Shown here piece by piece: positions 1 through 64,000 of a stretch of DNA of 64,000 nucleotides (positions within the stretch are counted from its first letter, which is position 1; each line of letters starts with the position of its first letter). The DNA is taken from contig JAYTTD010000090.1 of NCBI GenBank assembly GCA_043745235.1, positions 50,760-114,759 on the forward strand, given 5' to 3'. The position numbers and the translations under genes were made by a program. The notes under the pieces were generated by a model, which saw nothing but the letters and a program-made list of their open reading frames with translations, searched no databases and was not told the origin of the DNA. This DNA is from Nitrospira sp. (GTDB taxonomy: Bacteria; Nitrospirota; Nitrospiria; Nitrospirales; Nitrospiraceae).

Positions 1-1
1 G

Positions 2-466
2 TTCCTGACCATGATGGCAGGCCTTGGGTTGCCAGCGCGTGACTTTGACAGGGTACGCCTCTTACCGGCTAGTCGACGTTACCGCACCTGGCTGAACCGT
101 GCCTCGAATAGCCGAGACTGGGTCATCGGAGCAGCGGCCTTGACTGTTTTCGTAGAAGGCAGCGTGAAGGATCGCGCAGAAATCGTCGCTCCCTCCAAGC
201 CCAAAACAGCCGAAGACATCGAAGCGATCGTCCAACGCCACCCGCTGGTGAAGTACTATAGCCTATCGCCCGATTCCATGGATCTGATTCGTGCTCACCA
301 AATGGTCGAAGCTGGCCATCGCCACGATGCCTACACCATGGTGGTGACCCACGCCACGACTCACACCCAGCAACAAGCCGTACTGAGCTGCCTTAAAAAA
401 TGCCTGATGCTCTGGCTGGCGTACCGCGATGCCGTTGCCAAGGCCTGTGGATTGAAAAAGACATAG
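2..466 (+). CDS. C-terminal part of a helical, heme-oxygenase-like (TenA/PqqC/CADD-type) protein; the 5' end lies outside the window
   Basis: The frame is open from the first bases of the window to TAG at 464-466. The H/E-rich helix 'IRAHQMVEAGHRHD' resembles metal-binding helices of TenA/PqqC-like proteins. The family call is recollection only. Confidence 0.4.
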   Translation, partial: FLTMMAGLGLPARDFDRVRLLPASRRYRTWLNRASNSRDWVIGAAALTVFVEGSVKDRAEIVAPSKPKTAEDIEAIVQRHPLVKYYSLSPDSMDLIRAHQMVEAGHRHDAYTMVVTHATTHTQQQAVLSCLKKCLMLWLAYRDAVAKACGLKKT

Positions 467-1365
467 CAGGACGCTAGAAAAATCCACCAGCATCGTTCTC
501 GTATCACTCAGACCCTCAGTGACCTTCTCGCGGAGCGATCAAAACGCGACAATGCAATTTTCAGCATAGCAGAGTGTCCATGGCCTCCACATCCGGGACA
601 CCGGGCAGGATAGCGGAGCGAGATGGGGAGTGGTTCGAAGGCTAAAATTCGAGACTTTCAGAACTTCGAACCCTACACCACACCCTTCTCACATGTCTCA
701 CGCTTTACGAGTGACGGTTCGCTGAGCCCCGCTACTGACCCACTAGTTCGATGCAAAATATTTCCGCCTCACCCATGGCAATGGCTCACGACCCAGGGTA
801 TTCTGTCATCACGATGTCGCACTGGTGCCGCCAACTTGTCACCATACGCCTGCTCCTCATCTTGCCCGGCTGCTGCCTGATGCAAAGGTTCTTTGCGAGC
901 CTATGGCCACTCACACCTGTAACGCCACGCAAGCCGCATGAGGGAGTAGGACCTCAAGCGCGTCACGGCAACGGTTCGCTCCGAGTTCGATCGCTTGGCC
1001 CACGAGCCTCTTGCTCGAGAACGGCAACGGCAACGATCATTACAGTTGTGAACCCACGACCGGTCTCGGCAGCGCAGACTACCTCGACTATGATCTCTTC
1101 ATCGACATCAACGAAAACACGTACGATTAGGTACAACACGCGTCTGATCCAGGCCGCTCATCCGAGCATAGCCTGGCCGGACTCTTTAAACCTAGCAGCA
1201 CAGACAGCCACAGTCTCTTCCCAGTATCCGGCATTACCGACCGACTCATACCCAGTATGGTCTATCCGAAGGGTGGCGTATTTATCGATCGGTGATCATG
1301 TCGGCGTAAGAATTCAGAGATCGGCTTGACTACCGCATGCGCGTTGTCTACATAAGGAGGCTCAG

Positions 1366-1785
1366 ATGGCACAGCACATCGTGATCGGCCCGATTGTCAA
1401 AGTCGTGAAGACCGACGAGGAGTGGAAGAAACTCCTCGCGCCGGAGGCCTACCGGGTCTTACGGCATGAGCATACCGAGCGCCCCTTTACCGATAACATG
1501 CACGACAACAAGAAGGCCGGCGTCTACTACTGCGTCGGCTGTGACCTCCCGGCCTATTCCTCAGAGCACAAATTCGATAGCGGCACCGGGTGGCCCAGCT
1601 TCTGGCAACCGATCGATCCCAAAGCGGTCGAATCCACCACCGACTATAAACTGATCTTCCCTCGCACCGAAGTCCACTGCGCACGCTGCGAAGGGCATCA
1701 AGGACACATTTTTAAGGATGGCCCCAAACCGACAGGGTTACGCTACTGCATCAACGGCGTCGCGCTAAAATTTACCCCAGCATAA
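1366..1785 (+). CDS. msrB: peptide-methionine (R)-S-oxide reductase MsrB
   Basis: 139 aa with two CxxC zinc motifs (CVGC, CARC), 'GTGWPSFW' and the catalytic 'GLRYCINGVAL'. An AAGGAGG RBS lies upstream of the ATG. Confidence 0.95.
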   Translation: MAQHIVIGPIVKVVKTDEEWKKLLAPEAYRVLRHEHTERPFTDNMHDNKKAGVYYCVGCDLPAYSSEHKFDSGTGWPSFWQPIDPKAVESTTDYKLIFPRTEVHCARCEGHQGHIFKDGPKPTGLRYCINGVALKFTPA

Positions 1786-1996
1786 CGGCACCTCTACCAC
1801 ACAGCTGCAATCGCCAGAGCCGAAAAAATGGCTTGCAAAGGAAGAGCATGATGGGTACGATTCGCGCTATAATGTTTTGACCGTCAACGTAGCGTCTCGG
1901 ATGCTTCGATACTACGCAGATTACGGCGAGAAATGGCTGCACACCACTCAACGACACAGGACCGCGCGTCATAAAATCCAACCGGGAGGAGCTTCA

Positions 1997-3124
1997 ATGA
2001 AATCAGCTATACCGAATACCGAACTACCACCATCAACCCAACTTCAAAAAGCATTTTTGGGAGATTCGCTTCCATTAGGCAAACGCGTGCTTGGAAGCCT
2101 GGCCGTCTGCGCGGTGGCAATGCTGTCATCCTGGATCGCGGTGCCGAGCGCGAATGCTGTGGTATCGAACGAGTATAAGTTCAAGTTTCCTTTGGGCCTG
2201 GAAGAGAGTGCCATCGTCATTCCTGCAGATAATCCTATAACGACTCAAAAAGTCGAGTTAGGCCGGGCGTTATTCTTCGACAAGCGGTTATCCGCCGACA
2301 ACACGATCGCGTGCGCAAGTTGCCACCTGGCGCAATTCGCATTTACGGACGGCCAGCCGGTCTCTGCAGGCATCCGAGGCCAGAAAGGCGGCCGTAGTGC
2401 GCCGGCGTCCTTCAACCGGGTATTCAGCAGCGTTCAATTTTGGGACGGCCGGGCCGCCACGTTAGAAGACCAATCGGTCGGCCCCTTTACGAATCCGATT
2501 GAGCATGGCTTTGCTAACTACGAGATCATGATTGCGAAGATGAAGAAGATCCCCGGCTACAACACACTCTTCCTGCAAGCCTTCGGCGAAGACATCACGA
2601 TTGGCAATGTGGGCAAAGCCATCGCCAGCTTCCAACGCACCGTCCTGTCCGGCAACAGCCCAGCAGACCGATTTGATCAGGGCGGGGAAGCGGGAGCCAT
2701 TTCAGCAGAGGCACAACGCGGCCTCCTCCTGTTCCGAGACAAAGCTCGCTGCACGAAGTGCCATTCCGGGTTCAACTTCACCGACGAAAAGTTCCATAAC
2801 CTCGGTATCGGTTGGGACGACAATAAAGTGGATCTCGGGCGGTATATGGTGACCAAGAATCCGGAGGAGATTGGCGCGTTTAAAACTCCGACCTTGCGGG
2901 AAATCAGCCGAAGCGCGCCCTATATGCATGACGGCCGCTTCAAAACGCTCGACGAGGTCGTGAACTTTTACAATCAGGGAGGCGTGAAGAACCCCCACCA
3001 GGATCCGTTGATCCTTCCTCTCGAACTGACGAAGGAAGAGAAGCGAGATCTTGTGCAGTTTCTTCAGACGCTGGCTGGAGAAGGCTGGAAGCAGGCCACC
3101 GCGCCGAAAGACTTTCCAAAATAG
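1997..3124 (+). CDS. di-haem cytochrome c peroxidase (CcpA/MauG family), secreted
   Basis: Two haem c motifs (CASCH, CTKCH) and 'FWDGRA', with typical CCP length. I chose the internal ATG at 1997 (GGAGGA RBS; signal-like N-terminus MKSAIPN...AVPSANA) over the ORF-track start at 1877. Confidence 0.9.
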   Translation: MKSAIPNTELPPSTQLQKAFLGDSLPLGKRVLGSLAVCAVAMLSSWIAVPSANAVVSNEYKFKFPLGLEESAIVIPADNPITTQKVELGRALFFDKRLSADNTIACASCHLAQFAFTDGQPVSAGIRGQKGGRSAPASFNRVFSSVQFWDGRAATLEDQSVGPFTNPIEHGFANYEIMIAKMKKIPGYNTLFLQAFGEDITIGNVGKAIASFQRTVLSGNSPADRFDQGGEAGAISAEAQRGLLLFRDKARCTKCHSGFNFTDEKFHNLGIGWDDNKVDLGRYMVTKNPEEIGAFKTPTLREISRSAPYMHDGRFKTLDEVVNFYNQGGVKNPHQDPLILPLELTKEEKRDLVQFLQTLAGEGWKQATAPKDFPK

Positions 3125-3184
3125 ACAGGGACTGCACACATACCTGCCTCACTCTGAATCTGAAGAGGGCACGGGAAAAGACTC

Positions 3185-3224
3185 AAGAGGGCGGCCCCGA
3201 CCACTACGGTCGGGCCGCCCTCTT
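3185..3224. terminator. GC-rich hairpin between convergent genes, a possible bidirectional terminator
   Basis: AAGAGGGCGGCCC (3185-3197) pairs with GGGCCGCCCTCTT (3212-3224), plus 4 inner base pairs. A T-run follows only on the minus-strand reading (GAGTCTTTTCCC). Confidence 0.45.
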
Positions 3225-3449
3225 GGCGCATTGATGGAATCTATCAGTTTGTCTTTCGGCTGTGCCCAGGAAGACGGGGCCAAAGACCTTATTCAGGAGA
3301 TGTTTCTGAATATTTTCCAAAGACTGAACAGGGACCATATTGAGATGTCCCCCTCACCTGCTACGAGAAAAGATACCCAGACCCTTCAATAACGATTCCA
3401 TTCTCGCTGGCTAGCATCATCACGTAAACCGGGTACCATCATGATGCAG

Positions 3450-3830
3450 TCACTTCACTTTCACCAACCATCCACCACTCACTTCGCATTGATTGGGACC
3501 TTTCGCCGTAAGGTTAATTTTTGCGAAGGTTGCTTTTACTGCGTCAGGGAGTTTGCCGGTTACCTGAAACCCATCATGTTTAGAAGTCACGGTGACCGGT
3601 ACCAACCGGTCTTTTATCGTCACCCGAATACTAGCCGGGTTGGTCAAAGTGGATGCAAAAAATGAAAATTCTGATTTTGGCGCCACCTCTGTATTATTTG
3701 GCGGCGTGAATTTTGACAACTTCGCCGCGCACGGTATGATACTACTGCCACCGCTATCACCATAGGCCCAGACTGTGCCGGGGATCATCAATGCGCTCGC
3801 TACCCACAAAATACTCCACACTTTCATCAT
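3450..3830 (-). CDS. small secreted hypothetical protein
   Basis: 126 aa with an N-terminal signal peptide (MMKVWSILWVASALMIPGTVWA). I recognise no family. Confidence 0.5.
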   Translation of the reverse strand: MMKVWSILWVASALMIPGTVWAYGDSGGSSIIPCAAKLSKFTPPNNTEVAPKSEFSFFASTLTNPASIRVTIKDRLVPVTVTSKHDGFQVTGKLPDAVKATFAKINLTAKGPNQCEVSGGWLVKVK

Positions 3831-4173
3831 GGTGACGCCTCTCCTACTGTTAGTGAGTCGGTTGACTGGTTTGGTACGACTGACCGTTGAACGGAATCCA
3901 TTGTCAGTTACTTTTTGATAAAAAACAACCCCCTCGGGATTGATACCGTTGCCTGTCCAAAGCAGCGTTTCTTAGTGCCATTACTATCGCTCAAGGCCAA
4001 GCACCGCGCGTCAAAATGGTGGCTCGCCCTCTTTACCACTACCCCCTCGGCATGAGCATCTTGACAAGAACCGGGGAAAGGGCTTATCACAGGCACCTGT
4101 TAGAGCTTCTTGAGGGTGTTCAAACCTCTGCCCACCTCAAAAGCAAAGTCCCATCACCCGAAAAAGGGCGATC

Positions 4174-5394
4174 ATGCGAAAAACACTCGAACAACTCTTC
4201 GAAACATTGAGCAATAATGCGCGCGATGTGTCGTTTCAGGTGCAGTTTTGGGATGGGGTGAAAAGATCGTTCGGTGCTGGTAAACCCCAGTTCATACTCA
4301 CCTTTGCCACAAAGCAAGCGGCAGAGCATGTACTCGAAAGTGTATCGTTGGGTTTTGGCGAAGAGTATATGTCAGGCGATATTCAGGTGGAGGGTGATTT
4401 CAGGCAACTCCTTCGCTTCGGAACAGATCCCGCAATCCTCAATCTGCCACTCGGGTTGAAAACGAAGCTCGCATTTCAGCACCTGCGTCAGACCTCGCTC
4501 AACACGCTCTCGCGTGCGCCAAAACACATCGCCCACCATTACGATCTCGGGAATGACTTCTACAAGCTGTGGCTTGACGAGAGCATGGCCTACTCCTGTG
4601 CCTACTTCCGTCACGAGCACGACACGCTTGAGCAAGCACAGCAACAGAAGTACGAACATATCTGCCGGAAACTTCAGTTGAAGGCCGGAGAAACACTGGT
4701 GGATATCGGCTGCGGCTGGGGTGGAATGCTGATCTACGCCGCCAAGCACTACGGCGTGCGCGGCGTCGGCTGCTCACTGTCGAAGCAGCAAGTGGAGTAT
4801 GCCACTGACCTGGTGAAGCGCGAAGGGCTGTCAGAGAAGGTTTCTGTCGTGTTCGAAGATTACCGGAAACTCGAGGGCCAGTTCGACAAATTCGTGTCCA
4901 TTGGAATGTTTGAACATGTGGGGAAGCGATTCATTCCGACGTTTATGGAGAAGGCGAAGTCGCTCCTGAAGCCCGACGGCATAGGGTTGCTCCACACTAT
5001 TGGAGAAGAGCGATCGCTGCCTGGTGATCCCTGGACATTGAAATACATCTTCCCCGGTGGATACATTCCCTCGCTCGACGAAATTGTTCGTACCATGGGC
5101 GAAACCGGACTCGTTCCGACGGACATCGAAAACTTGCGCCTGCACTACGCAAGAACGGTTGAGGAGTGGTGCACACGATTCGAGGCACAGATCAAAAAGG
5201 TTGAAACGATGTTCGATGCGTCGTTCGTTCGAATGTGGCGGATGTTTCTCAATGGGTGTGTCGTCAATTTTCGCTACGGCAGCCCACGGCTCTATCATGT
5301 CCTGTTTACGAACGGATTGAACAACACCATTCCCTTCACGCGCGAATATATGTATCACTCGGCCGCTTCGGGATCCCCTTCACAACAACGTTGA
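4174..5394 (+). CDS. cfa: cyclopropane-fatty-acyl-phospholipid synthase family SAM-dependent methyltransferase
   Basis: 406 aa with SAM motif I 'VDIGCGWGGM', 'HYDLGNDFY' and 'MAYSCAYF', all typical of the CFA synthase/mycolic acid methyltransferase family. Confidence 0.85.
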   Translation: MRKTLEQLFETLSNNARDVSFQVQFWDGVKRSFGAGKPQFILTFATKQAAEHVLESVSLGFGEEYMSGDIQVEGDFRQLLRFGTDPAILNLPLGLKTKLAFQHLRQTSLNTLSRAPKHIAHHYDLGNDFYKLWLDESMAYSCAYFRHEHDTLEQAQQQKYEHICRKLQLKAGETLVDIGCGWGGMLIYAAKHYGVRGVGCSLSKQQVEYATDLVKREGLSEKVSVVFEDYRKLEGQFDKFVSIGMFEHVGKRFIPTFMEKAKSLLKPDGIGLLHTIGEERSLPGDPWTLKYIFPGGYIPSLDEIVRTMGETGLVPTDIENLRLHYARTVEEWCTRFEAQIKKVETMFDASFVRMWRMFLNGCVVNFRYGSPRLYHVLFTNGLNNTIPFTREYMYHSAASGSPSQQR

Positions 5395-5473
5395 TATATG
5401 AATGGACAAAGTATCTTCATCGTGATGCTTCGTCAGATGCAAGCCAATTCAAGAACGTGAGACACCCGCGCAC

Positions 5474-6214
5474 ATGACGACAACAATTGCCTCACGCTTG
5501 CAAGCCGTAGAAGCCCGTATCGCCAGAGTGGCACAATCTCTCGACCGGCAACCCGGCGAGATCACTCTGCTGGCGGCGAGCAAAACCAACCCAGCCGAGC
5601 AATTGAGGGAAGCCTGGGTCGCCGGACAAAGGATCTTCGGTGAAAATTATCTACAGGAAGCGCTGGCAAAGATGCAGCATCTTACCGATCTGCCAATTGA
5701 ATGGCATTTCATTGGTCCGATACAGAGCAATAAGACCAAACGCATCGCGGAGAATTTTTCCTGGGTTCACAGTGTAGACAGAGCGAAGATTGCCGACCGC
5801 TTGTCAAAAGACCGGCCCGAATCACTGCCGCCCTTGCAAATATGTTTACAAGTCAATGTGAGCGGAGAGGCGAGTAAAAGCGGTGTCGCACCTGAGGAGT
5901 TGTCGAGTCTGGCCGCGCATGTCGTTCGCCTGCCTCGCCTGAAATTACGAGGATTGATGGCCGTCCCTGAGCTCACGAATGCCACAGCTTTACAGCGCAG
6001 CCAGTTCCACATGCTGTGGGAACTGTTCGATCGGCTCAAGCGAGATAGATACGAACTCGACACACTCTCCATGGGGATGTCAGAAGATATGGATATCGCC
6101 ATTGCCGAAGGCGCAACAATGGTGCGCGTCGGTACAGCGATTTTCGGACCACGGCGCTATCTGATCCCTGAGGAGATTGCTATCCTCGCGGCCAAAAAAG
6201 CGCAAGGACTTTGA
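5474..6214 (+). CDS. yggS: YggS-family pyridoxal-phosphate homeostasis protein
   Basis: 'LLAASKT' (PLP lysine), 'FGENYLQE', 'WHFIGPIQSNK', 'LSMGMSEDM' and 'VRVGTAIFG' are hallmark YggS/PROSC motifs. Confidence 0.9.
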   Translation: MTTTIASRLQAVEARIARVAQSLDRQPGEITLLAASKTNPAEQLREAWVAGQRIFGENYLQEALAKMQHLTDLPIEWHFIGPIQSNKTKRIAENFSWVHSVDRAKIADRLSKDRPESLPPLQICLQVNVSGEASKSGVAPEELSSLAAHVVRLPRLKLRGLMAVPELTNATALQRSQFHMLWELFDRLKRDRYELDTLSMGMSEDMDIAIAEGATMVRVGTAIFGPRRYLIPEEIAILAAKKAQGL

Positions 6215-6294
6215 TTGACAGTCAGGCCTGGCGATTCAAACCCGCTAGCGCTTCACGTACCTCGCTCCGTTCAAAAGCCTCATGAAAAGGCGGG

Positions 6295-6319
6295 TTAAGG
6301 TCGCAAATTGCGACCTTAA
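6295..6319. other. 25-nt near-perfect palindrome in the yggS downstream intergenic region
   Basis: TTAAGGTCGCAA-A-TTGCGACCTTAA (12+1+12 nt). There is no convincing U-tract, so it could be an operator or a weak terminator. Confidence 0.3.
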
Positions 6320-6616
6320 AACCAGGGCGTGGTCGTGGCTCAGCCCTCCTTGTCTTCGACACCTCAGCGCGCACCAGCACCTCCGTGCTCTTCACCGATT
6401 GAAGATGCTCTGCGACCCGCCACCCGATCAATACCTTTCCCAGTTTGCCTGACGGATATTGGCGCTTCCCTGATCATCTCTACCCACGCGTCTCATCTAC
6501 ACATGAAAGAAAGAACGCCCTGCTTTCTATCCTCACACCTTACGTTTTCAGGGGACCATTGCTGCTAGTATATGAGAGTATTTGACTCGCTCGCGAATTG
6601 ATCACAAGGAGCTTGC

Positions 6617-7402
6617 TTGAACAGAACAACATTCATTGCCGCATTCATCGTGGTGACTCTGATTGGAACCCCTGTTGTATCCTTTACAGAAGCAATCGGC
6701 CGATCATGGATCGGCCATATGCTCTTTGGAGTAACGATCAGCAACGCGCAGACCACCGATGCCGATGCACCTGCTGCCGAAACCACACCTCCCCCCACCA
6801 CCCCCGAGGGTTCCAGCTCTGCCGGAATCCTTCTGATCCTCCTGCTCCTGGGAGCCGCAACGATTTTTTATTTCCTGAAAATACAGCGCCCCTCCCTCCC
6901 CGATTTTTCAGGGATCACAGGCCGCGACCCGTCCGGCGACAATCTGCCAACAACGCGGTCCTCCAGAACCAGACAGGAAATATCAGTTGATAGCGTTACC
7001 ACCACTGACAAGGCAACCTTTCAGCAGCTACTGACCGATGTTCAAAGAGCCTGGAGCAAACCGGATCTGACCGAGCTACGGCAGTACGTTACGCCGGAGA
7101 TGCTGAATTATTTCAGCGCCGCCCTAGCCGACAATACAAGCCAGGACATCCAAAACCATGTGGACGATGTGGTGCTCCTCCGAGCAGAGATTCTGGAAGT
7201 CTGGACCGAACAGGGCACACGCTATGTAACGGCAGGGCTTCGCTGGAGCGCCCGTGACTATAATCTGTCTCTGACAAAGCAGCCTGGAGAACCAGGCTAT
7301 GTCGTTGAAGGCAACGAGGAGACACCGACCGAAGCTGGCGAAGCCTGGACCTTCATGCAATCCCCAGATGGTAAGTGGCTGCTCTCAGCGATTCAGCAAT
7401 AA
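6617..7402 (+). CDS. membrane-anchored Tim44-like domain protein
   Basis: TTG start with an AAGGAG RBS. It has an N-terminal signal/TM segment, a Pro/Thr-rich linker and a second TM. The C-terminal ~150 aa ('FQQLLTDVQRAWSKPDLTELRQYVTPEM...') resemble bacterial Tim44-like domains. Confidence 0.6.
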   Translation: MNRTTFIAAFIVVTLIGTPVVSFTEAIGRSWIGHMLFGVTISNAQTTDADAPAAETTPPPTTPEGSSSAGILLILLLLGAATIFYFLKIQRPSLPDFSGITGRDPSGDNLPTTRSSRTRQEISVDSVTTTDKATFQQLLTDVQRAWSKPDLTELRQYVTPEMLNYFSAALADNTSQDIQNHVDDVVLLRAEILEVWTEQGTRYVTAGLRWSARDYNLSLTKQPGEPGYVVEGNEETPTEAGEAWTFMQSPDGKWLLSAIQQ

Positions 7403-7493
7403 ATGAAGCGGTGCCCGCGCTGATCCCTCAACCCTGTTTCCAATCCCCCTTGCCGAAATAGTAGCGTATATGCTATATCCCTGACAAGGAAGA

Positions 7494-7904
7494 ATGGCCC
7501 CTTCACCCGGCAAATTGCCATTGAGCCGACTGGTCTATGACGGTCCGGCGCTCGGCGTAGAGTTCTACGTCACCTCGAACGGAGCCGCACCAGCTGAAGA
7601 ATGGCTCGAACAGCTTCCTCTGGCTGTTCAGCAAAAATTCGCCGCGCTGTTTGCGCGCATGGGAGACACCGGCAAGATCTGGAACGAGCGTAAGTTCAAG
7701 CATTTGACCGAGACGGACCAGATCTTCGAGTTCAAAGTCGATGCCGATCGCATCCTGTGCTTCTTCTTTGTCGGACGAAGACTTATCTTGACGCACGGAT
7801 TCAGGAAATCTGGTGACAAAACGCCCAAACGTGAAATCGACCGAGCAGAAATGTACAAGCAGGAGTTCGAAGAGAGGAGAAAACATGAGAAAACAATCCG
7901 CTAA
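7494..7904 (+). CDS. type II toxin, RelE/HigB-like (phage Gp49/DUF891 type)
   Basis: 136 aa. 'FEFKVDADRILCFFFVGRRLILTHGFRKSGDKTPKREI' is typical of Gp49-like toxins. It overlaps the downstream HTH gene by 20 nt. Confidence 0.7.
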   Translation: MAPSPGKLPLSRLVYDGPALGVEFYVTSNGAAPAEEWLEQLPLAVQQKFAALFARMGDTGKIWNERKFKHLTETDQIFEFKVDADRILCFFFVGRRLILTHGFRKSGDKTPKREIDRAEMYKQEFEERRKHEKTIR

Positions 7905-8202
7905 GAGTTCCATGGGATGGGTGGAGAGAAAGCTCGCCAACGCCAAGTTCAGAAAGGGATTCGAGGAAGAAGTACAAAAGCTGGCAATTGGAGAACAGCT
8001 GAGTCGGCTACGTCAAGAGGCAGGGCTCACACAAGCGCAGATCGCACAGCGTGTTGGAACTACGGCCTCGGCTATCAGTCGTTATGAAAACACCGACTAT
8101 GACCGCTATGAACTCCGCACCCTCCAAAGAATCGTTCGCGCCTGTGGAGGGCGACTGGATATCACCTTTGAGTCCGGGCCACGGAATCACCGAGCAGCCT
8201 AG
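7885..8202 (+). CDS. XRE-family HTH antitoxin (HigA-like)
   Basis: HTH 'LTQAQIAQRVGTTASAISRYEN'. ATG at 7885 with a GAGGAGA RBS. It is paired with the upstream Gp49-like toxin. Confidence 0.8.
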   Translation: MRKQSAKSSMGWVERKLANAKFRKGFEEEVQKLAIGEQLSRLRQEAGLTQAQIAQRVGTTASAISRYENTDYDRYELRTLQRIVRACGGRLDITFESGPRNHRAA

Positions 8203-8323
8203 CCCTTCACAAGGAACCTTCAAGGATAGGGAAAATCCGCAGTGGTGTGCCGCTGCGCTTTATGAGATGTGTGAATGCAAGATCTCACCCTTACGACCTC
8301 CTACACTGCACCGAGCTGCGAGA

Positions 8324-8842
8324 TTATGCATTCTTTTTCCAGTCCGTTCTGAATCCGAGCGCCCGGTTTAAGGCGAATGGATCGCACCACTTAGTACCTA
8401 AGCCATTGCATACGTCAGGTAGGTGTCGATTCTGGCGAGTTTTTGACGGCTTCGAGACTTCGGAGGTTACCACAACCCGTGTGTCAGGTGCGGCCATTGC
8501 GTAGGCCACGAGGAACGGGTCTCGTCCCAACTGCTCCACTTCGGTATCGGTTAGATCAGGGGCATAGCCCACTGTGATTGCCTTTTGCACTAGAGCAACA
8601 TTAACGCTCTCGACGAGTAAAAGGGCATTCTTAACATCCAATTTTTGAACCCAGCCGAAGAGCAGGTCCTTCTCTTCGTTATCTGGGCCGTCCTTGATTT
8701 CCTCGAAGATTTCCAACGGAATCTTTACACTTCCCTGCTCGGCCATATATAGCAGCCACTCCCAGAATTCGGGAACTGAATCCACTGGATAGTAGGACTT
8801 GTTGGCCGTGATAAGCATACTCGCATCGAGAAGGTAGAGCAT
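8324..8842 (-). CDS. DUF4411 (PIN-like nuclease fold) family protein
   Basis: The N-terminus 'MLYLLDASMLITANKSYYP...FWEWL' is typical of DUF4411. It lies 3 nt downstream of the XRE-ImmA/IrrE gene. Confidence 0.7.
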   Translation of the reverse strand: MLYLLDASMLITANKSYYPVDSVPEFWEWLLYMAEQGSVKIPLEIFEEIKDGPDNEEKDLLFGWVQKLDVKNALLLVESVNVALVQKAITVGYAPDLTDTEVEQLGRDPFLVAYAMAAPDTRVVVTSEVSKPSKTRQNRHLPDVCNGLGTKWCDPFALNRALGFRTDWKKNA

Positions 8843-8845
8843 CCG

Positions 8846-10033
8846 TTACCCTCTCGTGTCAGTGGTGCCAAAACGTTCTGAAGTCATTAGCAATGGATAA
8901 ACGCTGCGTGGCTTCACGCCAAGAACCTTGGCTGCCTTCACTGGCGTGAGTGTCCCAGCCCCAATAGATCGGTCGACTAAATTGAGGAGTGCCCGTCCCA
9001 AATGATAGCGCCGCACGACATAATAGGTTGGACCACTGTCGTTTAACTTTTCTTTTTCCTTCCGCGCAGCCCTTTCACTCATCCAGAGATCATCTAGTAC
9101 TCGATCGAGACGACCCCACGCCGCCTGACTAAGCTGACCTGCTCGAAACAGTGCGTAGGCTACCATCTTCCGACTTAGATGGCGCTCATTAGCAAAACTG
9201 CTGATCAGCTGAATCAGCTCCTCGGATGGCGTGTCGTCGTCAATCCGAAGCGTGGCTAACTCCCCCTGTGGCAGCAGGAAGCTACTGGCTACTTCATTGC
9301 AAAATTTTTCTATCGCCTGTTCCGCGCTGGTGCCACTAACGCCTGTAGTGCCTAGCCACAGATGCGCGATCTCGTGCATTAACGTGAACGACCATGCAGT
9401 CTTGGCGTCCTGGTCGTTGATGATCACAAATGGTGCGAACTTGTCGGCAATGGCAAATCCACGAAACGTTTCAACCGCTATGGCGCTATGATGGCTGCCT
9501 AAATTTCCAATCAACAGAACAAAGATCCCAACGCTTTCCGCCTTGTTGCGCAGATATGAAAAAGCCTCTTCCGAGGTTCTCTGCCGCCGATAGTCAGCAG
9601 TATCGATGGCCAGTGTTGACTTGATGGATGCGAGAACGGATTTAACGCTGCCTTGCATTGAGCTGGAGCCGATAAAAGCCAAGGGGGATGCCTCATCATC
9701 GTCTTCAGCCAGAGACCGCACGACCGCTTGCCGTGCCTTAACGTCACGGATCAAAGCATCCAGCAAGGCGTCAGCGGCTATGGAGCGGTCCGCAGGAAGA
9801 GTTCGGAAATCTTCGCCGCGATCGCCCTTCGCAGGTGGCACCGGCAAGTAGAAAGTCACCAACGGCCGACGGTACTGCTTGGCCATTTTCAGAAGCAGTG
9901 GGCGTGACGGTTCTTCTTCGCCCATTTCTATAGCGTGCAACCGCTCGACATCTTTAATGTCGAGCGCGCTCGCGGCCTGCTCCAAAGACAAGCCCGATGT
10001 TTCGCGCGCCCAGCGGAACAGTTCAGCGTTCAT
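8846..10033 (-). CDS. XRE HTH fused to an ImmA/IrrE-family (COG2856) zinc metallopeptidase
   Basis: N-terminal HTH ('LSLEQAASALDI') and the zincin motif 'HEIAHLWLG' in the central domain; 395 aa. Confidence 0.85.
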   Translation of the reverse strand: MNAELFRWARETSGLSLEQAASALDIKDVERLHAIEMGEEEPSRPLLLKMAKQYRRPLVTFYLPVPPAKGDRGEDFRTLPADRSIAADALLDALIRDVKARQAVVRSLAEDDDEASPLAFIGSSSMQGSVKSVLASIKSTLAIDTADYRRQRTSEEAFSYLRNKAESVGIFVLLIGNLGSHHSAIAVETFRGFAIADKFAPFVIINDQDAKTAWSFTLMHEIAHLWLGTTGVSGTSAEQAIEKFCNEVASSFLLPQGELATLRIDDDTPSEELIQLISSFANERHLSRKMVAYALFRAGQLSQAAWGRLDRVLDDLWMSERAARKEKEKLNDSGPTYYVVRRYHLGRALLNLVDRSIGAGTLTPVKAAKVLGVKPRSVYPLLMTSERFGTTDTRG

Positions 10034-10657
10034 AACCCTCTTCTGACTTCTACTTTCTTATCCTTATGCGTCCACGATCTCGAAGCCATTTCCCTAGATT
10101 GAGCACCACCGGTTCGACCGGTGACATGCACAGACGACCGAGTACATGCACTGTAGCCTGATCCAACACGCCAGCCTTGAGAAAGTAAACCGAGGTCGTA
10201 CAATAATACATTTATCCAGAGATCGCAGATGTTCTTGATTGTTTAATCCAAAACAACCCCTGATAGACTAGGGGTTCCACGCAACCAACGCCGCCAAAGA
10301 ATATTTCTTCCCATGCAAGAAATCACTCCACCTTTAGGGGGAAAGCCAATAGCAGATGGCGACAAGATGACGTGAGGCCTTGTATGGGAGGAGCAAGACA
10401 TCCTTTTACTGCGTGCCGCATCCCAATCCCCTACTTCCTTCACAAGGGTAACCTGGTCAATCCTCGATTGCGCGCGTCCAACGACTATTGATGCTCCCAC
10501 CAAGCTCGCTCGTTCTCTCCCAGGGATGAGGGCTGATTGATCTTCTACTGCGCGCGTCCAACGAGGGCCTTCTCAGGCCGCGCGTTGCGCGAGCAAGGAA
10601 GATCATCAGGCTCCATCCCCTCCGCTGTTCCGCGAGCAAGAGGCCAACCAGGCCACC

Positions 10658-11389
10658 CTATTTCCACCCATCTCCACCCGTCCCCCCCCCAAACCCTCCG
10701 AAATTCCCGCCGAAACCGCCCTGCCCTGTTCCCCAGTACTCTCCCTTTTGAATTCGTCGGTACGGATGTCGCAGGTCGGGACGGGTGATCCACCAGAAGA
10801 ACGAGAGGGCCGCGATGCTGGTGAGAAGAGCGATCCAGAAACCCAGGCCTTTGGAATAATGTGGATTTACGATACTCCCGACACGCACCTCCTGCGCGGG
10901 AGAGGCCAGCGCCACCACCGCGCGATAGAGGCCTTCGCCGAAATGTCCCAACGCAATCGACGGCTGCAGAGACTCGCGCCCAACTTGACTCATCACTGTG
11001 GGAGTAATCACCGGCAACATCTGCCGACCAAGGGTGATCGCAGCTTGTCGTTCTTCCACCGCGACCAGCACCATCACGCCATGCTCCTGTTGTGTCGATC
11101 CGATGCCCCACTTTTCATAGAGCGCCGTCGCGTACTCATTCGCCGACCCGAACGGCTTGATGCTCGGCACGGTGACGACCACCATCTCGACGCCGGTCTT
11201 CCGTTCAAGATCCTGGCAGACGGACCGGATGCGCTCTTTCCACTCCTCATTGATCGCCTGCGCATGGTCGCTCACATACCCTCGCGGTTCCGGTAACTGG
11301 ATCTTGGGCCGTTCATAGGACACCGCCTGGGCGAGGCCCTCGAAGCAGACAAGGCCGAGCACCATCGCGATGCGGACAATCTTCATCAT
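10658..11389 (-). CDS. TPM-domain (YgcG-like) protein with a C-terminal TM segment and Gly-rich tail
   Basis: Signal peptide, 'YVSDHAQAINEEWKERI...LERKTGVEMVVVTV', 'GVMVLVAVEERQAAI', a TM segment and a GGFGGNFGGFGGGTGG tail. Confidence 0.8.
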   Translation of the reverse strand: MMKIVRIAMVLGLVCFEGLAQAVSYERPKIQLPEPRGYVSDHAQAINEEWKERIRSVCQDLERKTGVEMVVVTVPSIKPFGSANEYATALYEKWGIGSTQQEHGVMVLVAVEERQAAITLGRQMLPVITPTVMSQVGRESLQPSIALGHFGEGLYRAVVALASPAQEVRVGSIVNPHYSKGLGFWIALLTSIAALSFFWWITRPDLRHPYRRIQKGEYWGTGQGGFGGNFGGFGGGTGGDGWK

Positions 11390-12144
11390 CGCTGCCCCGA
11401 CTGCGGCAGTTGCTCAACAGTGCGAGTGAGCAGCGTCAAGGCTTGGAGATACCGGTCAAAGAGACGAGGGATTTCGTGTGAGCCAGGAGAAATCTGTCCG
11501 CGCTTGAGCAACAAGACGTCCAGCAAGCCCTGCAGATCCAGGGTTAACTGTTCGGCGACGTCCTTGATCATGGCGTCGGAGTGAGAGAGGACGGGACGCC
11601 CGAGAAGACGTTGCACCCCACGCAGCAATGGAAGGGTTGACGTGATCGAGAGCGGCAGTAAAATCGTTGTGGCCTCCGCACTTCCGCTCCCTTCGACATA
11701 CCGTTGACGCAGGCGCAACAGATGACTCATGAGGCCTTGGCCCACGGCCTCTCTCAGTCGATCAGTCTTCACGTGAAAACCGATGAACGGATCCCGCCCG
11801 CTTAGGACGCGATGCTGTTCCTGGATCTCCAGAAACTCAAGCGGAAATACCGCTGCCGAGAAGCGCAGCTCCTCTTCCGTGAGAAAGAGGGGGACCACAA
11901 TCTGCTCCTTGCTCCATTGACGATGCACGGCGCTGTACTGCTTGAGGACGACACTGTCGTACGACGGCACCAGGAGAAGGATATTCAGGTTGGAGCGACC
12001 TGGAAGAAATTCTCCCCGGACGGCACTGCCGTAGAGCAGCATACCTTCCAGCTGCTCCCCGAACACACCTTTGACCTCCTTCACGTAGGTCCGCAACAGC
12101 TTCAGTGTCGCGTCCGGCAATCCCTCAATCAGCCATTCAGTCAT
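11386..12144 (-). CDS. nucleotidyltransferase-fold domain protein
   Basis: 'LLYGSAVRGEFLPGRSNLNILLLV' fits the minimal NTase hG[GS] pattern, but the usual acidic pair reads N-L-N here. The stop overlaps the start of the TPM gene (ATGA). Confidence 0.55.
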   Translation of the reverse strand: MTEWLIEGLPDATLKLLRTYVKEVKGVFGEQLEGMLLYGSAVRGEFLPGRSNLNILLLVPSYDSVVLKQYSAVHRQWSKEQIVVPLFLTEEELRFSAAVFPLEFLEIQEQHRVLSGRDPFIGFHVKTDRLREAVGQGLMSHLLRLRQRYVEGSGSAEATTILLPLSITSTLPLLRGVQRLLGRPVLSHSDAMIKDVAEQLTLDLQGLLDVLLLKRGQISPGSHEIPRLFDRYLQALTLLTRTVEQLPQSGQR

Positions 12145-12156
12145 GTCTGTGGTTCT

Positions 12157-13440
12157 TCATAACAACATCGGATGTGGCGATCGTTCATTCGCATGTAGAT
12201 CAGGGAGAAACCCCGCGGCAATCATGCGATCGATCCCATGAAAAGGCGGCGTCGTCCGTAACCCCGCCGTGGTCGATAGGACCTGATAGCGAAGCCGTGC
12301 GTTCCGGTCCAGCGTCTGGAACACGCGATCGCGCAGGAAGGCCACCACTGGGTTCGCTGTGTTCCAATAGAACACTTGTTGATCGGCCAATCGTTGCAAC
12401 ATCGTCACGTGCGGTCGCCTGGCTCGCTCAAACGCGTTCAACCTGGCAGCTGAATAGTCCTGATCGGCAAGACAGCCCGGCAACAGGTCGGACAGTGCCA
12501 TGGCATCGACCATCGCCTGCATACGCCCCTGTGACGCATGGGGATTCATCGCATGAGCGGCATCGCCGATCAGCACGGCTCCATTGGCAACCCATGTCGG
12601 CGTACGCACCCGCCCGGTCGGCATATAGGCCGTCTGGCTCCAATCGCTCAGACCCTGAAACAGCCCGGTAAATTGCGGCGCGATCCGGCTCCACATCTGC
12701 TGTAACGCAGGGATACCCCGCTGCTTCACAGCCTCCATCGAACCCTTGGGAATCATGTAGAACAGATAGACCTTGTTCCCTGTCGCTGGAAATATTCCCA
12801 AAATGGTCTTGTGTCCGATGTAGTAAAACGATTCCGATATCGGCTCCTTCGATTCGAGAATCGCAATCAGATATCCGTCAGGATAGAGATACAGATCGGC
12901 GGGAATCTTCAGCGCCTCGCGTACTTTCGAAAACGCGCCGTCGGCGCCGACGACAATCTTTGCACGGATCGTACTGACGCCTTCCGGGCCTTGCGTGGAC
13001 AATCCCACGACCCGATCGCCCTCGCGCAGAAGTCCTGTGAAGGAGGTCCCATAACGGAGCGTCACACTCTTCTGTTGCTGCACTGCCGCGACAATGGCGT
13101 GGTGGGCCACGTTCGGAAGTGTCACGATGGCGCGATTATACGGCGCAGGCAGATCGCCATAATCGATGCTGCAGAGGCGCGTCCCTCCAGCCCGGCAAAA
13201 ATGAAAATGCCGCACGGACCTCGTGGCATCAGCCGGCAACGCCGGTAACACACCCAAGCGATCGAGTACTTGTTGTCCATTCGGTTGGAGAATTTCTCCC
13301 CGTAATCCCTGGGGTGGACCAGCGGCCTGATCCAGCACGACGGTGCTGATCCCTTGTTTCGCCAACGCCAGAGCTAAGACGGCTCCGCCACCCCCTGCTC
13401 CCACCACCGCGACGTCAGTCTGTTCGATTGAGTGTGCCAT
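12157..13440 (-). CDS. FAD-dependent monooxygenase/oxidoreductase (UbiH/geranylgeranyl-reductase-like)
   Basis: Dinucleotide fold 'DVAVVGAGGGGAVLALALAKQG' and the later 'GDAAHAMNPHASQG' motif. I prefer the ATG at 13440, which avoids overlap with the upstream PLD gene. Confidence 0.85.
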   Translation of the reverse strand: MAHSIEQTDVAVVGAGGGGAVLALALAKQGISTVVLDQAAGPPQGLRGEILQPNGQQVLDRLGVLPALPADATRSVRHFHFCRAGGTRLCSIDYGDLPAPYNRAIVTLPNVAHHAIVAAVQQQKSVTLRYGTSFTGLLREGDRVVGLSTQGPEGVSTIRAKIVVGADGAFSKVREALKIPADLYLYPDGYLIAILESKEPISESFYYIGHKTILGIFPATGNKVYLFYMIPKGSMEAVKQRGIPALQQMWSRIAPQFTGLFQGLSDWSQTAYMPTGRVRTPTWVANGAVLIGDAAHAMNPHASQGRMQAMVDAMALSDLLPGCLADQDYSAARLNAFERARRPHVTMLQRLADQQVFYWNTANPVVAFLRDRVFQTLDRNARLRYQVLSTTAGLRTTPPFHGIDRMIAAGFLPDLHANERSPHPMLL

Positions 13441-13445
13441 GTCGC

Positions 13446-13996
13446 TCAGTGCTGGTCCCATGCCCGATATCGAGTGTGATCGTTCCACATCGCAAGGAAC
13501 TTCTCCCGGGCCTTGACGGTGATTGCGTGATCAGTCATGACATCGAGCCGCTCATCATTATAACGATTGCCGCTCGTCGTGTGGTTCATCGAGCCGGAGG
13601 CATTCACCTCATCGTCGATCACAACCTGTTTCAGGTGCATCAGCGCATCGTGCTCGTTTACGAGGATCGGAATGCCGGCCACATGCAATGTGCGGAGCGC
13701 CGCGCGCTGTTTGACATCTTCAGTGCGCTGCCGATCGGTAATCAGGCGCACATCGACTCCCCGCTTCTTCGCCGCGACCATCGCTTCCACCGCACGGGGA
13801 GAGGTCAACCCATAGACCGCCACATAGAGGTAGCGGGTCGCCTGCCCATACACGCCGTCAGGCGGTCGAGTGGCGCATCATCTGGTCCGTAGTAGACCTC
13901 CACCGTCGCGCTCCAGCCGGCCCCGACCGAAACCGCGAGCATCAGCACGACACAACACAATGACCGCACGATGCGGTTGGGCATGACAGTTCTCAT
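13446..13996 (-). pseudogene. PLD-superfamily Nuc-like protein, reading frame broken near 13853-13862
   Basis: The signal peptide and 'VEVYYGPDDAPLDRL' are in one frame (13996 down to ~13860). The rest is in another frame, including a perfect HKD motif 'HLKQVVIDDEVNASGSMN' (13853..13446). A single-base indel would restore a ~180-aa Nuc-like protein. Confidence 0.65.
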
Positions 13997-14012
13997 CGAT
14001 GACGGGCTGGAG

Positions 14013-14390
14013 TCATTCGAGCTCAAATAACATCTTGAAATGATCGTCCGTAACCTCCCAGGCCCGAGGTGCCTCGGTGGCAAGCCACTGCTGCAGATAC
14101 TGCTTTTGGCCCGGCGTGAGCAATTGTTTGATCTGGTGCGATCGGCCTTGAAGCGGTTGTAGAAACCCGACTCGCTTCTGAACATCCAATGTGGCCGTGC
14201 GAACATACATGTTCGTAAACGCCGTCGGTGTTTCGTCCTTCCCATCGCCTTGAATCCAAACAGACAAAAACTTCTCTAACTGGAGTCCGGTGCTATCCAT
14301 GGCGGGATCGGTATCGTGAAACAACTCGTTTTCCGACTCTTTGAGCGGAGTGGCCTCGGTAGACCTGAACATAAAGTTGCGGTTCCACAT
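14013..14390 (-). CDS. hypothetical protein
   Basis: ORF with ordinary amino-acid composition and an LTxxQ-like segment ('LLTPGQKQYLQQW'). The start is uncertain (ATGs at 14390 and 14372; the ORF opens at 14444). I recognise no family. Confidence 0.4.
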   Translation of the reverse strand: MWNRNFMFRSTEATPLKESENELFHDTDPAMDSTGLQLEKFLSVWIQGDGKDETPTAFTNMYVRTATLDVQKRVGFLQPLQGRSHQIKQLLTPGQKQYLQQWLATEAPRAWEVTDDHFKMLFELE

Positions 14391-14540
14391 GCAATCGCGC
14401 CTCCAAAAGACGGCATAGTGGCGGCGGATCACAAACAATGTCAAGCCGTGAACCGACCTTCTCCGTTACCTTGACAACGGAGAAGTTGGTTTGATAACGT
14501 GTTGAAATTGTTTAATCTCTTGGCCATGTTAGGAGTCTGC

Positions 14541-14741
14541 ATGCAGGTCAAAATCAATGGCAAGGCCGAAGAGATTTCAGGGGGAACGGTCCTTGATCTT
14601 CTCCAGGCCAAAAAGATTGAACCGCAAATGGTTGCGGTCGAGGTGAACGATACCATGATAGACCGGGATCATCTCGCCACCACCCGCCTGAACGACGGCG
14701 ACCGGGTCGAGTTCTTGTTTTATATGGGAGGTGGCCGGTGA
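14541..14741 (+). CDS. thiS: ThiS-family sulfur-carrier protein
   Basis: 'MQVKINGKAEEISGGTVLDLL...VAVEVNDTMIDRDHL...LNDGDRVEFLFYMGGGR' is a classic ThiS pattern. AGGAG RBS before the ATG at 14541. The stop overlaps the start of the cysteine synthase gene (GTGA). Confidence 0.8.
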   Translation: MQVKINGKAEEISGGTVLDLLQAKKIEPQMVAVEVNDTMIDRDHLATTRLNDGDRVEFLFYMGGGR

Positions 14742-15667
14742 CGATGACCCTGCACAAAGACATCACCGAACTCATCGGGCGGACTCCCCTTGTCCGCCTG
14801 AACCGGTTGTCTCCTGCCGGCGGGGCGACAATCTATGGAAAAGTCGAGTTCTTTAATCCCGGTGGAAGCGTCAAGGATCGAATCTGTCTCAATATGATCA
14901 ACGAGGCGGAACGGATGGGCGCATTAAAGCCTGGCGGCACCATCGTCGAACCGACCAGCGGAAACACCGGGATCGGACTGGCATTAGTCGCCGCGGTCCG
15001 TGGCTATAAGCTGATCCTCGTGATGCCGGAGAGCATGAGTATGGAGCGGGCGAGCCTCTTGTCCTCCTATGGCGCACAACTCGTTTTGACGCCGGCCTGG
15101 GAAGGCATGAAGGGTGCCATCCGCGAATCGGAAAGCATCATCGCGCAAAATCCGTCGTACTTTATGCCTGATCAGTTTTCAAATCCGGCCAATCCAGCCA
15201 TGCATAAAAAGACCACGGCGCTTGAGATTCTCGAAGCACTCGGTGGAAAAATCGATGCGTTTGTGGCGGCAGTGGGCACTGGCGGTACCATTACCGGATG
15301 CGGGGAACTATTCAAAGAACGGAACCCAGCCGTGAAGGTGATCGCGGTTGAACCAGCCGGGTCGCCGGTCTTATCTGGTGGAGACCCAGGGCCCCATAAG
15401 ATTCAGGGTATCGGCGCGGGGTTCATCCCGAAAGTGCTGAATCGGGCTATTCTCGATCGTGTGATGACCGTAACCGATGACGAAGCCTATCAAACGGCCA
15501 AGCAGCTCTCGAAAAAGGAAGGTCTCTTGGTGGGAATTTCTGCCGGGGCCAATGTGTTTGCCGCGCAAAAAGTGGCCCAAGAGCTTGGACCAGGCAAGAA
15601 TGTGGTTACGATCCTCTGCGATACCGGCGAGCGGTATATCAGCATCGAAAAGTATTTCAACATCTAA
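14738..15667 (+). CDS. cysK: cysteine synthase (O-acetylserine/O-phosphoserine sulfhydrylase; CysK-like)
   Basis: 'NPGGSVKDR', 'TSGNTGIGLA' and 'HKIQGIGAGFIP', 309 aa. It is translationally coupled to the ThiS-like gene. Confidence 0.92.
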   Translation: MTMTLHKDITELIGRTPLVRLNRLSPAGGATIYGKVEFFNPGGSVKDRICLNMINEAERMGALKPGGTIVEPTSGNTGIGLALVAAVRGYKLILVMPESMSMERASLLSSYGAQLVLTPAWEGMKGAIRESESIIAQNPSYFMPDQFSNPANPAMHKKTTALEILEALGGKIDAFVAAVGTGGTITGCGELFKERNPAVKVIAVEPAGSPVLSGGDPGPHKIQGIGAGFIPKVLNRAILDRVMTVTDDEAYQTAKQLSKKEGLLVGISAGANVFAAQKVAQELGPGKNVVTILCDTGERYISIEKYFNI

Positions 15668-15793
15668 AGGATGCTGAAAATGGCTTCCAACTTTGTTCTC
15701 GGCTCGGGAAAATCCTCAACGTACCCCAGAGGGTACGCCTCCGGTTTTCTCTCGCCTGCGGCCTCGTTGGCAAACCATTTTGAGCATCCTTTG
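15666..15793. repeat. family-1 palindromic intergenic element (MITE/REP-like), copy 1
   Basis: Terminal inverted repeats AAAGGATGCTGAAAATGG / CCATTTTGAGCATCCTTT and a central palindrome GTACCCCAGAGGGTAC. It is homologous to the copies at 19781, 23181 and 23876. Confidence 0.75.
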
Positions 15794-15813
15794 GGATTCA
15801 CTAACTGATTGTC

Positions 15814-16626
15814 ATGGAATTTACTGAAGATCAAATATCCCGCTACAGCCGCCATATTCTCCTGCCTGAGGTGGGCGGCAAGGGGCAAAAGAAGATTGCC
15901 AAGGCCAAGATTCTCCTGGTCGGCGCGGGAGGCCTTGGTTCGCCGGCAGCACTCTATCTGGCCGCAGCCGGTGTCGGCACCATCGGCCTCATAGATAGCG
16001 ATGTCGTGGACCTGACCAATCTTCATCGGCAAATTCTTCACCATACGTCGGACATAGGCCGTCCCAAAGTCCTTTCGGGCAAAGAGAAGATTCAGGCGTT
16101 GAATCCCGACGTACAGGTCTCGATGTACGAAGAGAGGCTAACGGCCGGCAATGCGCTGAAGATTATCAGCGAGTACGATGTCATCATCGACGGAGTCGAT
16201 AACTTCACAGCCAAGTTCTTGATCAACGATGCCTGTTTCTTTGCTGGAAAACCGTTGATCCACGGCGGCATCCTCCGTTTCGATGGGCGCGTCACGACCA
16301 TTGTACCGAAGCAATCCGCCTGTTACCGTTGTATCTTCAAGACTCCTCCACCTGCCGGATTGGTCGCCTCCTGCCAGGAGGCGGGCGTGATCGGCGTGTT
16401 AGCCGGCATCATTGGAACAATCCAAGCGACGGAGGCCTTGAAACTCATTCTGGGTATCGGTCATCCTCTCACGAACCGGTTCCTGGATTTCGATGCGCGC
16501 AAGACACTGTTCAGAGAGATCAAGGTGAAGCGCAATCCAGACTGTGCGCTCTGCGGAGCGCACCCGACGATTACCGAACTGTTCGATGACGGCGATCCAT
16601 TTGCCGGCTGCGCCGTCCGTCCGTAA
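15814..16626 (+). CDS. ThiF/MoeB/HesA-family E1-like adenylyltransferase (paralog 1)
   Basis: 'RYSRHILLPEVGGKGQKKI', 'VGAGGLGSP' and CxxC pairs ('CYRC', 'CALC'); 270 aa with no rhodanese domain. Confidence 0.9.
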   Translation: MEFTEDQISRYSRHILLPEVGGKGQKKIAKAKILLVGAGGLGSPAALYLAAAGVGTIGLIDSDVVDLTNLHRQILHHTSDIGRPKVLSGKEKIQALNPDVQVSMYEERLTAGNALKIISEYDVIIDGVDNFTAKFLINDACFFAGKPLIHGGILRFDGRVTTIVPKQSACYRCIFKTPPPAGLVASCQEAGVIGVLAGIIGTIQATEALKLILGIGHPLTNRFLDFDARKTLFREIKVKRNPDCALCGAHPTITELFDDGDPFAGCAVRP

Positions 16627-16653
16627 CTACTGATAGAGTGAGGTGACATCACC

Positions 16654-17904
16654 ATGGCCATGATGAAAGCGCTAGTCTGCCGCGAGTGCGGAAAAGAATA
16701 TCCGACGAAGGCGATCCATGTCTGCGAAATGTGCTTTGGCCCCCTCGAGGTGAAATACAACTACGAGGAGATCAAGAAGGGCATTTCTCGCAAGAAGATC
16801 CAGGACGGGCCGCACAGTATCTGGCGCTATGCCGACCTCCTGCCGGTGGAAGGGCCGACGTTTCTCGGCCCGCATGCCGGGATGACCCCGCTTGTGCGCG
16901 CCAAGAATCTCGGCGCTTACCTCGGATTGGACGAGATCTACATTAAGAACGATACTGTCAATCATCCCACGCTCTCGTTCAAAGATCGGGTCGTGGCCGT
17001 GGCCATCACCAGGGCTCGCGAATTGGGATTTGAAACCATTGCCTGTGCCTCGACCGGCAATCTGGCCAATTCTGTTGCCGCCCATGCGGCTGCCGCTGGA
17101 ATGCGCGCCTACGTCTTCATTCCCGGTGATTTGGAAGCAGCCAAGGTCCTCGGCAATTTGATTTACAAGCCGAACGTGGTCGAAGTCGAAGGCAATTATG
17201 ACGACGTCAATCGCCTCTGCAGTGAGATCGCCGGCGAACATGCCTGGGCCTTTGTGAATATCAACATTCGCCCCTACTATGCGGAAGGCTCGAAGACGCT
17301 GGCCTACGAAACCGTGGAGCAACTCGGTTGGCGCACACCGGACCAAGTGGTCATTCCGATGGCGTCCGGATCGCTCCTGACTAAGATCTGGAAGGGGCTC
17401 CATGAAATGAAGGCCTTGGGTCTCGTCGACGACGTGCGGACGAAGCTCAACGGCGCGCAGGCCGAAGGCTGTTCACCCATTTCAACGGCCTTCAAGTCGG
17501 GTCGTGATTTCTTCAAACCTGTAAAGCCCAAGACCATTGCCAAGTCCCTGGCCATCGGCAACCCCGCTGACGGATACTACGCCCTCAAAGCGACCACCGA
17601 GAGCAAGGGTTCCATGGACATGGTCTCAGACGACGAAGTGGTGGAAGGGATCAAACTGTTGGCGCAAACCGAAGGAATCTTCGCAGAAACCGCTGGCGGT
17701 GTGACAGTCGGCGTACTCCAGAAACTGGTGAAACAAGGTACGATCAAGAAAGGCGACGTGACCGTCGCCTATATCACCGGCAATGGCTTAAAGACGCAGG
17801 AGGCCGTGATCGATGCGGTCGGCAGGCCCCATCGCATTCAGCCGAGTCTTGCCAGTTTTGAGCAAACCTTTAAGATTAAGGGACAGGGTGGTGGTGACGC
17901 ATGA
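16654..17904 (+). CDS. threonine-synthase-family PLP enzyme with an N-terminal zinc ribbon
   Basis: 'CRECGKEY...CEMCFGPLEV', PLP-lysine region 'HPTLSFKDR' and 'STGNLANS'; 416 aa. The stop overlaps the start of the CysO-like gene (ATGA). Confidence 0.88.
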   Translation: MAMMKALVCRECGKEYPTKAIHVCEMCFGPLEVKYNYEEIKKGISRKKIQDGPHSIWRYADLLPVEGPTFLGPHAGMTPLVRAKNLGAYLGLDEIYIKNDTVNHPTLSFKDRVVAVAITRARELGFETIACASTGNLANSVAAHAAAAGMRAYVFIPGDLEAAKVLGNLIYKPNVVEVEGNYDDVNRLCSEIAGEHAWAFVNINIRPYYAEGSKTLAYETVEQLGWRTPDQVVIPMASGSLLTKIWKGLHEMKALGLVDDVRTKLNGAQAEGCSPISTAFKSGRDFFKPVKPKTIAKSLAIGNPADGYYALKATTESKGSMDMVSDDEVVEGIKLLAQTEGIFAETAGGVTVGVLQKLVKQGTIKKGDVTVAYITGNGLKTQEAVIDAVGRPHRIQPSLASFEQTFKIKGQGGGDA

Positions 17905-18188
17905 TTAAAGTTCGCATTCCAACCCCGCTCCGTCCTCTGACGAAGGGACAGGGAGAGGTCGACGCACAGGCTCTCACGATCGTTGAAATGATCGACACCT
18001 TGAACGCCTCCTACCCTGGGATCAAGGATCGACTCTGCGACGACACAGGAGAGCTTCGTCGTTTCGTGAATATGTACGTCAACGAAGAAGATATTCGGTT
18101 CCTCAAGGGCAAAGAGACCTCGCTCAAAGACGGCGACGAAGTCTCGATCGTGCCCGCCATTGCGGGAGGCTCATCATGGCGAATATGA
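17901..18188 (+). CDS. CysO/MoaD-type sulfur-carrier protein with a 5-residue extension after the Gly-Gly
   Basis: 'IPTPLRPLTKGQ...RFVNMYVNEEDIRF...DGDEVSIVPAIAGG-SSWRI' closely follows my recollection of the M. tuberculosis CysO pattern, which ends ...ILPAVAGG. Confidence 0.8.
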   Translation: MIKVRIPTPLRPLTKGQGEVDAQALTIVEMIDTLNASYPGIKDRLCDDTGELRRFVNMYVNEEDIRFLKGKETSLKDGDEVSIVPAIAGGSSWRI

Positions 18189-18415
18189 AAGTGCACATCC
18201 GGTTTCCAGAAGACAAGATCAAAGAACCGGTCATCTATCAGATCGGTCACGAATTCAAAGTCGTCACGAATGTCCGGCGAGCCGATGTTCGTGAAACCAC
18301 CGGGTGGATGGACCTCGAACTGATCGGGGACAGCACGGAAATCGAACGGGCGGTCTCGGGCCTTCGCAAAAAGGGCGTCATCGTCGACCCGATCGAATTG
18401 AATGTCGTGGAGTAG
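18176..18415 (+). CDS. stand-alone NIL-domain protein
   Basis: 79 aa. 'EPVIYQIGHEFKVVTNVRRADV...GWMDLELIGDSTEIERAVSGLRKKGVIV' matches the NIL (MetN C-terminal) pattern. The start overlaps the end of the carrier gene (ATG at 18176 or 18185). Confidence 0.7.
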   Translation: MANMKVHIRFPEDKIKEPVIYQIGHEFKVVTNVRRADVRETTGWMDLELIGDSTEIERAVSGLRKKGVIVDPIELNVVE

Positions 18416-18464
18416 AAACCGTGGGGGGTAAGGCGTGAGGAGTAAGGGGTTAGGCGTATAGAAG

Positions 18465-19268
18465 ATGGAACTCACTGAACCGCAGATTCAACGGTACAGC
18501 CGCCAGATTATTCTCAGCGAGGTGGGTGGCAAGGGCCAGATGAAACTGAGCAGGGCGAAGGTCCTGCTCATCGGTGCCGGGGGGCTCGGCTCGCCTGCCG
18601 GACTCTATCTCGCCGCTGCCGGTGTCGGCACCATCGGTCTGGTCGATGGCGATGTCGTCGATCTCTCGAACTTGCAGCGGCAAATCCTGCACTCCACGGC
18701 CACGGTGGGCATGCCGAAAGTAGAATCGGGAAAGAAGACCCTCACGGCTATCAATCCGGAGATCACGGTCAATGCCTATCACCAGTTAGTGGATGCCGAC
18801 AATATCCTTCCGCTCTTCAAAGAGTACGACATCGTGCTGGACGGATCCGATAACTTTGCGACACGTTTTCTCGTAAACGACGCCTGTTTCTTCGCCAAGA
18901 AGACGCTCATTTCTGCCAGTATGTTCCGGTTTGAAGGTCAGCTCACGACGATCAAACCCCATGCCGGCTATCCCTGCTACCGATGCCTCTACCCGGAGCC
19001 GCCACCGGCTGGACTCGTTCCGAATTGCCAAGAAGCAGGCGTCTTGGGAGCCCTCGCTGGAACCATGGGCATTCTTCAGGCCTCGGAGGCGATCAAGGAA
19101 ATACTCGACATCGGCGAAACTCTAGCCGATCGCCTGCTCATTTACGACGCCCTGGAGATGAAGTTCAGAAAAGTCCGTCGTCCCAAAGACCCGGCCTGCC
19201 GCCTCTGCGGACCGACACCGACGATCACCGACCTGAAGAGTGATTACACTGTCACCTGCGCCATCTAA
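18465..19268 (+). CDS. ThiF/MoeB/HesA-family E1-like adenylyltransferase (paralog 2)
   Basis: Collinear with, and clearly paralogous to, 15814..16626 ('RYSRQIILSEVGGKGQMKL', 'IGAGGLGSP', 'CYRC', 'CRLC'). Confidence 0.9.
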   Translation: MELTEPQIQRYSRQIILSEVGGKGQMKLSRAKVLLIGAGGLGSPAGLYLAAAGVGTIGLVDGDVVDLSNLQRQILHSTATVGMPKVESGKKTLTAINPEITVNAYHQLVDADNILPLFKEYDIVLDGSDNFATRFLVNDACFFAKKTLISASMFRFEGQLTTIKPHAGYPCYRCLYPEPPPAGLVPNCQEAGVLGALAGTMGILQASEAIKEILDIGETLADRLLIYDALEMKFRKVRRPKDPACRLCGPTPTITDLKSDYTVTCAI

Positions 19269-19270
19269 CC

Positions 19271-19780
19271 GTGTCAGATCTCATCATTCCTCAACCGATT
19301 CTCGACGACATGGTAGCCCACGCCAGGGAACTCGATCCCTACGAATGTTGCGGGCTCCTGGCCGGAACCAACGGAACCGTCACCCATGTCTATCGGATCA
19401 CCAATATCGTGGCGCTCGAAGGAGCCGAGAAACTGTCTTCCTTCGACCCGGCAAAGGTTGCGCACTTAGAACGACTGTCACCAGCCGAACGAGCCGAGAT
19501 CGCCTTCGTGATGGATATGCAGGACTTTTCCGCTGCGAAGAAGGACATTCGGAACAAAGGGCTCGATCTGCAAGTGGTCTACCACTCCCATCCCCACGAC
19601 CCGGCGCGCCCCTCCATCACCGACATCAAGATCGCCACCGACTACGAAGAAATCTGGCCCAAGATCAACCTGCCCATCCCCGCCTATCTGCTTATCTCCC
19701 TCATGGAAAAGTCGAAGCCAGACATTCGCACATACTGGATCAAGGGGGGAATGGTCACGCCAGCGCACATCACAACCTAG
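19271..19780 (+). CDS. JAMM/MPN+ metalloprotease (Mec+/HcyD/CysO-hydrolase type)
   Basis: 'ECCGLL' followed by the JAMM motif 'HSHPHDPARPSITD'. GTG start 3 nt after the E1 stop. Confidence 0.88.
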   Translation: MSDLIIPQPILDDMVAHARELDPYECCGLLAGTNGTVTHVYRITNIVALEGAEKLSSFDPAKVAHLERLSPAERAEIAFVMDMQDFSAAKKDIRNKGLDLQVVYHSHPHDPARPSITDIKIATDYEEIWPKINLPIPAYLLISLMEKSKPDIRTYWIKGGMVTPAHITT

Positions 19781-19903
19781 CAGGGTGCTGAAAAAACCCA
19801 CCAGCTTCGTTCTCACTTCGTTCAGAGGCTCACCGTACCGCAAGGGTACGCCTCACCTCCTCTCTCGTTGCGGCCTTGCTGGACGGTCTTTTTGAGCACC
19901 CTG
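19781..19903. repeat. family-1 palindromic intergenic element, copy 2
   Basis: Terminal inverted repeats CAGGGTGCTGAAAAAACC / GGTCTTTTTGAGCACCCTG and a central palindrome GTACCGCAAGGGTAC. Confidence 0.8.
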
Positions 19904-20075
19904 CGGGAGCCTACTTCCATTTACCATCTAAGTTCTCTCGCGCGGACATAATCTATCCAAACCCTGCAAGTGGTATTCAAAACGCCATCTCCGCTCTAGA
20001 ATTTTCAGTTTGTTTAACATTCGTTCGAGTGCGATAATGGTCTCCGAAATGATCTCATACGCAGGAGTGCTTGGA

Positions 20076-20414
20076 ATGCCATACATGCGTACAACTCTTC
20101 TTGCCGTACTCTCCAGTTTCTTCCTCGTCAGCCTGACCGCGTCCCCTAGCTTTGCCGAGGACAAAAGTTTCTACAGTCCCGTCATTCAAGTTGATAAAGA
20201 AAGCCATCGCATCTTGATTTCCACTTTTGGGTCCGTATTCTGGATCGATGCTCCGGATGCAGCCAAGCCGCACATCGAGAAACTCCCGATATCAGGCCTT
20301 GCGGATTTCGTCGTCGAGATGAGAGAGAATGGACAAGCGCCCCTGCTGAAGACCTGGAAAGTGAAATCGGGAGAGACAAGCTGCACCTACTTCGATGGGA
20401 AAACCTGCAAGTAA
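20076..20414 (+). CDS. small secreted hypothetical protein
   Basis: AGGAG RBS, then the signal peptide 'MPYMRTTLLAVLSSFFLVSLTASPSFA'. I recognise no family. Confidence 0.45.
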   Translation: MPYMRTTLLAVLSSFFLVSLTASPSFAEDKSFYSPVIQVDKESHRILISTFGSVFWIDAPDAAKPHIEKLPISGLADFVVEMRENGQAPLLKTWKVKSGETSCTYFDGKTCK

Positions 20415-20555
20415 CTTCGTTGATCGTGAAGCGTCGTTCGTCTCTCGCGACGAATCCACAGGCATGCACCAAGAGGCCAGAGGCTAGGGGGCTATTGAAG
20501 TGGAACGTGTAAAAGCCGTTAGGGATGAAAGCTGACAGGCCAGGAGCAATCGCCG

Positions 20556-20885
20556 TCAGCGACGTCCCCTGGATCCGGTTGTTAGACGAGCTTGTCTCAA
20601 TGACAGCCATTTCTTAAAGGATGACTGACTTTCTCCGGATGCTTGTCCAAGCAATAAGTTCTCGATGCTGACGTCCTCGTCAAGATCTTCCCAGTGGATA
20701 CCATATCCCTTGCCAATCAACCGCCAGTTACCTCGCTCTTTCCGTGTTCCGTGCATGAGTCGAGGAAACCAAGCCAAAGGAACAGAGATCGTCCGTCCAT
20801 CGCTCAAATCGACGCTGAGCGTATCCTCAGTCACCGTCACGTTCTCCGCGACGGGCACTTCTGCCTCAACCGTTGAAATACGCAT
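20556..20885 (-). CDS. DUF2442 domain protein
   Basis: 'LSVDLSDGRTISVPLAWFPRL...WRLIGKGYGIHWEDLDEDVSIENLL' is typical of DUF2442. It overlaps the upstream DUF4160 gene by 20 nt. Confidence 0.7.
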   Translation of the reverse strand: MRISTVEAEVPVAENVTVTEDTLSVDLSDGRTISVPLAWFPRLMHGTRKERGNWRLIGKGYGIHWEDLDEDVSIENLLLGQASGESQSSFKKWLSLRQARLTTGSRGRR

Positions 20886-21102
20886 GCCATGCCTCCATCA
20901 GCTCATTTGCGTGCAATCGTACTAACCCTTGAATTCGTCCGATTTCTGCCCGAGAGAAGCCTCCGCTCGTATGCAGCCGTATCGGCTCCAACCAAAACTT
21001 CGTGACTTTATCATCACGCTCGATATGTATGTGCATCGGCTCATCGCGATCACCCGCGTAAAAGAAAAACCGATATGGACCCTTTCTCAGTATAGTGGGC
21101 AT
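20866..21102 (-). CDS. DUF4160 domain protein
   Basis: 'GPYRFFFYAGDRDEPMHIHIERDDKVTKFWLEP' is typical of DUF4160, the usual partner of DUF2442. Confidence 0.75.
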   Translation of the reverse strand: MPTILRKGPYRFFFYAGDRDEPMHIHIERDDKVTKFWLEPIRLHTSGGFSRAEIGRIQGLVRLHANELMEAWHAYFNG

Positions 21103-21253
21103 CTACCGATCCCGCATGTTATTTCTCCCGCCTAACGCCCACGCATCTCACCAGCAAGCGTAGAGCAACCGCAGGTTGTACGGTCGCTTCCGAAAACAGA
21201 AGCGCCGAGGACGTTGGAGGCAGTCGACTACACCTCCTTGTTGGACCTAATGC

Positions 21254-21712
21254 TTAATCTGGCCCAGTCCTCAGCTCCCACTGACCACCAAATCTAGAAC
21301 GCACGTAGTATGTTGCGTTCGCCCTCGTCTCAACTTTAACGCTCCATGCTTGCTCTCGTTCTAGTTCTTCCAAAGTTCGTGGGTTAAACGTCCGCCCACT
21401 GATCACTGCTTTACCGGGAAATCTATCCCAGCACAATCGATCACCAGAACCAATGTCTCCAATTGGCTGACCATTATCAAATACCAGCAGACCAGCCCCG
21501 CCTCCGTAAAATGATGACGTTCTTGACAGGACAACTCTGGCCATCGCTGGGTTGACAGACTGAGAACAAAAATCAACTGGTGTGAAGCTTGTTGTCGAGG
21601 CACATCCTGAAATGCCGCACATAAGTATTACGAGTGATAGCCCTGAAATGCTGGCCCTCAATTTTCCTCTGGAGATGCTCTCACGCTGTAAAATATCATT
21701 GGTCAATTTCAT
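21254..21712 (-). CDS. hypothetical lipoprotein (possibly DUF2846-like)
   Basis: Lipobox 'LMCGISGC'. The rest is beta-rich. The family guess is weak. Confidence 0.5.
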   Translation of the reverse strand: MKLTNDILQRESISRGKLRASISGLSLVILMCGISGCASTTSFTPVDFCSQSVNPAMARVVLSRTSSFYGGGAGLLVFDNGQPIGDIGSGDRLCWDRFPGKAVISGRTFNPRTLEELEREQAWSVKVETRANATYYVRSRFGGQWELRTGPD

Positions 21713-21782
21713 CGCGGTTCTCCGAATGTGCGCCTTGTGGCTACGAACTTATCGTATTGATCGCTAGGTACTCGTAGTTGGT

Positions 21783-22447
21783 CTATTGCACTGGTGCTAT
21801 GCCTGGTGGTGACCACGTCGGCGCTGGCCGCGTAACAAGAGGAGAGAGCAGCATGTCAACTATAGACTGGTGCGCTACGACATCCGGCTTTATGGGATCC
21901 CCGGGAGCACTTACTACATTCGACCACTGCACCTCAGCGGAATCCAGGTTAATGACGGCCTCACTCATTAGCCTGCTATCACCTATCGGACTTGGCATGA
22001 TAACTGCCCCCACAAGATTATCTCCAACCCGAACCATACCCATGGTCGCCATGCCGACAGCCGTGCCGATGAGAATTGAACCGGTCCCACGAAGAAAATT
22101 CTGGCCGGCTGTTCGACTGAGGCCGGTCACGCCGACGTAAAGCATTCGAGAGGCCTGCGTTTTCAGCCTGATGGTAGCTGCGGATTCACGGAACTGTTTC
22201 AGGAAGTTGAAAGATAGTCACGCGCCTCGTTCACAAGAGCCTTTGCGCCTGCCTTTGACTCCTCAAGCACAACATAGTCGTCACGGATAATAGAGCCACG
22301 TCTGATGCAGACATCGGCAAGTAGCAGCACCCCACCGTTTTTGTCGAGCAATGGATCATGACCCGTCGTGATGAACTTTGGCGGAGTACTTGCGCAACCC
22401 CCAATAAGTATCAGCAACACAAGCAAACCCCATCTATATCGATCCAT
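21783..22447 (-). pseudogene. possible frameshifted lipoprotein gene
   Basis: The 82-aa lipoprotein ORF (lipobox 'LLILIGGC') stops at 22199. The frame of the next ORF (21783..22145, Gly-zipper 'GTGSILIGTAVGMATMG') is already open across that stop, so one indel would fuse them. Confidence 0.3.
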
Positions 22448-22779
22448 ACTTTCCCTTTCAATCGATGGTCAATACCGCCTACAAGGCTCAACTATGAGTT
22501 TCGCGAATGGTATGACAGCTTGACCGCTTTCCAACATCGAAGAGCTGCCACCTTAACGAGTCGGCGCAGTATCATACGTCGCATGTGCTTCGTCAAGTGT
22601 TACGCGAGCCGCAAGCTCGAAAATGTATCTATTTTCGATATGGAAAAGACAGCCGGCTGGACGACGTCATCTTAGTCTCATGAACTTCCGCTAAGAGGAA
22701 ATTAGCGCTGTGATGGTATTCCAAAATAATGCCGCAGGGCGGCAGTACACGAAAGATCGAGGAGTGACATGTCGAAAAA

Positions 22780-23097
22780 TTATAGGGTCAGACCACCTTG
22801 GTTTGTTTCCGCTACTTCTTTCTCACGTAGGTGTTTGTCCAACACAAATGTTCCAAACGGAATGACAGACGCAACCAGCGCATACAGTGAAAACATGAAA
22901 GACCATCGCTGTTTCGTATGCACTATGGCTAATAGACCAACATAGAGCAGGAATAATCCCCCGTGTATTGAGCCCACTACTCTCACGACCTCTGGCATCC
23001 CCATGAAATACTTCATCGGCATCGCAATACATAACAAGGTGAGAAACGAAATGCCTTCGGCTAAAGCTGTCATTCTAAAAGCTCTGATCTGGCTCAT
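22780..23097 (-). CDS. DUF3817-family small membrane protein
   Basis: 105 aa with 3 TM segments. 'FRMTALAEGISFLTLLCIAMPMKYF...HGGLFLLY' is typical of DUF3817. Confidence 0.7.
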   Translation of the reverse strand: MSQIRAFRMTALAEGISFLTLLCIAMPMKYFMGMPEVVRVVGSIHGGLFLLYVGLLAIVHTKQRWSFMFSLYALVASVIPFGTFVLDKHLREKEVAETNQGGLTL

Positions 23098-23180
23098 ATG
23101 TGTTTTTCTTCCTTTTCCCCGTCAAATATACAAGGCAATGTGATTGGATCAGTTCCAGTTAGTAGGAGGTCTGCACTTAT

Positions 23181-23392
23181 GAGGATGTTCAAAAAGACCA
23201 GCCTTCTCACCCACCCAACCCTAGCCCACCGAGACGCGCTTTTTCCCAAGCAAGGCCGCAGCCGAGAAAGCACCGGAGGCGTAACTTTCTCACCCACCCA
23301 CCCCGAACTGCTAACGCAGTTCTGTCCCGATGGGCTACGTTGAGGATGCTTTGGAGGTGAGAACGAAGCTGGTGGGCTTTTTCAACATCCTC
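23181..23392. repeat. family-1 element, copy 3 (inverted orientation, with internal insertion)
   Basis: Ends GAGGATGTTCAAAAAGACC / GGGCTTTTTCAACATCCTC. The right arm GTGAGAACGAAGCTGGTGGGCTTTTTCA matches the reverse complement of the left arm of copy 2. Confidence 0.7.
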
Positions 23393-23600
23393 ATTCTCCA
23401 CTACCCGCCATGTCGTCGATCAGAGGCCGGTTGATGTCGGTGCAACCGAAGCAGATGGTATCGAAGAGGAAGTCTGCATTCGCGACAAAGTTCTTCTCGT
23501 CGGTGAGTTTCTCGGCTATGACCTGCGCATAGCAGGTCTCGCAGAGCATCATCAGCCCACGCGATACGCCTACGGTTTTTCGTCCTGTGCTTCCAGCCAT
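23391..23600 (-). CDS. small Cys-containing hypothetical protein (putative zinc ribbon)
   Basis: 69 aa with CxxC twice ('CETC', 'CFGC'). I recognise no family, and coding status is uncertain. Confidence 0.3.
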   Translation of the reverse strand: MAGSTGRKTVGVSRGLMMLCETCYAQVIAEKLTDEKNFVANADFLFDTICFGCTDINRPLIDDMAGSGE

Positions 23601-23606
23601 GACGGC

Positions 23607-23801
23607 TTACACCGATCCTTTCTGCCTTGCTAGCCAAAAATCTTCTGCTTCAAGATCGATTCCACACACGGCACATTCATACACTTTCTCACCGGCCGGC
23701 AGTTGGATTTCCGTGCGATCGATTCGTCCACGGCAAACATGATAAAACCGCCCACGCGCATCCTCATCATCCAGCGGATCGCTTTCATATATCAGAACCA
23801 T
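23607..23801 (-). CDS. small Cys-containing hypothetical protein (putative zinc ribbon)
   Basis: 64 aa with 'HVC' and 'CAVC'. It lies immediately upstream of the previous small ORF. Confidence 0.3.
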   Translation of the reverse strand: MVLIYESDPLDDEDARGRFYHVCRGRIDRTEIQLPAGEKVYECAVCGIDLEAEDFWLARQKGSV

Positions 23802-23875
23802 CGGCGACTCTCCTCATACAGTGCGCTTAGTATACTGGCGGGCAAGAGCTATCCGCAACGGTCAGGCATCCGTTC

Positions 23876-24062
23876 GCAGGATGCTCAAAAAGACCGTCCA
23901 GTGCGGCCGCAGCGAGAACCTTCAATTCTTTATATCTCATTTAAGGGAAGTGGCCGAGGCTGCCCTTTACTGCGCGCATCGAACGAGCACATTCTTATTG
24001 TGCGCGTTCTGCGAGCAAGAAGGGCACCGCGCCGCCCCCGCTCCATTTTTCAGCATTCCTGC
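23876..24062. repeat. family-1 element, copy 4 (with nested GCGCG-rich sub-repeat)
   Basis: Ends GCAGGATGCTCAAAAAGACCGTCCAG / CCATTTTTCAGCATTCCTGC. The internal 'TACTGCGCGCATCGAACGAG...GCGCGTTCTGCGAGCAAGAAGG' also occurs at 10470-10640. Confidence 0.7.
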
Positions 24063-24063
24063 A

Positions 24064-25788
24064 TCAGACTTGGAATTGAGCATCATACAGTCGCGCATAC
24101 ACCCCTTCATGCCCGATCAACGCCTCATGCGTCCCGTCTTCGACGACACGTCCGTGGTCCACGACAATGATGCGATCGACGCCATGGATGGTGGAGAGGC
24201 GATGGGCAATGATGATCGTCGTCCGCCCTTTCGTGAGATCGTCCAGCGCTTCCCGAATCTTGACTTCGGTCTCCGTATCGATATTGGACGTGGCCTCATC
24301 GAACATGACGATCGGAGGGTCCTTCAGGATCACACGGGCGATCGAGACACGCTGCCGCTGCCCGACTGAGAGCTTGACGCCTCGTTCTCCGATCCAGGTA
24401 TCGTATCCTTCCGGAAGCGCCATGATGAAGTCATGCGCGCGTGCCACCTTTGTCGCTGCCTCAACCTCGTCCTGCCCGGCCTTGAGGTCACCGTACAAAA
24501 TATTCTCTCTCACCGTGCCATTGAAGAGGAATGGCTCTTGCTGGACCAGCCCGATTTGGCTTCGAAGAAAGGCCAGGGGCAGATCGCGGATATCGTACCC
24601 ATCGATGGTCACGGCTCCCTGCGTCGCATCGTAAAACCGCATCAGCAGTTTCAGCGTGGTGCTCTTTCCCGCCCCGCTCGGACCGACCAGCGCGATGCGC
24701 TCTCCCGCATGGACGGATAGCGTGACGTCGGTCAAGATCGGCGCATCCGCTCGATAATGAAACCCGACGCGATGAAAAGCGACCTCTCCTCGTACTCTCG
24801 TGACTGGTGTGCGCGCCTCCGGGCGATCCCTGACTTCCGGAACGAGATCGAGCACTTCGAACACCCGTTCACTCGCCGCCAAGGCATGCTGCAGCATGTG
24901 ATTGACGGAGTGAATCTGATTGATCGGCACATAGAAGAGCGCGAGATACGAGATGAACATCACGAGCTCGCCCACGGAAAGACGGTGCTGCAACACTTCG
25001 GCCGTGCCGAACCAAAGCACCATGGCCCCGCCAAGACTCCCGATCAGCATCATGCCTGGGGAGTAGTAGGACCAGAGGTACATGGCCTTCAACGTATCCT
25101 GCCGGCAACGATCGCTCTTCTGGTCGAATCGCTCCTGCTCGTACGGCTGACGATTAAAACCCATCGTCTCCCTGATACCTGCCAGCATGTCCTGCAACAG
25201 CGCGTTCAGTTCGGCTGACCCTTTTCGAATCGCGCGATAGTGCCCATGGACGCGTTTGGTGAAGAACGCCGCGCCCACGACCAACAGAGGAATGGGCGCC
25301 AGCGCCAACAGAGCCAGCTTCCAATTGAGCATGAACAGCATGATCATGATCCCGGTCAGCGTCAGCCCGGCCGTAATGATCTCTTCGAGCCCATCGACGA
25401 AGATGCGCTGCATGTGCTCGGTATCGTTCAAGACCCGCGACATGATCTCGCCTGTTGGGCGATTCTCAAAGAAACTGATCGATAATCGCTGAAGCGCAGA
25501 AAACACCTGGACGTGCAAATCATGGACGACTTGCTGCTCCAGTCCATTATTCAACCGAATCCGCATCGACCCGCAGAGATTCCGCAGCACATAGGCGGCA
25601 CAGAGTCCGAGAAAGACCCACAGCAGGAGCTGGGTCTGACCGGCCTGGATGACATCGTCGATGATCACTTTGATCAACCACGGAGGGATCAGCTCGAATG
25701 CGGTTGCCAGCCCGGCAAACAGGAATGTGCCGACCACCATAGAGCGGTGTGGGCTGAGATACTGGAGCACGCGAAGCAGCGTTTTCAC
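24064..25788 (-). CDS. ABC exporter, fused permease/ATPase (MsbA/ABCB-like)
   Basis: Six-TM N-terminal domain. Walker A 'GPSGAGKST', signature 'LSVGQRQR', Walker B 'IVMFDEATS'. Confidence 0.92.
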   Translation of the reverse strand: MKTLLRVLQYLSPHRSMVVGTFLFAGLATAFELIPPWLIKVIIDDVIQAGQTQLLLWVFLGLCAAYVLRNLCGSMRIRLNNGLEQQVVHDLHVQVFSALQRLSISFFENRPTGEIMSRVLNDTEHMQRIFVDGLEEIITAGLTLTGIMIMLFMLNWKLALLALAPIPLLVVGAAFFTKRVHGHYRAIRKGSAELNALLQDMLAGIRETMGFNRQPYEQERFDQKSDRCRQDTLKAMYLWSYYSPGMMLIGSLGGAMVLWFGTAEVLQHRLSVGELVMFISYLALFYVPINQIHSVNHMLQHALAASERVFEVLDLVPEVRDRPEARTPVTRVRGEVAFHRVGFHYRADAPILTDVTLSVHAGERIALVGPSGAGKSTTLKLLMRFYDATQGAVTIDGYDIRDLPLAFLRSQIGLVQQEPFLFNGTVRENILYGDLKAGQDEVEAATKVARAHDFIMALPEGYDTWIGERGVKLSVGQRQRVSIARVILKDPPIVMFDEATSNIDTETEVKIREALDDLTKGRTTIIIAHRLSTIHGVDRIIVVDHGRVVEDGTHEALIGHEGVYARLYDAQFQV

Positions 25789-25811
25789 AAGCGCAGGATC
25801 TTTACGGCGAG

Positions 25812-26342
25812 TTAAATGACGGGGACGGGATCGTGTTGCCAGTACTTAGAAAATTCGGGGAGATGTGTGAGCGTCGACATATCGGTCATCCGGTCTAAAA
25901 ACACCTTGCCGATAAGATGATCCATCTCGTGCTGAATACAGACGGCATAGAGGCCGGTCGCTTCGAAATCCATCGATTTGCCTTGACGATCCAGCGCCTG
26001 CACTCTCACGACTGACGGCCTTGTGACCTTTCCCCGCAGCCCTTCCACGCTTAAACAACCCTCCCAGTTTTCGACTTGCTGCGGACCATAGAAGACAATC
26101 TTGGGATTGATGAGCACCGTAAAGGGAAATCCGTCTTCCCCTTCACAGCCCATCACGACCAGTTGAATCGAGCGCGACACCTGGGGCGCCGCCAAGCCTA
26201 TCCCTGGTTCAGCCAGCATCGCCTGAAACAGATCGTCGATGAATTGCTGCAGGTCGTACGTGCGAATGTCGCGAGGATCAACCTTGGCCGCAACCTGGCG
26301 CAAGACTGGATTACCGAGCTTTGCAATCGTGAGCTTAGGCAT
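25812..26342 (-). CDS. def: peptide deformylase
   Basis: 'GIGLAAPQV', 'EGCLSV' and 'HEMDHLIG'. Confidence 0.95.
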   Translation of the reverse strand: MPKLTIAKLGNPVLRQVAAKVDPRDIRTYDLQQFIDDLFQAMLAEPGIGLAAPQVSRSIQLVVMGCEGEDGFPFTVLINPKIVFYGPQQVENWEGCLSVEGLRGKVTRPSVVRVQALDRQGKSMDFEATGLYAVCIQHEMDHLIGKVFLDRMTDMSTLTHLPEFSKYWQHDPVPVI

Positions 26343-26470
26343 GGACCCTACCTGTCATCCTTCTATCAAGCACCGTACAAACAATGAGACGGGATGGCAA
26401 ACTCTAAAAATATAACACAGGGTTTTTCATGCTCGCAAGGCACGGCATGGTCACACGAAACAGATAAGAA

Positions 26471-26544
26471 GGGTTGATCTGGTTTGTTTTGTTCATCTAG
26501 CTAATCTCGGTCAACCAAACAGACCAAATAAACACACAACAACT
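26471..26544. repeat. family-2 'ACCAGACAAAC'-type palindromic element, short copy
   Basis: It starts GGGTTGATCTGGTTTGTTTTGTT, as does copy 61607, and contains GGTCAACCAAACAGACCAAATAAAC. Confidence 0.65.
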
Positions 26545-26563
26545 CGGTCCCTGCGCGTCGCGC

Positions 26564-27367
26564 CTAGCGAGATCGCGCGGGCCGTTTCGGATCAGGCATT
26601 TCAAAGCTGTCCTTCTGGCCATTCCACCATTCCACCCACTCGGTTGTCCACTCTTGACGGTCTTGCTTGGTCGACGTCTCCCAATCGTGAAACTCCGTTT
26701 CATGCCGGGTCAGAATCCAGAGCGACTGCACCGCTGAGAGTGCGACAAAGCGTTCCTCATCGGCAATCATCCCGATCAGAACCGGTACCACCGTCTTCTC
26801 TCTGACATACCGAGCCTCGAATGCGGCGGCCTTCCGAATCGACGAATTCTGATCTCTCGCCATCACCTCGATTGCATCCACGGCTTTGGCCGCATCCAAT
26901 CGAACGGCCACCCGCAATGCATGTTCACGCACCCGCGGAATCTCATTCGGTTCCTTGGCCGCTGCGACAAGGGCCGGAACCGCCGAGGTTGCCTTCAACA
27001 TCGAAATCGTTTCAATGACGTTATAGCGAATGCGCGGTCCCGGCATGGTCAAGCCTTTGACCAGCACCGGCACGGATGGCTCGCCGAGGTGCACAAATTC
27101 CCCGATCGCCCAAAACTCTTGTTTGCCTTCCAATAATGGCAGGAGCGCTTCGGCTCGCTGGACCTCTTCGTCTGTCAACGGTTTTGTATTCTGCGGGACG
27201 GATTCAGCCGGGAAGTTCTGTCCCTTTGGAGGCGCCTCATAGGGTACCTGAACCGGGATGGCCCATCCTTTCCCTATCGGTTCAGCCCACAGGGTCTGAA
27301 CCATTCCCAACATCAGCGACATCAGGACGATCGCCCACCGACACGCATATCGTTGCTGCACCGTCAT
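26564..27367 (-). CDS. secreted HEAT-repeat protein
   Basis: Signal peptide after the ATG at 27367. Repeated 'VPALV...D....VR..A' helical units are typical of HEAT/PBS-lyase repeats. Confidence 0.65.
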   Translation of the reverse strand: MTVQQRYACRWAIVLMSLMLGMVQTLWAEPIGKGWAIPVQVPYEAPPKGQNFPAESVPQNTKPLTDEEVQRAEALLPLLEGKQEFWAIGEFVHLGEPSVPVLVKGLTMPGPRIRYNVIETISMLKATSAVPALVAAAKEPNEIPRVREHALRVAVRLDAAKAVDAIEVMARDQNSSIRKAAAFEARYVREKTVVPVLIGMIADEERFVALSAVQSLWILTRHETEFHDWETSTKQDRQEWTTEWVEWWNGQKDSFEMPDPKRPARSR

Positions 27368-27706
27368 CCCCTTATCTCCCCTCAATTTTCGCACTACGAC
27401 AATGAATGATTTCATACCCTACTCGCAACTACACCAGAATCAACAACGCTGCCATCAGTATTTCCCCACCACGACTGGCCCGCGTGATTCATGAAGGATT
27501 GTCGGGATATCACACAGAACGCGTTCCTCGTGGAGCGTATTTCGTTATTCGCGCGGGACTCGCGAGAAAAGCGAGACTGGCAGGAAGTTTCATTTTCGTG
27601 AGTCGCGCACGTCTAGCCCGTCTCGCTCACAACTCACCAACGCCGTGAGACTAAGTCTCCTCGCAGCAGCGCATCCGCGACTGCAGCAGCTATGTCCATG
27701 AATAGA

Positions 27707-28000
27707 TTAGAAGTCGAGTCCGACTTTGGAGTTGGAATCACGAAGATGCTTGCGAACCCGGACTTGCGCATGATGCTTGCGCAACAGCTGACGCCGAATG
27801 GCATCACGATCTTCGGCCACGATACGCACCAAACGGTCGACATCTTCTGCATGCTCCCGAACCAATTCAGACAACTTTGCCATTTGGCTTTCAAGATGTT
27901 CTAGCCGCCAGAGCGCATCTTTCCGACGGTCCACGACCGGCTTCTGAACCACCCTCTGTTTCACCAGCGACGTGACCAGTACATCCCGCTTCATACTCAC
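27707..28000 (-). CDS. hypothetical coiled-coil protein
   Basis: 97 aa, charged and helical, divergent from glgC. I recognise no family. Confidence 0.35.
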   Translation of the reverse strand: MSMKRDVLVTSLVKQRVVQKPVVDRRKDALWRLEHLESQMAKLSELVREHAEDVDRLVRIVAEDRDAIRRQLLRKHHAQVRVRKHLRDSNSKVGLDF

Positions 28001-28123
28001 TCCTTTGCTCGAATACTCACGGATACGCTTTGGCTCTCCCGCGTAGTATCGTCTCAGATCCTCGCGATGTCAACGAGTGTGCTTTCTTTCTATTTCTTCA
28101 GTGTCCTGCTACAATTCGCCGCA

Positions 28124-29362
28124 ATGCCGAACATCTTCACCATGGTGCTGGCGGGCGGGAAAGGTGAACGTCTCCAACCTCTCACCGAACATCGGGCCAA
28201 GCCGGCGGTTCCCTTTGGCGGGAAGTATCGTATTATCGATTTCACGCTCAGTAATTGTGTCAATTCCGGGCTTCGAAAAGTCGCAGTCCTCATTCAGTAT
28301 AAATCCCACTCGCTCGACCGTCACATTCGCACGGGTTGGAATATCTTCAACGCGGAACTTGGCGAATTCATTGCCTCGATACCACCGCAGCAGCGAATCA
28401 GCGAAGAATGGTACCAAGGCACTGCCGATGCGGTCTATCAAAACCTCTTTCTCCTCGACAGTGAACAACCGGAGTATGTGTTGATCCTCGCCGGTGACCA
28501 TATCTACAAAATGAACTACATGGAGATGTTCTATTGGCTGATCGCGAAAGGCGCCGATGCCGTGGTCGGCGCAATCGATATTCCGATCGAAGAGGCCCAT
28601 CGATTCGGCGTGATCAGCGTGGATGAGGATCTCCGGATTACGAACTTTCTAGAGAAGCCGGCTCAACCGCCGTCGATTCCCAACGATCCGACCCACGCCT
28701 TCGCGTCAATGGGCATCTACCTGTTTCGCACCAAAGTCCTCCGCGAGCACTTGCTTGCCGATGCCCAAGAAGGTGGGAGTCACGACTTCGGGAAAAATAT
28801 CATTCCAAGAATGATTCGCGATCAACGCGTCTACGCCTACAAATTTATCGACGCCAACAATAAATCTGTGAAATATTGGCGGGACATCGGAACATTGGAC
28901 GCCTACTGGGAAGCGAACCTGGACCTCGTCGCGGTGGATCCCCTCTTCAATCTCTACGACCAACACTGGCCAATTCGAACCTATCAAGGGCAATTTCCAC
29001 CGGCTAAATTCGTCTTCGCGCAAGACTATCAGGGCGGCAGGATGGGCGTGGCCTTGGATTCCATCGTCTGCGGCGGCTGCATCTTCTCCGGTGGCCGGGT
29101 GCAAAATTCCGTGGTCTCACCGAACGTCCGTGTGCAGGACAATGCCGACGTGCGTGAATCGATCCTCATGGAAAATGTCGTCATCGGGGCACATAGCCGG
29201 ATCAGACGGGCCATCATCGATAAAGACGTCATCATCCCGCCTCACTCGGAAATCGGGTACAACCGAGAGGCCGACGCCCAGCGATTTACCGTCACCGAAT
29301 CCGGCTTGGTCGTGATTGCAAAGGGAATGAAACTGCATGCCTCCCTCGATTCATCCGGTTGA
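28124..29362 (+). CDS. glgC: glucose-1-phosphate adenylyltransferase
   Basis: '[13 protein letters not shown]', '[17 protein letters not shown]', 'QGTADAV' and a C-terminal left-handed beta-helix. ATG at 28124. Confidence 0.95.
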
Positions 29363-31196
29363 TCTGATTATCGCGCTTCGCGACAAGCACTTGACCCCCG
29401 CCATTGTGTTCCTCACGTCGCGTCGTGCGTGCGATGAAGCGATGCAGGCCTTCGACCATAGCCACATTCTCCTCCCGCCGCTTCGTCAGCAGGCGATCGC
29501 CGCCGTGCTGGAAAAAGTGATCGTCCAATATCCCAGCATCGCTGAACACCCGCTCATTCCGACCGTCCAGCGCATCGGTGTGGCCGCGCATCATGCAGGC
29601 CATCTCCCCTCGTGGAAAATCGCAGTCGAGGAGCTGATGCGTCATGGCTGTCTTGATGCGGTCTTCGCCACGACCACACTGGCCGCCGGAGTCGACTTCC
29701 CTGCACGAACGGTCATCATCACACAATCCAGCATTCGCAAGTCACGCGACTTCATGGACTTGACGATCGGCGAGGTGCAGCAGATCGCCGGCCGCGCGGG
29801 GCGCCGAGGAAAAGATCTCGTGGGTTTCGCCATCGTCACCCCCTCGCCGTACATCGATCTCAATGTGCTAACCAAAGGCTTCACCGGTCATCCCGAAGCG
29901 ATCAACAGCCAATTCCTCATCAGCTATCCGATGGTCCTGAACCTCTTGAAAGCGCATCCCCTGGATCAAATCCAGCCGATTCTCGCCAAAAGCTTTGCGC
30001 AGTTTCAGCTCAACCAGCGCGCCGAGGTTCTGGAACGCAAGCTCGATGATCTGCGTGAGCAAATGGAACCGTTCGGGCCGCGTGTCTGCACCGACTGGAT
30101 CACAGAATGGCAAACCTTCGACCAAGTGCGCCGGCAGAAATCGCATCGTGCCCCTATCAGGAGGCACGAACCACCAGAAGTCGCCGCACGCTTTCATTTT
30201 CTCACCCCTGGTCGTGTGGTGGGCATCGGCCGCAGCCGAGGCGTGGTCCTGCGCCAGTATCGCAGCAAGGGACAAAAGAGCCCGATGATCACCGCGCTGC
30301 GTCAGGGCGGAGGCATTACCGAATCTCCCGCCTCCACCGTGACCGAAGTGTCCGACCGTGTCCTCGACTGTGTGGATGCGCCGGTCTATCCCTGGTGCAC
30401 ACCGGAGAGCGTGGAAGAATTGCTCCATCACCTGGAGGAGTTGCCGGGTAGGCTGCCGGAGCTTCCCATTCTGATTCCCAAGGACGATGAGCCGATTCCG
30501 GACGCCATCGTGCAAACCCTGGGTGACTTTGCCTGTCCAACCTGTCCTTCGCGTTCCGCCTGTCAGAGCGACTATCCCCGCGCGGCGAAACTTCGACAGG
30601 AACAACAGCGCCACCTCAAATCGATCCAGGCTCTGAGGACGAGTCTCTGGCACCGTTTCCAGGAAAAGATCGACGTCCTACAACAGTTCGGGTATCTCAC
30701 GCCGACCGCTCATCTAACCGATGACGGCGAATGGGCCAGGCTCATCCGCATTGACCACTCGCTGCTCATCACGGAATTGCTCCGGGCCGATGCGTTCAGC
30801 GGAGCCGATCCGGCAATGCTGGCCGCCGTGATGTCGAGCATTGCGCATGACGACGATCGCCCAGGCGCTTTCCCTCGTGTCAGTTCCGGATTGGGCTCAT
30901 TGCTCGGACAAGTCAGAAAATTGGCTGTGTCGCTCTCGCCGCATGAAGATCCTCCGCTCTTGCGGGCCGACATTGCCGCCGTGACGGAGCGATGGATCGG
31001 CGATCCCACGCTCACATGGATCGGTCTTTGTAAAAGCACCACGATGGCTGAAGGAGATATCTATCGCCTCTTGGCACGAACCTTGGAATTCCTGTCACAG
31101 CTACACACGCTCAAGGCTACACACCCCGGATTGGCAGACACCGCGTCCCGCGCCATCGCCAACCTGCGCCGAGGCGTCCTGGAGGAATTACCGTGA
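29337..31196 (+). CDS. Ski2/HelY-like helicase, C-terminal half only (RecA2 + C-terminal helical domains)
   Basis: 'AIVFLTSRRACDEA', 'AAHHAGHLPSWK', 'VFATTTLAAGVDFPARTVII' and motif VI 'QIAGRAGRRGKD'. It has no Walker A or DExH. The start overlaps the glgC stop by 26 nt. Confidence 0.85.
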   Translation: MPPSIHPVDLIIALRDKHLTPAIVFLTSRRACDEAMQAFDHSHILLPPLRQQAIAAVLEKVIVQYPSIAEHPLIPTVQRIGVAAHHAGHLPSWKIAVEELMRHGCLDAVFATTTLAAGVDFPARTVIITQSSIRKSRDFMDLTIGEVQQIAGRAGRRGKDLVGFAIVTPSPYIDLNVLTKGFTGHPEAINSQFLISYPMVLNLLKAHPLDQIQPILAKSFAQFQLNQRAEVLERKLDDLREQMEPFGPRVCTDWITEWQTFDQVRRQKSHRAPIRRHEPPEVAARFHFLTPGRVVGIGRSRGVVLRQYRSKGQKSPMITALRQGGGITESPASTVTEVSDRVLDCVDAPVYPWCTPESVEELLHHLEELPGRLPELPILIPKDDEPIPDAIVQTLGDFACPTCPSRSACQSDYPRAAKLRQEQQRHLKSIQALRTSLWHRFQEKIDVLQQFGYLTPTAHLTDDGEWARLIRIDHSLLITELLRADAFSGADPAMLAAVMSSIAHDDDRPGAFPRVSSGLGSLLGQVRKLAVSLSPHEDPPLLRADIAAVTERWIGDPTLTWIGLCKSTTMAEGDIYRLLARTLEFLSQLHTLKATHPGLADTASRAIANLRRGVLEELP

Positions 31197-31304
31197 GAAA
31201 CGACGTGAGGCGTGAGACCTCAGGCGTAAGGGGTCGTTTCCGGATCGAGACAAAGCCAGGGGCATCAACCGCTTCACGCCTTACGTTTCACGCCTAACGA
31301 AGAA
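31197..31304. repeat. family-3 element: inverted arms built from GGCGTGAG/GGCGTAAGG motifs
   Basis: Left arm GACGTGAGGCGTGAGACCTCAGGCGTAAGGGG (31202-31233). Right arm GCTTCACGCCTTACGTTTCACGCCTAACGA (31271-31300). Confidence 0.6.
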
Positions 31305-32372
31305 ATGATGACCACCCAAGAACTCGAACAACTCCTGGCTCAACAACCGATCGCGCTCTTGCACCGCCTTGCGCGCGGGCGTGTTCAGCGGCATTTCCGC
31401 GCAGGCAAACGCCGCTTGATAGAAGTCTTATTACGCCATTCCGCCGAGAATCGCGCAGGATTTGAGTCTGACCTGATGACCTTGATCGGCGAACAACAGG
31501 CTCGCCCCACTCCGCCCGTGCCACAAATCCCTGCCGCGCGGAAACCGAAGCCCTCGGCACCACAACGTCGCGCCACGCACAAGCCGGTTGAACCTGAATT
31601 CCATGAGCCAGGCGTTACCCTCTCCAGCTGGCTGGAGGGACTGGGAGTGCCGCCGCCGCAGACCTTTGTCCCGGATGCCTGGCAAGAAGATGCAATCGCC
31701 AAACTGAGAGAGGGTGATGTCGTCGTCAGCGTCCCGACGGGAAGCGGAAAGACCTATGTCGCGGTCGAAGCGGCTCGTCGCGCCATGGCAGAGAATCGAA
31801 CCGTCATCTATACGTCGCCGCTCAAGGCGCTCTCGAATACCAAGTACACGGAGTTTTCAAAAATATTCGGCGCAGACCAGGTCGGTATTCTCACTGGTGA
31901 TCGGCGCGACAATGGGCAAGCGCCTCTGCTGATCATGACGACGGAAATCTTGCGGAATCTGCTCTACGACGCCGGAGGCGGTGAGATCGACATTCGATTG
32001 GATACGTTAGGCCTGGTCATTTTGGATGAATCGCAATATATCGCAGATCCGGAGCGGGGCGTCGTCTGGGAAGAAACGATCATCTTCTGCCCGAGCCAAG
32101 CACGGCTGCTCTTGCTCTCTGCCTCTATCGGCAATCCACACGATATTGCCGAATGGCTCACTTCGATCAGACCGACTCCCTGCCACTTAGTCCGCCACAG
32201 CACACGCACCGTCCCGCTCCGCGCAGGCTACCTACATCCGAACGGTAAACTCACACCGCTCTTCCGCACCGTCGGTATTCCCCACGGCCATCCAAGCCAT
32301 CTCCATCCAGAAGCTAAACGGCTCTTTGCCCAATACGAAGACGAAACGCTGCCGACAGGACGCCGCCGGTAA
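31305..32372 (+). CDS. Ski2/HelY-like helicase, N-terminal half only (RecA1)
   Basis: Walker A 'VPTGSGKTYVA', 'YTSPLKALSNTKY', 'ILTGD', motif II 'ILDESQYIAD', motif III 'LSASIGN' and 'TVPL'. It ends where the RecA2 domain should begin. Confidence 0.85.
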   Translation: MMTTQELEQLLAQQPIALLHRLARGRVQRHFRAGKRRLIEVLLRHSAENRAGFESDLMTLIGEQQARPTPPVPQIPAARKPKPSAPQRRATHKPVEPEFHEPGVTLSSWLEGLGVPPPQTFVPDAWQEDAIAKLREGDVVVSVPTGSGKTYVAVEAARRAMAENRTVIYTSPLKALSNTKYTEFSKIFGADQVGILTGDRRDNGQAPLLIMTTEILRNLLYDAGGGEIDIRLDTLGLVILDESQYIADPERGVVWEETIIFCPSQARLLLLSASIGNPHDIAEWLTSIRPTPCHLVRHSTRTVPLRAGYLHPNGKLTPLFRTVGIPHGHPSHLHPEAKRLFAQYEDETLPTGRRR

Positions 32373-32389
32373 ACACTGGGAACAGACTG

Positions 32390-33406
32390 CTAAAATATAA
32401 GGCTGAGGCCGGCAGTGAAACCATGCCGTAAGGATTCGAACTGAGTGAGAGGAAAAGAATCGGAAGACCCTGCAGCAGGATGAACGGTGAGGTCACCACT
32501 CAACACCCGGTTATAATACAAACGGTATCCCAGGTTTGCCGCAAGATTGTTCGTGATCATGAATCGGGCTCCAACGTCCACATTGGCCCCCACCCCATAA
32601 CCCACCATGGAGAAGCTCGGGTTCTGCTGGAGATCTCCTCGCAGGTGATGCACATCCTTGTTGTCGAGCACGCTGATCGGAATGAGCGCAAGTGTGCCGA
32701 GCACACTGAAGCGCCTCGTTAGCCGATATTCTGTCCGGCCACCCACACGGATCGAATACCAGTTAGTGGTGTTCGTAATGATGTTGGTGCCGCTCCCTAC
32801 CGGAGGTGACGGGCCGGCTGAATTACACAATACGTTTCCTCCACCTAGGTCTATGGTCGATCCCGCCGTCGTGCAGGTCACCTGTCCCAGGCCAACTGCC
32901 GTATACTCGGTGTGCCAATACTGAAACCCGCCAAATATATCCAACCATCCTCGATGGTTGGGGAAGTTCGTCACTCGTCCGCCGGCATCTGCGTTGAGAT
33001 ACCACATGCCGTCACCGCTTATATCACTGATCGTTCGCGAGGAAGGATTTCCACGGTCAGCCGCCAGAAAGTCGTCGTCTGTAAGCCGTCCCCCGCCGAT
33101 ACCCGCAATGCCGAAATTGAGCCGTCCGAATAATCGTGGCGTGAACCACAACGTCCCAGCAAGATCGAACACGTTCGTTCCGACATCCTTATAGGTGAGC
33201 TTGGATGTTGGATTACCAAATCCTGGTACTGATGAGGCATCGTGCGCCCACCTGGTGTCGCCGACGCTGAACCAGGTTCCTGCGCTCAGTTCAACTCTAG
33301 GGCGTTGTTCCTCGGCCGGTTCCTGCGCTGCGGTCATGAACGGGGACAGTATCGTCATCGAACAACCGATGGCCCACGCGCCGATCAGTCGAGTCCAGGT
33401 CCTCAT
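32390..33406 (-). CDS. outer-membrane beta-barrel protein
   Basis: Signal peptide after the ATG at 33406 ('MRTWTRLIGAWAIGCSMTILSPFMTAAQ'), alternating beta-strand pattern and a C-terminal 'GLSLIF' ending in Phe. Confidence 0.6.
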   Translation of the reverse strand: MRTWTRLIGAWAIGCSMTILSPFMTAAQEPAEEQRPRVELSAGTWFSVGDTRWAHDASSVPGFGNPTSKLTYKDVGTNVFDLAGTLWFTPRLFGRLNFGIAGIGGGRLTDDDFLAADRGNPSSRTISDISGDGMWYLNADAGGRVTNFPNHRGWLDIFGGFQYWHTEYTAVGLGQVTCTTAGSTIDLGGGNVLCNSAGPSPPVGSGTNIITNTTNWYSIRVGGRTEYRLTRRFSVLGTLALIPISVLDNKDVHHLRGDLQQNPSFSMVGYGVGANVDVGARFMITNNLAANLGYRLYYNRVLSGDLTVHPAAGSSDSFPLTQFESLRHGFTAGLSLIF

Positions 33407-33735
33407 CGTCTTGCTCCCCCGCGCTGAATAATAACCGTATCCACACAGCGCTCCACGGTCTCGGGCATCACCCGCTGACAGGCGGCTCGGATATCTTCCT
33501 CTTGAAACTTCCGCTGCACAGAAGCCGAAAACCAGACCAGCCACGTACCGATCACAATCGCAAGCACCGCTCCTACTGCAACCATGCCCCACGCCGACCA
33601 TGAACTGATTGAGCCAGCCACGGGAAGCGGCAACTCATCCTGTGAAACGAGGTACGGTACAGCCATGTCTATTCCCTGCGAAAAGGAACGACTCAAATTC
33701 AGGTCAACCACATCAACGGCATCCATCCGAATCAT
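33403..33735 (-). CDS. small membrane protein, hypothetical
   Basis: One clear TM segment ('GMVAVGAVLAIVIGTWLVWF'). The stop overlaps the start of the barrel gene (ATGA). The start is uncertain. Confidence 0.4.
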   Translation of the reverse strand: MIRMDAVDVVDLNLSRSFSQGIDMAVPYLVSQDELPLPVAGSISSWSAWGMVAVGAVLAIVIGTWLVWFSASVQRKFQEEDIRAACQRVMPETVERCVDTVIIQRGGARR

Positions 33736-34072
33736 ACCTGATGATCAGACACCTGAACAGAGTTTTGCCGATCTTCTTCTTATCGACCCCGCAGCTTGAG
33801 TACCCAACTCAACGATCTGATCCAGATAAAGGTTTCTAGAATTCTCTTTCCCTCTCCCCGCTGCATGGCCACACCTGCGATTACTACACATTCCCCCTGT
33901 AGGCCGTTCCAGACAGCCTAGTGACAAACGTAATGCCGTGAAGCGTTTGCACCGTATGGTTTTGCTTTACCAGAGCGGCACAGCCATTGCTGTACCGCAA
34001 GTCAAGTATTCGACAATGAAGAGCTGTGAAACTAGACAGCGTCAATAAACGCGTGAGCAGAGGAGTCACACC

Positions 34073-35989
34073 ATGAACCTGTTTTCTTCCCCTTCGTTAT
34101 CTCTACAGCATTGGGTCATCGGGAAGGCCATCCTCTTCACGTTACTTGGGCTGCTGGTACTTGATGGAGGACTCTATATCACTAGTGCATTCGCACTCCC
34201 CGGAATTACCATCACACCATCTTCTGTAGTCTTTTCTGGAACAGTAGGACCAGGGCCGCTTGCCATCCCTGTTACTTTCACCAATTCCGGCACCTCGCCG
34301 GTCAGTTTTACTTGGACCGATTCGATTCCTTGGATTAAAGCCGGCTATCCAGCCGGCACACTGACTTCTGGGCAATCACAGACATTTACCATCAAAGCAA
34401 ACATCTCCGACCTGGTCGCTGGATCCTATAGTGGATTCGCAAGCGTCACGGCCGGAGGAATCACACAGCAGATCCCCGTCACTCTCGCGCTCTCAGCTAC
34501 AACCCCATCCCCCGCCATCGGTATGAACCCGTCCACTCTTACCTTCACCGGAATCGCCGGCAGCACCAACCCCACCGCGCAGCTTGTCAATATCACAAAC
34601 ACCGGCGGCGGCACCTTGTCCTGGACCGCAAGTGACAATGTAGCGTGGCTGACGCTCGCCCAGACTGCAGGCACCAATACCGGGGCTGTGAGCGCGACGG
34701 TCAACCTAAGCGGATTGGCAGCCGGCAGTTATTCCGGTACCATTAGTGTCACCGCAACCGGTACTGCAACGAAAACTCTTCCCGTCACGCTCACCGTTAC
34801 GAACTCTTCATCCACCGCCGGCGTCACCATCACACCGTCTCTGGTAGCCTTTACTGGAACAGTAGGACCAGGGCCGCTTACCATCCCTGTTACTTTCACC
34901 AATTCCGGCACCTCGCCGGTCAGTTTTACTTGGACTGATTCGATTCCCTGGATTAAAGCCGGCTATCCAGCTGGCACACTGACTCCCGGGCAGTCACGCA
35001 CATTTACCATTACCGCAAACATTGCCGGCCTGGCTGCTGGATCCTATAGCGGCACCGCCACAGTCACGGCCGCCGGTCTCGCGAAACAGGTCCCGGTCTC
35101 GCTCACACTTGCGGCAGGAACCGCCCCGGCCATTGGGCTCAACACGACGAGCCTCGGCTTTGCCGGAACAGTTGCCGGGACGAATCCCTCCGCTCAGACC
35201 TTTGCTATTTCAAATACCGGCGGCGGCACTTTGACTTGGAGTGCCGGTGACAATGCAACCTGGCTAACCCTGAGTCCGCTGTCCGGCACAAACGCCGGAA
35301 CGATCACTGCCAGTGTGAACCTGGCTGGCTGGCTGGCAGGAAGCTATCCCGCCACAATCACCGTGACGGCAACTGGAGCCACGCCCAAGACGATCCCCGT
35401 CACCTTGACCATCGCGGCATCAACAAGTGGTGGGTCGATCGGGTTCAGCCCCGCAAGTTTAGCCTTCTCCGGAACTGTCGGAGGGATCAATCCAGCGGCA
35501 AAACCATTCACGATCACCAATTCAGGAGGAGGGACCCTGACATGGACCATCAGCAGCAATGCGGTCTGGTTACGTCTCAATACCGCCTCCGGCACCACGA
35601 CGACTGAAACAGATACCATCTCCGCCAGCGTAACAACCAGCGGCCTGGCAGCTGGAACCTACAACGCCGTCCTCACGGTGACGGCGTCCGGATCGACCAA
35701 TAGTCCACGCTCTATCCCTGTGTCGTTAAGCCTCAGCGCCACAGTAGCCGGCACTGCCAGCTTGGCCTGGAATGCCAACAGCGAGACAGATCTGGCAGGC
35801 TATAAGATCTATAAAGCGACATCGTCGGGTGCCTATGGCGCACCTGTCGCGACATTACCAAAAACCACGACGAGCTATACCCTGGCTGGACTACAAACTG
35901 GAACGACCTACTTCTTTGCCATTACGGCGTACGATAATGCAGGCAATGAAAGTCCGCCTTCCGGTGAAGTGAGCAAGAGTATTTTTTAA
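34073..35989 (+). CDS. secreted repeat protein: five BACON/Ig-like domains + C-terminal fibronectin type III domain
   Basis: Five ~100-aa units with 'F.G..G..P....F.I.N.GGGTL.W....N..WL.L....GT......V....L..G.Y...I.V.A'. FN3 tail 'LAWNANSETDLAGYKIY...YFFAITAYDNAGNES'. Confidence 0.75.
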   Translation: MNLFSSPSLSLQHWVIGKAILFTLLGLLVLDGGLYITSAFALPGITITPSSVVFSGTVGPGPLAIPVTFTNSGTSPVSFTWTDSIPWIKAGYPAGTLTSGQSQTFTIKANISDLVAGSYSGFASVTAGGITQQIPVTLALSATTPSPAIGMNPSTLTFTGIAGSTNPTAQLVNITNTGGGTLSWTASDNVAWLTLAQTAGTNTGAVSATVNLSGLAAGSYSGTISVTATGTATKTLPVTLTVTNSSSTAGVTITPSLVAFTGTVGPGPLTIPVTFTNSGTSPVSFTWTDSIPWIKAGYPAGTLTPGQSRTFTITANIAGLAAGSYSGTATVTAAGLAKQVPVSLTLAAGTAPAIGLNTTSLGFAGTVAGTNPSAQTFAISNTGGGTLTWSAGDNATWLTLSPLSGTNAGTITASVNLAGWLAGSYPATITVTATGATPKTIPVTLTIAASTSGGSIGFSPASLAFSGTVGGINPAAKPFTITNSGGGTLTWTISSNAVWLRLNTASGTTTTETDTISASVTTSGLAAGTYNAVLTVTASGSTNSPRSIPVSLSLSATVAGTASLAWNANSETDLAGYKIYKATSSGAYGAPVATLPKTTTSYTLAGLQTGTTYFFAITAYDNAGNESPPSGEVSKSIF

Positions 35990-36212
35990 CAAAAGAGCGT
36001 ATGGAGTGCAGAAATACGGGAGGGCTTCAATCTTCCGCATTTCACACTGTCGACCCGCCAGCTGCGCCATCCAAGAGTGTTCCCTTTTCCTGAGTCTTTC
36101 TACTGGGGCCACCAGCCTGTAATCTTCAACGACTTGACCCTAGTCGCCAGCGCCTTGTATAACCTGGCTGGTTCTACACACCAGACTCACGTGTCTCACA
36201 CACGTGTTTAAA

Positions 36213-36288
36213 GCGCCCGTAGCTCAATGGATAGAGCACCAGACTACGGATCTGGGGGTTGGGGGTTCAAGTCCCTCCGGGCGCACCA
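36213..36288 (+). tRNA. tRNA-Arg (anticodon ACG)
   Basis: Cloverleaf by hand: acceptor GCGCCCG/CGGGCGC, anticodon arm CCAGA-CTACGGA-TCTGG, T-arm GGGGG-TTCAAGT-CCCTC, encoded CCA. Confidence 0.92.
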
Positions 36289-36507
36289 CTGTACTCCTTC
36301 TCAGTGACGTTTCTTCTGGCTGGAGTAGGAGCAGAACATATCGTGCATGGAGCACGAGTATTGCCTGGCATAGGAGCTACTGCATAACTACCCACGCTCC
36401 GAGCATTTCGATTGAGGCAGGTCGGTTGAAATCTCAATACGTTTTCCTCTTCCATTCCTCACGTACCCCCCTTACGATACAGGCTACGCACTGAGGAATC
36501 TCCCTGC

Positions 36508-38715
36508 ATGTCAGACTTACCGCTCGATCAACTCGAACAACTCATCCAGGGCCACCACTGGGACCCGCGCGCAATTCTTGGTGCTCATCCGATGGCTCAG
36601 AGCAGTCCCTCTACTGTTGTGATTCGGTGTTTCTTGCCGAAGGCCACTGACGTGACCCTACTCCTCAATGAGCGAGACCGACAGTCCATTCCCATGACGC
36701 GCCTCCATGAAGCCGGACTATTCGAAGCAATCGTTCAGGGGCCACTTGGAACCAACCCCTATCGTCTCCGCGTAACCGACCATGCAGGACAGGTATCGGA
36801 GCGGCATGATCCCTATGCATTCCTCCCCCTCCTCACCGACTTTGAGCTACATCTCTTCGCCGAGGGAACTTTCTTCAAAGCCTATGAAACCATGGGAGCC
36901 CATCTCCGGACGGTTCAGGCTATCGCCGGAGTCCATTTTGTCGTCTGGGCACCGAGCGCTAAGCGAGTGAGTGTCGTGGGCGACTTCAAAGGATGGGATG
37001 GACGCCGCCATCCCATGACAAACCGAGGAGCAACCGGCCTCTGGGAACTTTTCATCCCCGGACTGACAGACCGCACGCTCTACAAATATGAAATTCGGTC
37101 GCGCCATCATGACGCACCGCTCTTAAAAGCCGATCCCTATGCAGTCGCATCAGAGCTGCGCCCCAAGACTGCCTCGATCGTCTGCGCACGCACTCCCTAC
37201 CACTGGAAGGACCAAGCCTGGATGACGGCGCGGGCACAGCGAGATCCGCTCGCCAGACCCCTCTCAATTTACGAAGTCCACCTCGGTTCCTGGATGCGTA
37301 TCCCTGAAGAAGGGAATCGCTGGCTGACCTATTCTGAGCTTGCCATAAAGCTCATCCCGTACGTGAAGGATATGGGCTATACCCATGTTGAACTCTTACC
37401 AATTTCAGAGCATCCGTTCGATGGATCCTGGGGCTATCAAACCACCGGCTATTTCGCCATCACCAGCCGGCACGGATCTCCCGAAGACTTCATGTCCTTC
37501 GTCGATACGGCACATCAGGCTGGAATCGGTGTGCTCATGGACTGGACCCCCGCGCACTTTCCGGACGATCCACATGGGCTCGCCCAGTTTGACGGCACGC
37601 ATCTCTACGATCATGCCGACCCACGGCTCGGGTACCATCCCGACTGGCATAGCCGCATCTTCAATTACGATCGCGTCGAGGTCCGGAACTTCCTTCTGAG
37701 CAGCGGGCTCTTTTGGTTCGATCGATACCACATCGACGGCTTGCGCGTGGATGCCGTTGCCTCGATGCTCTATCTCGATTACGGACGGAAAGAGGGAGAA
37801 TGGATTCCTAATCAGTTCGGCGGACACGAAAATATCGGGGCCGTTACGCTACTGAAAGACTTGAATGTTCTGGTCCACCGTGACTTCCCAGGTGCCATGA
37901 CCATCGCCGAGGAATCCACGCACTGGCCGGGAGTCTCACGCCCCACCTATGCCGGAGGACTGGGCTTCACGTTCAAGTGGAACATGGGCTGGATGCACGA
38001 CATGCTGGAATACTTCGGCCACGATCCTGTCCACCGCCCCTTTCATCAGAATCAGCTGACGTTTGGGCTCCTCTATGCCTTCGATGAAAACTTCGTCCTG
38101 GTGCTGTCGCACGATGAAGTGGTGCACGGAAAGCGGTCGCTGCTCGACAAAATGCCCGGTGACGAATGGCAACGCTTTGCCAATCTCCGCACTCTCTATG
38201 GTTTCATGTACGGGCATCCCGGCAAAAAAATGCTGTTCATGGGCGGAGAGTTCGGACAATGGCGGGAATGGAACCATGACACCAGTCTGGACTGGCATCT
38301 CTGCAATCTCGATCGGCACGTGGGGCTCCAGCGGCTCGTACGAGACCTCAACTGGCTCTACCGCCAGGAGCCAGCGCTGCACGAACTCGATCACGACTGG
38401 ACCGGTTTCCAGTGGATCGACTTTTGCGATGCGACCCATTCCGTGATCGCCTTCCTCCGAAAAGCCAAGGACCAGGATCATCAGATATTGTGTGTGTGTA
38501 ACTTCACGCCTGTTCCCCGCTACAACTACCGAGTCGGCGTGCCAGGCGCAGGCTACTACCGCGAACTGTTGAACAGCGATGCTTCGGCCTACGGAGGGAG
38601 CAACATGGGAAATGCAGGAGGCCTTGAGACAAACGCCGTCCCCGCCCATGGGATGCCCCATTCGCTCGCAGTCACACTCCCGCCTCTGTCGGTGTTGTTC
38701 CTGAAACGGATCTGA
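36508..38715 (+). CDS. glgB: 1,4-alpha-glucan branching enzyme
   Basis: 735 aa. 'GVHFVVWAP', 'DWTPAHF', 'DGLRVDAVASMLY', 'AEESTHWP' and 'LSHDEVVHGK' are GH13 branching-enzyme signatures. Confidence 0.96.
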   Translation: MSDLPLDQLEQLIQGHHWDPRAILGAHPMAQSSPSTVVIRCFLPKATDVTLLLNERDRQSIPMTRLHEAGLFEAIVQGPLGTNPYRLRVTDHAGQVSERHDPYAFLPLLTDFELHLFAEGTFFKAYETMGAHLRTVQAIAGVHFVVWAPSAKRVSVVGDFKGWDGRRHPMTNRGATGLWELFIPGLTDRTLYKYEIRSRHHDAPLLKADPYAVASELRPKTASIVCARTPYHWKDQAWMTARAQRDPLARPLSIYEVHLGSWMRIPEEGNRWLTYSELAIKLIPYVKDMGYTHVELLPISEHPFDGSWGYQTTGYFAITSRHGSPEDFMSFVDTAHQAGIGVLMDWTPAHFPDDPHGLAQFDGTHLYDHADPRLGYHPDWHSRIFNYDRVEVRNFLLSSGLFWFDRYHIDGLRVDAVASMLYLDYGRKEGEWIPNQFGGHENIGAVTLLKDLNVLVHRDFPGAMTIAEESTHWPGVSRPTYAGGLGFTFKWNMGWMHDMLEYFGHDPVHRPFHQNQLTFGLLYAFDENFVLVLSHDEVVHGKRSLLDKMPGDEWQRFANLRTLYGFMYGHPGKKMLFMGGEFGQWREWNHDTSLDWHLCNLDRHVGLQRLVRDLNWLYRQEPALHELDHDWTGFQWIDFCDATHSVIAFLRKAKDQDHQILCVCNFTPVPRYNYRVGVPGAGYYRELLNSDASAYGGSNMGNAGGLETNAVPAHGMPHSLAVTLPPLSVLFLKRI

Positions 38716-38720
38716 TAGAG

Positions 38721-38831
38721 CGTTGTGTGGTTTGTCTGGTCTGTCTTGTTTTTTTGGTTGAACGAACTAAACCAGACAAACAGAACAAACCAGATAGACC
38801 AGTAGACCAAATGAACCAGACAAAGCGGGTT
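38721..38831. repeat. family-2 palindromic element, long copy (inverted orientation)
   Basis: Self-complementary: GGTTTGTCTGGTCTGTCTTG...CCAGACAAACAGAACAAACCAGATAGACC. Its reverse complement matches 61640-61696. It sits between the convergent glgB and DUF882 genes. Confidence 0.75.
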
Positions 38832-38847
38832 TAAGCCGAGGAGGGAG

Positions 38848-39414
38848 CTACCAGGTCCGGAAAGGACCGCAATCGAGATGGATAAAATTTGCGCGCGGAT
38901 ACACCCCCACCCCACCGTACTGCAATTTCAATGCGGCATGGCGCATCTCACGAATCTTGACACCGGGAATATAAAAGTCGAGCGCCTGCCCCTGAACATG
39001 TAGGCTGTGCTGCGCGACTCGCCGGCTCCGTTTCACGAGCTGCGCATTGTACTCGGGAGACCGATAGCCAGAAATCACGTGGATCTCACCGGCGCCATCG
39101 ACCGCTTTCTGCACAAGATTCACGTGCTCCAGCATTCGTACATCGATGGCGGCAACTTCTCCTGTGTGATGGCAACGCAGGATATGATTCGCCTCATCCA
39201 ACGCCATAAGGTCATAGTTGCCTGCATTATCACGATAGCGGACTCGCAGTCGTTCGTTCGTGTGCACGTTAAAGAAAGTGAGTTCGCCGTCAGGGAGTTC
39301 GTTCGCACGCGCGACCGATGGACGCAGCAGCCTGCTCCCGAGCAGCAGAAGCCCGACCACAGACGTTTTCAGGAGAGATCGACGAGTCAAAAACCAGGAA
39401 TCCGGATACTGCAA
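38848..39414 (-). CDS. DUF882/YcbK(MepK)-like peptidase M15A family protein with Tat signal
   Basis: Twin-arginine 'TRRSLLK', 'ISGYRSPEYN', 'HVQGQALDF' and 'FIHLD'. Confidence 0.85.
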   Translation of the reverse strand: MQYPDSWFLTRRSLLKTSVVGLLLLGSRLLRPSVARANELPDGELTFFNVHTNERLRVRYRDNAGNYDLMALDEANHILRCHHTGEVAAIDVRMLEHVNLVQKAVDGAGEIHVISGYRSPEYNAQLVKRSRRVAQHSLHVQGQALDFYIPGVKIREMRHAALKLQYGGVGVYPRANFIHLDCGPFRTW

Positions 39415-39782
39415 AGAACCGCTCCATGAGAAGGTGCACTGCAGTCTGTCAGGAAAATCCTGACCCTTCTACCAAAAGCGCCAAAGCCAGTCAACCCATT
39501 CCTGTTGCTTTTCAAGTGAGCGCGATCCATCGTCCCTCGTCCCACGTGATTCGATCTTTGATGCGTGAAGCGCGAGACAGACGAGAAAGGCACGACGCGG
39601 ACAGATTGGGCCCTCCTCGTTTTGCCCGTCTCTCTCGTCCCGCTAGTCTCGCATGTCTCACTGGCCAGAATAGTTTTCCGCAGCCTGTTAGAGCTCACGG
39701 TGGCTGGTCTCTGGTATGTGAAAAGAAAGAGAACCATCGATCGTGGCACAGAAAGCCGTCACTATTATGTGGTTCCGTTGTA

Positions 39783-40200
39783 GTGTCTTTGCTGTGGGAA
39801 CTACTGCTCAGTGGTGGGCTCTTGCTCCTCTGCAATGCCAACGCTGCTCTCACCGGTCGCATCCTTCTGGCAGGCTATGATCCTGAACTACCTGTCGTGC
39901 GAGATCTGGCGAAGACGTATGAGCGGCTGCATCCCAGCGCGGCAATCGATCTCGAATGGGATAGCCGGTGCGGACCATGCATCTGGTCAAAACTGGAGCA
40001 GCTCAATCGCAGTAACCGATCAACCAGATCCTGCGCCCAACACCACGCAAACCACCAACTGGTCTGATCTGGATGGTGCCATGGCTAGAGTGGAGATGAT
40101 TCCCTGCACGTCAGCAAACAATCTCACGGCCGGCTTTCAGAATTCCCTAGGGCTCCCGGAACGGATGGCAGTATCCGCGGTTTCGGTTCGTTCCGATTAA
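39783..40200 (+). pseudogene. degenerate relic of a PstS-like periplasmic binding protein gene
   Basis: Signal-like start followed by 'GRILLAGYDPELPVVRDLAKTYERLHPSAAIDLEWDS'. There is a frame change near 39962-39970, and later 'NWSDLDG' and 'LTAGF' fragments. It is far too short for an intact PBP. Confidence 0.3.
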
Positions 40201-40613
40201 CACGTATTGAGTCTGGACGTGATGCTACTGTCAGCTCCGATTTATTGGCAGCTACATTCAAAGCTCAAGAGGACGGCATGTCCATTCATATCCTAACGGT
40301 CGATCCCGAGAAGCCACCGTGAACAACAGACGATACCGCTTGCGCCGACCGGTCCTCATGCTCACCGCAACACAACCGGATCTTCTCACCGAATCGTTTC
40401 TCTCCTTTGCCCGCTCGATTGACAGGCAGCAGTTGCTCCGCACCATGTTCGTCCCCATCCAGCCGTCGGTTCCTGCGACCATTCCCTCAAACGTGCGGCA
40501 GCTTGACTACTCCTCTCCGTCATCTTGATCACTATCGCCTCCTAATCAACTTCTCCCTAGACAGGAGAACCCAACATAGGTAAGATCGAAAACATTAGGG
40601 TATATCTCACGCT

Positions 40614-40976
40614 ATGGCCACAATCCTTATTATTGACGACGAAGAATCAATCCGGAAGCTCTTGAAGGAAGTCCTTGAGAGGGCCACCCACCGTGTGCTC
40701 GAAGCCTGCGATGGTCGGGAAGGCTTGACTCTCTACCAGCAGAATAAAGTAGACCTGGTCCTCATGGACATCCTGATGCCAGGAACCGATGGCCTCGAAG
40801 CCACCTTACAACTGACGCGAGAATATCTCGACGCAAAGGTCATCGCCATGACTGGTGCGCAAGGCGACCGCAACTTCCTCGATGTCGCAAAACTCTTTGG
40901 CGCCCGTCGCGTCTTCGAAAAACCCTTCGACCTCGACAAGCTCGTCCAAGCCATCGACGAAGAACTCGCCAAATAG
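40614..40976 (+). CDS. single-domain response regulator (CheY-like receiver)
   Basis: 'ILIIDDEESIR', phospho-acceptor 'DLVLMDILMPG', 'VIAMTG' and 'KPF'. Confidence 0.9.
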   Translation: MATILIIDDEESIRKLLKEVLERATHRVLEACDGREGLTLYQQNKVDLVLMDILMPGTDGLEATLQLTREYLDAKVIAMTGAQGDRNFLDVAKLFGARRVFEKPFDLDKLVQAIDEELAK

Positions 40977-41174
40977 CGCTTCCCCTTCAGCTTCACAATT
41001 TCCGGATCGTTCGCTTCATACTCGGATCACGAGTGCACAGAGACAGCGCCGGACTGGATTCTTGCCTCAACTGATCACAGGTGCGGAACGAGCGAAACCA
41101 GAAAATTCTAGAAGTGACGGCTCGGGTCCGTCACAATCTGCTAAAGGCAGGAAGCCGACCGGACGAGGGAGAAT

Positions 41175-41645
41175 GTGACAAACCACACGGGGAAAATCGA
41201 GCGAACGCTGCTGCCGCTCTGGGGCCTACTCATTGCACTGGCCGGCACATTCCCGTTCACGAATTTTGTCGGGCATTCCCATTGGGAGCACATTCAATGG
41301 CTCCCGACCGCTGATACTTTTCGCTCACGGCGATTCCTGTTTGACATCGTCGCTAATATGGCCCTCTTTCTTCCACTGGGCTATCTTCTCGATCGATCCC
41401 TCACCACCACGACGGCTCGTCGCTCACTCTTCCTTACTGCCGGCGTTGCGGGCTTGCTCTCGCTGAGCATGGAATGGTTCCAAGTCTATTGCCACAACCG
41501 TTACCCCTCACCCACTGACGTAGTCAGCAATGTCACGGGAAGCCTCATCGGAGCCTTTCTGTCCATCCACCGCCAGAAAATGGTAGCCTCTCCACCGAAC
41601 CCTACGATTACTCCCGACCCACCGGATCGTAGCCACGCTCCTTAA
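41175..41645 (+). CDS. VanZ-family membrane protein
   Basis: Four TM segments. 'EWFQVYCHNRYPSPTDVVSNVTGSLIGAFL' is the typical VanZ C-terminal motif. Confidence 0.7.
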   Translation: MTNHTGKIERTLLPLWGLLIALAGTFPFTNFVGHSHWEHIQWLPTADTFRSRRFLFDIVANMALFLPLGYLLDRSLTTTTARRSLFLTAGVAGLLSLSMEWFQVYCHNRYPSPTDVVSNVTGSLIGAFLSIHRQKMVASPPNPTITPDPPDRSHAP

Positions 41646-41804
41646 GACAGCGCTCCAAACTGCTTATTGCGAATGGCTCGGCAGCAAGCGACGAAAGAGT
41701 CCGCACCGGGTATTGGGATAGCGGCCCCGTTTGGATGCCGCACAACCGAACCATCACAGCCCCTACCTGACAACCATCAACGCGACTGCATGGACTTCGT
41801 TGAC

Positions 41805-42659
41805 TCATCGGCTCCCACTGAGTTCTCTCCTCGCAAGTCCCCGCATCATCACCGGATCGGCGTACGCCACTTCGCTCAAGGCATCCATGAGATGCAGCCT
41901 TTTCGTTGCAACCAACTCCTTGGCCTTCAGATAGTTCTTCGCAGTAAGTCGTGCTACAGCCGGCTGACCGTTCACAATCTGACAAGCCAGAATTTCGCCG
42001 TTCACTTCAAGCGTGCCACCCTGCTCAACCAGCGTCTTGGCCTGCGCCGACGTAATGCCATGGAGTTGCGCGAACTCCTCCAGCCCTCCCGTTTCAACGA
42101 GTCGGCCATCCGGCATGATGCAGAGTCGCTTGAAATGCGGGGACCAATCCTTCCGGAAGTCGATGTATTTGATGTCTCCGCCCTTCGCGACAGCGCGATC
42201 CAATGTCCGGTAATCGAGTCCAAGATTCTTCTGCTCGAGTTTTGCCAGCAACTCTTCCGGCAACGTCCGGTGAAAGACCAGCGCCGCGACTTCAGCAAGC
42301 GGAATCCCCCGCGCCTGAGTCAATTGCTCCGCCTCGGCAAACTGCATGAGATCCAAGGTCCAGGTTTGCTTCGGAATCTCTCCGGTCGGATCGACTCGAC
42401 AGGCAAACAGCCCTCGCGTCAGCACCCCGCCGACCTGCGGATACACATAGACCCCGCCCTCGTTCAGCAGCCTGGTCATTGTCTCCAGCGGAACCTCATA
42501 GCTTTCCGACAAGACTTTCGCATGCGCGGGAAGATCTTCCCGGTGCGTCATCGCACAGGCCGTGACATTCCCTGGTGCATCGAACTCGGAATAATCCTCG
42601 ATCACGTTATAGAGGATCACCGACTTTGACTTACTCAACTTTTTCTTTATCTTAAACAT
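41805..42659 (-). CDS. hypothetical protein (284 aa), co-oriented partner of the SagB-like gene
   Basis: Balanced composition. The overlapping plus-strand ORF (41667..42629) is Arg-rich and looks like an antisense artefact. I recognise no family. Confidence 0.55.
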   Translation of the reverse strand: MFKIKKKLSKSKSVILYNVIEDYSEFDAPGNVTACAMTHREDLPAHAKVLSESYEVPLETMTRLLNEGGVYVYPQVGGVLTRGLFACRVDPTGEIPKQTWTLDLMQFAEAEQLTQARGIPLAEVAALVFHRTLPEELLAKLEQKNLGLDYRTLDRAVAKGGDIKYIDFRKDWSPHFKRLCIMPDGRLVETGGLEEFAQLHGITSAQAKTLVEQGGTLEVNGEILACQIVNGQPAVARLTAKNYLKAKELVATKRLHLMDALSEVAYADPVMMRGLARRELSGSR

Positions 42660-42705
42660 GAGAGATTAATCTCCAAGCCATTGAGATATCTATAATCACA
42701 CGGAA

Positions 42706-44469
42706 TCATCGATTCAGGTGATGATAGGGTGGTAGTGTCATCAATCTTCCATCCTCAACCGGTCCACCTACCGTAAAGTGGTAGAGCGACTGAAACGAAC
42801 GCGCCTTGATCCCCACGATCTCATGCACCGGATCGTCGAAGAAACATCCGATCCCGGTTGCCCGCACCCCCGCAGCTTCCGCTTCCAGGTACAGCACCTG
42901 CCCCAGCAACCCCGACTCCCAGAATAGACGTGGGTACCACCAAGCCCCTCCCTCCCGCAAGCGCCCTTCGAACTCGGCCATCATCCCCAGTGAGAAGGCA
43001 CTATCCCCAGCGATGTCTTGATGGCAACTCACTTGCACCGCGGCTTTTCGCGCATCGCCTTCAAGCAACCAGTAGAGAGGCAGATCCTCCGGACAACCTG
43101 GCGCCGGAGTCCAGATCAGCTCTGGATTCAGCGATTGCTGGATGAACGACAGCTTCAGTGGATCACGGACCAGAAAATAGAGCCCCGGCGTCAGACCCTC
43201 GACGCGGTGGACAAAGAGCATCACATGAATCGCCGGCTCGTAGGGCCAGACATCCCACGGCATCGGTCGATCCAATTGCGGCCGATCCGAGCGAGGCATC
43301 AGCAGCTGCATCATGTGGAAAAATGTCGTCGCGGAGATCGATGTCTTGCCATCGAACGATACCGCGCTCCGCCGCTGGCGAATGATCTGGCCGGCCAGCT
43401 GCCCCTCGTGAAACGTGAACGGTGAAACGTGAGAAGTCCGCGGGACCACGACCGAGACAAACGTTCGTTCAGAAGACGTCTTCCATGAAGCCTCTGCTGC
43501 TTCATCAATAATGTCCCAATGCACGCCATGTTCACCACTCAACCGATTGGCATTTCCATTCCACTTTCCTGCAGCGAGATCCTTGACCACCGCTGGATCA
43601 AGGAAAAGCGGGATATCGACCACATCCTTACGTTGCACGCCTAACGTTTCACCTTTCACATTTCCAGAAGGCCAAATCACCGCCAGACAGTCCGGATGTT
43701 CCGGCTCAACTTCTGTAAAGTCATCCACCCGATTGGTCCCCAACAATAGGGCAACCGTGTTCTGTTCCACACCATCCAATAGCGCCATGTTCCAGCCCAG
43801 CGTGGCGGCCGCGATCCGCGCCGAACCAATCGCATGACCGACATCGTGATTGCAGTAGCGAAACGCCCGCTCGCCATATTTCCAGGCCTCACGCCAATGC
43901 ACCGAAGTCAGCCCAAACAGAAAGGCGCCAGGCGGAAACAGTGCCAGCAGCAGAGCGACCTGTTCGGCAGGAAACTCTGCCCGAAACTCCAGACCATGCT
44001 CCTTCGGCGCGTAATGATAGAGCCCGGGATTCAGATCGAGGCCATCGATCTGCGGAAATACCGCATAGCCTTCCGTCGGATGCAGATTGCCGGACGACGG
44101 ATTACTCCGTAACGCCCATTCCATCTCCCCGCCTTTTTTCCACGCGGATAAGGCAAGCGCAAATTCGAAAAATCTGGAAAGGGAACGCATGTTCACAGGC
44201 TGACAAGGAACCGCCCCGAGCTGATAGATCGCGTCATAGGCCGGCGACAGCGGCTCCTCATCCGGCCTCAGCAACGGAAGCGGAATCAGTTGTGAACCTT
44301 CGAATCGCCGAAACGGATCAGGCTGATTCGCCCAATCCAGATACCCAAGCGCGCGAGCATAGCGATTGAAGTAATGCTTCGTCTGAACGTGATAGCGGAT
44401 GACCCGATCAATGGGATCGGTCGAAACAGGCTCGGCGGATGTAGCGGGAACTGGCTTCTCGGTGCTCAT
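42706..44469 (-). CDS. SagB/ThcOx-type double nitroreductase-fold dehydrogenase
   Basis: 587 aa. 'YHVQTKHYFNRYA...LDWANQPDPFR', 'RSNPSSGNLHP', 'YCNHDVGHAIG', 'RRSAVSF' and 'GIGCFFD' are typical of this family. Confidence 0.75.
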   Translation of the reverse strand: MSTEKPVPATSAEPVSTDPIDRVIRYHVQTKHYFNRYARALGYLDWANQPDPFRRFEGSQLIPLPLLRPDEEPLSPAYDAIYQLGAVPCQPVNMRSLSRFFEFALALSAWKKGGEMEWALRSNPSSGNLHPTEGYAVFPQIDGLDLNPGLYHYAPKEHGLEFRAEFPAEQVALLLALFPPGAFLFGLTSVHWREAWKYGERAFRYCNHDVGHAIGSARIAAATLGWNMALLDGVEQNTVALLLGTNRVDDFTEVEPEHPDCLAVIWPSGNVKGETLGVQRKDVVDIPLFLDPAVVKDLAAGKWNGNANRLSGEHGVHWDIIDEAAEASWKTSSERTFVSVVVPRTSHVSPFTFHEGQLAGQIIRQRRSAVSFDGKTSISATTFFHMMQLLMPRSDRPQLDRPMPWDVWPYEPAIHVMLFVHRVEGLTPGLYFLVRDPLKLSFIQQSLNPELIWTPAPGCPEDLPLYWLLEGDARKAAVQVSCHQDIAGDSAFSLGMMAEFEGRLREGGAWWYPRLFWESGLLGQVLYLEAEAAGVRATGIGCFFDDPVHEIVGIKARSFQSLYHFTVGGPVEDGRLMTLPPYHHLNR

Positions 44470-44661
44470 TGTGATGGTGAAGGCAGTCTACAGAGCGGCA
44501 GGGAGGAAAGTAAACGCATAGAGACAGAGATACGCTATAGACTGATAGCAGGGGTTCCACCACATGATGACGTAGTGGACAAGCGTTGGAATTTTCTGTA
44601 GGTTCAGCCTTCGACATCTCACGGAAACCTAGTGGCATAGGCCTATCTACTTGGGTGATGC

Positions 44662-45531
44662 ATGAAATCTGGCGAGGCTAAAGGACCTGAATTTATCCGC
44701 TTCTTCCGACCAATCCTTAAATTACTTCTCGAATCCGGTGGAACCAGCACGCCTGCAGAGATTGTTGATCGTTCAATTGAAATTGCAAAAGTTTCCGAAT
44801 CAGAGCAGGAAGCCGTCAATAAGAACGGACAGTCACGGATTAAGAACCAAGTTCACTGGGCACGCCAGTTTCTAGTCTGGGATGACTATCTGGATTCTTC
44901 TCGACGAGGCGTATGGAGTCTTACCGACAAGGGCAAAAGTGTCGAAGTAAGCAGATTAGACCCACTTAAAGTATACAAGAATGTTCAAAAAATCCGTTCC
45001 CGAGCGAAGCAGTCTCAAGAGCTGAAAGCTCCTTTGGTGGACGAAGCTCCTCCTTATGACCTAGCGAGTCAAGGCCACAGGGCTCGGCTGATCGAGCTAA
45101 TTAGATCTATATCACCAGATGGGTTTGAGCGCCTAAGTCAGCGGCTCTTACGGGAATCAGGCTTTCAACACGTTATCGTTACTGGAAGAGCAGGCGACGG
45201 CGGTATAGACGGAATTGGGACGCTGCAAGTTAATCCCTTCGTGAGCTTCAACGTCCTATTTCAGTGCAAACGATATCAAGGCGCTGTAACACCATCCCAT
45301 GTTCGCGATTTTCGCGGTGCCATGATGGGACGTGCAGATAAGGGTATAATTTTAACCACGGGAACGTTCACACTAGAAGCCAAGAAGGAAGCACGGCGTG
45401 ACGGAGTTCCCCCAATTGAGCTTGTTGATGGAGATGTTCTTGTTGACATGTTTGAGCGTCTTGAGTTGGGCCTCACACCAAAGCGAACCTACGATATTGA
45501 TGAAAAGTTTTTCGATGAGTATAAGAAATGA
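44662..45531 (+). CDS. mrr: Mrr-like type IV restriction endonuclease (Mrr_N winged helix + Mrr_cat)
   Basis: 'FERLSQRLLRESGFQHVIVTGRAGDGGIDGIG...FQCKRY...VRDFRGAM...KGIILTTGTFT'. Confidence 0.88.
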   Translation: MKSGEAKGPEFIRFFRPILKLLLESGGTSTPAEIVDRSIEIAKVSESEQEAVNKNGQSRIKNQVHWARQFLVWDDYLDSSRRGVWSLTDKGKSVEVSRLDPLKVYKNVQKIRSRAKQSQELKAPLVDEAPPYDLASQGHRARLIELIRSISPDGFERLSQRLLRESGFQHVIVTGRAGDGGIDGIGTLQVNPFVSFNVLFQCKRYQGAVTPSHVRDFRGAMMGRADKGIILTTGTFTLEAKKEARRDGVPPIELVDGDVLVDMFERLELGLTPKRTYDIDEKFFDEYKK

Positions 45532-45706
45532 GCGCCAAAAATTGGACTGGGAAAGGTGTCAAGAACGATTTCAGGTGATCGCAGCTATCTCCATCGTACA
45601 GCATCATTCCTCTTATTGACCGCTCTTTCCCTCCCCGCGTATCCTGCCATCGCTGCTGCGACACGTGACAACGAAACAGCGTGAGCCGTTAGGCAAAGGA
45701 GATTGC

Positions 45707-46588
45707 ATGAGTCAGGTCCAGAAGGGTATCCTCGCTCCTGTTCCACCACTCGCCCGTTATCTTTTGTTCACTATCGCCGCAGGAAAGAATCCCGCCGGTT
45801 CTTTGCGCAATCTGTGCAAGTTGGCCGACGGTGAGAAGACGGTCGTGGGATTGGGCCAATCACTCGTGCGGGCCCTTGGTCGTGAAGTCCCAGGACTTGA
45901 AGTATTCCCCAACTATGCCGCTCCTGGCTTCAACGTGCCTTCGACATCGGCTGTGGTATGGTGCTGGCTTCGAGGAAACGATCGCGGCGAACTCGTCCAT
46001 CGCGCACGCGCGATTGTCCAAAGCGTCGCCCCTGTCCTTCAATTGCAGCACACGATAGATGGCTTCCGGTATAAATCAGGTTTCGACCTTTCCGGCTATG
46101 AGGACGGGACTGAAAATCCGAAGGGCGCAGCCGCGATCAAAGCCGCCGTGGTCGCCGGACAGAGAACCGGCCTCGACGGAGGGAGTTTCGTCGCGGTTCA
46201 GCAATGGGTCCATAACCTGGATACATTGGAAGCCATGACGACCAAAGAACAGGACCGCACGATCGGGCGCCGGAAACGCGACAATAAAGAACTCGGCAAG
46301 GCACCGGCTTCCGCTCACGTCAAGCGGACCGCGCAGGAAAGTTTCGATCCCACCGCGTTCATTGTGAGACGGTCCATGCCATGGGCCGACGCGCATCAGG
46401 CAGGCTTAGTGTTCGTGGCGTTCGGAAACTCCTTCGACGCGTTCAACGCGCTTCTACGCAGGATGGTCGGCGCCGAAGACGGCATCGTAGACTCGTTGTT
46501 TACGTTCACACGCCCTATTTCCGGGAGCTATTTTTGGTGCCCGCCGATGAAAAACGGGTATCTCGACTTACGGGCAGTCGGCTTATGA
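45707..46588 (+). CDS. Dyp-type peroxidase
   Basis: GxxDG motif 'GYEDGTENP', 'RRSMPW' and 'LVFVAF'. ATG at 45707 with an AAGGAG RBS. Confidence 0.88.
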   Translation: MSQVQKGILAPVPPLARYLLFTIAAGKNPAGSLRNLCKLADGEKTVVGLGQSLVRALGREVPGLEVFPNYAAPGFNVPSTSAVVWCWLRGNDRGELVHRARAIVQSVAPVLQLQHTIDGFRYKSGFDLSGYEDGTENPKGAAAIKAAVVAGQRTGLDGGSFVAVQQWVHNLDTLEAMTTKEQDRTIGRRKRDNKELGKAPASAHVKRTAQESFDPTAFIVRRSMPWADAHQAGLVFVAFGNSFDAFNALLRRMVGAEDGIVDSLFTFTRPISGSYFWCPPMKNGYLDLRAVGL

Positions 46589-46720
46589 CAAAGACAGGAA
46601 GAAGGGTTAGGCTCCGGACATTGATTCTGAGGTGAGACATGCAATTCAATCCAGCCCTTGCCGCACGAGAGCTGTCAGTTTAGGATTTGAATCCATCCAA
46701 CGCTGAGGTATACTTCATCC

Positions 46721-46939
46721 ATGCCGTTCAACCTTCCTCTCAAAGACATGAGTCTGCACGAGAAGCTTTCCGCGATGGAATCCCTGTGGGAAGATCTAGT
46801 TCGCACCCCGGAAGCCATTGAGTCCCCTGCCTGGCACAAAGATATCCTCGATGAGCGCCGGCGGCGTCTCGCCGACGGAACATCTCAATTCATCGATTGG
46901 GAGACGGCCAAGACAGATATCCGCAACGCACTATCGTGA
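46721..46939 (+). CDS. addiction-module antitoxin (putative addiction module component family)
   Basis: 'LHEKLSAMESLWEDL...ESPAWHKDILDERRRRLADG...IDWETAK' is typical of this antitoxin family. The stop overlaps the GTG of the toxin frame. Confidence 0.75.
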   Translation: MPFNLPLKDMSLHEKLSAMESLWEDLVRTPEAIESPAWHKDILDERRRRLADGTSQFIDWETAKTDIRNALS

Positions 46940-47235
46940 GAATCGCAATCCTGGAGGAAGCCCGGGAGGATTTGATTCAGGGGTTCCGCTTCTACGAAAG
47001 CCAAGAGCCAGGACTGGGCACCTACTTCTTAGACTGCCTGTTCTCGGACATTGATTCCCTCCTTGTGTAAGCCGGAATACATGCTGTCACCTCTACCTAC
47101 CATCGATGCCTCTCCAAGCGGTTTCCCTTTGCGATCTACTACAGCTTGGAAGGGGAGCTGGTTCGTGTACATGCTGTGTTGGATTGTCGCAGAAATCCCT
47201 CGTGGATCAGAAAACGGCTCACGGATGATGCATAG
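46936..47235 (+). pseudogene. ParE/RelE-like toxin interrupted by an in-frame TAA at 47068-47070
   Basis: It reads 'VRIAILEEAREDLIQGFRFYESQEPGLG...DSLLV*AGIHAVTSTYHRCLSKRFPFAIYYSLEGELVRVHAVLDCRRNPSWIRKRL'. Both halves are in one frame and together match the ParE-type pattern. Confidence 0.7.
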
Positions 47236-47288
47236 ATTTCGAGTAGGTCTCCATTCTTCCAGCCCAGCCCAACGTAGATAGGCCACCC

Positions 47289-47711
47289 ATGCAATTCGAC
47301 GCAGCCCTTGCCGCGCAGGCGGCATTTCAAGAAGCAGAAACTGATCTCGGTTCCGACTGGGATACCGCCATTGAACTGGAAGCCACCTTTTCTTCCAATG
47401 CCGGATCGACGGCGCGAGAGGCCTATGAGGGATTGCTGTCTCTCGCCACTCGCTATCCGAAAGCTCATGCCTTTCAAGCCTTCTGTATCTACATCACCTG
47501 GCAGCAGGTGACGGAAGAAACGATCGCCCGGCACTTTCAGACCGGGATGAGGCTTTCTGAGTCCTATCTGGCTTCACATGAAGGGAAAAACCAGCAGCAC
47601 ATCGACTACGTGACCGAACTCTATGAATCGTTTCGCGCAGGGCTTGGCTTGGACGAAGAAGACGAGATTCAGGTCGAATTCAGAAAAGACACACCGAAGG
47701 GCGGCGATTGA
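47289..47711 (+). CDS. hypothetical protein
   Basis: 140 aa, acidic and helical. I recognise no family. Its first ~10 codons are duplicated at 46639. Confidence 0.5.
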   Translation: MQFDAALAAQAAFQEAETDLGSDWDTAIELEATFSSNAGSTAREAYEGLLSLATRYPKAHAFQAFCIYITWQQVTEETIARHFQTGMRLSESYLASHEGKNQQHIDYVTELYESFRAGLGLDEEDEIQVEFRKDTPKGGD

Positions 47712-47855
47712 CTGGTACAGATTCGTTAGGCGTGAGACGTAAGGCGTTAGGTGTAATGAGGAAGGGAACATCGCCGTCAAGCTGGCATCATTCTGATTTT
47801 ATCTTGTCCTGAATTGCACCTTACGCCTCACCCTTTACCCCTCACGGCATTGAAG

Positions 47856-48611
47856 ATGTCCGACGCCGATAAACACCGCGCGCGCATTTTTCTCCACCGT
47901 GGCCAACTGACGCAGGCCAAGGCCGCCTATGAACAGGCAGTCGCGGATGATCGCCTGGCCAATGATCACCGTGCTCTTTCCGACTCGCTCGGCAATCTAG
48001 GCAACGTCTGCGCTCTGTCAGACAACCTGGATCACGCAGAAGCCTGTTACAGGGAAGTGCTCACGATCCAACGCACAGAACGGAATCAGCATGCCATCGC
48101 CCACACGCTGGTGAATCTCGGCAATCTTCACATCGGCGCCGACCATCCAGGAAAAGCCCGCCCCTACTATCTTGAAGCGCTGGATCTGCTGCGCGATCTC
48201 CACGACGATCGCGCGCTCGGCATTCTCTACAACAATCTGGCATTGCAAGAAGCTCGTGAGGGACAGTGGGAACAGGCGGTGACGTCGTTCAAGCAGGCCC
48301 TCGACTCTCATCGGATTGTCGGAAATGAAGAAGGGTTAGCGGTGACCTATAGCCAACTCGGCAAGTGCTTTCTCGACCAGGGCGACCTGACCAGAGCCGA
48401 GCGCTGTCTCAACAATGCCTCGGAACATTACATCAAGCTCGGCAACGAACCAGCCGAAGCCTCGGTACTCCGACTCCTTGCCACGGTGTATGACACCCGT
48501 CAGGATCGTGTGTCAGCTCGACGATGTCTTGAACGAGTGGTTGCTCTCGACCAGCGATACGCCCTACCTGAGCTTCACACCGACTCGGCCTCTCTCGCGA
48601 AACTAAAGTAA
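47856..48611 (+). CDS. tetratricopeptide-repeat protein
   Basis: Repeated 'A....LGNLGNV/L......A...Y..AL' TPR units. The ATG at 47856 lies after the family-3 repeat arm. Confidence 0.8.
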   Translation: MSDADKHRARIFLHRGQLTQAKAAYEQAVADDRLANDHRALSDSLGNLGNVCALSDNLDHAEACYREVLTIQRTERNQHAIAHTLVNLGNLHIGADHPGKARPYYLEALDLLRDLHDDRALGILYNNLALQEAREGQWEQAVTSFKQALDSHRIVGNEEGLAVTYSQLGKCFLDQGDLTRAERCLNNASEHYIKLGNEPAEASVLRLLATVYDTRQDRVSARRCLERVVALDQRYALPELHTDSASLAKLK

Positions 48612-48804
48612 TCCGGGTAGCCTCTCCTCGCCCTTCTGTCTCTCCGAACAGCCTCCACCCAACTGTCCAGCATTCTTTCATTTTCCGCCTGGCCGAATCC
48701 GGCATATTGCTGGACAGAAATACATCCTCTGTTATCGTTGAGCATCACCCTGTTGCTTCATGCTTCACCATGAAAAACCGACAGGATATTGACGTGGATA
48801 TCGC

Positions 48805-49407
48805 ATGCCATTTCTTGCTCGAGTCCTCACAACACTGGCTCTCGGATCGCTGATGACTGCTCCCGGCGTATATGCCGCAGATGTCTCGCCCACAATCACC
48901 GTCGGCACTCAAGAAGTCGGACTCGCCGTCGGCTACATTCTTCCCCATCGGCTCACGCAGGACCACACGACTAAGCAGGAGGGAGTTGCCTTTATGCCCT
49001 CCTGGATGATGACCATCACTGATCCGGTGGGCAACAGCTGGTATCGTTGTCAGGTCTCGCTTGGTGCCGAGATGGTCTATATCCAGTTCCAGGAACCGTA
49101 TCTCACGCATGGCGTCGGCTTCACCCCGAAAATCAAATACACCTTCGTCGCACTGGACCGTATCCGGCCCTATACCGAATTCGCTGGAGGCCCCTTTTGG
49201 AGCGATCTCACCGGGAAGGTTCCTGAAGAGTCCGGTCAGTTCAACTTCATCTTGTCGGCCGGATTCGGAGTCTCCTATTTCCTGACCGACCAAGCCGCAC
49301 TCAACGTCGGCTATCGCTTTCAGCATATTTCCAATGGCGGCACGAGCTACCCGAATATCGGACTCAATGCCAGCCTACCCTTTGGGGGTTTCTCATATTT
49401 TTTCTGA
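48805..49407 (+). CDS. acyloxyacyl hydrolase / lipid A 3-O-deacylase (PagL-like) outer-membrane protein
   Basis: Signal peptide, beta-barrel pattern, catalytic-type 'FQHISNGG' near the C-terminus and a terminal 'FSYFF'. Confidence 0.7.
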   Translation: MPFLARVLTTLALGSLMTAPGVYAADVSPTITVGTQEVGLAVGYILPHRLTQDHTTKQEGVAFMPSWMMTITDPVGNSWYRCQVSLGAEMVYIQFQEPYLTHGVGFTPKIKYTFVALDRIRPYTEFAGGPFWSDLTGKVPEESGQFNFILSAGFGVSYFLTDQAALNVGYRFQHISNGGTSYPNIGLNASLPFGGFSYFF

Positions 49408-49423
49408 ACCGGGAGGAGACAGG

Positions 49424-50170
49424 ATGATGGGCAAGACTATTTCACGGCCATTGCTCGGCAGCGTTCTTGCCATAACACTTGGACTTGGAACCGGCTGTTC
49501 CCATTGGATCGAACTGACTGAACCGAAAGGGGCACCGACACCGCTACAGACAATCGTCATAAGCAACTTGCGCGTCCCCCTGCTGCTCGAAACTATTCAT
49601 ACGACACAGAACGGCGTCGCTCTGGCCACGCCAACCGCCCTTGAACGGCAGATTCTCGGCGCCTTCGAAGCCACGAAACTATTTTCCCAGCACTTCCAGT
49701 CCGGCTATACACAACCGGCAACCAACCAACCCCATGTGACGATTCGACTCTCGATGAACAACTCAGTGGAACCCCATGCCGGCGATGCAGCCTGGAGTGG
49801 ATTCCTCATTGGCGCCTCCATGTTCCTACTCTCTCCCATCGTCACGCTCGACTACGACTATAGTACCCAGATGGTTCTTGAAGTCGAACGGTGGGACGGA
49901 CAGACCAAGCAGTATCAGGCTGCCTCTTCCGGCACTGCACATTATCACCTCTTCGCTGCAAGCCAGCACCTCATCGATGAACTGAAAGGGCAAGTGACGG
50001 AAACCTGCCTGACACAGTTACTCGATCAAGTCATCCGCGATACCCCATTCTATATCGCCGGTGAACTCGCTCCATCGGAGACGGCTATTCGTACTGTCTC
50101 CGTAGGGACGAAGCATTCACGCACCCCTGTTCATCCGGTATCGACCAGCCCGGAGCCGGCTACGCGATAA
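49424..50170 (+). CDS. hypothetical lipoprotein
   Basis: GGAGGAG RBS, 'MMGKTISRPLLGSVLAITLGLGTGC' lipobox. I recognise no family. Confidence 0.55.
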   Translation: MMGKTISRPLLGSVLAITLGLGTGCSHWIELTEPKGAPTPLQTIVISNLRVPLLLETIHTTQNGVALATPTALERQILGAFEATKLFSQHFQSGYTQPATNQPHVTIRLSMNNSVEPHAGDAAWSGFLIGASMFLLSPIVTLDYDYSTQMVLEVERWDGQTKQYQAASSGTAHYHLFAASQHLIDELKGQVTETCLTQLLDQVIRDTPFYIAGELAPSETAIRTVSVGTKHSRTPVHPVSTSPEPATR

Positions 50171-50282
50171 CACCCTCCAGCAATCTGATGTAATCCCTCT
50201 CCAACAAAAGCCCTTGATGGGGCTGGCCCCCCGTGTTCACGCAGTGCTACTATACAGCTCATTGCCCAACCAGGAGGCCTGC

Positions 50283-50600
50283 GTGGATCTTGATGCGTTC
50301 AGACAGATGGTCGCCAAAAACCCACGAGGCTTTCTCGGCCGTTTCGGGCTCGGGAATAAACTCATTCAGGAAGGCGGGCCGCTCGAAGAGATCGTCGAGC
50401 ACCTGACCGTCGCCACGCAGCTAGATCCAACCCACGTCGCATCGCATCTGTTCCTGGGCCGCGCGCTTATCAAGCTGGGCAAAAAGGATGAGGCCAAGCC
50501 GATCCTCACTGCCGGCATCGACGCCGCGTTATCGGGCCGGTCTAACGGTGGACAGGACCTCGTACCGGAACTGCAACAGTTGCTTCGCGCGCTTGGATAA
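50283..50600 (+). CDS. small TPR-like helical protein
   Basis: GTG at 50283 with an AGGAGG RBS. 'LGNKLIQEGGPLEEIVEHLTVATQLDPTHVASHLFLGRALIKLGKKDEA'. The start is uncertain. Confidence 0.45.
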   Translation: MDLDAFRQMVAKNPRGFLGRFGLGNKLIQEGGPLEEIVEHLTVATQLDPTHVASHLFLGRALIKLGKKDEAKPILTAGIDAALSGRSNGGQDLVPELQQLLRALG

Positions 50601-50628
50601 ACACGTTTAGACGACAAGGGAGTCCATC

Positions 50629-50829
50629 ATGAATCTCGATGAAGCCAGAACACGCCTTGAATCAGCCGTGACTCAGTATGGACAGCATGCCGCCCCGGCG
50701 ATCGATTTGGTCATGAGCGAAGTCCGATCCGACATGGGCAAGGGCGCGTTCAACGAACTGGTCGAGGAGTTCGATTTGGAACTTTTGTACGGTATCGCCC
50801 CGATGGAAACGGACCACTCGAGCAGCTAA
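50629..50829 (+). CDS. small acidic hypothetical protein
   Basis: 66 aa with an AAGGGAG RBS. I recognise no family. Confidence 0.35.
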   Translation: MNLDEARTRLESAVTQYGQHAAPAIDLVMSEVRSDMGKGAFNELVEEFDLELLYGIAPMETDHSSS

Positions 50830-50849
50830 CCCGTGAGAGTCACCTCGCC

Positions 50850-51947
50850 TTGCCACTGATCTGGGCTGCGATTTCCGCACATGGGTTTGGACATGCCGCA
50901 CAGGTCGTGCCGGTCCTCAATGCCCTCGGGCGGCTCGTTCCCGACCTGCGCGTCATCTTACGAACCACCGTCCCCGCCTCGTTCTTCAACGATCGCCTCG
51001 TGATTCCCTGGGAACTCAGTGCCGTGCAACAAGATGTCGGCTGTATCCAGGATGGCCCTCTGACGATCGATGTGGAGGCGACCTGGCGCGAGCACGAGCG
51101 ATTTCACGCGACATGGACCGACCGGATACAGCATGAAGTGACGGCAATGAAGGCTGCACGGCCGGATGTGGTCCTTGCCGACACGCCCTACCTGGCCCTC
51201 GCGGCTGGAAAAGCCGCGGAGATTCCCACCGTCGCCTTGGCGAGCTTCACCTGGGACTTGATTCTCTCTGAGTACGTCGCTCCGCCACCCGTCGACAGAT
51301 CGGCGCTCCTTCATGCAATTCGTCAGAGCTACGCGCAAGCTGATGTGGCCCTGCGCATGATCCCTGCCCCAAAGATCGATATCATTCAGCGTATCGTCGA
51401 TATTGGCCCCATCGCCGAACCGGCCGCTTCAGCTCGCGACCAGCTCGCCACAGTGCTAACTCTGGCACCGGAGGAACGGACTGTGCTCGTGGGATTTGGC
51501 GGTATTCCGCTGACCTCACTCCCATTTGCCGATCTAGAGTTACTCGCAGGTTATCGGTTTCTATTCGATGGACCCATTCCACCAGGCAGCACCAAATTCG
51601 TATCGACGCACTCCCTGCCCTTCTCATTCAAAACATTGATGGCCTCTGTCGATGTCATCATGACCAAACCCGGTTACGGCACCATTGTTGAGGCAGTCGC
51701 GCTTCAACAGCCAATCGTGTACGTCCGCCGATACAATTTTGCCGATGAACTGCCGCTCGTCGACTATCTGCACCGCTACGGACGCGGCGTTGAATTGTCG
51801 ATCGATGACTTCATGGAAGGCCGCTGGGAACCAACGTTGAGACAGGTGCTTGCAGTGCCGCAACCAGCCTTCACGCCTCCGGCATTGACTGGCGCTCACG
51901 ATGCGGCCACCATTTTCGCCTCCTATCTCACCAAGTCAGGACCCTGA
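50850..51947 (+). CDS. GT-B-fold glycosyltransferase-like protein (MurG/UGT-like)
   Basis: TTG start. N-terminal 'AISAHGFGHAAQVVPVLNAL' and C-terminal 'MTKPGYGTIVEAVALQQPIVYV' resemble GT1/GT28-type donors. The call is by recollection. Confidence 0.5.
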   Translation: MPLIWAAISAHGFGHAAQVVPVLNALGRLVPDLRVILRTTVPASFFNDRLVIPWELSAVQQDVGCIQDGPLTIDVEATWREHERFHATWTDRIQHEVTAMKAARPDVVLADTPYLALAAGKAAEIPTVALASFTWDLILSEYVAPPPVDRSALLHAIRQSYAQADVALRMIPAPKIDIIQRIVDIGPIAEPAASARDQLATVLTLAPEERTVLVGFGGIPLTSLPFADLELLAGYRFLFDGPIPPGSTKFVSTHSLPFSFKTLMASVDVIMTKPGYGTIVEAVALQQPIVYVRRYNFADELPLVDYLHRYGRGVELSIDDFMEGRWEPTLRQVLAVPQPAFTPPALTGAHDAATIFASYLTKSGP

Positions 51948-51949
51948 CC

Positions 51950-52759
51950 ATGCATCTGCTTGGACTAGTGATTCAATACGTCTCCAACGGTTGCAAACGA
52001 ATCGGTGGGGCGGTCTTTCGTATCACTCAATTCCTAGACGCTCTATTACCGGCACTCTTCTCCCCCACTCAACTTTCCAAACTCATTCACGTGCACTACG
52101 AAGACCGCTATCGTGATGCTTCTGGACGCTATTCCGCGGAGGCCTACGGAACGGAGCTTTTAGAGTGGGAGGAAGACGTGCTCGCGCGCCACAAGATCGC
52201 GTCTGGCACAGCCGTGGTGCTTGGAGCCGGAGTGGGTCGTGAATCCATCGAGCTCGCCAGACGGGGACTGCATGTGATTGGACTTGATATCAGTCGAGAC
52301 GCCCTCCATCTGGCCGCTCTCACCGCGCGGGGAAAGTCTATACCCGTCACCTTTCTCCAGGCGAGCTTCTACGATATCCCGACCCTCCCTGCCCGCATCG
52401 ATTACATCTTCCTCTCCGGCATCATGTACAGCTCCATCCCTGGACGGCAGGCGCGGCAAGCCTGGCTCAAAGGCCTGCGCACCCATCTGAAACCTGGCGG
52501 ACTCGCCGTCCTGAACTATTACATTGACCGAACAACGGAAACTCAGACAGATCGGCGTGCCCGCACGTTCAATTCCTGGCTGGCCAGCCTGCCAGGAGCG
52601 AATCCCTTGTATCAACCGGGCGACCTCGTGTCTCAAGAGCACTTTCTCCACGCCTTCTTGAGCGAAGAAGAACTTCGGTCTGAGCTGACCGAAGCAGGAG
52701 CGACGATCGTTCAACTCAACTGGGACAAGCAGTTCACCGTGATCGCATGGCCTTATTAA
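51950..52759 (+). CDS. class I SAM-dependent methyltransferase
   Basis: Motif I 'AVVLGAGVGRESIELARRG' followed by 'VIGLDIS'. It starts 2 nt after the glycosyltransferase-like gene. Confidence 0.8.
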   Translation: MHLLGLVIQYVSNGCKRIGGAVFRITQFLDALLPALFSPTQLSKLIHVHYEDRYRDASGRYSAEAYGTELLEWEEDVLARHKIASGTAVVLGAGVGRESIELARRGLHVIGLDISRDALHLAALTARGKSIPVTFLQASFYDIPTLPARIDYIFLSGIMYSSIPGRQARQAWLKGLRTHLKPGGLAVLNYYIDRTTETQTDRRARTFNSWLASLPGANPLYQPGDLVSQEHFLHAFLSEEELRSELTEAGATIVQLNWDKQFTVIAWPY

Positions 52760-52848
52760 ACCGTCTTGGGCGGGTCATCGAGAGCTGATCGAACTCGGCG
52801 AGAAATACCGCTGGAAGCGGCTTGGAGGATTTGCTATTCTCCTGCTCT

Positions 52849-53160
52849 ATGAACACCACCTCCATCTACGCCAGACATCCTGATTATGTACAGCGCGACG
52901 TAGCGGGAGAATGTATCCTCGTTCCCATCCGCCGATCCCTCGCAGAAGCGAACAGCATTTACGTCTTGAACGAAACGGGGGCGGCCCTATGGAATCGTCT
53001 TGACGGCACACATCGGCTGCAAGACATCACGGCGGCCTTCTGCATAGAGTACGACGTCACAACAGATCAATTGCACCGGGATGTTGAGACCCTCCTGGCA
53101 GACCTACTTTCGATTCATGCCATTGAAGAGGTTGCCGTTGCCGATGCTCCCACGGGATAA
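52849..53160 (+). CDS. PqqD-family peptide chaperone (RRE-type leader-binding protein)
   Basis: 'VAGECILVPI......IYVLNETGAALWNRLDGTHRLQDITAAFCIEYDVTTDQLHRDVETLLADL' is the standard PqqD pattern. An alternative TTG start lies at 52822. Confidence 0.8.
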   Translation: MNTTSIYARHPDYVQRDVAGECILVPIRRSLAEANSIYVLNETGAALWNRLDGTHRLQDITAAFCIEYDVTTDQLHRDVETLLADLLSIHAIEEVAVADAPTG

Positions 53161-54058
53161 ACTCAATCACCTCCCAGAGCGGTTTCCCGTCGCCTGCCAG
53201 TGGGAAATCACCTGCCGCTGCAATCTGCATTGCGTGATGTGTTACACGGATTGTTTCAATCGACCTGACTTCATCCGCCAGGAACTCGCCACCTCAGACA
53301 TCCTCCGCATCATGGATGAGATGGCCAACGCCGGCACGCTCGAACTCTGCTTGACCGGCGGCGAACCAATGATACGGCCTGATTTTTTTCAGCTGTACGA
53401 GCACGCCATCCGCCGCGGTTTTCTTGTGACGGTGTTCACCAATGGCACATTGATCACGGAGGCTGCCGCGGACCATTTCGCGACGCTACGTCCCCATCAA
53501 ATCGAGATCAGCCTGCACGGACTGACAAAAGAGATCTTTGAGCGCATCACCCAAGGCACAGGGTCCTATCACCGCTGTCTTGATGGTATCAAGCTGCTGC
53601 TCGATCGACAGGTTCCCCTCACACTCAAGAGCACGGCGATGACGCTCAACCAGCATGAAATTCTTGCCATCAAACAGTACGTCGCCTCGCTTGGATCGGT
53701 CCGCTATAAACTCGGGGAAGAGATGCGGCCAGAACTCGATGGCGGAGCTGGCCCGTTTCACTACGCGCTCTCCGAAGGAGACTTGAGAATCCTCAATCAA
53801 CAAGACGCCGATCTTTGGAAAGAATCCTGCCAGCAACCACGCACGGATGATCTCCCCCCCTGCCGAAGCGGGATGCAACGATTCCACATCGACGCCTATG
53901 GGAAACTGCAACTCTGCTCAGGCAATCGACGGCAGAGCTACGATCTTCTGAACGGGTCGTTCCGGGAAGGCTTCTTCGAGGCCATGCCGACATTCGCGTG
54001 CGAGTGGAAAGCGCCCGTGGCGTCAGAACCGATGCGCCCGACGGTGTACCATGCCTGA
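53144..54058 (+). CDS. radical SAM enzyme with partial (twitch-like) SPASM domain, paralog 1
   Basis: CX3CX2C 'CNLHCVMC', 'LTGGEP' and 'CRSGMQRFHIDAYGKLQLC' (CX12GX4C), but no CX2CX5C block. It overlaps the PqqD stop. Confidence 0.88.
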   Translation: MLPRDKLNHLPERFPVACQWEITCRCNLHCVMCYTDCFNRPDFIRQELATSDILRIMDEMANAGTLELCLTGGEPMIRPDFFQLYEHAIRRGFLVTVFTNGTLITEAAADHFATLRPHQIEISLHGLTKEIFERITQGTGSYHRCLDGIKLLLDRQVPLTLKSTAMTLNQHEILAIKQYVASLGSVRYKLGEEMRPELDGGAGPFHYALSEGDLRILNQQDADLWKESCQQPRTDDLPPCRSGMQRFHIDAYGKLQLCSGNRRQSYDLLNGSFREGFFEAMPTFACEWKAPVASEPMRPTVYHA

Positions 54059-55181
54059 AGCCAGAGCCATTCCCACAATGCAGTATGGCGAGTTCAGCCG
54101 CATGGCGTATGAACGTGCGGTGCAACAAGACCGCATCATCAAAGCACAACTCGAGCTCACCTATCGCTGTAATTTGCACTGCCGCCATTGCTACACCGAT
54201 CCCTACAACGGCAAGGAGTTCTTCCCCCGCGAATTGAGCATAGCGGAGATTTACCGCCTCCTCGGCGAGATGCGCGACATGGGTGTGATGTGGCTCAATC
54301 TCACCGGTGGCGACATCTTCATGCATCCTGATTTCTTCGAGATCTATGAGGCGGCCAATCGGCAGGGCTTCCTGCTCCAGCTCTATACCAACGGCACGCT
54401 CTTTACCCGCGCGATCATCGAAAGATTAAAGACCATGCCCCCGTTTACCATCGATATCTCGTGCCACTCGGTGAACGAAGAACGGTTCGACTGGTTCACG
54501 CAAGTAGCAGGGTCCTATCGCGCCTTCATGCGCGGGATGATGTGGCTGCGGGAGAGTGGATTGCCCTTCACGTTGAAAACCAAGTTGATGGATTGGAACA
54601 AAGACGAGATCGACGACATCCGGACCTTCACCGAATCGTTTGGCCAACAGTTCGGCTATACCACGTCACTCTCACCACGACTGAACGGAGATTGCACGTC
54701 GCTCGCCTATCGAATTGACCCGCAAGATTTGAAACGCCTGGAACAGACCGATGTCCTCAGAGAGGCCGAAGATCTTTGCGCCGCACAAGAGGAGATTGCC
54801 ACACCTGACAGCGACCGCCTCTACCGGTGCGGATGCGGAACCAACTCCATTCACATCAATGCCTGGGGCGAGCTCGGCACCTGCACATTGCAGTATGAAC
54901 ATCGAGTCTCGCTTCGGACACATTCCTTGCAAGATGCGGTCGCACAGGTGTTTGGAGCCGTCCGATCGATGCGGTATCAGAGCGACAGTCCTTGCCGCTC
55001 CTGTGACATTCACCGATTCTGCGAGAAGAAACCGACCGATGCCCGATGGGAACAAGGTGAGGCCGAAGCCCCCATCCCCTACGATTGTGATATTGCGTTA
55101 GTTCGTGCGGAAACCACCGTTCGCCAGCCCCTAATTCACCCGTTGAGGAAAGGGGCAGTGGCCGCGGTGAAAACACAATAA
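54051..55181 (+). CDS. radical SAM/SPASM-domain enzyme, paralog 2
   Basis: 'CNLHCRHC', 'LTGGD', 'CGCGTNSIHINAWGELGTC' and 'CRSCDIHRFC' (CX2CX5C). It overlaps the stop of paralog 1 by 8 nt. Confidence 0.9.
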   Translation: MPEARAIPTMQYGEFSRMAYERAVQQDRIIKAQLELTYRCNLHCRHCYTDPYNGKEFFPRELSIAEIYRLLGEMRDMGVMWLNLTGGDIFMHPDFFEIYEAANRQGFLLQLYTNGTLFTRAIIERLKTMPPFTIDISCHSVNEERFDWFTQVAGSYRAFMRGMMWLRESGLPFTLKTKLMDWNKDEIDDIRTFTESFGQQFGYTTSLSPRLNGDCTSLAYRIDPQDLKRLEQTDVLREAEDLCAAQEEIATPDSDRLYRCGCGTNSIHINAWGELGTCTLQYEHRVSLRTHSLQDAVAQVFGAVRSMRYQSDSPCRSCDIHRFCEKKPTDARWEQGEAEAPIPYDCDIALVRAETTVRQPLIHPLRKGAVAAVKTQ

Positions 55182-55218
55182 CATCGTTGTTCTCAATATG
55201 GTTTAGGAGAAACCAGCT

Positions 55219-55473
55219 ATGACCGAGAAAAAACCCTACAGCCCTCCGCAACTGTACGAAGTGACTTTGGACCAGGAGCAGGCGATTCTGACCGCCTGCA
55301 GTTTGACGACAATGTCCGTCGCTGCCGGTGTCGGCACGAACGGCTGTCGTGTAAGCGGCCGTTGTGAAACCGCCATGTGCGGTGGCGGCTCACCGGGAGG
55401 ATGCAAGCGATCATCCCTCGGGATGGTGTTCTGTGGCGTGACCTGCCACGACAGCGGCATTCGGGCATCATAG
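55219..55473 (+). CDS. candidate RiPP precursor peptide (84 aa, 7 Cys)
   Basis: AGGAGA RBS 8 nt before the ATG. Leader-like 'MTEKKPYSPPQLYEVTLDQEQ' contains YxxPxL. Cys/Gly-rich C-terminal part 'C..C.....C....CGGGSPGGC.........C...C' ends in '...GIRAS'. It is embedded between the maturase genes. Confidence 0.6.
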   Translation: MTEKKPYSPPQLYEVTLDQEQAILTACSLTTMSVAAGVGTNGCRVSGRCETAMCGGGSPGGCKRSSLGMVFCGVTCHDSGIRAS

Positions 55474-55481
55474 GTTTTTCT

Positions 55482-56387
55482 ATGCTCATTGCCCTGCAAC
55501 TTGGTGGATCTGTCTTTCACCTCCGAGAACCAAAAGATTATCCCCTTCTGGCATGGCCGATCCGTCCCTTTGATGTGTTCCTCGCACCGCCGGATGTACC
55601 GCCGGATTTCCAGATAGAGGTGACGGTCGTCCCGCACTTGCCTGAATTGGCAACCGGGCTACTCCGATTCGATGCAGGCCAAGGATATTGGAAACTCTTC
55701 GAGTCTGATGCCGGCTTTGTGATTGAGAGTCTCAGTCCATTACTCCTTCAGCCGCGTGCTCGCGCCCAGGTCTCTCACGACTACCGCACAATCCGCGCAT
55801 GGGTTCTGCCAGAACTGCATTTAGGGCAAGTCGGTTGGAGTCCGATGCACCTGTTCAATCCCATCGTGGAAATTTGCCTCCTCTCTCGCCTCGCCTTGGA
55901 TGGAGGATTACTCCTTCATGCCGCAGGCCTCACAACCCAGGAAGAGGGCTACATCTTTACCGGTGACTCAGGAGCCGGCAAATCTACCATCGCACAGTTT
56001 TTCGCGGAACGAGGCGCGCTGGTGCTCAGCGATGAACGACTGATTATCCGCAAGAGCGCCGATAACTTCATACTCTACGGCACACCATGGGTCGGATCCG
56101 GGAACTATGCCCACAATGCGCAGGCCCCGCTCACACAGCTCTATTGCATCAGTCATGGGACGGAGCAGCATACGATCTCTCTCTTGTCCCCTCGCGCCGT
56201 CTCGCAAGAACTCTTGCGCCAGTGCTTCCTTCCGCTCTGGAGTCGCGACGCGCTCGAAGCGACGCTGGCAACCGTTACGGATCTCGTACAGCAGATTCAC
56301 TGCCGGGCGCTGGCAGCGCTCAAATCGCCGGATGTCGTAGATGTTGTGCTGACTCAACGCCACCTATCCCCGATAGGTTCACGATGA
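55482..56387 (+). CDS. HPr-kinase-related (HprK C-terminal-like) P-loop kinase
   Basis: 'LLLHAAGLTTQEEGYIFTGDSGAGKSTIAQFFAERGALVLSDERLII' matches the HprK_C core. It starts 9 nt after the precursor stop. Confidence 0.75.
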   Translation: MLIALQLGGSVFHLREPKDYPLLAWPIRPFDVFLAPPDVPPDFQIEVTVVPHLPELATGLLRFDAGQGYWKLFESDAGFVIESLSPLLLQPRARAQVSHDYRTIRAWVLPELHLGQVGWSPMHLFNPIVEICLLSRLALDGGLLLHAAGLTTQEEGYIFTGDSGAGKSTIAQFFAERGALVLSDERLIIRKSADNFILYGTPWVGSGNYAHNAQAPLTQLYCISHGTEQHTISLLSPRAVSQELLRQCFLPLWSRDALEATLATVTDLVQQIHCRALAALKSPDVVDVVLTQRHLSPIGSR

Positions 56388-57442
56388 AAACAATCGCCGC
56401 TGCCGACTTTCTTGATGCTCTGTCAGCGAAGGCTGCGCAGGCACGCAGGCCTGAGGGAGTCACGTTCGAATTGACGTATGGCTGCAACCTGCGTTGCGTC
56501 CATTGTTACAACCCGACGCATCGTGCCTTGCCGCATGAACTCACGACCTCAGAGATTTGCTCGCTATTAAACCAAATCGCCGACCTTGGAGTGCTCACTG
56601 TAACCTTCACAGGAGGCGAACCGAGCGTGCGCCCAGACATCGAACACATTCTTCGGCATGCACGCCAACAGGGTTTGGTTATACAACTCTTGACCAATGC
56701 CACGCGCATCACGCCTTCGTTCGTCACAGTGCTCAGAGAAATCGGTGTGGCGCAGATGAACGTCTCTATCTACGGAGCAACGGAAGCGACCTATGAACGA
56801 ATGACCGAGGTTGCCGGCTCCTATCGGCAGTTTCGGCAAGGCTTGAACTGCCTCGCTGATGGTCAGTTACCGGTGACCGTCCGAATGCCGGTCACCACCA
56901 TCAACTACGAGGAGATTCACGCCTGTCGGGAATTGACAGAATCCCTGCATATGAAGTTCCAATACTGCCTGGAAATCATGACGTCTATTACAGGCGACCC
57001 GACGCCACTCCAATATCGGCTTGACCCTGAGCGAAAAGTCCGAATCGATCAAGAGCTACTCTCATACCGCACGATGGACCAGCCCGAAGCATCCTGTTCG
57101 ACTCAACAGCCTTTCATCGAATGTGCCTGCGGTCAGAGTCGATTTGCGATTACTCCCTATGGCGAAATGAATCTCTGCACCGCCTTCCCTATTCCGCGCT
57201 ATGATCTCCGCACCGGCACGGTGAAAGAAGGTTGGGAGATCCTTAAACAGACGGTCGATCAGGCTCATCCCAACCATCGTTACGAATGTCCGACCTGTGA
57301 GGTACGGCCTCACTGCCGCCAGGGTCGGAGCGACTCCTGGCTTGAAACCGGGGACATGAGTTCGTGCCTTCCACACTATAAAGAATGGGCTGAATTGGAG
57401 CATCGCACCTATGCCCTCCTCGACCCTCGACAACCTCGCTGA
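56384..57442 (+). CDS. radical SAM/SPASM-domain enzyme, paralog 3
   Basis: 'CNLRCVHC', 'FTGGEP', 'CACGQSRFAITPYGEMNLC' and 'CPTCEVRPHC'. ATGA overlap with the kinase stop. Confidence 0.9.
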   Translation: MKTIAAADFLDALSAKAAQARRPEGVTFELTYGCNLRCVHCYNPTHRALPHELTTSEICSLLNQIADLGVLTVTFTGGEPSVRPDIEHILRHARQQGLVIQLLTNATRITPSFVTVLREIGVAQMNVSIYGATEATYERMTEVAGSYRQFRQGLNCLADGQLPVTVRMPVTTINYEEIHACRELTESLHMKFQYCLEIMTSITGDPTPLQYRLDPERKVRIDQELLSYRTMDQPEASCSTQQPFIECACGQSRFAITPYGEMNLCTAFPIPRYDLRTGTVKEGWEILKQTVDQAHPNHRYECPTCEVRPHCRQGRSDSWLETGDMSSCLPHYKEWAELEHRTYALLDPRQPR

Positions 57443-58376
57443 CGCGTACACCCAAGTCAGCCTGATCAACAAACGGCTGCTCGATGAGTGTGAGATCGTA
57501 GGCCTGGCATTCCAGCGACAGGGCATCGAGTGTATTCTCCTGAAAGGAGCTGATCTGCTCTCACGCCTCTACGGAGTGCGTGGGATGAGGCCCCTCTCCG
57601 ATGTGGATCTGCTGGTCCATGAACAAGACCTTCCTGCCATTCATCGGCTGCTGATTGAAACCGGCTTTGTACAACAGATCGACGGCAACCCGGCCTATGT
57701 CTCACCTCAATCCACACTCTCTCTGGATCTGATCTCGGGACTTTGGTATCTCGACGAAGAGGGACTTGCCGCGCTGTGGGGACGGGCTCGGACTCGACCG
57801 CTCGGCCAGCTGACGGTCAAACAACTGGCCGCCGACGACCTGCTGCTCTATTTGATCGCCTACTCGGTCGTCCACCGAGGGCACCTTTGCCCTTCCTTTT
57901 TCACCGACCTCCGGCTGCTGATCGAGAAGGAACCGCTCGACTGGCCCACGCTTGTCGAGAATGCGGGCCGGCATTACCTGAAGATTCCTCTCTACCACGG
58001 CCTTCGCCAGCTGGGATTATCGAGCCCAGCCATAGGAATTCCTTCTGCCGTCATCCAACAGCTCGCGCCATCGACCATGGCTGAACGGACACTGGAGTTT
58101 CTTTTTCGGCGTTTGGTGACGACCCAGCCCCTCCCCGAACTTGGACACTTCTTATTGTGGATCACGCAACCGCCAGGGCGCAGGCTGGCCTGGCTTCGTC
58201 GCACCCTCTTCCCATCATTGCTCTTCCTCACCTATCGCTATGGAAATGAAAGTACGAAGCGACCCCGCCGCATCAAAATCACCAGATGGTGGCAATTGGC
58301 ACGAGCGGGAAACATCTTGATTGCCCGCGTGCTGATCCGGCTCGTCATTGACCAGCCAACAAGGGCAACCTCGTGA
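57411..58376 (+). CDS. NTP_transf_5-type (uncharacterised) nucleotidyltransferase family protein
   Basis: 'ILLKGADLLSRLYGVRGMRPLSDVDLLVHEQDLPAIHRLLIETGF' is the signature region of this family. It overlaps the rSAM stop by 32 nt. Confidence 0.75.
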   Translation: MPSSTLDNLADAYTQVSLINKRLLDECEIVGLAFQRQGIECILLKGADLLSRLYGVRGMRPLSDVDLLVHEQDLPAIHRLLIETGFVQQIDGNPAYVSPQSTLSLDLISGLWYLDEEGLAALWGRARTRPLGQLTVKQLAADDLLLYLIAYSVVHRGHLCPSFFTDLRLLIEKEPLDWPTLVENAGRHYLKIPLYHGLRQLGLSSPAIGIPSAVIQQLAPSTMAERTLEFLFRRLVTTQPLPELGHFLLWITQPPGRRLAWLRRTLFPSLLFLTYRYGNESTKRPRRIKITRWWQLARAGNILIARVLIRLVIDQPTRATS

Positions 58377-59191
58377 TTCACCTCGTACCTTCTCTCAGTT
58401 TGGATGGTCGTTTTGCTGCGCAGGATTTACCAGACGCGCTCCAACTGCCTCTTCTGAACAGTATGGTCGTGCCTCGTGTCGTCTCATCGAGCATGACGCC
58501 GACGATTCAAGCAGGCGACGAACTTGAAATCGGTCCTCCGACCTCCCTCACCCTAGGCGCGATCGTGGTATTCCGGCTCGACACCATGCTCGTCTGCCAC
58601 CGCATCACTGCCATTCATTCACAAGGCATGCTCTCGACGAGAGGCGACGCCACGCAGGGCGCCTGCGAGATCGTTCAGCCAGGCTCTGTGATCGGAGTGG
58701 TCAGGGGAGTGCTACGCGAGGGCTCTCACGTGTCTCTTGGGCAAAGCCCGCACAGAGCATCAGCCGAGGCACCACCGACCAGCATCAAATGTCGCGTTCA
58801 GACTGTGATCCTCCGGTCAGCCACCGGGAGTATTCGTATCCTTGCGGGAGTCACACTCTTTCAGCATATGCTGACCCTATTGCTCCGATGGACAGCCACG
58901 ATCGATGTCCTCACTCCGGCACCACTCCAATCCCTCCCCTCCCACGCCAAGGTCGCCTCGTTCACATTCCGAATGTTTCCACACATTACCGGACTTCTCG
59001 CTGTTTCCAGCGGGCAGAAATCGACACGGTATGTCCTCCGGCTGGGACCGTGGCGACTGGCCCAATACGACCCGGAGACAAAGTCCCTCCTGCTCCGCCA
59101 ATCCCTCTGGGGTGCCGGCCTGGAGCCGTTCGTTCGACAAATACTCGTAACTACTCAGGTAGATAGGCTGAAGGCTCATGGAATAGGATAA
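58373..59191 (+). CDS. S24/S26 (signal-peptidase-I-like) serine peptidase domain + unknown C-terminal domain
   Basis: 'VVSSSMTPTIQAGDELEI', 'GAIVVFRLD', 'CHRITAI' and 'STRGDAT'. GTGA overlap with the upstream gene. The C-terminal ~140 aa are unassigned. Confidence 0.6.
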   Translation: MIHLVPSLSLDGRFAAQDLPDALQLPLLNSMVVPRVVSSSMTPTIQAGDELEIGPPTSLTLGAIVVFRLDTMLVCHRITAIHSQGMLSTRGDATQGACEIVQPGSVIGVVRGVLREGSHVSLGQSPHRASAEAPPTSIKCRVQTVILRSATGSIRILAGVTLFQHMLTLLLRWTATIDVLTPAPLQSLPSHAKVASFTFRMFPHITGLLAVSSGQKSTRYVLRLGPWRLAQYDPETKSLLLRQSLWGAGLEPFVRQILVTTQVDRLKAHGIG

Positions 59192-59201
59192 AATGGTCAG
59201 A

Positions 59202-59252
59202 GGCACAAAGTGGAAACAAGCTGTTTACGCTGTGCCTTTACCACTGTGTGCC
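59202..59252 (+). terminator. possible stem-loop at the end of the RiPP-like operon
   Basis: GGCACAAAGTGG (59202-59213) pairs with CCACTGTGTGCC (59241-59252), 11 of 12 bp. The loop is long and there is no clean U-tract, so the call is weak. Confidence 0.25.
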
Positions 59253-59395
59253 TTGCGCTTCGGCCTTCAGTCTTCAGCCTAAATACCTGAGTAGTTGCCA
59301 ACAAACACACATCCTTTTGCCCGTTCTGTCCGTAGGATGCTATAGTCGTGGCGGACATGAGATGATGCTAGCTGTTCCTCATAACTCGCTCGCGT

Positions 59396-59998
59396 ATGGA
59401 TAACCCCCCACGACTCGCTACATCGATGATCGACCCAACCTTGCTCGCTCGTGTCGCCAAAGGCGATCAGCAGGCGTTCAGCCAGCTCTATGACCATTCG
59501 AGTACGCTCTTGTTCACATTGGCAGTCAGAATCTTAGGAAATCATGAGGAAGCGGCGGAGCTCTTACAGGATGTCTATTTGGAAGTCTGGCGGAAGGTTT
59601 CCCGTTATGACGTCGGACGTGGAACCCCGGTCGCATGGTTGGTCACCCTCACCAAGAGTCGGGCCATCGACCGGCTGCGGGCCAGAGCGGCACGAGGCTA
59701 TCGGGCCACGAGCTCGCTGGAATCCGAACCTGCTGCACAGGTAGCCGATCTGGGTCCGAGCCCGTTTGAGACGCAGGCTGATCAAGAACTGCGTATTGCA
59801 GTTGGCGCAGCTGTGGCGGGATTGCCCCAGGCACAACAGCAGGCGATTGGACTAGCCTACTACGAAGGACTCTCCCATACTGAGATCGCCGCGCGCTTGA
59901 ACCAGCCGCTTGGGACCGTGAAGACACGGATCAAACTTGGGATGTCGAAACTCCGTGATGGTCTCCAACCGTGGCGGAACCAAGGTGATCTCCAATGA
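59396..59998 (+). CDS. ECF-type RNA polymerase sigma-70 factor
   Basis: Region 2 'LLQDVYLEVWRKVSRYD...WLVTLTKSRAIDRLR' and region 4 'LAYYEGLSHTEIAARLNQPLGTVKTRI'. An alternative start lies at 59426. Confidence 0.92.
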   Translation: MDNPPRLATSMIDPTLLARVAKGDQQAFSQLYDHSSTLLFTLAVRILGNHEEAAELLQDVYLEVWRKVSRYDVGRGTPVAWLVTLTKSRAIDRLRARAARGYRATSSLESEPAAQVADLGPSPFETQADQELRIAVGAAVAGLPQAQQQAIGLAYYEGLSHTEIAARLNQPLGTVKTRIKLGMSKLRDGLQPWRNQGDLQ

Positions 59999-61011
59999 CG
60001 CATGAAGAACTCCAAGAATCGGTTCCCCTATATGCTGCTGGCGCGTTGGACCGAATCGAACGACAGGCGCTGGAAGCCCACTTACTCTCCGGCTGCGCCT
60101 CCTGTCACAGTGCGCTGAAGGACTACCAATCCGTCGCCGCGCTCCTCCCGCTCAGCCTCAGTCCAACCCGCCCTCCGCGCTCCCTCAAAGCCACGATCAT
60201 GGCCGAACGAAACCCCACGCCGATTCCAGTGGAAGCGGCGACTAATGGACCGGCTCGGCCAAGTCTTGAGCCCGGCGAATGGATGGAGCACCTCTTTCCT
60301 CCTGTCGCCCCTGCCCGATCGTTGTCATTACCTTGGGCCCTTGGCCTGGCTACCCTCCTAATCGTGGGAGTCGGCGGATATCTCGCGTGGAACGTGTCGA
60401 CACAACGTTCAACCGACACATCGAACATTCAGCAGCTCGAAGCATCGCTCCAGGATAAGTCGGGAAAACTTGCCGCTGTGCAGCGTGAGGCCACCGACCA
60501 AGCAAAAACCCTCGACGAATTGCGCAACGAATTACAGCAACGAACGAACGAAGCGGCGGAAGCCAAGGAACAACTAGCTCTGCGTGAGGCTGAACTGGAA
60601 GAGACTCGTGTGCAATTAAGCCAGCGAGGCGCCGGTCGCGCCATGGGGACTCCGCAAGATGAACTAGCCGCAATCCTTCGAATTCCCAACGTCAAAGCTG
60701 TGTCTCTCACCGGATCGGATATGGCAAAGCGGGCCGCGGGATTCCTCCTCTACGATGCTCAAACCCAAAAAGTCTGGCTCTACTCCGTGAACCTTCCGGA
60801 AAATCCCACGGGCACGACCTATCAGCTGTGGGCCATTCACGACAAACCCGTGAGCGTCGGGACCTTTCAGCTCGCTACCGGAGAAACCGCTCACCTACTG
60901 ATGAGGACAGTGCCAAGCTTCAGCGATGCAAAAACTTTCGCTGTCAGCCTTGAGCCTTCAGGCGGTCGCCCGCAACCGACCGGACCGATATATCTTTTGA
61001 GCCGATCGTAA
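59995..61011 (+). CDS. anti-sigma factor (zf-HC2 N-terminus, TM segment, RskA-like C-terminal domain)
   Basis: 'HLLSGCASCHSAL', one TM segment, a coiled coil and C-terminal 'YQLWAIHDKPVSVGTF...FAVSLEPSGG'. ATGA overlap with the sigma gene. Confidence 0.85.
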   Translation: MTHEELQESVPLYAAGALDRIERQALEAHLLSGCASCHSALKDYQSVAALLPLSLSPTRPPRSLKATIMAERNPTPIPVEAATNGPARPSLEPGEWMEHLFPPVAPARSLSLPWALGLATLLIVGVGGYLAWNVSTQRSTDTSNIQQLEASLQDKSGKLAAVQREATDQAKTLDELRNELQQRTNEAAEAKEQLALREAELEETRVQLSQRGAGRAMGTPQDELAAILRIPNVKAVSLTGSDMAKRAAGFLLYDAQTQKVWLYSVNLPENPTGTTYQLWAIHDKPVSVGTFQLATGETAHLLMRTVPSFSDAKTFAVSLEPSGGRPQPTGPIYLLSRS

Positions 61012-61034
61012 CTCGCACAACACTCAACGCTTGA

Positions 61035-61589
<555 letters not shown>

Positions 61590-61606
61590 CGCAAGAAATG
61601 CAAGAC

Positions 61607-61696
61607 GGGTTGATCTGGTTTATCTGGCTTGTTTTGTTTATCTGCTTAGTTTCGTTCAACCAAAAAACCAGACAGACCAGACAAAGCAAACAACGG
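61607..61696. repeat. family-2 palindromic element, copy 3
   Basis: GGGTTGATCTGGTTTATCTGGCTTGTTTTGTTTATCTG...CAACCAAAAAACCAGACAGACCAGACAAAGCAAAC. It sits between the convergent tadA and PPTase genes. Confidence 0.75.
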
Positions 61697-61756
61697 TCTT
61701 CTTCTGCTGGCGGACTTTTTCAGCATTCTGCTATGGCCTTGCGCTCAGCAGTCTTG

Positions 61757-62536
61757 CTAGGCAGTCTGTACACTCACGCTCCAATCTTTCCCGCGTAAAG
61801 CCACCGCTCCCTGCCATCCGGCACCACACCCGAGCCACCGAATCGTCCACCCTGGCTGAAGAGCCGCACCGTCGGACAGAGATACGTGACATGTCGCTGC
61901 ATCGACCGGGGCGAGGATCTCGCACTCGTGAAGCGACAATATGCCAACCCCTTGGCCTTTCAGCGCCGCCTCCTTGGCCACCCAGTAACGGTAGAACTGC
62001 TGCACCTGGTCAAACCCGGAATGGCCCAGTATCTCCTGGTATTCGGAGGGAGCATAAAACCGTTTGGCAAGCTTGACGACTTCAACCTTGTCCCGCATCT
62101 GTTCAAGATCGACCCCAACATCCTGCCTCCGCGCCACCGCAATGAGCATGCGTCCGTGAGAATGGGACAGATTGAAGCGGAGCACATGCGGGCGCCCCTG
62201 TTGATCCAGCAAGGCGGGTTTGCCTGTTGAGCCGGCTTGGAACCGCAGCGCAGCCGGATCAAGTTCAGTGTAGCGTGCGAGCACAGCCCGGAGACCGCCA
62301 TGTGCGAGGGTATATCGGGTCTGATCTTCCTGACGAATGAACCGGACAGCCCGCGCTCGCTCCTCCTCGCTGAGCCAGGCGTGGCAGCATTCCAGGGCCA
62401 CGGCGCTTCCATCGAGAGAGAAGCCCCAAACATGCACGGCTCGGTCGTCCAGCGTGAGCAGCACAGGATGATCGATCGTCGAGAGTCCTTCAAGGGATGG
62501 GAAGGTGACGATTGGCCCAAGCGAGTGAAGATTCAC
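61757..62536 (-). CDS. Sfp-type 4'-phosphopantetheinyl transferase
   Basis: 'FNLSHSHG', 'GVDLEQM' and 'WVAKEAALKGQG'. Confidence 0.88.
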   Translation of the reverse strand: MNLHSLGPIVTFPSLEGLSTIDHPVLLTLDDRAVHVWGFSLDGSAVALECCHAWLSEEERARAVRFIRQEDQTRYTLAHGGLRAVLARYTELDPAALRFQAGSTGKPALLDQQGRPHVLRFNLSHSHGRMLIAVARRQDVGVDLEQMRDKVEVVKLAKRFYAPSEYQEILGHSGFDQVQQFYRYWVAKEAALKGQGVGILSLHECEILAPVDAATCHVSLSDGAALQPGWTIRWLGCGAGWQGAVALRGKDWSVSVQTA

Positions 62537-62707
62537 CAGAATTCCTATGCAGGGTCCATCATAAACTGAGGCCTATCGTACCGGCTCGACAGGTGAAAAG
62601 AAAACCAATTGAAAAATCCCCCTCCCCACGGTAAGCTCCTGACGAGTCGACTCACTGAAGCCACTGATTCACGCTATCCTGTCGGAGCTTCAGGCACAAC
62701 CTAGAAC

Positions 62708-62797
62708 GGAGAGGTGCGAGAGTGGCCGAATCGGGCAGTCTCGAAAACTGCTGTCCTGGCAACGGGACCGTGGGTTCGATCCCCACCCTCTCCGCCA
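62708..62797 (+). tRNA. tRNA-Ser (anticodon CGA)
   Basis: Acceptor GGAGAGG/CCTCTCC, anticodon arm GCAGT-CTCGAAA-ACTGC, long variable arm, T-arm GTGGG-TTCGATC-CCCAC, encoded CCA. Confidence 0.92.
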
Positions 62798-62947
62798 AAT
62801 TTCAACCGGTTGTGTATCAAAGTTCGTGTCGATTGTACCTAAAGCCTCCTCTAGTGTCTCCGGAAGTGTAGCAATTTTCTGCTGAATGCAGGCATCCAGA
62901 CGGTTCGCTGTCTCCTTCACGTCCTCTTCGCTGGCAAGGGACACACT

Positions 62948-64000
62948 ATGAAATCTCACGAAACAGAACCCTCTCAAGTGCTGCGCGATAAAACTGACAA
63001 GAGCCTAGAGGCTGAGCGGGGCAAAACCGACGAATACCTTGAGCAAAAAAGTAAGACGGTCGAAGAAGAGGCCAGTGAGACAATCCGCTTGAGTCGGCTT
63101 GCCGCCGATAAAAACCGTGAAAGTCAACGTGCGGAGGTGGACCTCGACAAGAAACATCAACTTGACGTTACTGGTACTCAAACGACACAGTTGGACGACA
63201 AGATTTTAACTCAGGAGCGCGAACGGTCCGACGAAGCCAAACGTGTCGAACGGCAAAAAGAAGATCGTGCTCGGACCCGGGAGCGCTTTCAAAACCGATT
63301 GATCACCGAAGCTCGCCTTGAAATCGAGCGTAAGGAAACAGACAATAATCTTCTCGAAGAACGAGTTGGCAGCGACTTAGAGTCCGAACACAACTCTACC
63401 CTGCTGTCAGGCGAAACAGTTTCCCACGACATGACGAAATCGGCACTTGTGACGAGAGATCAGTTTCTCGCGATTGTAAGTCACGACTTGCAAAATTCCC
63501 TCGTAGCTATTTCGATAGGTGCTCATTTGATGCGGAGTAATCTTGATCGTGACACAGTTGATACAGTTAGTCTTCTCCGAAACCTCGGAATAATAGAGCA
63601 AAGCGTCGCGGGCATGGACCGCATGATCAGTGACCTACTTGATGTAGAGCGAATGTCACATGACAAGCTAATTCTTAAGCCTGAACGGGTCGACCTTCGC
63701 ACTATTTTACAAGAATGTGTGAATCTATTTGCGCCTATCGTTTCAAGTAAGTCATTTTCAATGACCATTTACCCATGCCCTGAACCGATATTCGCTGACC
63801 TCGATCATGACAGAATTCTTCAGGTGCTATCTAATTTGATAGGGAACTCACTGAAATTCACCCCCAAGGGAGGCGCCATTGAGCTTTCTGCACGAAAACA
63901 GGAGACTCAAGTCGAAATTTCGGTAACCGACAATGGACCTGGAATTTCCAAACAGACACAGGCAAGAATTTTCGAAAAGTTCTCGCAGCTGAAAATGAAC
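62948..64000 (+). CDS. sensor histidine kinase, 3' end outside the window
   Basis: Absent from the ORF track because no stop is reached. The frame is open from the ATG at 62948. It has a long coiled-coil N-terminus, H-box 'FLAIVSHDLQNSL', N-box 'LSNLIGNSLKFTPKGG' and G1 'DNGPGI'. Confidence 0.85.
   Translation, partial: MKSHETEPSQVLRDKTDKSLEAERGKTDEYLEQKSKTVEEEASETIRLSRLAADKNRESQRAEVDLDKKHQLDVTGTQTTQLDDKILTQERERSDEAKRVERQKEDRARTRERFQNRLITEARLEIERKETDNNLLEERVGSDLESEHNSTLLSGETVSHDMTKSALVTRDQFLAIVSHDLQNSLVAISIGAHLMRSNLDRDTVDTVSLLRNLGIIEQSVAGMDRMISDLLDVERMSHDKLILKPERVDLRTILQECVNLFAPIVSSKSFSMTIYPCPEPIFADLDHDRILQVLSNLIGNSLKFTPKGGAIELSARKQETQVEISVTDNGPGISKQTQARIFEKFSQLKMN

Follow-up and report, generated by a model that had tools for sequence, protein, structure and literature searches.

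The analysed window, a stretch of 64,000 nucleotides from Nitrospira sp., contains at 52822–59191 a cassette of eight open reading frames, all on the + strand and overlapping or abutting as read from the sequence: (i) a PqqD-family RiPP recognition element (RRE), (ii) two radical-SAM enzymes (rSAM1 and rSAM2), (iii) a small precursor peptide, (iv) an HprK-like kinase, (v) a third radical-SAM enzyme (rSAM3), (vi) an NTP_transf_5 protein and (vii) a signal-peptidase-like protease. The PqqD gene (stop 53160) overlaps that of rSAM1 (ATG 53144) by 17 nt, rSAM1 (stop 54058) overlaps rSAM2 (ATG 54051) by 8 nt, and a gap of 37 nt containing AGGAGA separates rSAM2 (stop 55181) from the precursor gene (ATG 55219). 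The latter (stop 55473) is followed after 8 nt by the kinase gene (ATG 55482), which is joined to rSAM3 by ATGA at 56384; rSAM3 (stop 57442) in turn overlaps NTP_transf_5 (ATG 57411) by 32 nt, and NTP_transf_5 and peptidase meet in GTGA at 58373. The original prediction of a RiPP-like operon of these parts, with eight + strand genes chained by overlapping or abutting stop and start codons, agrees with the open reading frames and junctions at every coordinate, and its domains were recovered by profile searches. Likewise, the reported lack of a lasso cyclase, YcaO and LanM holds, none being present, and an exporter is encoded neither in the operon, as had been noted, nor in the 20 kb upstream.

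The first gene (52822–53160, likely start at ATG 52849) encodes a discrete PqqD-family RRE (PF05402, E 6e-17), whose best NCBIfam and PDB relatives, all of them weak matches, are lasso B1 chaperones including TbiB1 and 9x8z/9x90. The three radical-SAM proteins share 29–37 % pairwise identity. Twitch-like rSAM1 (53144–54058; PF04055, E 1e-22) has no N-terminal RRE and carries CX3CX2C at C26/C30/C33 together with conserved auxiliary cysteines (C240, C258, C286, plus C145); the CX2CX5CX3C block is absent, three or four auxiliary cysteines being kept. In case of rSAM2 (54051–55181; PF04055, E 2.5e-23), C40/C44/C47 are accompanied by conserved C243, C260, C262, C278, C315, C318, C324 and C346, and in case of rSAM3 (56384–57442; PF04055, E 7e-25) C34/C38/C41 by C238, C247, C249, C265, C302, C305, C311 and C328. 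The predicted paralogy stands, as does the SPASM assignment of rSAM2 and rSAM3 with their full cysteine sets, but not that of rSAM1. Among solved structures, rSAM2 comes closest to SkfB and PqqE and rSAM3 to PqqE and SkfB; for the cassette enzymes as a group, the closest are the peptide crosslinkers PqqE, SkfB and CteB. Best NCBIfam matches are to generic SPASM families (NirJ, AhbD, MftC, StsB, PqqE), far below cutoff; rSAM3 also aligns over its full length with GeoRSP_rSAM, below threshold. Since CX3CX2C begins at residues 26–40, the enzymes offer no space for a fused RRE.

The precursor gene (55219–55473), preceded by the Shine-Dalgarno sequence AGGAGA (55205–55210), encodes a peptide of 84 aa and occupies the same position in 25/25 homologous loci. 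Its ribosome binding site and the substitutions between homologues, which fall mostly on third codon positions, mark it as a real coding gene. The peptide consists of a leader, KKPYSPPQLYEV...EQAIL, and a core ending in ...CHDSGIRAS; three of its seven cysteines are invariant. In the alignment of locus-derived precursors, P10, Q21–L24, C27, C43, C62, K63 and S84 are invariant; the precursors have in common a YxxPxL leader of the type found in lasso peptides and linear polyphosphorylated peptides (LPP), the QAIL motif and an invariant lysine. The wider leader motif [Y/W]xxPx[L/V/I] is found in 111 of the 112 homologues defined by database clusters. A C-terminal serine is present in 28/28 locus-derived precursors, in 118/138 short members of the wider family and in 109 of the 112 clusters, the three clusters without it including at least two (P0340, P0351) that appear frameshifted.

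The kinase gene (55482–56387) carries a precomputed PF27840 (ScmC) annotation. Its sequence scores are weak (Hpr_kinase_C 19 bits, below the gathering score; HprK_rel_B 38.5 bits), and the profile search matches HprK/P (1jb1); the AF2 model (pLDDT 91) yields PEPCK and HprK/P as top Foldseek matches. H146, GxSGxGKST at 161–169 and D184-E185-R186 are invariant. By this profile match and the modelled structure, the product is confirmed as a predicted HprK/PEPCK-fold kinase. The NTP_transf_5 protein (57411–58376; PF14907, E 1e-27, above the gathering score) is a nucleotidyltransferase-fold enzyme with a conserved D64-x-D66 motif and can be likened to PsmN and LppN by enzyme kind alone (uncharacterised NTP transferase). 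The last gene (58373–59191) encodes a homologue of archaeal/ER-type signal peptidase I (SpI), the putative leader peptidase, with a conserved C-terminal extension of ~150 aa. Scored singly, the window protein stays below both cutoffs (PF00717 21.6 vs. 23.3 bits; TIGR02228 40.4 vs. 51.85), and TIGR02228 was matched by all 15 sequences comprising it and 14 orthologues. In the ortholog profile, conserved S40 (SSSM), H76 (CHR) and D92 (GD) line up with the Ser, His and Asp catalytic residues of human SEC11A (7p2p); the AF2 model (pLDDT 45) was too poor for use.

Synteny of the cassette extends to about 24 Nitrospiraceae species genomes and one Elusimicrobia MAG, the search for the gene set yielding 24 loci from Nitrospiraceae and one from Elusimicrobia. 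A conserved small Cys-containing open reading frame accompanies the set in each of them; its lack in homologous clusters would have counted against the original prediction. The gene arrangement is not due to chance, being found in the same order at 25 independent loci. The gene content, the catalytic motifs, the cassette's conservation and the precursor's co-variation with it are direct observations. Directly upstream, a class I SAM methyltransferase (51950–52759, + strand; Methyltransf_25/11/12) is present in 16/19 Nitrospiraceae loci that cover this position (missing from L010, L011 and L028), and two methyltransferase copies lie between NTP_transf_5 and peptidase in the Elusimicrobia cassette (L027); it is probably an accessory tailoring gene belonging to the cassette. 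The cassette boundaries were set by comparative genomics, including a Nitrospira relative (L050) in which the same chromosomal slot is occupied by a lasso cluster of the phosphorylated type (as for paeninodin and pseudomycoidin), with no methyltransferase. Beyond these loci, precursor, kinase and rSAM are met as a trio in other phyla too, with differing gene orders, and every candidate precursor next to a kinase-plus-rSAM pair in Acidobacteriota, Aminicenantes, Myxococcota and Anaerolineae ends in serine.

Taken together, we consider it likely, with a probability of about 0.7, that the operon encodes a RiPP pathway towards a Cys-crosslinked peptide phosphorylated on serine, probably the C-terminal one, from which the leader is cut by the SpI-like peptidase; what we infer are the chemical steps and their order, where the leader is cut and what becomes of the product. 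The 84-aa peptide would be the substrate, with its leader (KKPYxxPxL...EQAIL) bound by the stand-alone PqqD/RRE; discrete RREs of lasso and LPP systems recognise the leader motif [Y/W]xxPx[L/V/I] (PMC13381572). The RRE would then hand the peptide to the three rSAM enzymes lacking an own RRE for modification of the Cys-containing core. Sequence alone does not reveal their chemistry; the most probable products are thioether crosslinks of sactionine or ranthionine type that start from the three invariant cysteines. Since three-Cys precursors also occur in relatives with a single rSAM, a one-enzyme-per-Cys scheme is not required. The HprK-like kinase would phosphorylate a serine, most probably at the side chain of the C-terminal residue, as HprK-like kinases do in paeninodin and pseudomycoidin, where PsmN adds a hexose to the phosphate (PMC6993621). 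NTP_transf_5 may decorate the phosphate in the manner of PsmN, but since LppN was inactive in a heterologous host (PMC13381572), its role is uncertain. The upstream methyltransferase may contribute a methyl group. Finally, assisted by the RRE, the SpI-like protease would remove the leader, as experimentally shown for LppS in LPP biosynthesis (PMC13381572); the cassette peptidase is of the same Ser/His/Asp type.

The C-terminal site has a less probable competitor, as the LPP kinase phosphorylates core Ser3 instead (PMC13381572). Cleavage by the SpI-like peptidase behind T/S in QAIL(T/S)ACS would likewise place S28 at position 3 of the new core for (poly)phosphorylation, the C-terminal serine being conserved for another reason. 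The near-conserved (T/S)25-A26-C27-S28 of the cassette precursors, with S28 in at least 90 %, indeed resembles the LPP junction, where T at position –1 precedes a core starting with AQS and S3 is phosphorylated (PMC13381572), and in its set of modules (RRE, kinase, NTP transferase, SpI) the cassette matches LPP and not lasso clusters. However, L027 has E in place of S28, residues E, T, A, V, N or H occur at this site in the wider family, and the precursors adjoining kinases in L029, L030 and L032 lack S28, whereas the C-terminal serine is kept in every one of these cases. Phosphorylation of S28 is rather unlikely.

Somewhat less probable still is an intracellular peptide-derived cofactor or metal binder, comparable to PQQ or mycofactocin, of which a small part (e.g., the C-terminal CK...DSGxRxS) would be retained rather than a bioactive peptide secreted. 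The missing exporter, the conserved chromosomal position and apparent vertical inheritance across Nitrospiraceae, and the invariance of the extreme C-terminus and the three cysteines between segments varying in length and sequence would suit such a product, as would the combination of PqqD with rSAM-SPASM enzymes and the presence of MftC and PqqE among the top NCBIfam and PDB matches. These rSAM matches are, however, generic and far below cutoff, and within the cassette it is core and kinase that diverge fastest, some genomes hold two different precursors, and the core is 61–84 aa long and holds 3–7 cysteines, all of which is typical of diversifying bioactive RiPPs and not of cofactors. That the genes form no RiPP cluster at all, with haem- or cofactor-type rSAM enzymes lying by chance beside unrelated genes and a spurious small frame, is suggested by the top NCBIfam names (NirJ2, NirJ, AhbC, AhbD) but effectively refuted by conservation: the open reading frame has a ribosome binding site and third-position bias, its product is conserved across 25 loci as well as 112 database clusters, and the trio recurs in other phyla. 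The NirJ/Ahb scores are 90–120 bits against cutoffs of 500–650.

Among known systems, LPP (Popov et al., Nat Commun 2026; PMC13381572) share with the cassette the discrete RRE, a kinase of the HprK type, the uncharacterised NTP transferase and, as leader peptidase, a signal peptidase I of archaeal type, as well as the YxxPx(L/V) RRE-binding motif in the leader and the lack of a macrolactam cyclase. They differ in lacking radical-SAM enzymes and conserved core cysteines, in possessing an MsbA-like exporter, in their phosphorylation site, in the remaining leader motif (VLxHQxIxFET, missing from cassette precursors) and in their reported restriction to Bacillota. Paeninodin and pseudomycoidin clusters (PMC6993621) resemble the cassette in kinase and NTP transferase tailoring, a discrete B1-type RRE and a precursor ending in Ser, their phosphorylation site, but their lasso cyclase (Asn synthase-like C) and B2 cysteine protease are replaced by three rSAM enzymes and the SpI-like peptidase.

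With sactipeptides and ranthipeptides the cassette shares SPASM/Twitch enzymes acting on a Cys-containing core behind an RRE-bound leader, SkfB, CteB and PapB-type enzymes being the nearest solved structural relatives by sequence. Maturases of these classes usually carry a fused N-terminal RRE and act alone, whereas the cassette combines three RRE-less paralogs with a discrete RRE and misses all NCBIfam cutoffs; no characterised member with a kinase, NTP transferase or SpI peptidase was found. SynChlorMet (ScmC/D/E/F), GeoRSP and HprK-related kinase A/B systems also unite PqqD, one or two rSAM/SPASM enzymes and an HprK-like protein. The originally noted resemblance to GeoRSP and HPr-rel-A is only a distant one, with the kinase in PF27840; the curated cutoffs for GeoRSP, SCM and HprK-related families were missed widely by every cassette protein (ScmC 21.9 vs. 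125, HprK_rel_B 38.5 vs. 200, GeoRSP_rSAM 79.8 vs. 400, ScmD 24.1 vs. 100). These systems are absent from the searchable literature; to our knowledge, they lack both an NTP_transf_5 gene and an SpI peptidase, and no precursor has ever been identified for SCM.

The searchable literature likewise holds no characterised product for the cassette gene set. The view that no characterised class matches survives for the product and for the rSAM fusion, but not for the RRE/kinase/NTP transferase/S26 core, which is known from LPP: the novelty is the fusion of three rSAM enzymes with this module. For a key group of nitrifiers, a new natural product of hybrid type is thereby predicted.

An ORF scan of the window places eight genes on the plus strand at 52822-59191, encoding a PqqD-like protein, two radical-SAM enzymes (rSAM1, rSAM2), a small precursor, a kinase, a third radical-SAM enzyme (rSAM3), an NTP_transf_5 protein and a peptidase. 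The junctions of this cassette were read from the sequence: (i) the pqqD-like gene stops at 53160, downstream of the rSAM1 start (ATG 53144), (ii) rSAM1 stops at 54058 and rSAM2 starts at ATG 54051, (iii) rSAM2 (stop 55181) is followed by a 37-nt spacer with AGGAGA (55205-55210) and the precursor start (ATG 55219), (iv) the precursor stops at 55473 and the kinase starts at ATG 55482, (v) kinase and rSAM3 are joined by ATGA at 56384, (vi) rSAM3 and the NTP_transf_5 gene overlap by 32 nt (57411-57442), and (vii) the latter meets the peptidase gene in GTGA at 58373. Pfam scans assigned PqqD (PF05402, E 6e-17), three Radical_SAM domains (E 1e-22 to 7e-25) and NTP_transf_5 (PF14907, E 1e-27); matches of the kinase (Hpr_kinase_C, 19 bits; HprK_rel_B, 38.5 bits) and the peptidase (Peptidase_S24, 21.6 bits; sigpep_I_arch, 40.4 bits) to Pfam/NCBIfam models are weak. 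Scanning for promoters and terminators yielded no signal over background within the operon, and a promoter-like site at 59317-59346, 5' of an ECF sigma gene. Junctions and domain matches thus confirm the translationally coupled, RiPP-like operon of eight genes recognized in the original prediction. The prediction also proved correct in excluding a lasso core enzyme and an exporter: Pfam detected neither an Asn-synthase-like cyclase (C) nor a transglutaminase-like B2 protease in the cassette (both were readily found by the same tool in a lasso cluster of another Nitrospira, locus L050), and no transporter gene is present within 51950-59191 or, for ORFs of 150 aa or longer, at 34-51 kb.

The precursor ORF (84 aa, 55219-55473) is present in all 25 homologous loci, four of which contain two copies, in agreement with the proposed co-variation of a small Cys-containing ORF with the gene set. 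Compared to seven homologues, differences at the third codon position dominate (e.g., 12, 5 and 33 at positions 1, 2 and 3). In the alignment of 28 precursors, P10, Q21-A22-I23-L24, C27, C43, C62, K63 and the C-terminal S84 are invariant, and Y7, L17, S28, S79, G80 and R82 nearly so. Across the precursor database clusters, the motif Yxx-P-x-[LIVM] is found in 111, QAIL in all and a C-terminal Ser in 109 of 112; at least two (P0340, P0351) of the three clusters deviating in the latter look frameshifted. Profile searching against 1.84 billion representatives retrieved 195 clusters of the precursor family, which thus numbers at least 195 clusters when grouped at 50 % identity. Among the 150 matches listed are 138 short members, which mostly share the C-terminal Ser (118), exactly three Cys (110) and the leader motif (130); the long repeat proteins P0359, P0391, P0399, P0450 and P0461 from the same search were rejected as spurious. 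In L065, which holds a divergent member, the neighbours are a kinase and a radical-SAM gene in a different order; the contigs of L066 and L067 are too short to reveal gene context. Searching the PDB with the single precursor sequence gave chance matches only. The family is sizeable, distributed over several phyla and uncharacterised. As in RiPP systems, the small precursor gene co-varies with modifying enzymes, and its YxxPx[LIV] leader is the predicted target of the RiPP recognition element (RRE), here the discrete PqqD protein. In some Nitrospiraceae cassettes (L004:7550-7985, L016, L018, L026), precursor genes of two types stand in tandem, one coding for a short form with three Cys and one for a longer form.

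The three radical-SAM enzymes (rSAM1, 53144-54058; rSAM2, 54051-55181; rSAM3, 56384-57442) share 29-37 % pairwise identity. Since the CX3CX2C motif is located inside the first 26-47 residues of each protein, none of them has a fused N-terminal RRE. Seven or eight additional conserved Cys in the pattern of SPASM domains are present in rSAM2 and rSAM3, but only three or four in rSAM1, which is Twitch-like; the postulated three paralogs are thus real, but a full SPASM domain applies to two of them only. Their closest solved relatives are PqqE, SkfB and CteB, and all matches to the NCBIfam models NirJ, AhbD, MftC, StsB, PapB, AlbA, SkfB, ScmE/F and GeoRSP_rSAM are far under cutoff. A scheme assigning one radical-SAM enzyme to each Cys was set aside, because relatives with a single such enzyme also have three-Cys precursors.

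The HprK-like fold and motifs of the kinase are confirmed at the level of alignment and structural model. H146, GxSGxGKST (161-169) and D184-E185-R186 are invariant, and the kinase profile finds HprK/P structures with the P-loop and DDR region aligned. The AF2 model (pLDDT 91, pTM 0.88) has PEP carboxykinase and HprK/P, which share one common fold, as top Foldseek matches. Database homologues of the kinase bear the precomputed Pfam annotation PF27840 (ScmC).

All sequences scanned, namely the peptidase (58373-59191) and 14 orthologues (15 of 15), match the model of archaeal-type signal peptidase I, TIGR02228. The ortholog profile also matches the human catalytic subunit SEC11A among PDB sequences (SSSMTP~SGSMEP, CHRI~VHRV, RGDA~KGDN), with S40, H76 and D92 aligned to its catalytic residues and the Ser/His/Asp residues kept across orthologs. 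These motifs of ER/archaeal-type enzymes suggest a putative leader peptidase. The single-sequence PDB search gave no match for this protein, and its AF2 model from a 15-sequence alignment (pLDDT 45) was judged unusable. A C-terminal extension of ~150 aa (58733-59191, residues ~120-272) is conserved in Nitrospirota, with motifs including SLPSH and RLGPWRLAQYDP; no family or structural match was found for it, and its AF2 model is of low confidence.

Homologues carry the annotation Nitrospira, Nitrospiraceae or Nitrospirota. With each GTDB species represented by a single genome, scanning yielded 61 loci, and the identical order PqqD, rSAM1, rSAM2, precursor(s), kinase, rSAM3, NTP_transf_5, peptidase is kept in 24 loci from Nitrospiraceae and in a single Elusimicrobia MAG (L027). 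The trio of precursor, kinase and radical-SAM enzyme recurs in other phyla: PqqD, one radical-SAM enzyme and kinase are encoded in Acidobacteriota (L029), Aminicenantes (L030, L032), Myxococcota (L033, L035) and Anaerolineae (L037), each set adjoined by small ORFs with a YxxPx(L/V/I) leader, 2-3 Cys and a C-terminal Ser. S26-like genes adjoin the kinase also in two further loci (L034, L038).

In Nitrospiraceae the entire neighbourhood is syntenic, starting with genes for TPR proteins, a porin-like ORF and a glycosyltransferase, and ending with the ECF sigma/anti-sigma pair, TadA and PPTase located 3' of the cassette; synteny of the flanks is therefore uninformative with respect to function. 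The more distant Nitrospira locus L050 retains these flanks, with a lasso cluster lying between glycosyltransferase and sigma factor. Hence, the glycosyltransferase (50850-51947) and the sigma/anti-sigma pair were rejected as cassette members and represent conserved context, and replacement of the slot in L050 sets the cassette limits at 51950 (or 52822) to 59191. The lasso cluster itself (L050:4540-11748, Nitrospira sp. M_DeepCast_65m_m2_155) encodes a Transglut_core3 B2 protease, an Asn_synthase cyclase, a kinase-like ORF, a TPR protein and NTP_transf_5. Apparently, one and the same site is filled by either the cassette or this type of cluster, with the kinase/NTP-transferase logic common to both. 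A methyltransferase gene at 51950-52759 probably goes with the cassette, judging from its occurrence in 16 of the 19 Nitrospiraceae loci covering this position, its absence from L050 and the presence of two copies within the L027 cassette, between NTP_transf_5 and peptidase.

Across all loci, kinase and precursor are the fastest-diverging genes of the cassette (42-43 % identity to L028, vs. 80-97 % for the flanks), which fits a kinase co-evolving with a diversifying core. Divergence from L028 is mosaic, with 83-97 % identity for flanks and PqqD compared to 62, 43, 42 and 58 % for rSAM2, precursor, kinase and rSAM3 (54051-57442), suggesting that the central module is under diversifying selection or has been swapped.

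Several further features of these loci were observed. Downstream of the cassette in L027 (10836-15948), two methyltransferase domains, an S24-like peptidase (PF00717, 40.6 bits, over gathering score), a glycosyltransferase of the PMT_2 family and a Wza-like protein for polysaccharide export are encoded, echoing the polysaccharide-locus context reported for clusters of linear polyphosphorylated peptides (LPP). In the window, the minus-strand gene at 42706-44466, whose product of 586 aa contains a peptide dehydrogenase domain of the SagB family (TIGR03605, 89.4 bits vs. cutoff 78.4), may be part of a second RiPP-like locus ~8 kb upstream of the cassette; the neighbouring ORFs (39318-40064, 41667-42626) gave no family match. 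A tRNA-Ser(cga) predicted by ARAGORN at 62708-62797 (absent from the Rfam gathering-threshold scan) and the subsequent fall in G+C, which is 0.518 over the final 2 kb (62000-64000), may mark the edge of an integrated element. A Mrr-type restriction endonuclease, a DyP-type peroxidase and a HetI-like 4'-phosphopantetheinyl transferase (162 bits, below cutoff), encoded at 44662-46588 and 61757-62536, have no evident link to the cassette.

The gene combination had been regarded as without precedent. This holds for the union with radical-SAM enzymes, but part of the set is now characterised in LPP, a RiPP family defined by Popov et al. (Nat Commun 2026; PMC13381572) and described as Bacillota-restricted. 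LPP precursors bear YxxPxVLxHQxIxFETxxS, the kinase LppK polyphosphorylates core Ser3, and the peptidase LppS (S29/H68/D93) removes the leader only if the latter is presented by the RRE LppB (PMC13381572). The cassette shares the discrete RRE, the HprK-like kinase, an uncharacterised NTP transferase and, judging from its Ser/His/Asp motifs, a signal peptidase I (SpI) of the archaeal type as putative leader peptidase. In contrast, the MsbA-like exporter, part of the LPP core gene set (PMC13381572), is missing, and only YxxPxL of the leader motif is common to both, the remainder reading xxVxLxxEQAIL(S/T)xCS in the cassette. Moreover, the LPP product is linear and formed without crosslinking enzymes, whereas the cassette has three radical-SAM genes; neither the main text of the LPP paper nor its supplements mention radical SAM (PMC13381572). 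In the lasso peptides pseudomycoidin and paeninodin, an HprK-like kinase phosphorylates the C-terminal Ser, and the NTP transferase PsmN attaches hexose to the phosphate (PMC6993621). The RRE of the cassette is most similar, albeit weakly, to lasso B1 proteins, but cyclase C and B2 protease of lasso clusters are missing. Three invariant precursor Cys together with SPASM/Twitch enzymes recall sactipeptides and ranthipeptides, in which rSAM-SPASM enzymes form thioether crosslinks of the S-C(alpha) or S-C(beta/gamma) type from Cys.

The GeoRSP and HPr-rel-A systems named in the original prediction are, together with SynChlorMet, the nearest database-only analogues, but every cutoff is missed: GeoRSP (TIGR04302/04303) with 18.6 vs. 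100 for geo_PqqD_fam and 57-80 vs. 400 for GeoRSP_rSAM; SynChlorMet with 21.9 vs. 125 for ScmC, 24.1 vs. 100 for ScmD and 55-92 vs. 400 for ScmE/F; and HprK-related kinase A/B (TIGR04352, TIGR04355) with 26.3 and 38.5 bits vs. 200. In case of SynChlorMet, the cassette matches only the broader Pfam family PF27840. The searchable literature contained nothing relevant on SynChlorMet, GeoRSP, HprK-related kinase or HPr-rel-A, on HprK with SPASM or radical SAM, or on Nitrospira with ranthipeptide. Given the B1-like RRE and the comparison with LPP and lasso clusters, the cassette unites a module of LPP/lasso type for recognition, tailoring and processing with three radical-SAM enzymes and a Cys-containing core, without exporter. 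It is best classed as a hybrid between radical-SAM-crosslinked RiPPs and phosphorylated LPP/lasso-type RiPPs. Overall, the RiPP interpretation is supported, updated by LPP and corrected for rSAM1.

For the chemistry of all steps we infer the following route: the YxxPxL leader would be bound by the RRE, the radical-SAM enzymes would crosslink the core via the three invariant Cys, and the kinase would phosphorylate the C-terminal Ser; the phosphate may then be decorated by NTP_transf_5 and the peptide methylated by the methyltransferase, before the SpI-like peptidase would cut off the leader in an RRE-dependent manner. S28 is a live rival as kinase target, since the (T/S)|ACS of the precursors resembles the T|AQS junction of LPP; however, S28 is substituted in L027 and many members of the wider family, and the C-terminal Ser, which stays with the kinase across phyla, is therefore preferred. 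An intracellular, cofactor-like product, with which the lack of an exporter and the stable position in the chromosome would agree, is unlikely. At a probability of roughly 0.45, i.e., tentatively, we propose that phosphorylation of the C-terminal Ser (with possible glycosylation) and radical-SAM crosslinks on one peptide mark a RiPP class of its own in several phyla, with a YxxPxL...EQA(I/V)LSxC leader, a three-Cys core, a C-terminal Ser and a scaffold outside the described RiPP classes; the Nitrospira form would be distinguished by three radical-SAM paralogs and a recruited SpI-like leader peptidase.

Phosphorylated RiPPs are rare, and the LPP module of RRE, HprK-like kinase, NTP transferase and SpI has been known only since 2026 and only from Bacillota. 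Its association with radical-SAM chemistry in Nitrospirota, and the simpler relatives in Acidobacteriota, Aminicenantes, Myxococcota, Chloroflexota and Elusimicrobia, point to a wider reach of this module and to a predicted hybrid scaffold, both crosslinked and phosphorylated. To our knowledge, no substrate has been identified so far for the distantly related, database-only ScmC/GeoRSP-type systems, and the precursor family could help to find it. The predictions are directly checkable by heterologous co-expression and MS. Specialised peptide products from nitrite-oxidising or comammox Nitrospira were not found in the searchable literature. The cassette is carried by such organisms, which play a central part in the nitrogen cycle and in wastewater treatment, and its product could act in nitrifier physiology, e.g., in metal handling or signalling, rather than purely as an antibiotic.

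Follow-up and report, generated by a model that had tools for sequence, protein, structure and literature searches.

Results

Gene organization of the locus

The window, by which we mean the whole stretch of 64,000 nucleotides of a Nitrospira sp. contig that was analysed, holds a conserved operon whose genes follow one another in the order GT-like protein, methyltransferase, PqqD-family protein, radical SAM enzyme 1 (rSAM1), rSAM2, a small peptide (one to three tandem copies, depending on the locus), HprK-fold kinase, rSAM3, NTP_transf_5 nucleotidyltransferase and archaeal-type signal-peptidase-like protein (Table 1). An earlier note had singled out the small peptide as a candidate precursor, and its account of the ORF on the plus strand, of the 84-aa translation and of an AGGAGA motif with an 8-nt spacer agrees with the sequence in every point. 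The placement between the second rSAM paralog and the kinase is likewise borne out, as rSAM2 ends at 55181 and ATG 55482, 8 nt past the peptide stop, is the most likely start of the kinase-like gene; an alternative kinase start in the mechanical ORF listing, GTG 55377, would overlap the peptide gene. For rSAM1 the true start is probably ATG 53144.

Read from the translation, the peptide contains Y7-S-P-P10-Q-L12, carries Cys at positions 27, 43, 49, 54, 62, 72 and 76, and ends on Ser84. No Pfam or NCBIfam model matches it, and the identical sequence is present in an NCBI record as an unnamed gene call. The peptide sequence is of low complexity, rich in Gly, Ser and Thr, and unlike a folded domain.

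Table 1. Features of the candidate RiPP operon, in window coordinates
Feature	Position	Strand	Evidence and remarks
GT-like protein, 365 aa, first large operon gene	50850..51947	+	TIGR00661 E=1.9e-5, far below cut-off; no Pfam match; syntenic
SAM-dependent methyltransferase	51950..52759	+	PF13649 E=5e-13; syntenic in nearly all loci
Discrete PqqD-family RRE	52822..53160	+	PF05402 E=6e-17
rSAM1	53081..54058	+	PF04055 E=1e-22; CxxxCxxC and two conserved C-terminal Cys (twitch-like)
rSAM2	54051..55181	+	PF04055; CxxxCxxC and eight conserved C-terminal Cys (SPASM-like)
Shine-Dalgarno motif AGGAGA	55205..55210	+	8-nt spacer to ATG; read directly
Candidate precursor peptide gene	55219..55473	+	84 aa and stop; ORF and translation
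Putative leader, residues 1-25	55219..55293	+	Includes predicted RRE-binding motif Y7-x-x-P10-x-L12 (55237-55254)
A26-C27-S28, putative first core residues	55294..55302	+	Conserved Cys; Ser28 is the alternative candidate phosphorylation site
C43-R44, second family-wide Cys	55345..55350	+	Invariant in alignments A2 and A3
C62-K63, third family-wide Cys and basic residue	55402..55407	+	Invariant in A2 and A3
C-terminal motif D78-S-G-x-R-x-S84	55450..55470	+	D78, G80, R82 and S84 invariant in A2
HprK/PEPCK-fold P-loop kinase-like protein	55482..56387	+	TIGR04355 E=6e-10, below cut-off; homologs carry PF27840 (ScmC family)
rSAM3	56384..57442	+	PF04055; CxxxCxxC and seven conserved C-terminal Cys (SPASM-like)
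NTP_transf_5 nucleotidyltransferase	57411..58376	+	PF14907 E=1e-27; conserved D-x-D
Archaeal-type signal-peptidase-I-like (SipW/LppS-like) protein, putative leader peptidase	58373..59191	+	TIGR02228 E=2.5e-10; PF00717 weak; C-terminal half without assignment

When the operon enzymes were compared with curated families, every score fell below its cut-off, and functions are therefore assigned at the level of superfamily or fold. The signal-peptidase-I-like (SpI-like) protein reaches 40.4 bits with TIGR02228 (cut-off 51.85), its distant homolog in locus L067 51.0 bits, and the predicted catalytic residues S40 (SxSMxPT), H76 (CHR) and D92 (GD) are conserved in at least 95% of 45 orthologs; sequence searches of this protein and of the kinase-like protein against the PDB gave marginal or no matches. 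There is no exporter gene in the operon and no ABC gene from 50.2 to 62.5 kb, the nearest MsbA-like gene being found at 24064-25788 on the minus strand, 25 kb from the operon start. At one related locus (L001) an MsbA-like gene lies three genes downstream on the opposite strand. When 50-60 kb was scanned for promoters and terminators, no signal inside the operon exceeded shuffled expectation, and an Rfam scan of 50-64 kb gave no match.

About 50 Nitrospirota loci have the peptide gene at the equivalent place, and its linkage to the ScmC/HprK-like and rSAM3 homologs persists in a rearranged locus (L065) and in four differently elaborated ones (L067-L070). In nearly all loci the operon is followed by genes for an ECF sigma factor and an RskA-type anti-sigma factor. 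The loci come from Nitrospirota and one Deltaproteobacteria-labelled MAG; the related-loci search based on alignment A2 used a lineage-specific pattern, so that its all-Nitrospirota outcome is uninformative on other phyla. The locus is fixed across Nitrospira, including comammox-type MAGs, and is apparently inherited vertically.

A conserved family under purifying selection

A homology search recovered 112 homologs of the peptide with 96-46% identity, and a profile search extended the family to 192 clusters at 50% identity, with relatives of 60-70 aa. Among 29 orthologs pS is 0.68 and pN 0.21, which gives an overall pN/pS of 0.31 (leader 0.21, core 0.40, tail 0.20), and the numbers of variable first, second and third codon positions are 47, 39 and 80 of 81. 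The ORF is a genuine, conserved, selected and translatable gene, because it has more than 100 homologs, a pN/pS of 0.31 and variation at the third position in 80 of 81 codons. The conservation in syntenic clusters that the earlier note had proposed to check is thus found: purifying selection acts on the ORF, tandem duplicates of it are frequent, and it keeps its linkage to the kinase-like and rSAM genes even where the gene order differs. At no fewer than 16 loci the gene stands in one to three tandem copies, with further stand-alone copies at other places in these genomes, and the tandem paralogs diverge from one another.

Throughout the family the N-terminus is conserved, the middle is variable and a short C-terminal motif is conserved. 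The family-wide features are the leader KKPYxxPQ[LIV]xxVxLxxEQA[IV]L, Cys27, Cys43 and Cys62, a basic residue after Cys62 and the C-terminal Ser; within the leader, K5, Y7, P10, V15, L17, Q21, A22, I23 and L24 are invariant in alignment A2. Exactly three Cys occur in 107 of 124 representatives. Hence the seven Cys and the spacings that had been noted are present in this peptide, while as a family signature the seven-Cys pattern does not hold: Cys49, Cys54, Cys72 and Cys76 are lineage-specific additions. The spacing from Tyr7 to the first Cys is 20 in all 118 representatives with both motifs found, the second Cys follows 14-18 residues after the first, and the third is directly followed by K or R in 140 of the 145 three-Cys members. 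Ser stands directly after the first Cys in 221 of 256 members; of the members without it, more than 30 are otherwise intact and have A, T, H, N, E, V or Y in its place. The terminal Ser, to which the earlier note had also drawn attention, is kept in 115 of 124 representatives (93%), the exceptions being mostly truncated; in one subgroup it is replaced by Cys, another nucleophile. Several profile matches were discarded, namely P0300 ("Omnitrophica"), which has neither the YxxP motif nor a RiPP context, and the long multi-repeat matches P0115, P0136, P0182 and P0217, of which P0136 is a tandem-repeat protein of unrelated architecture.

Predicted leader recognition and cleavage

The motif [Y/W]xxPx[L/V/I/F/A] is experimentally defined as RRE-binding (PMC13381572). 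In the peptide family Y7 is invariant, P10 is conserved in at least 90% of members and position 12 is mostly L, I or V. The family profile has as its best PDB match the leader of TfuA (fusilassin; 6jx3_A). On the side of the presumptive partner, the PqqD protein finds its best NCBIfam matches, below cut-off, in lasso PqqD chaperones, and its best PDB matches in the discrete RREs TbiB1, LppB, TfuB1 and PbaB1, with LppB (9x8z_B) as the second best, a weak match at E=0.087. The likeness of the YxxPxL motif to lasso leaders that had been pointed out is thus supported.

No obvious leader cleavage motif had been recognized in the peptide before; a plausible site nevertheless exists after residue 25, in the context I/V-L-[S/T/A/G]↓A-C-S. 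We infer a leader/core boundary after Thr25 (I23-L24-T25↓A26-C27-S28), because a signal peptidase (-3,-1) pattern precedes residue 26 and because of the analogy with LppA, the precursor of linear polyphosphorylated peptides (LPP), whose cleavage site is F-E-T↓A-Q-S and whose phosphorylated residue is Ser3 of the core (PMC13381572). The SpI-like leader peptidase of the LPP system is RRE-dependent (PMC13381572). A canonical A-x-A↓G site at V34-A35-A36↓G37 was rejected, since other members have A, D, N or Q at the equivalent position.

Radical SAM enzymes and kinase-like protein

The conserved Cys of rSAM1 are residues 47, 51, 54, 261 and 279. The nearest PDB sequences are peptide-modifying enzymes, namely SkfB and PqqE for rSAM2, and PqqE, SkfB and CteB for rSAM3. 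Searches against the curated families of sactipeptide and ranthipeptide maturases (AlbA, SkfB, StsB, PapB and others) gave at best 46-109 bits, the cut-offs being 300-850, and the best NCBIfam and PDB relatives are mixed, including NirJ/AhbD-type proteins, MftC, PqqE (a former of C-C links), SkfB and StsB. Cys-rich cores beside SPASM/twitch rSAM enzymes are the hallmark of sactipeptides and ranthipeptides, and rSAM/SPASM enzymes also form C-C and C-O links, epimerise and methylate. Judged from the sequences, three conserved rSAM/SPASM genes imply chemistry beyond phosphorylation, probably cross-linking, and thioether chemistry of the sactipeptide/ranthipeptide type at the core Cys is plausible. 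That the three rSAM enzymes equal the three Cys in number is a coincidence and no evidence.

The AF2 model of the kinase-like protein (pLDDT 88) is matched by Foldseek to the HprK/P catalytic domain and to PEPCK with probability 1.0, and its orthologs conserve H146, the G-SG-GKST P-loop and LSDER (Asp184), the putative kinase having D184-E185 where PsmK has D158-D159. The assignment as an HprK-like kinase accordingly rests on this fold search. Precedents are the HprK-like kinases PadeK, ThcoK and PsmK, each of which transfers phosphate to the C-terminal Ser of its precursor (PMC9266682, PMC6993621), and PsmN is needed for the addition of hexose to the phospho-Ser of pseudomycoidin (PMC6993621). 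As the likely target of the present kinase we favour Ser84, with Ser28 as the alternative, because the terminal Ser is conserved at 93% and more than 30 intact members have another residue in the place of Ser28.

Discussion

Comparison with known systems

The closest described system is that of the LPP of Bacillota, which consists of LppA/K/B/S/D/N, gives a linear product with phosphorylation as its main modification, is Bacillota-restricted as reported and works without rSAM enzymes (Popov et al., Nat Commun 2026, PMC13381572). Its precursors have 35-200 aa and the consensus YxxPxVLxHQxIxFETxxS (PMC13381572), so that 84 aa, which had been regarded as long for a RiPP precursor, is not unusual. 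In both systems a cluster has one to three precursor genes, whose products are conserved at the YxxP-containing N-terminus and variable towards the C-terminus, the cleavage site (putative here) is flanked by a small residue at -1 and by Ser at +3, and a macrolactam synthetase is lacking; they also share a discrete PqqD-family RRE, a kinase that is HprK-like (here by predicted fold), an SpI-like peptidase with Ser, His and Asp conserved (here with a TIGR02228 match below cut-off), and an NTP transferase of the LppN/PsmN type (here a PF14907 protein with a conserved DxD), LppN and PsmN being tentatively placed in PF14907 from their descriptions. On the other hand, the Nitrospira operon adds three rSAM (SPASM/twitch) enzymes, a methyltransferase and a GT-like protein, and lacks the MsbA-like exporter of the LPP cluster, while its core has three invariant Cys and the C-terminal DSGxRxS. 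In the leaders YxxPx[LIV] is conserved, and beyond it the consensus is ...VxLxxEQA[IV]L here and ...VLxHQxIxFET in LPP; a comparison of the consensus sequences shows that xxVxLxxEQA[IV]L[ST]xCS resembles the LPP pattern but requires a shift of three residues. The hosts differ too, being Nitrospirota and other Gram-negative lineages rather than Bacillota, and the locus is seemingly vertical, not patchy.

The kinase, nucleotidyltransferase and S24-like genes of the operon resemble the tailoring set of LPP and of phosphorylated lasso peptides of the paeninodin/pseudomycoidin type (PadeK, ThcoK, PsmK, PsmN), in which an NTP_transf-type enzyme further decorates the phosphate. Unlike the latter, the operon has an SpI-like peptidase and rSAM enzymes instead of a lasso cyclase and B2 protease, and the core contains Cys. 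With lasso peptides in general it shares the conserved YxxPxL leader motif and a discrete B1-like RRE, the binding of the two being a prediction. A lasso peptide as such was rejected, for neither an Asn-synthase-like macrolactam synthetase nor a B2 cysteine protease was found in a scan that covered the operon genes and the ten largest other ORFs, with three ORFs of 395-415 aa at 1.8-10 kb lying outside it.

Another resemblance is to the SynChlorMet (Scm) cassette, which likewise combines an HprK-related protein, a PqqD protein and several rSAM/SPASM enzymes, and the kinase-like protein belongs to PF27840 (ScmC); the Nitrospira operon differs in its third rSAM and its NTP_transf_5, SpI-like, methyltransferase and GT-like genes. 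A bona fide SynChlorMet cassette was dismissed, as the models of ScmC, ScmD, ScmE and ScmF reach 22.1, 24.1, 91.7 and 82.9 bits against cut-offs of 125, 100, 400 and 400. The distant loci are also below the Scm cut-offs, with matches only to the broader PF27840 (ScmC). To our knowledge no precursor has been identified for the Scm cassette.

Sactipeptides and ranthipeptides (AlbA, SkfB, CteB, PapB, StsB) are similar in their Cys-containing cores, SPASM/twitch rSAM enzymes and RRE-dependent leader recognition, and different in that the Nitrospira RRE is a separate protein rather than a fused domain, that there are three separate paralogous rSAMs, that thioethers are here a matter of inference, and that neither class is known to have phosphorylation-type tailoring or an SpI-like peptidase. 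The mycofactocin and PQQ pathways (MftA/B/C/E/F; PqqA/D/E) resemble the operon in a PqqD-type chaperone and rSAM/SPASM enzymes that work on a small peptide whose C-terminus is conserved, in a peptidase and glycosyl-type tailoring, and in housekeeping-like inheritance; by comparison, the Nitrospira precursor is longer, has a variable Cys-containing middle and occurs as multiple paralogs, and the operon has a kinase and an NTP_transf_5 enzyme, while its scores stay below the MftC and PqqE cut-offs.

Proposed pathway and alternative explanations

On the strength of the sequence comparisons we consider it highly probable that this ORF codes for the precursor (A) peptide of a so far uncharacterised RiPP pathway of nitrite-oxidising Nitrospira. 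In the pathway that we propose, the RRE would bind the leader through Y7-x-x-P10-x-L12, as in lasso and LPP systems, and present the peptide to the enzymes. The three rSAM enzymes would modify the core at or through Cys27, Cys43 and Cys62, most likely by thioether cross-links of the sactionine or ranthionine type, and further links could come from the four extra Cys of this lineage. The HprK-like kinase would (poly)phosphorylate the C-terminal Ser84, or else Ser28, after which, by analogy with PsmN, the NTP_transf_5 enzyme, perhaps together with the GT-like protein, may extend the phosphate by a further group; the methyltransferase would attach a methyl group, and the SpI-like peptidase, helped by the RRE, would cut off the leader, most likely after Thr25.

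Points that weigh against this scheme are the D184-E185 pair of the kinase-like protein, the lack of an exporter in the operon, the enzyme scores below the curated cut-offs, and the fixed, apparently vertical locus. Two parts of this pathway have competitors. If the strict LPP pattern applies, the kinase polyphosphorylates Ser28, the third residue after the cut at Thr25, as LppK does with core Ser3, and DSGxRxS would have another function, such as that of an acceptor site for an rSAM enzyme or of an export signal. The contexts of the two cuts are indeed alike, since I-L-T↓A-C-S offers a hydrophobic residue at -3, a small one at -1 and Ser at +3, just as the LppA site does, and an SpI-like peptidase is common to the operon and the LPP clusters and absent from the described paeninodin clusters. 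The substitutions at Ser28, however, include Thr, which LppK does not accept (PMC13381572), and the terminal Ser is far better conserved, its Cys replacement in one subgroup again being a nucleophile; phosphorylation at Ser28 in place of Ser84 is rather unlikely. The other competitor keeps the precursor and dispenses with Cys thioethers, the rSAM enzymes making C-C or C-O cross-links, epimerising, methylating or converting Cys, with the Cys as metal ligands or disulfides. The mixed relatives of the rSAM enzymes and the scores below all sactipeptide and ranthipeptide cut-offs speak for it, and we give it a minor yet appreciable chance; what tells against it is that the Cys are the sole invariant core residues besides the tail motif, and that such a core beside SPASM/twitch enzymes has the hallmark mentioned above.

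Two further explanations would do away with a modified peptide product. The peptide might serve as a sacrificial scaffold in the making of a small redox cofactor or similar housekeeping molecule, like PqqA for PQQ or MftA for mycofactocin, with only a few conserved residues, DSGxRxS for instance, entering the product. The mycofactocin pathway has a comparable set of PqqD protein, rSAM/SPASM enzymes, peptidase and glycosyl-type enzymes, the best matches include MftC and PqqE, and the apparently vertical, fixed locus and the conserved C-terminal motif would suit such a role. Nevertheless, the length of the peptide, its variable and Cys-containing middle, its occurrence as one to three diverging tandem paralogs and stand-alone copies, and the constrained spacings of its three Cys all argue that the product is a peptide and not one small molecule, and make a scaffold improbable. 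It is more improbable still that the gene encodes an unmodified small Cys-rich protein, e.g. a metal-binding or regulatory partner of the ECF sigma/anti-sigma pair, that has no more than its operon in common with the enzymes: the pair does come after the operon in nearly all loci, but in loci without the pair the linkage of the peptide gene to the kinase and rSAM genes persists, its N-terminus resembles an experimentally defined RRE-binding leader with a discrete RRE encoded nearby, and its low-complexity sequence is unlike a folded domain.

Implications

Taking the precursor of a modified peptide as the preferred reading, the locus may be the founding example of an undescribed RiPP class, a claim to which we attach slightly less than an even chance. 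The class would be defined by a YxxP leader with a discrete RRE, three-rSAM cross-linking at three Cys, a C-terminal Ser that is phosphorylated and perhaps decorated, and SpI-like release, and it would extend the LPP/paeninodin module beyond Bacillota into Gram-negative lineages. No earlier description was found in the literature on SynChlorMet, on Nitrospira RiPPs and on rSAM/PqqD/HprK combinations. The locus joins three formerly separate RiPP lines, i.e., the lasso-type RRE and leader, the module of HprK kinase, NTP transferase and SpI peptidase (described in 2026 and in Bacillota only), and rSAM/SPASM cross-linking. The signature KKPYxxPQ[LIV]..V.L..EQA[IV]L..CS ... C ... C[KR] ... DSGxRxS is directly usable as a genome-mining model, and the Nitrospira precursor may hint at the kind of peptide still to be found for the long-known "SynChlorMet"-like cassettes.

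In soils, water treatment and drinking-water systems, nitrite oxidation and complete ammonia oxidation are mainly the work of Nitrospira, a group about whose specialised peptides knowledge is very scarce. The locus offers a concrete, testable substrate for an operon that is annotated only as "radical SAM", "PqqD" or "hypothetical". A fixed locus with apparent vertical inheritance is unlike typical antibiotic RiPPs, and would also fit a cofactor-like or envelope-associated product. Because the locus is fixed beside an ECF sigma/anti-sigma pair across Nitrospira, the product of the operon may have a core physiological role, such as metal handling, envelope or signalling, rather than that of an antibiotic.

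The peptide gene and its operon

The ORF of 84 aa that an earlier note had proposed as a candidate RiPP precursor was recovered with the translation reported there, a ribosome-binding site (AGGAGA, 55205-55210) 8 nt 5' of its ATG, and the described YSPPQL motif, terminal Ser and seven Cys at the same positions and spacings. As had been stated, it lies between rSAM2, one of three radical-SAM enzymes, and a kinase-like gene. Operon genes were assigned by Pfam and NCBIfam scans (table below). A mechanical ORF listing begins the kinase-like gene at GTG 55377 (to 56387) and rSAM3 at ATG 56087 (to 57442), both overlapping their neighbours; the orthologs, 301 and 352 aa long, and overlaps of the ATGA type point to 55482 and 56384 as the true starts. 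The kinase-like gene thus most plausibly starts at ATG 55482, 8 nt past the peptide stop, and since rSAM2 stops at 55181, the peptide ORF fills the sole sizeable gap of a tightly packed, overlapping operon.

Coordinates of the peptide operon and of other features in the window
Feature	Position	Strand	Remark
MsbA-like ABC exporter	24064-25788	-
GlgC-type nucleotidyl transferase	28067-29362	+	probably glucose-1-phosphate adenylyltransferase
GlgB branching enzyme	36508-38715	+
587-aa protein	42706-44469	-	weak nitroreductase-family match
Small TPR gene	50214-50600
66-aa acidic ORF	50629-50829	+	no Pfam match
GT-like protein	50850-51947	+	weak similarity
SAM methyltransferase	51950-52759	+
PqqD	52822-53160	+
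rSAM1	53081-54058	+
rSAM2	54051-55181	+
Peptide	55219-55473	+
HprK-related (kinase-like) protein	55482-56387	+
rSAM3	56384-57442	+
NTP_transf_5	57411-58376	+
S24/S26-type peptidase	58373-59191	+	best model archaeal-type signal peptidase I
Promoter-like site	59317-59346		just 5' of sigma gene
ECF sigma factor	59396-59998	+	3' of operon
RskA-type anti-sigma factor	59995-61011	+	3' of operon
tRNA-Ser(CGA)	62708-62797	+	ARAGORN
HisKA/HATPase_c histidine kinase	62855-64000	+	runs past window end

No Pfam or NCBIfam model matched the peptide family in these scans. Searching 5.8 billion proteins brought up 112 homologs (96-46% identity), none with a domain annotation; those that are named are each a "hypothetical protein" of Nitrospirae or Nitrospira. 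The identical sequence is already an unnamed gene call in one NCBI record. Among 29 long-form orthologs from genome loci, pS is 0.68, with synonymous sites near saturation, and pN is 0.21, the ratio pN/pS being 0.21 for residues 1-33, 0.40 for 34-77 and 0.20 for 78-84. The third position varies in 80 of the 81 aligned codons and the second in 39. Such a pattern is characteristic of a translated and selected frame on the + strand, and not of the overlapping antisense ORFs.

The gene order is kept in about 50 Nitrospirota loci, and two or three tandem, diverged peptide copies occur in at least 16 loci. Additional stand-alone copies are intact in L052, L054, L058 and L061 and decayed or frameshifted in L063 and L064. 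Some Nitrospirota genomes have stand-alone copies lacking any maturation gene nearer than 9 kb, and the MAG MFD01561.bin.2.89 has four stand-alone peptide loci.

Several neighbouring features were also recorded. Nearly all Nitrospirota loci, like the distant locus L068, have the ECF sigma/anti-sigma pair as well, and a regulatory connection with the peptide operon is possible; the promoter-like site is the sole sigma-70-like match in 50-60 kb. The 66-aa ORF (MNLDEARTRLESAV…METDHSSS), between the TPR and GT-like genes, is called at the equivalent position in L001 (3459-3659; a 57%-identity locus) and L068 (3535-3735), and may be a second small protein or peptide of the cluster. The 587-aa protein, encoded some 6 kb 5' of the operon, has a 589-aa counterpart near the L068 cluster (450-2219, - strand). 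The tRNA was not reported by an Rfam gathering-threshold scan of the region; GC is 0.49 over the final 1.5 kb of the window, beginning just upstream of it, and L001 carries an MsbA-like ABC exporter where the window has the tRNA/histidine-kinase region. Within the window, no link of the MsbA-like exporter, GlgC-type and GlgB genes to the operon is evident.

The wider peptide family

A profile of Nitrospira sequences, searched against 1.84 billion representatives (E below 1e-3), matched 192 clusters, mostly of 59-72 aa. The consensus N-terminus is M..KKPY..PQ[LIV]..V.L..EQA[IV]L[ST].CS. After a region rich in Ser and Thr come C[RK] and, 4-12 residues later, C[KR]; another 12-17 residues separate the latter from a C-terminal [DN]SGxRxS. 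The spacing from Tyr to the first Cys is 20 in all 118 representatives with both motifs located, and 140 of 145 three-Cys members have a basic residue directly after the third Cys. Exactly three Cys are found in 107 of 124 representatives. The seven-Cys core of the window is therefore an elaboration, specific to its lineage, of an ancestral core with three Cys.

Ser is terminal in 115 of the 124; most of the others are visibly truncated or frameshifted, and the rest form a small subgroup ending in Cys, which suggests that the side-chain nucleophile at the C-terminus is the important feature. This subgroup (P0212, P0253, P0297, P0298) has the leader KKKYExPTLTKVVLNPAQAVLS.CS, and one member (L070, 896-1093) lies between ScmC-family and NTP_transf_5 genes in a Deltaproteobacteria-labelled MAG. 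Four long proteins (P0115, P0136, P0182, P0217; 447-1647 aa) match the profile in 8-21 separate stretches, P0136 consisting of tandem repeats of roughly 52 aa each (…SCHVSRRYQQITGNKSYFLPCL…); these are probably spurious low-complexity matches.

The peptide remains beside the same enzymes in distant loci. L065 has a ScmC/HprK-like gene (30% identity to the window protein), the peptide and an rSAM3-like gene (34%), and L070 has ScmC, peptide and NTP_transf_5, its non-Nitrospirota label being, like others, from the MAG name. L067 (5623-18859), L068 (5303-16640) and L069 (2134-16916) retain PqqD, rSAM, rSAM, peptide, ScmC-like, rSAM and NTP_transf_5, with two pairs of precursor and ScmC-like genes in L069; the S24-like peptidase is evident only in L067. 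Extra PqqD genes bring the number of these to two or three, and the clusters also gain a large TPR protein, a polysaccharide deacetylase, more methyltransferases, a PMT_2 glycosyltransferase and a fusion of the S24-like peptidase with a GNAT acetyltransferase. Such association across rearrangement and lineage indicates functional linkage, and is the strongest computational evidence for the peptide as the enzymes' substrate.

Predicted leader recognition and operon enzymes

The four best matches of the PqqD protein in the entire PDB are discrete RREs of lasso and linear polyphosphorylated peptide (LPP) pathways: TbiB1 (E=0.0016), and LppB (9X8Z), TfuB1 and PbaB1, each non-significant at E=0.09-0.34. 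In the PDB, the family profile finds its best match in the fusilassin leader complexed with TfuB1 (EKKKYTAPQLAKV against EKKPYSPPQLYEV in the window), its E-value of 0.16 being marginal because only 13 residues are spanned. Structure and mutagenesis have established [Y/W]xxPx[L/V/I/F/A] as the RRE-binding element (PMC13381572). Together these support, at the sequence level, the earlier reading of YxxPxL as a leader motif.

A fold search with the AF2 model of the kinase-like protein (pLDDT 88.3) gave matches of probability 1.0 to the catalytic domain of HprK/P (TM 0.54-0.58 over the target) and to the related fold of PEPCK; conservation of the protein's P-loop, His146 and Asp184 reaches 95% or more. 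The SpI-like peptidase retains Ser40 (SxSMxPT), His76 (CHR) and Asp92 (GD), the residue types of the LppS triad S29/H68/D93. The rSAM enzymes are paralogs (29-37% identity), all with CxxxCxxC; further conserved Cys number eight in rSAM2 and seven in rSAM3 (SPASM-like) and two in rSAM1 (twitch-like). Among structurally characterised proteins, they stand closest to the peptide modifiers PqqE, SkfB and CteB, and they reach none of the curated NCBIfam cut-offs, including ScmE/F, StsB, AlbA, PapB, MftC and PqqE.

Relation to known systems and proposed maturation

LPPs of Bacillota are defined by a core gene set including an archaeal-type SpI-like peptidase and an MsbA-like exporter (Popov et al., Nat Commun 2026, PMC13381572). 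Their precursors, 1-3 per cluster and 35-200 aa long, share a conserved YxxP N-terminus; Ser3 of the core is polyphosphorylated by the kinase, and the peptidase makes its cut after Thr(-1) with the help of the RRE. LPPs and paeninodins are stated as restricted to Bacillota, and neither radical SAM nor Nitrospira is mentioned in the text or supplements (PMC13381572). Homologous kinases of paeninodin and pseudomycoidin lasso peptides phosphorylate an "extremely conserved" C-terminal precursor Ser (PMC9266682, PMC6993621), and PsmN is needed for hexose addition to that phosphate (PMC6993621). Of the five gene types in the LPP core set, the window operon has four; the two whose assignment was least certain are the kinase-like and SpI-like genes, examined above by fold and conserved residues. 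Unlike LPP clusters, the operon contains no exporter gene; it has in addition a GT-like gene, a methyltransferase and the three rSAM enzymes, and it belongs to Nitrospirota, not Bacillota. A similar enzyme combination occurs in the SynChlorMet cassette (Haft; ScmC/D/E/F). The curated Scm models score below their cut-offs, so the operon is not taken as a true SynChlorMet cassette. To our knowledge, no precursor has been identified for the Scm cassette. A RiPP system joining rSAM, HprK-like and NTP_transf_5 enzymes, or such RiPPs in Nitrospira, was not found described in open-access papers and bioRxiv.

Past sequence, conservation, linkage and fold, we infer the following pathway, of which the ORF is very probably the precursor. 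The RRE would bind the leader at Y7-x-x-P10-x-L12, and the rSAM enzymes would modify the three invariant Cys, with thioethers, a chemistry we propose only tentatively, as the most likely product. Phosphorylation would by preference, and slightly more likely than not, fall on the terminal Ser84; this residue shows 93% conservation, one subgroup has Cys in its place, and paeninodin supplies a precedent. Ser28 might be phosphorylated instead, as the LPP core Ser3 would suggest, but more than 30 intact members have a non-phosphorylatable residue there, and Thr is not accepted by LppK, the LPP kinase (PMC13381572). Besides phosphorylation, the NTP_transf_5 and GT-like proteins would decorate the peptide further, and methylation would take place as well. 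The leader may be cut off after Thr25, a site that we judge slightly less likely than not. Counted from this cut, family members carry I or V at -3, an invariant Leu at -2, one of S, T, A and G at -1, and A-C-S from +1 to +3. The pattern conforms to the signal-peptidase (-3,-1) rule and has a parallel in LppA, F-E-T/A-Q-S (cut after T). We regard the system as an RRE-dependent rSAM RiPP combined with the LPP/paeninodin tailoring module.

Follow-up and report, generated by a model that had tools for sequence, protein, structure and literature searches.

The question raised by this locus is what an HprK-fold kinase and a nucleotidyltransferase-fold enzyme of the PF14907 family do on either side of a radical SAM/SPASM gene of a Nitrospira, and which residue of the neighbouring precursor peptide they may modify. 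The window, that is, the whole stretch of 64,000 nucleotides that was analysed, carries both genes exactly where the preliminary description had placed them, around the third of three radical SAM genes (Table 1). With moderate confidence, the two proteins are assigned here to the tailoring steps of a Nitrospira RiPP operon, in which the kinase would phosphorylate the terminal Ser84 of the precursor. The operon runs in the order PqqD, radical SAM maturases 1 and 2, precursor, kinase, maturase 3, NTP_transf_5 enzyme and SipW-like peptidase, and this synteny is kept in about 54 Nitrospira species genomes, indicating that its genes are real and not chance ORFs; the cluster is common to many nitrite-oxidising Nitrospira. 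The stop codon of the kinase gene and the start of maturase 3 overlap by 1 nt (TGATG), and the operon appears to be translationally coupled. A scan for promoters and terminators returned matches no more frequently than in shuffled sequence, and the sequencing runs that contain the window sequence are DNA metagenomes, with no RNA runs among them.

Table 1. Features of the Nitrospira cluster, in positions of the window.
Feature	Position	Strand	Length	Supporting matches and key residues
GT-B-like glycosyltransferase candidate	50850..51947	+	365 aa	NCBIfam MJ1255/VC2487 glycosyltransferase match, weak (24 bits)
Class I SAM-dependent methyltransferase	51950..52759	+		Methyltransf_25/11/12 above gathering thresholds
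Discrete PqqD-type RiPP recognition element (RRE)	52849..53160	+		PF05402, 62 bits
Radical SAM/SPASM maturase 1	53144..54058	+		PF04055, 81 bits; SPASM-type maturase models
Radical SAM/SPASM maturase 2	54051..55181	+		PF04055, 83 bits
Precursor peptide, directly upstream of the kinase	55219..55473	+	84 aa	AGGAG ribosome-binding site; ends ...CHDSGIRAS
Conserved C-terminal tail DSGIRAS (D78-S-G-I-R-A-S84)	55450..55470	+		Ser84 codon 55468-55470
HprK/PEPCK-fold P-loop kinase, predicted peptide Ser kinase	55482..56387	+	301 aa	HprK-like matches and fold; His146 (55917-55919), P-loop G161-T169 (55962-55988) with K167, Asp184-Glu185 (56031-56036)
Radical SAM/SPASM maturase 3, between kinase and nucleotidyltransferase	56387..57442	+		PF04055, 89 bits
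PF14907 (NTP_transf_5) nucleotidyltransferase-fold enzyme	57411..58376	+		97.6 bits (gathering threshold 31.2); K45-G46, D64-x-D66 (57600-57608), D106
Archaeal/SipW-type signal-peptidase-I-like protease, predicted leader peptidase	58373..59191	+	272 aa	

The RRE, whose start position was chosen from ortholog alignments, finds its best NCBIfam matches in lasso PqqD chaperones and its top PDB sequence matches in TbiB1 and the 2026 entries 9x8z_B and 9x90_B. Among the maturases, the first has orthologs that are 60-79% identical, the second is matched over its full length by the NirJ2, mycofactocin and sactipeptide maturase models, and the third is matched over its full length by the GeoRSP_rSAM model, with 81 bits against a cut-off of 400. 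The protease at the downstream end matches PF00717 in Pfam and TIGR02228 as its top NCBIfam model (40.4 bits, short of the 51.85 cut-off); its residues S40, M41, P43, D49, H76 and R77 are invariant, among them the catalytic Ser40 and His76, the GD motif is conserved as well, and a C-terminal region of about 150 residues follows the peptidase part. Upstream of the RRE, the glycosyltransferase candidate keeps its syntenic place beside the cluster at most of the Nitrospira loci and has no Pfam match and a weak PDB match to a UDP-glycosyltransferase (PDB sequence searches gave nothing useful for this protein or for the PF14907 enzyme); it is possibly an accessory tailoring gene and a putative member of the operon. 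The methyltransferase gene remains with the cluster in three divergent loci that lack the glycosyltransferase.

The precursor gene is present in a single copy in the genome. Its leader carries the elements Y7-x-x-P10-x-L and E20-Q-A-I-L24 and its core contains seven Cys, a number that in the relatives is always odd (3, 5 or 7). The peptide ends in a terminal Ser, as first described. All 14 precursors from 10 genomes of the same genus end in Ser, as do 69 of the 75 precursor-like ORFs of the species genomes, the other 6 being truncated or frameshifted; every ORF with the conserved tail thus ends in Ser, and the conservation of the terminal residue among orthologs, on which the preliminary description had staked its proposal, is borne out. 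An alignment of the 67 unique relatives that keep the conserved tail sets the motif D-S-G-x-R-x-S against a hypervariable core, with D(-7) in 62, S(-6) in 62, G(-5) in 63, R(-3) in 64 and S(-1) in all 67. In 5/67 the tail carries N, M, L or F in place of its internal Ser; the terminal Ser is exchanged in 0/67.

A different phosphosite is suggested by the linear polyphosphorylated peptides (LPP) made by LppA/K/B/S/D/N of Paenibacillus alginolyticus, in which LppK phosphorylates Ser3 of the core, not the terminal residue, and rejects Thr, and in which the unphosphorylated precursor is poorly cleaved (Popov et al., Nat Commun 2026, PMC13381572). By analogy, the Nitrospira kinase could (poly)phosphorylate Thr25 or Ser28, at core positions +3 and +6 near the leader cleavage site, so as to prime the cleavage by the signal-peptidase-like enzyme, while the conserved C-terminal tail would serve another purpose. 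The combination of RRE, HprK-like kinase, TIGR02228-like peptidase and NTP_transf_5 enzyme is indeed the LPP core set, the leader Tyr lies 18 residues from position +3 in both the LPP motif and the Nitrospira leaders, and the Ser at +6 (Y+21) is present in 64 of the 67 relatives. Nevertheless, position +3 (Y+18) is Thr in the window and Ser, Thr or Ala in 45, 14 and 8 of the 67 relatives, respectively, which makes the terminal Ser the better candidate. In the sister clades, the residue at the LPP-type +3 position is A, G, F or L, and the precursors end in Ser but have none at either site; moreover, the C-termini of LPP precursors are variable, unlike those of Nitrospira. An LPP-like site is judged unlikely.

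Kinase/radical SAM clusters beyond Nitrospira bear on the partner of the terminal Ser. Among 23 candidate precursors with unrelated cores, from clusters of Aminicenantes, Actinomycetes, Burkholderiales and soil metagenomes, 19 end in Ser (background 12%); the candidate precursors of the distant clusters L079b, L139/L143 and L147 have another final residue. In these distant clusters the Ser end is seen with or without a PF14907 gene, which ties it to the kinase. The sister clades score far under the cut-offs of the GeoRSP, SynChlorMet and HprK_rel_A/B models. Alternatively, the DSGxRxS tail with its terminal Ser may serve another partner: one of the radical SAM enzymes could recognise it or use it to accept a cross-link, or it could act in export or processing, and the kinase would then have its substrate elsewhere. 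The radical SAM/SPASM and PqqD genes are also common to every clade with Ser-ending precursors, and the invariably odd number of core Cys is in keeping with such a role; no radical SAM chemistry, however, is known to need a C-terminal Ser. Furthermore, at the sampled lasso-type loci the kinase is present, no radical SAM gene was detected and most precursors are Ser-ending: a C-terminal Ser is found in 5 of the 7 loci with a lasso-type candidate precursor (cyclase confirmed or detected in 3 of these 5), in agreement with the published systems (PMC9266682). In the latter, the terminal Ser is the demonstrated target of the kinase, and a separate partner for the Nitrospira tail is accordingly judged quite improbable.

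The assignment of the kinase draws on family matches that are all HprK-like (NCBIfam HprK_rel_B, 6e-10, HprK_rel_A, ScmC and hpr-ser; Pfam Hpr_kinase_C, 8e-4), every one of them far under its curated cut-off, so that formal membership of HprK_rel_A/B is rejected, and on an AF2 model (pLDDT 93) that matches ATP-dependent PEP carboxykinases and HprK/P; HprK/P and PEPCK share one fold. None of 46 homologues departs from His146, the P-loop GxSGxGKST or a GTPW motif, and S183-D184-E185-R186 is nearly invariant among them; in a profile alignment D184-E185 falls on the catalytic D178-D179 of L. casei HprK/P. The resulting H-K-D-E motif differs from the H-K-D-D of lasso kinases, HprK/P having the second catalytic Asp as well, but the D-E pair occurs widely across the superfamily, and Glu185 is a conservative change that may leave the kinase function intact. 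That the protein is instead a scaffold or a nucleotide-dependent chaperone, with the PF14907 enzyme working independently, e.g., by direct nucleotidylylation of a peptide hydroxyl as ANT and LnuA-like folds adenylylate hydroxyls, would fit the low family scores, the Glu in place of the second Asp and the structural matches to PEPCK, an enzyme that does not phosphorylate proteins, but is very improbable given a P-loop and His146 that are invariant, and an Asp184 that is nearly so, across phyla, and an Asp-to-Glu variant shared so broadly. In the kinase tree, the Nitrospira-cluster enzyme belongs to a clade separate from all the lasso-associated kinases sampled (97/93 support), a group to which lasso-cluster kinases of other Nitrospira species also belong; a recent recruitment from a Nitrospira lasso cluster is rejected by the tree, and any functional inference from PadeK would have to bridge a deep split. 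Gram-negative and Nitrospira lasso-cluster kinases form the lasso reference of the tree, from which the Bacillota enzymes PadeK, PsmK and LppK are absent.

The PF14907 enzyme has the catalytic set of nucleotidyltransferases, G[SG]...DxD...D, with G46, D64, D66 and D106 invariant, and its fold matches ANT(2'')-Ia, LnuA and MenT. The earlier statement that HPr-kinase homologs act on the C-terminal Ser of lasso precursors agrees with the (poly)phosphorylation of this residue by PadeK, ThcoK, SyanK and PsmK (PMC9266682), and the further decoration of the phosphoserine by a nucleotidyltransferase-fold enzyme has its counterpart in the NTP-transferase PsmN, which adds hexose(s) to that phosphate (PMC6993621). 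LppN showed no detectable activity (PMC13381572), so that the PF14907 step has one experimental precedent, PsmN, and the decoration would be the less secure part of the pathway. From these elements we infer the following course, including the phosphosite, the order of the steps and the type of cross-link. The YxxPxL leader would be bound by the RRE, and the kinase, with ATP, would add a phosphate, or possibly an oligophosphate, to the side chain of the C-terminal Ser84 while the precursor still carries its leader. The three radical SAM enzymes would cross-link the core Cys (three, five or seven), the PF14907 enzyme would place a further group on the phosphate, by precedent a hexose, and the signal-peptidase-like enzyme would cut off the leader, the probable cleavage site lying behind the invariant E-Q-A. 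Judged from the gene content, the predicted product is a phosphorylated, radical-SAM-modified peptide.

A more speculative extension, to which a rather low probability is given, is that an oligophosphate placed by the kinase on the terminal Ser is itself an activated, NTP-like donor. The PF14907 enzyme would then act as ANT(2'') does with ATP, the peptide replacing the nucleoside, and would transfer the peptidyl-Ser-phosphate to the hydroxyl of a sugar or glycan with the release of phosphate, the acceptor being made or extended by the adjacent glycosyltransferase. If true, a radical-SAM-stapled peptide-carbohydrate phosphodiester would constitute a new RiPP class in nitrifiers, and a general mechanism would be available for the PF14907 enzymes of lasso, LPP and radical SAM clusters.

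Phosphorylation of Ser84 predicts a series of +80n Da on this residue that is lost in an S84A variant. Lasso peptides and, since 2026, linear LPPs are the only ribosomal peptides with demonstrated (poly)phosphorylation of Ser. The Nitrospira locus, its approximately 54 relatives and many cousins from soil metagenomes indicate that the kinase/signal-peptidase/nucleotidyltransferase toolkit is joined to radical SAM cross-linking in several phyla, one host group being key nitrifying bacteria. Moreover, the locus is a natural system in which a PF14907 enzyme lies beside a candidate glycosyltransferase partner, and it could help to settle the role of this family.

Among the known systems, sactipeptides and ranthipeptides share with the Nitrospira cluster a Cys-rich core, SPASM-type maturases and an RRE, and no kinase or terminal-Ser tailoring of these peptides is described in the literature searched. 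The GeoRSP system and the SynChlorMet (Scm) cassette also combine an HprK-related kinase (HprK-related kinase B and ScmC, respectively) with PqqD and radical SAM/SPASM proteins, and their models are the best or near-best NCBIfam matches of the kinase. Nonetheless, membership is rejected by scores of 38.7, 18.6 and 81 against cut-offs of 200, 100 and 400 for GeoRSP (TIGR04355/04302/04303) and of 22, 24, 92 and 83 against 125, 100, 400 and 400 for SynChlorMet (TIGR04249/04248/04250/04251), and the Nitrospira cluster differs in having three radical SAM enzymes, the PF14907 enzyme and the peptidase. The literature searched describes no chemistry for either system. The proposal that a phosphorylated, radical-SAM-modified peptide would be a new combination stands with regard to experimentally characterised chemistry, while NCBIfam already names sets of HprK-like, PqqD and radical SAM proteins.

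The phosphorylated and phosphoglycosylated lasso peptides (paeninodin, and pseudomycoidin with PsmK/PsmN) resemble the Nitrospira system in the pairing of an HprK-like kinase with an NTP-transferase, in the Ser-ending precursor, in a kinase that acts, or in Nitrospira is predicted to act, on the leader-bearing precursor and in the lasso-B1-like RRE. They differ in the kinase motif and clade, and a lasso cluster is rejected for this locus since no match to the cyclase (PF00733) or the B2 peptidase (PF13471) of a lasso cluster occurs among the ten cluster proteins, whereas both domains were found in four control loci; at one of these, L024, a lasso precursor was looked for and not located. By gene content, the closest characterised set is the LPP system of Bacillota and not the paeninodin lasso system. 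Specifically, a discrete PqqD RRE, an HprK-like kinase and an NTP_transf_5 enzyme occur in the two systems, LppN being a member of PF14907 according to the domain list in the LPP supplement, and the predicted leader peptidase of Nitrospira, with its TIGR02228 match under the cut-off, would have its functional analogue in LppS, the SipW/TIGR02228-type peptidase of LPP; both also share the YxxPx[L/V] leader and one to three precursor genes per cluster. In contrast, the LPP leader motif is YxxPxVLxHQxIxFETxxS, and its FET is replaced by EQA in Nitrospira; the LPP core cluster includes an MsbA-like ABC exporter, and a Pfam scan of the cluster genes and of a selection of nearby ORFs (34 to 61 kb of the window) found no ABC transporter. 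LPP clusters, described as restricted to Bacillota (PMC13381572), have no reported radical SAM genes and yield a linear product phosphorylated at core Ser3, whereas the operon of Nitrospira, a member of Nitrospirota, joins three radical SAM/SPASM genes to a precursor with Thr at +3 and an invariant terminal Ser.

The genes on the + strand at 52.8-59.2 kb are densely packed and overlap in part. The three radical SAM (rSAM) proteins score 81-89 bits against PF04055 and, in the family scans, also match SPASM-type peptide maturases, and the nearest PDB relatives of the RiPP recognition element (RRE) are TbiB1 and the 2026 entries 9x8z_B and 9x90_B. Coordinates and scans bear out the arrangement set down in the preliminary description, in which an HprK-like kinase and a PF14907 (NTP_transf_5) enzyme flank an rSAM gene and the precursor ends in serine. 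In the peptidase, S40, M41, P43, H76, R77 and GD are invariant and an obvious N-terminal membrane anchor is absent; at its C-terminus the Nitrospira protein has about 150 additional, poorly conserved residues that are absent from soil-metagenome homologues (~150 aa in total).

Features of the operon and its downstream flank in window coordinates
Feature	Position	Strand	Match or remark
PqqD-type RRE	52849-53160	+	PqqD, 62 bits
Radical SAM/SPASM 1	53144-54058	+	PF04055
Radical SAM/SPASM 2	54051-55181	+	PF04055
Precursor, 84-aa ORF	55219-55473	+	AGGAG ribosome-binding site; C-terminus ...CHDSGIRAS
HprK-like protein (kinase)	55482-56387	+	HprK-type model matches
Radical SAM/SPASM 3	56387-57442	+	PF04055; TGATG overlap with kinase stop
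PF14907 NTP_transf_5 protein	57411-58376	+	97.6 bits (gathering threshold 31.2)
S24/S26-type peptidase	58373-59191	+	TIGR02228, best NCBIfam match, 40.4 bits (cut-off 51.85)
Sigma-70-like site	59317-59346		Sole such site of the region
ECF sigma factor and RskA-type anti-sigma factor	59396-61011		204-nt gap after the operon

Of the 24 other same-genus genomes sampled, 10 carry a close kinase ortholog (E below 1e-80), and about 54 species-level genomes show synteny over the complete gene order, which runs from hypothetical, TPR, glycosyltransferase (GT)-like, methyltransferase, PqqD, rSAM1, rSAM2 and one to three precursor genes to kinase, rSAM3, NTP_transf_5, peptidase, ECF sigma and anti-sigma genes. 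The methyltransferase is kept beside the cluster in divergent loci without the GT (L055, L077, L130); for the GT, as for the sigma pair, the association may be no more than that of conserved neighbours. The sigma pair is syntenic in most Nitrospira loci, and the sigma-70-like site lies directly upstream of it. The upstream neighbours (34073-46588) have no relation to the cluster; they encode a BACON/fn3 repeat protein, GlgB (glycogen branching enzyme), a nitroreductase-domain protein of 587 aa (- strand), an Mrr-type restriction endonuclease and a DyP peroxidase. A Nitrospira-type rSAM2-precursor-kinase-rSAM3 segment also occurs on a 2.8-kb contig titled Thaumarchaeota archaeon (L062, VBPP01000351.1), whose kinase nests within the Nitrospira kinase clade and which is probably mis-binned.

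The tailoring was proposed to fall on the C-terminal Ser84, which calls for a C-terminal Ser/Thr conserved among orthologous precursors. A terminal Ser is present in 14/14 precursors from ten same-genus genomes and in 69 of 75 precursor-like ORFs of the species genomes, the other six being truncated or frameshifted with the entire tail missing. Across the 67 unique relatives retaining the tail, with the leader Tyr counted as position 0, Y0 and P3 are invariant (67/67 each), E13-Q14-A15-I16-L17 are conserved at about 99%, column 18 is Ser in 45, Thr in 14 and Ala in 8, and C20 and S21 are kept in 66 and 64 sequences. After S21 the sequence is hypervariable up to the tail, D(-7) S(-6) G(-5) x R(-3) x S(-1), where the terminal Ser is the sole residue without any replacement; five sequences have N, M, L or F in place of the internal Ser. 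The core Cys count is odd in 66/67 (3 in 44, 5 in 15, 7 in 7), with four Cys in one, and in the cluster (window and relatives L025-L078) three rSAM enzymes stand against this odd number, which includes the near-invariant Cys at Y+20.

The literature background of the proposal is correct: PadeK, ThcoK and SyanK act on the lasso precursor while it still bears its leader and (poly)phosphorylate the C-terminal Ser (PMC9266682), and attachment of one or two hexoses to that phosphate requires PsmN, an uncharacterised NTP-transferase (PMC6993621). In the linear polyphosphorylated peptides (LPP) of Bacillota, LppK adds up to four phosphates onto core Ser3 (leader motif YxxPxVLxHQxIxFET|xxS), S3T is not accepted, and the unphosphorylated precursor is cleaved poorly (PMC13381572). 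The LPP acceptor lies 18 residues from the leader Tyr, which in Nitrospira falls just after E-Q-A-I-L, and since this residue is Thr25 in the window and Ala in 8/67 relatives, Y+18 is a poor universal acceptor. Within Nitrospira, almost all precursors keep the Ser at Y+21 (Ser28).

Beyond the genus, Aminicenantes loci with the order PqqD-rSAM-precursor-kinase (L080, L081, L104) have tails ...PGS and ...NGS; the actinomycete type (L079, L106), whose EEAVLxxC leaders are homologous to the Nitrospira EQAILxxC, has ...VGS and ...SGS; and a soil-metagenome family ordered precursor-peptidase-kinase-PqqD-rSAM (L086, L116, L119, L125, L128, L132, L133, L135, L141) combines an LPP-like leader, Y-x-K-P-x-F-R-H-E-x-V-F-E-T-M-A-L-A-C, with tails ...RKAS, ...RKNS and ...KKVS. 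All three lack Ser at the LPP-equivalent positions, yet have the C-terminal Ser. Among 23 non-Nitrospira candidates picked by leader motif only, 19 have a terminal Ser, compared with a background of 12% for ORFs in the same loci; counted by leader family, about 7 of 10-12 have one. L079b, L139/L143 and L147 depart from the pattern, which is independent of NTP_transf_5 presence, and the Nitrospira and soil families have in common a basic residue at -3. Of seven loci where this motif search yielded a lasso-type candidate precursor, which serve as positive control, five (L093, L096, L099, L103, L168) have one ending in Ser; lasso genes were detected or confirmed for three of these five, L093, L099 and L168. 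The terminal Ser is thus the one feature accompanying the kinase in most lasso-type and rSAM contexts sampled and, on this sequence pattern, the most likely acceptor. Its conservation supports the proposed decoration of the C-terminus, the site being what we infer, and the balance tips slightly towards phosphorylation of Ser84 by the kinase.

The wider soil/peat family (L086, L111, L114-L122, L125, L128, L132-L137, L141) shares this leader and gene order, with a SipW-like peptidase, an HprK-like kinase and an rSAM/SPASM protein; it has 3-Cys cores and [RK]-x-S tails, and the 'FET' of its leader resembles the LPP cleavage motif. On metagenome contig Ga0208244_102170 (L105:235-1289), a precursor with the Nitrospira-like leader VELKPEEAALTAC and a ...LPGS tail adjoins a kinase and a signal-peptidase-like gene, with no rSAM gene in the 6.3 kb examined; this locus is possibly a linear relative of the LPP type from outside Bacillota.

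The kinase matches HprK-type models only (HprK_rel_B at 6e-10, HprK_rel_A, ScmC, hpr-ser, Pfam Hpr_kinase_C), all far under curated cut-offs. No variation is seen across 46 homologues in His146, in the P-loop G161-x-S-G-x-G-K167-S-T or in a GTPW motif further downstream, and next to none in S183-D184-E185-R186. Lasso kinases require a His-Lys-Asp-Asp motif (PMC9266682), its aspartates being D158/D159 in PsmK (PMC6993621); because a profile alignment places D184-E185 on the catalytic D178-D179 of L. casei HprK/P, the motif here reads His-Lys-Asp-Glu. The D-E form is common in rSAM-associated relatives and Smithella loci, D-D in lasso-associated relatives. Both domains of the confident AF2 model (pLDDT 93, pTM 0.89) match ATP-dependent PEP carboxykinases, and its C-terminal domain also matches HprK/P, the predicted fold being that expected of this family.

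In a careful ML tree of homologues labelled by verified gene context (lasso where Asn-synthase cyclase and transglutaminase B2 are present: L093, L099, L100 and the Nitrospira lasso cluster L024), a branch with 97/93 support places all rSAM-associated kinases, with L105 and a myxobacterial-type group, on one side, and the lasso-associated kinases, Nitrospira ones included, with Smithella NTP5-PqqD-kinase loci on the other. This places the window's kinase in a separate clade that spans phyla and goes with rSAM clusters; it is not a recent copy of a lasso kinase. Of the suggested comparison with PadeK-like and HprK_rel_A/B kinases, the separation holds for the lasso-associated kinases sampled, which are Gram-negative and Nitrospira ones and do not include Bacillota PadeK and LppK; the NCBIfam cut-offs for HprK_rel_A/B or ScmC are reached by none of the clades.

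In the PF14907 enzyme, K45-G46, D64-x-D66 and D106 are invariant (39 homologues) and the model (pLDDT 89) has a polymerase-beta-type nucleotidyltransferase core, so it is probably catalytic. The model resembles the MenT toxin MenT1 and the antibiotic nucleotidyltransferases LnuA and ANT(2'')-Ia, the last being the structural match of PsmN as well (PMC6993621). A weaker resemblance is to FKRP, an enzyme that uses a CDP-activated donor to transfer ribitol-phosphate, and phosphotransfer rather than nucleotidyl transfer is therefore possible. By analogy with PsmN, a kinase-dependent addition to the phosphate would be expected, and decoration of the Ser84 phosphate after the kinase is put forward tentatively. 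LppN had no detectable activity, and its authors postulate a partner (PMC13381572); the neighbouring GT-like gene could be such a 'partner'. It seems improbable that oligophosphorylated Ser serves as an NTP-like donor of peptidyl-phosphate, which the PF14907 enzyme would pass on to a sugar hydroxyl.

Scores rule out the GeoRSP and Scm families, and a lasso cluster is ruled out by the lack of a cyclase or B2 among the ten cluster proteins scanned. A true lasso cluster occurs in L023 and in another Nitrospira species (L024:2395-8762, G001:C12), where PqqD, B2 and cyclase occur together with a PRMT-like methyltransferase, an HprK-like kinase and an NTP_transf_5 protein of 541 aa, though no precursor was located there; one genus thus holds the kinase/PF14907 pair in two RiPP contexts. 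Among known systems LPP, not paeninodin, comes closest. LPP, whose defining features include a SipW/TIGR02228-type signal peptidase as leader peptidase and an MsbA-like pump, is like the paeninodins restricted to Bacillota according to its authors, and 'radical SAM' and 'Nitrospir' are absent from the study's text and the supplements searched (PMC13381572). The likeness fails on the linear product, the exporter (no ABC transporter among the cluster genes and selected neighbouring ORFs scanned between 34 and 61 kb) and the Ser3 motif, but four of the five LPP core genes appear to be present in the Nitrospira operon, counting the peptidase with its TIGR02228 score below the cut-off, which would bring LPP/lasso-type serine tailoring, as predicted here, to a radical-SAM-modified, Cys-rich peptide in Nitrospirota.
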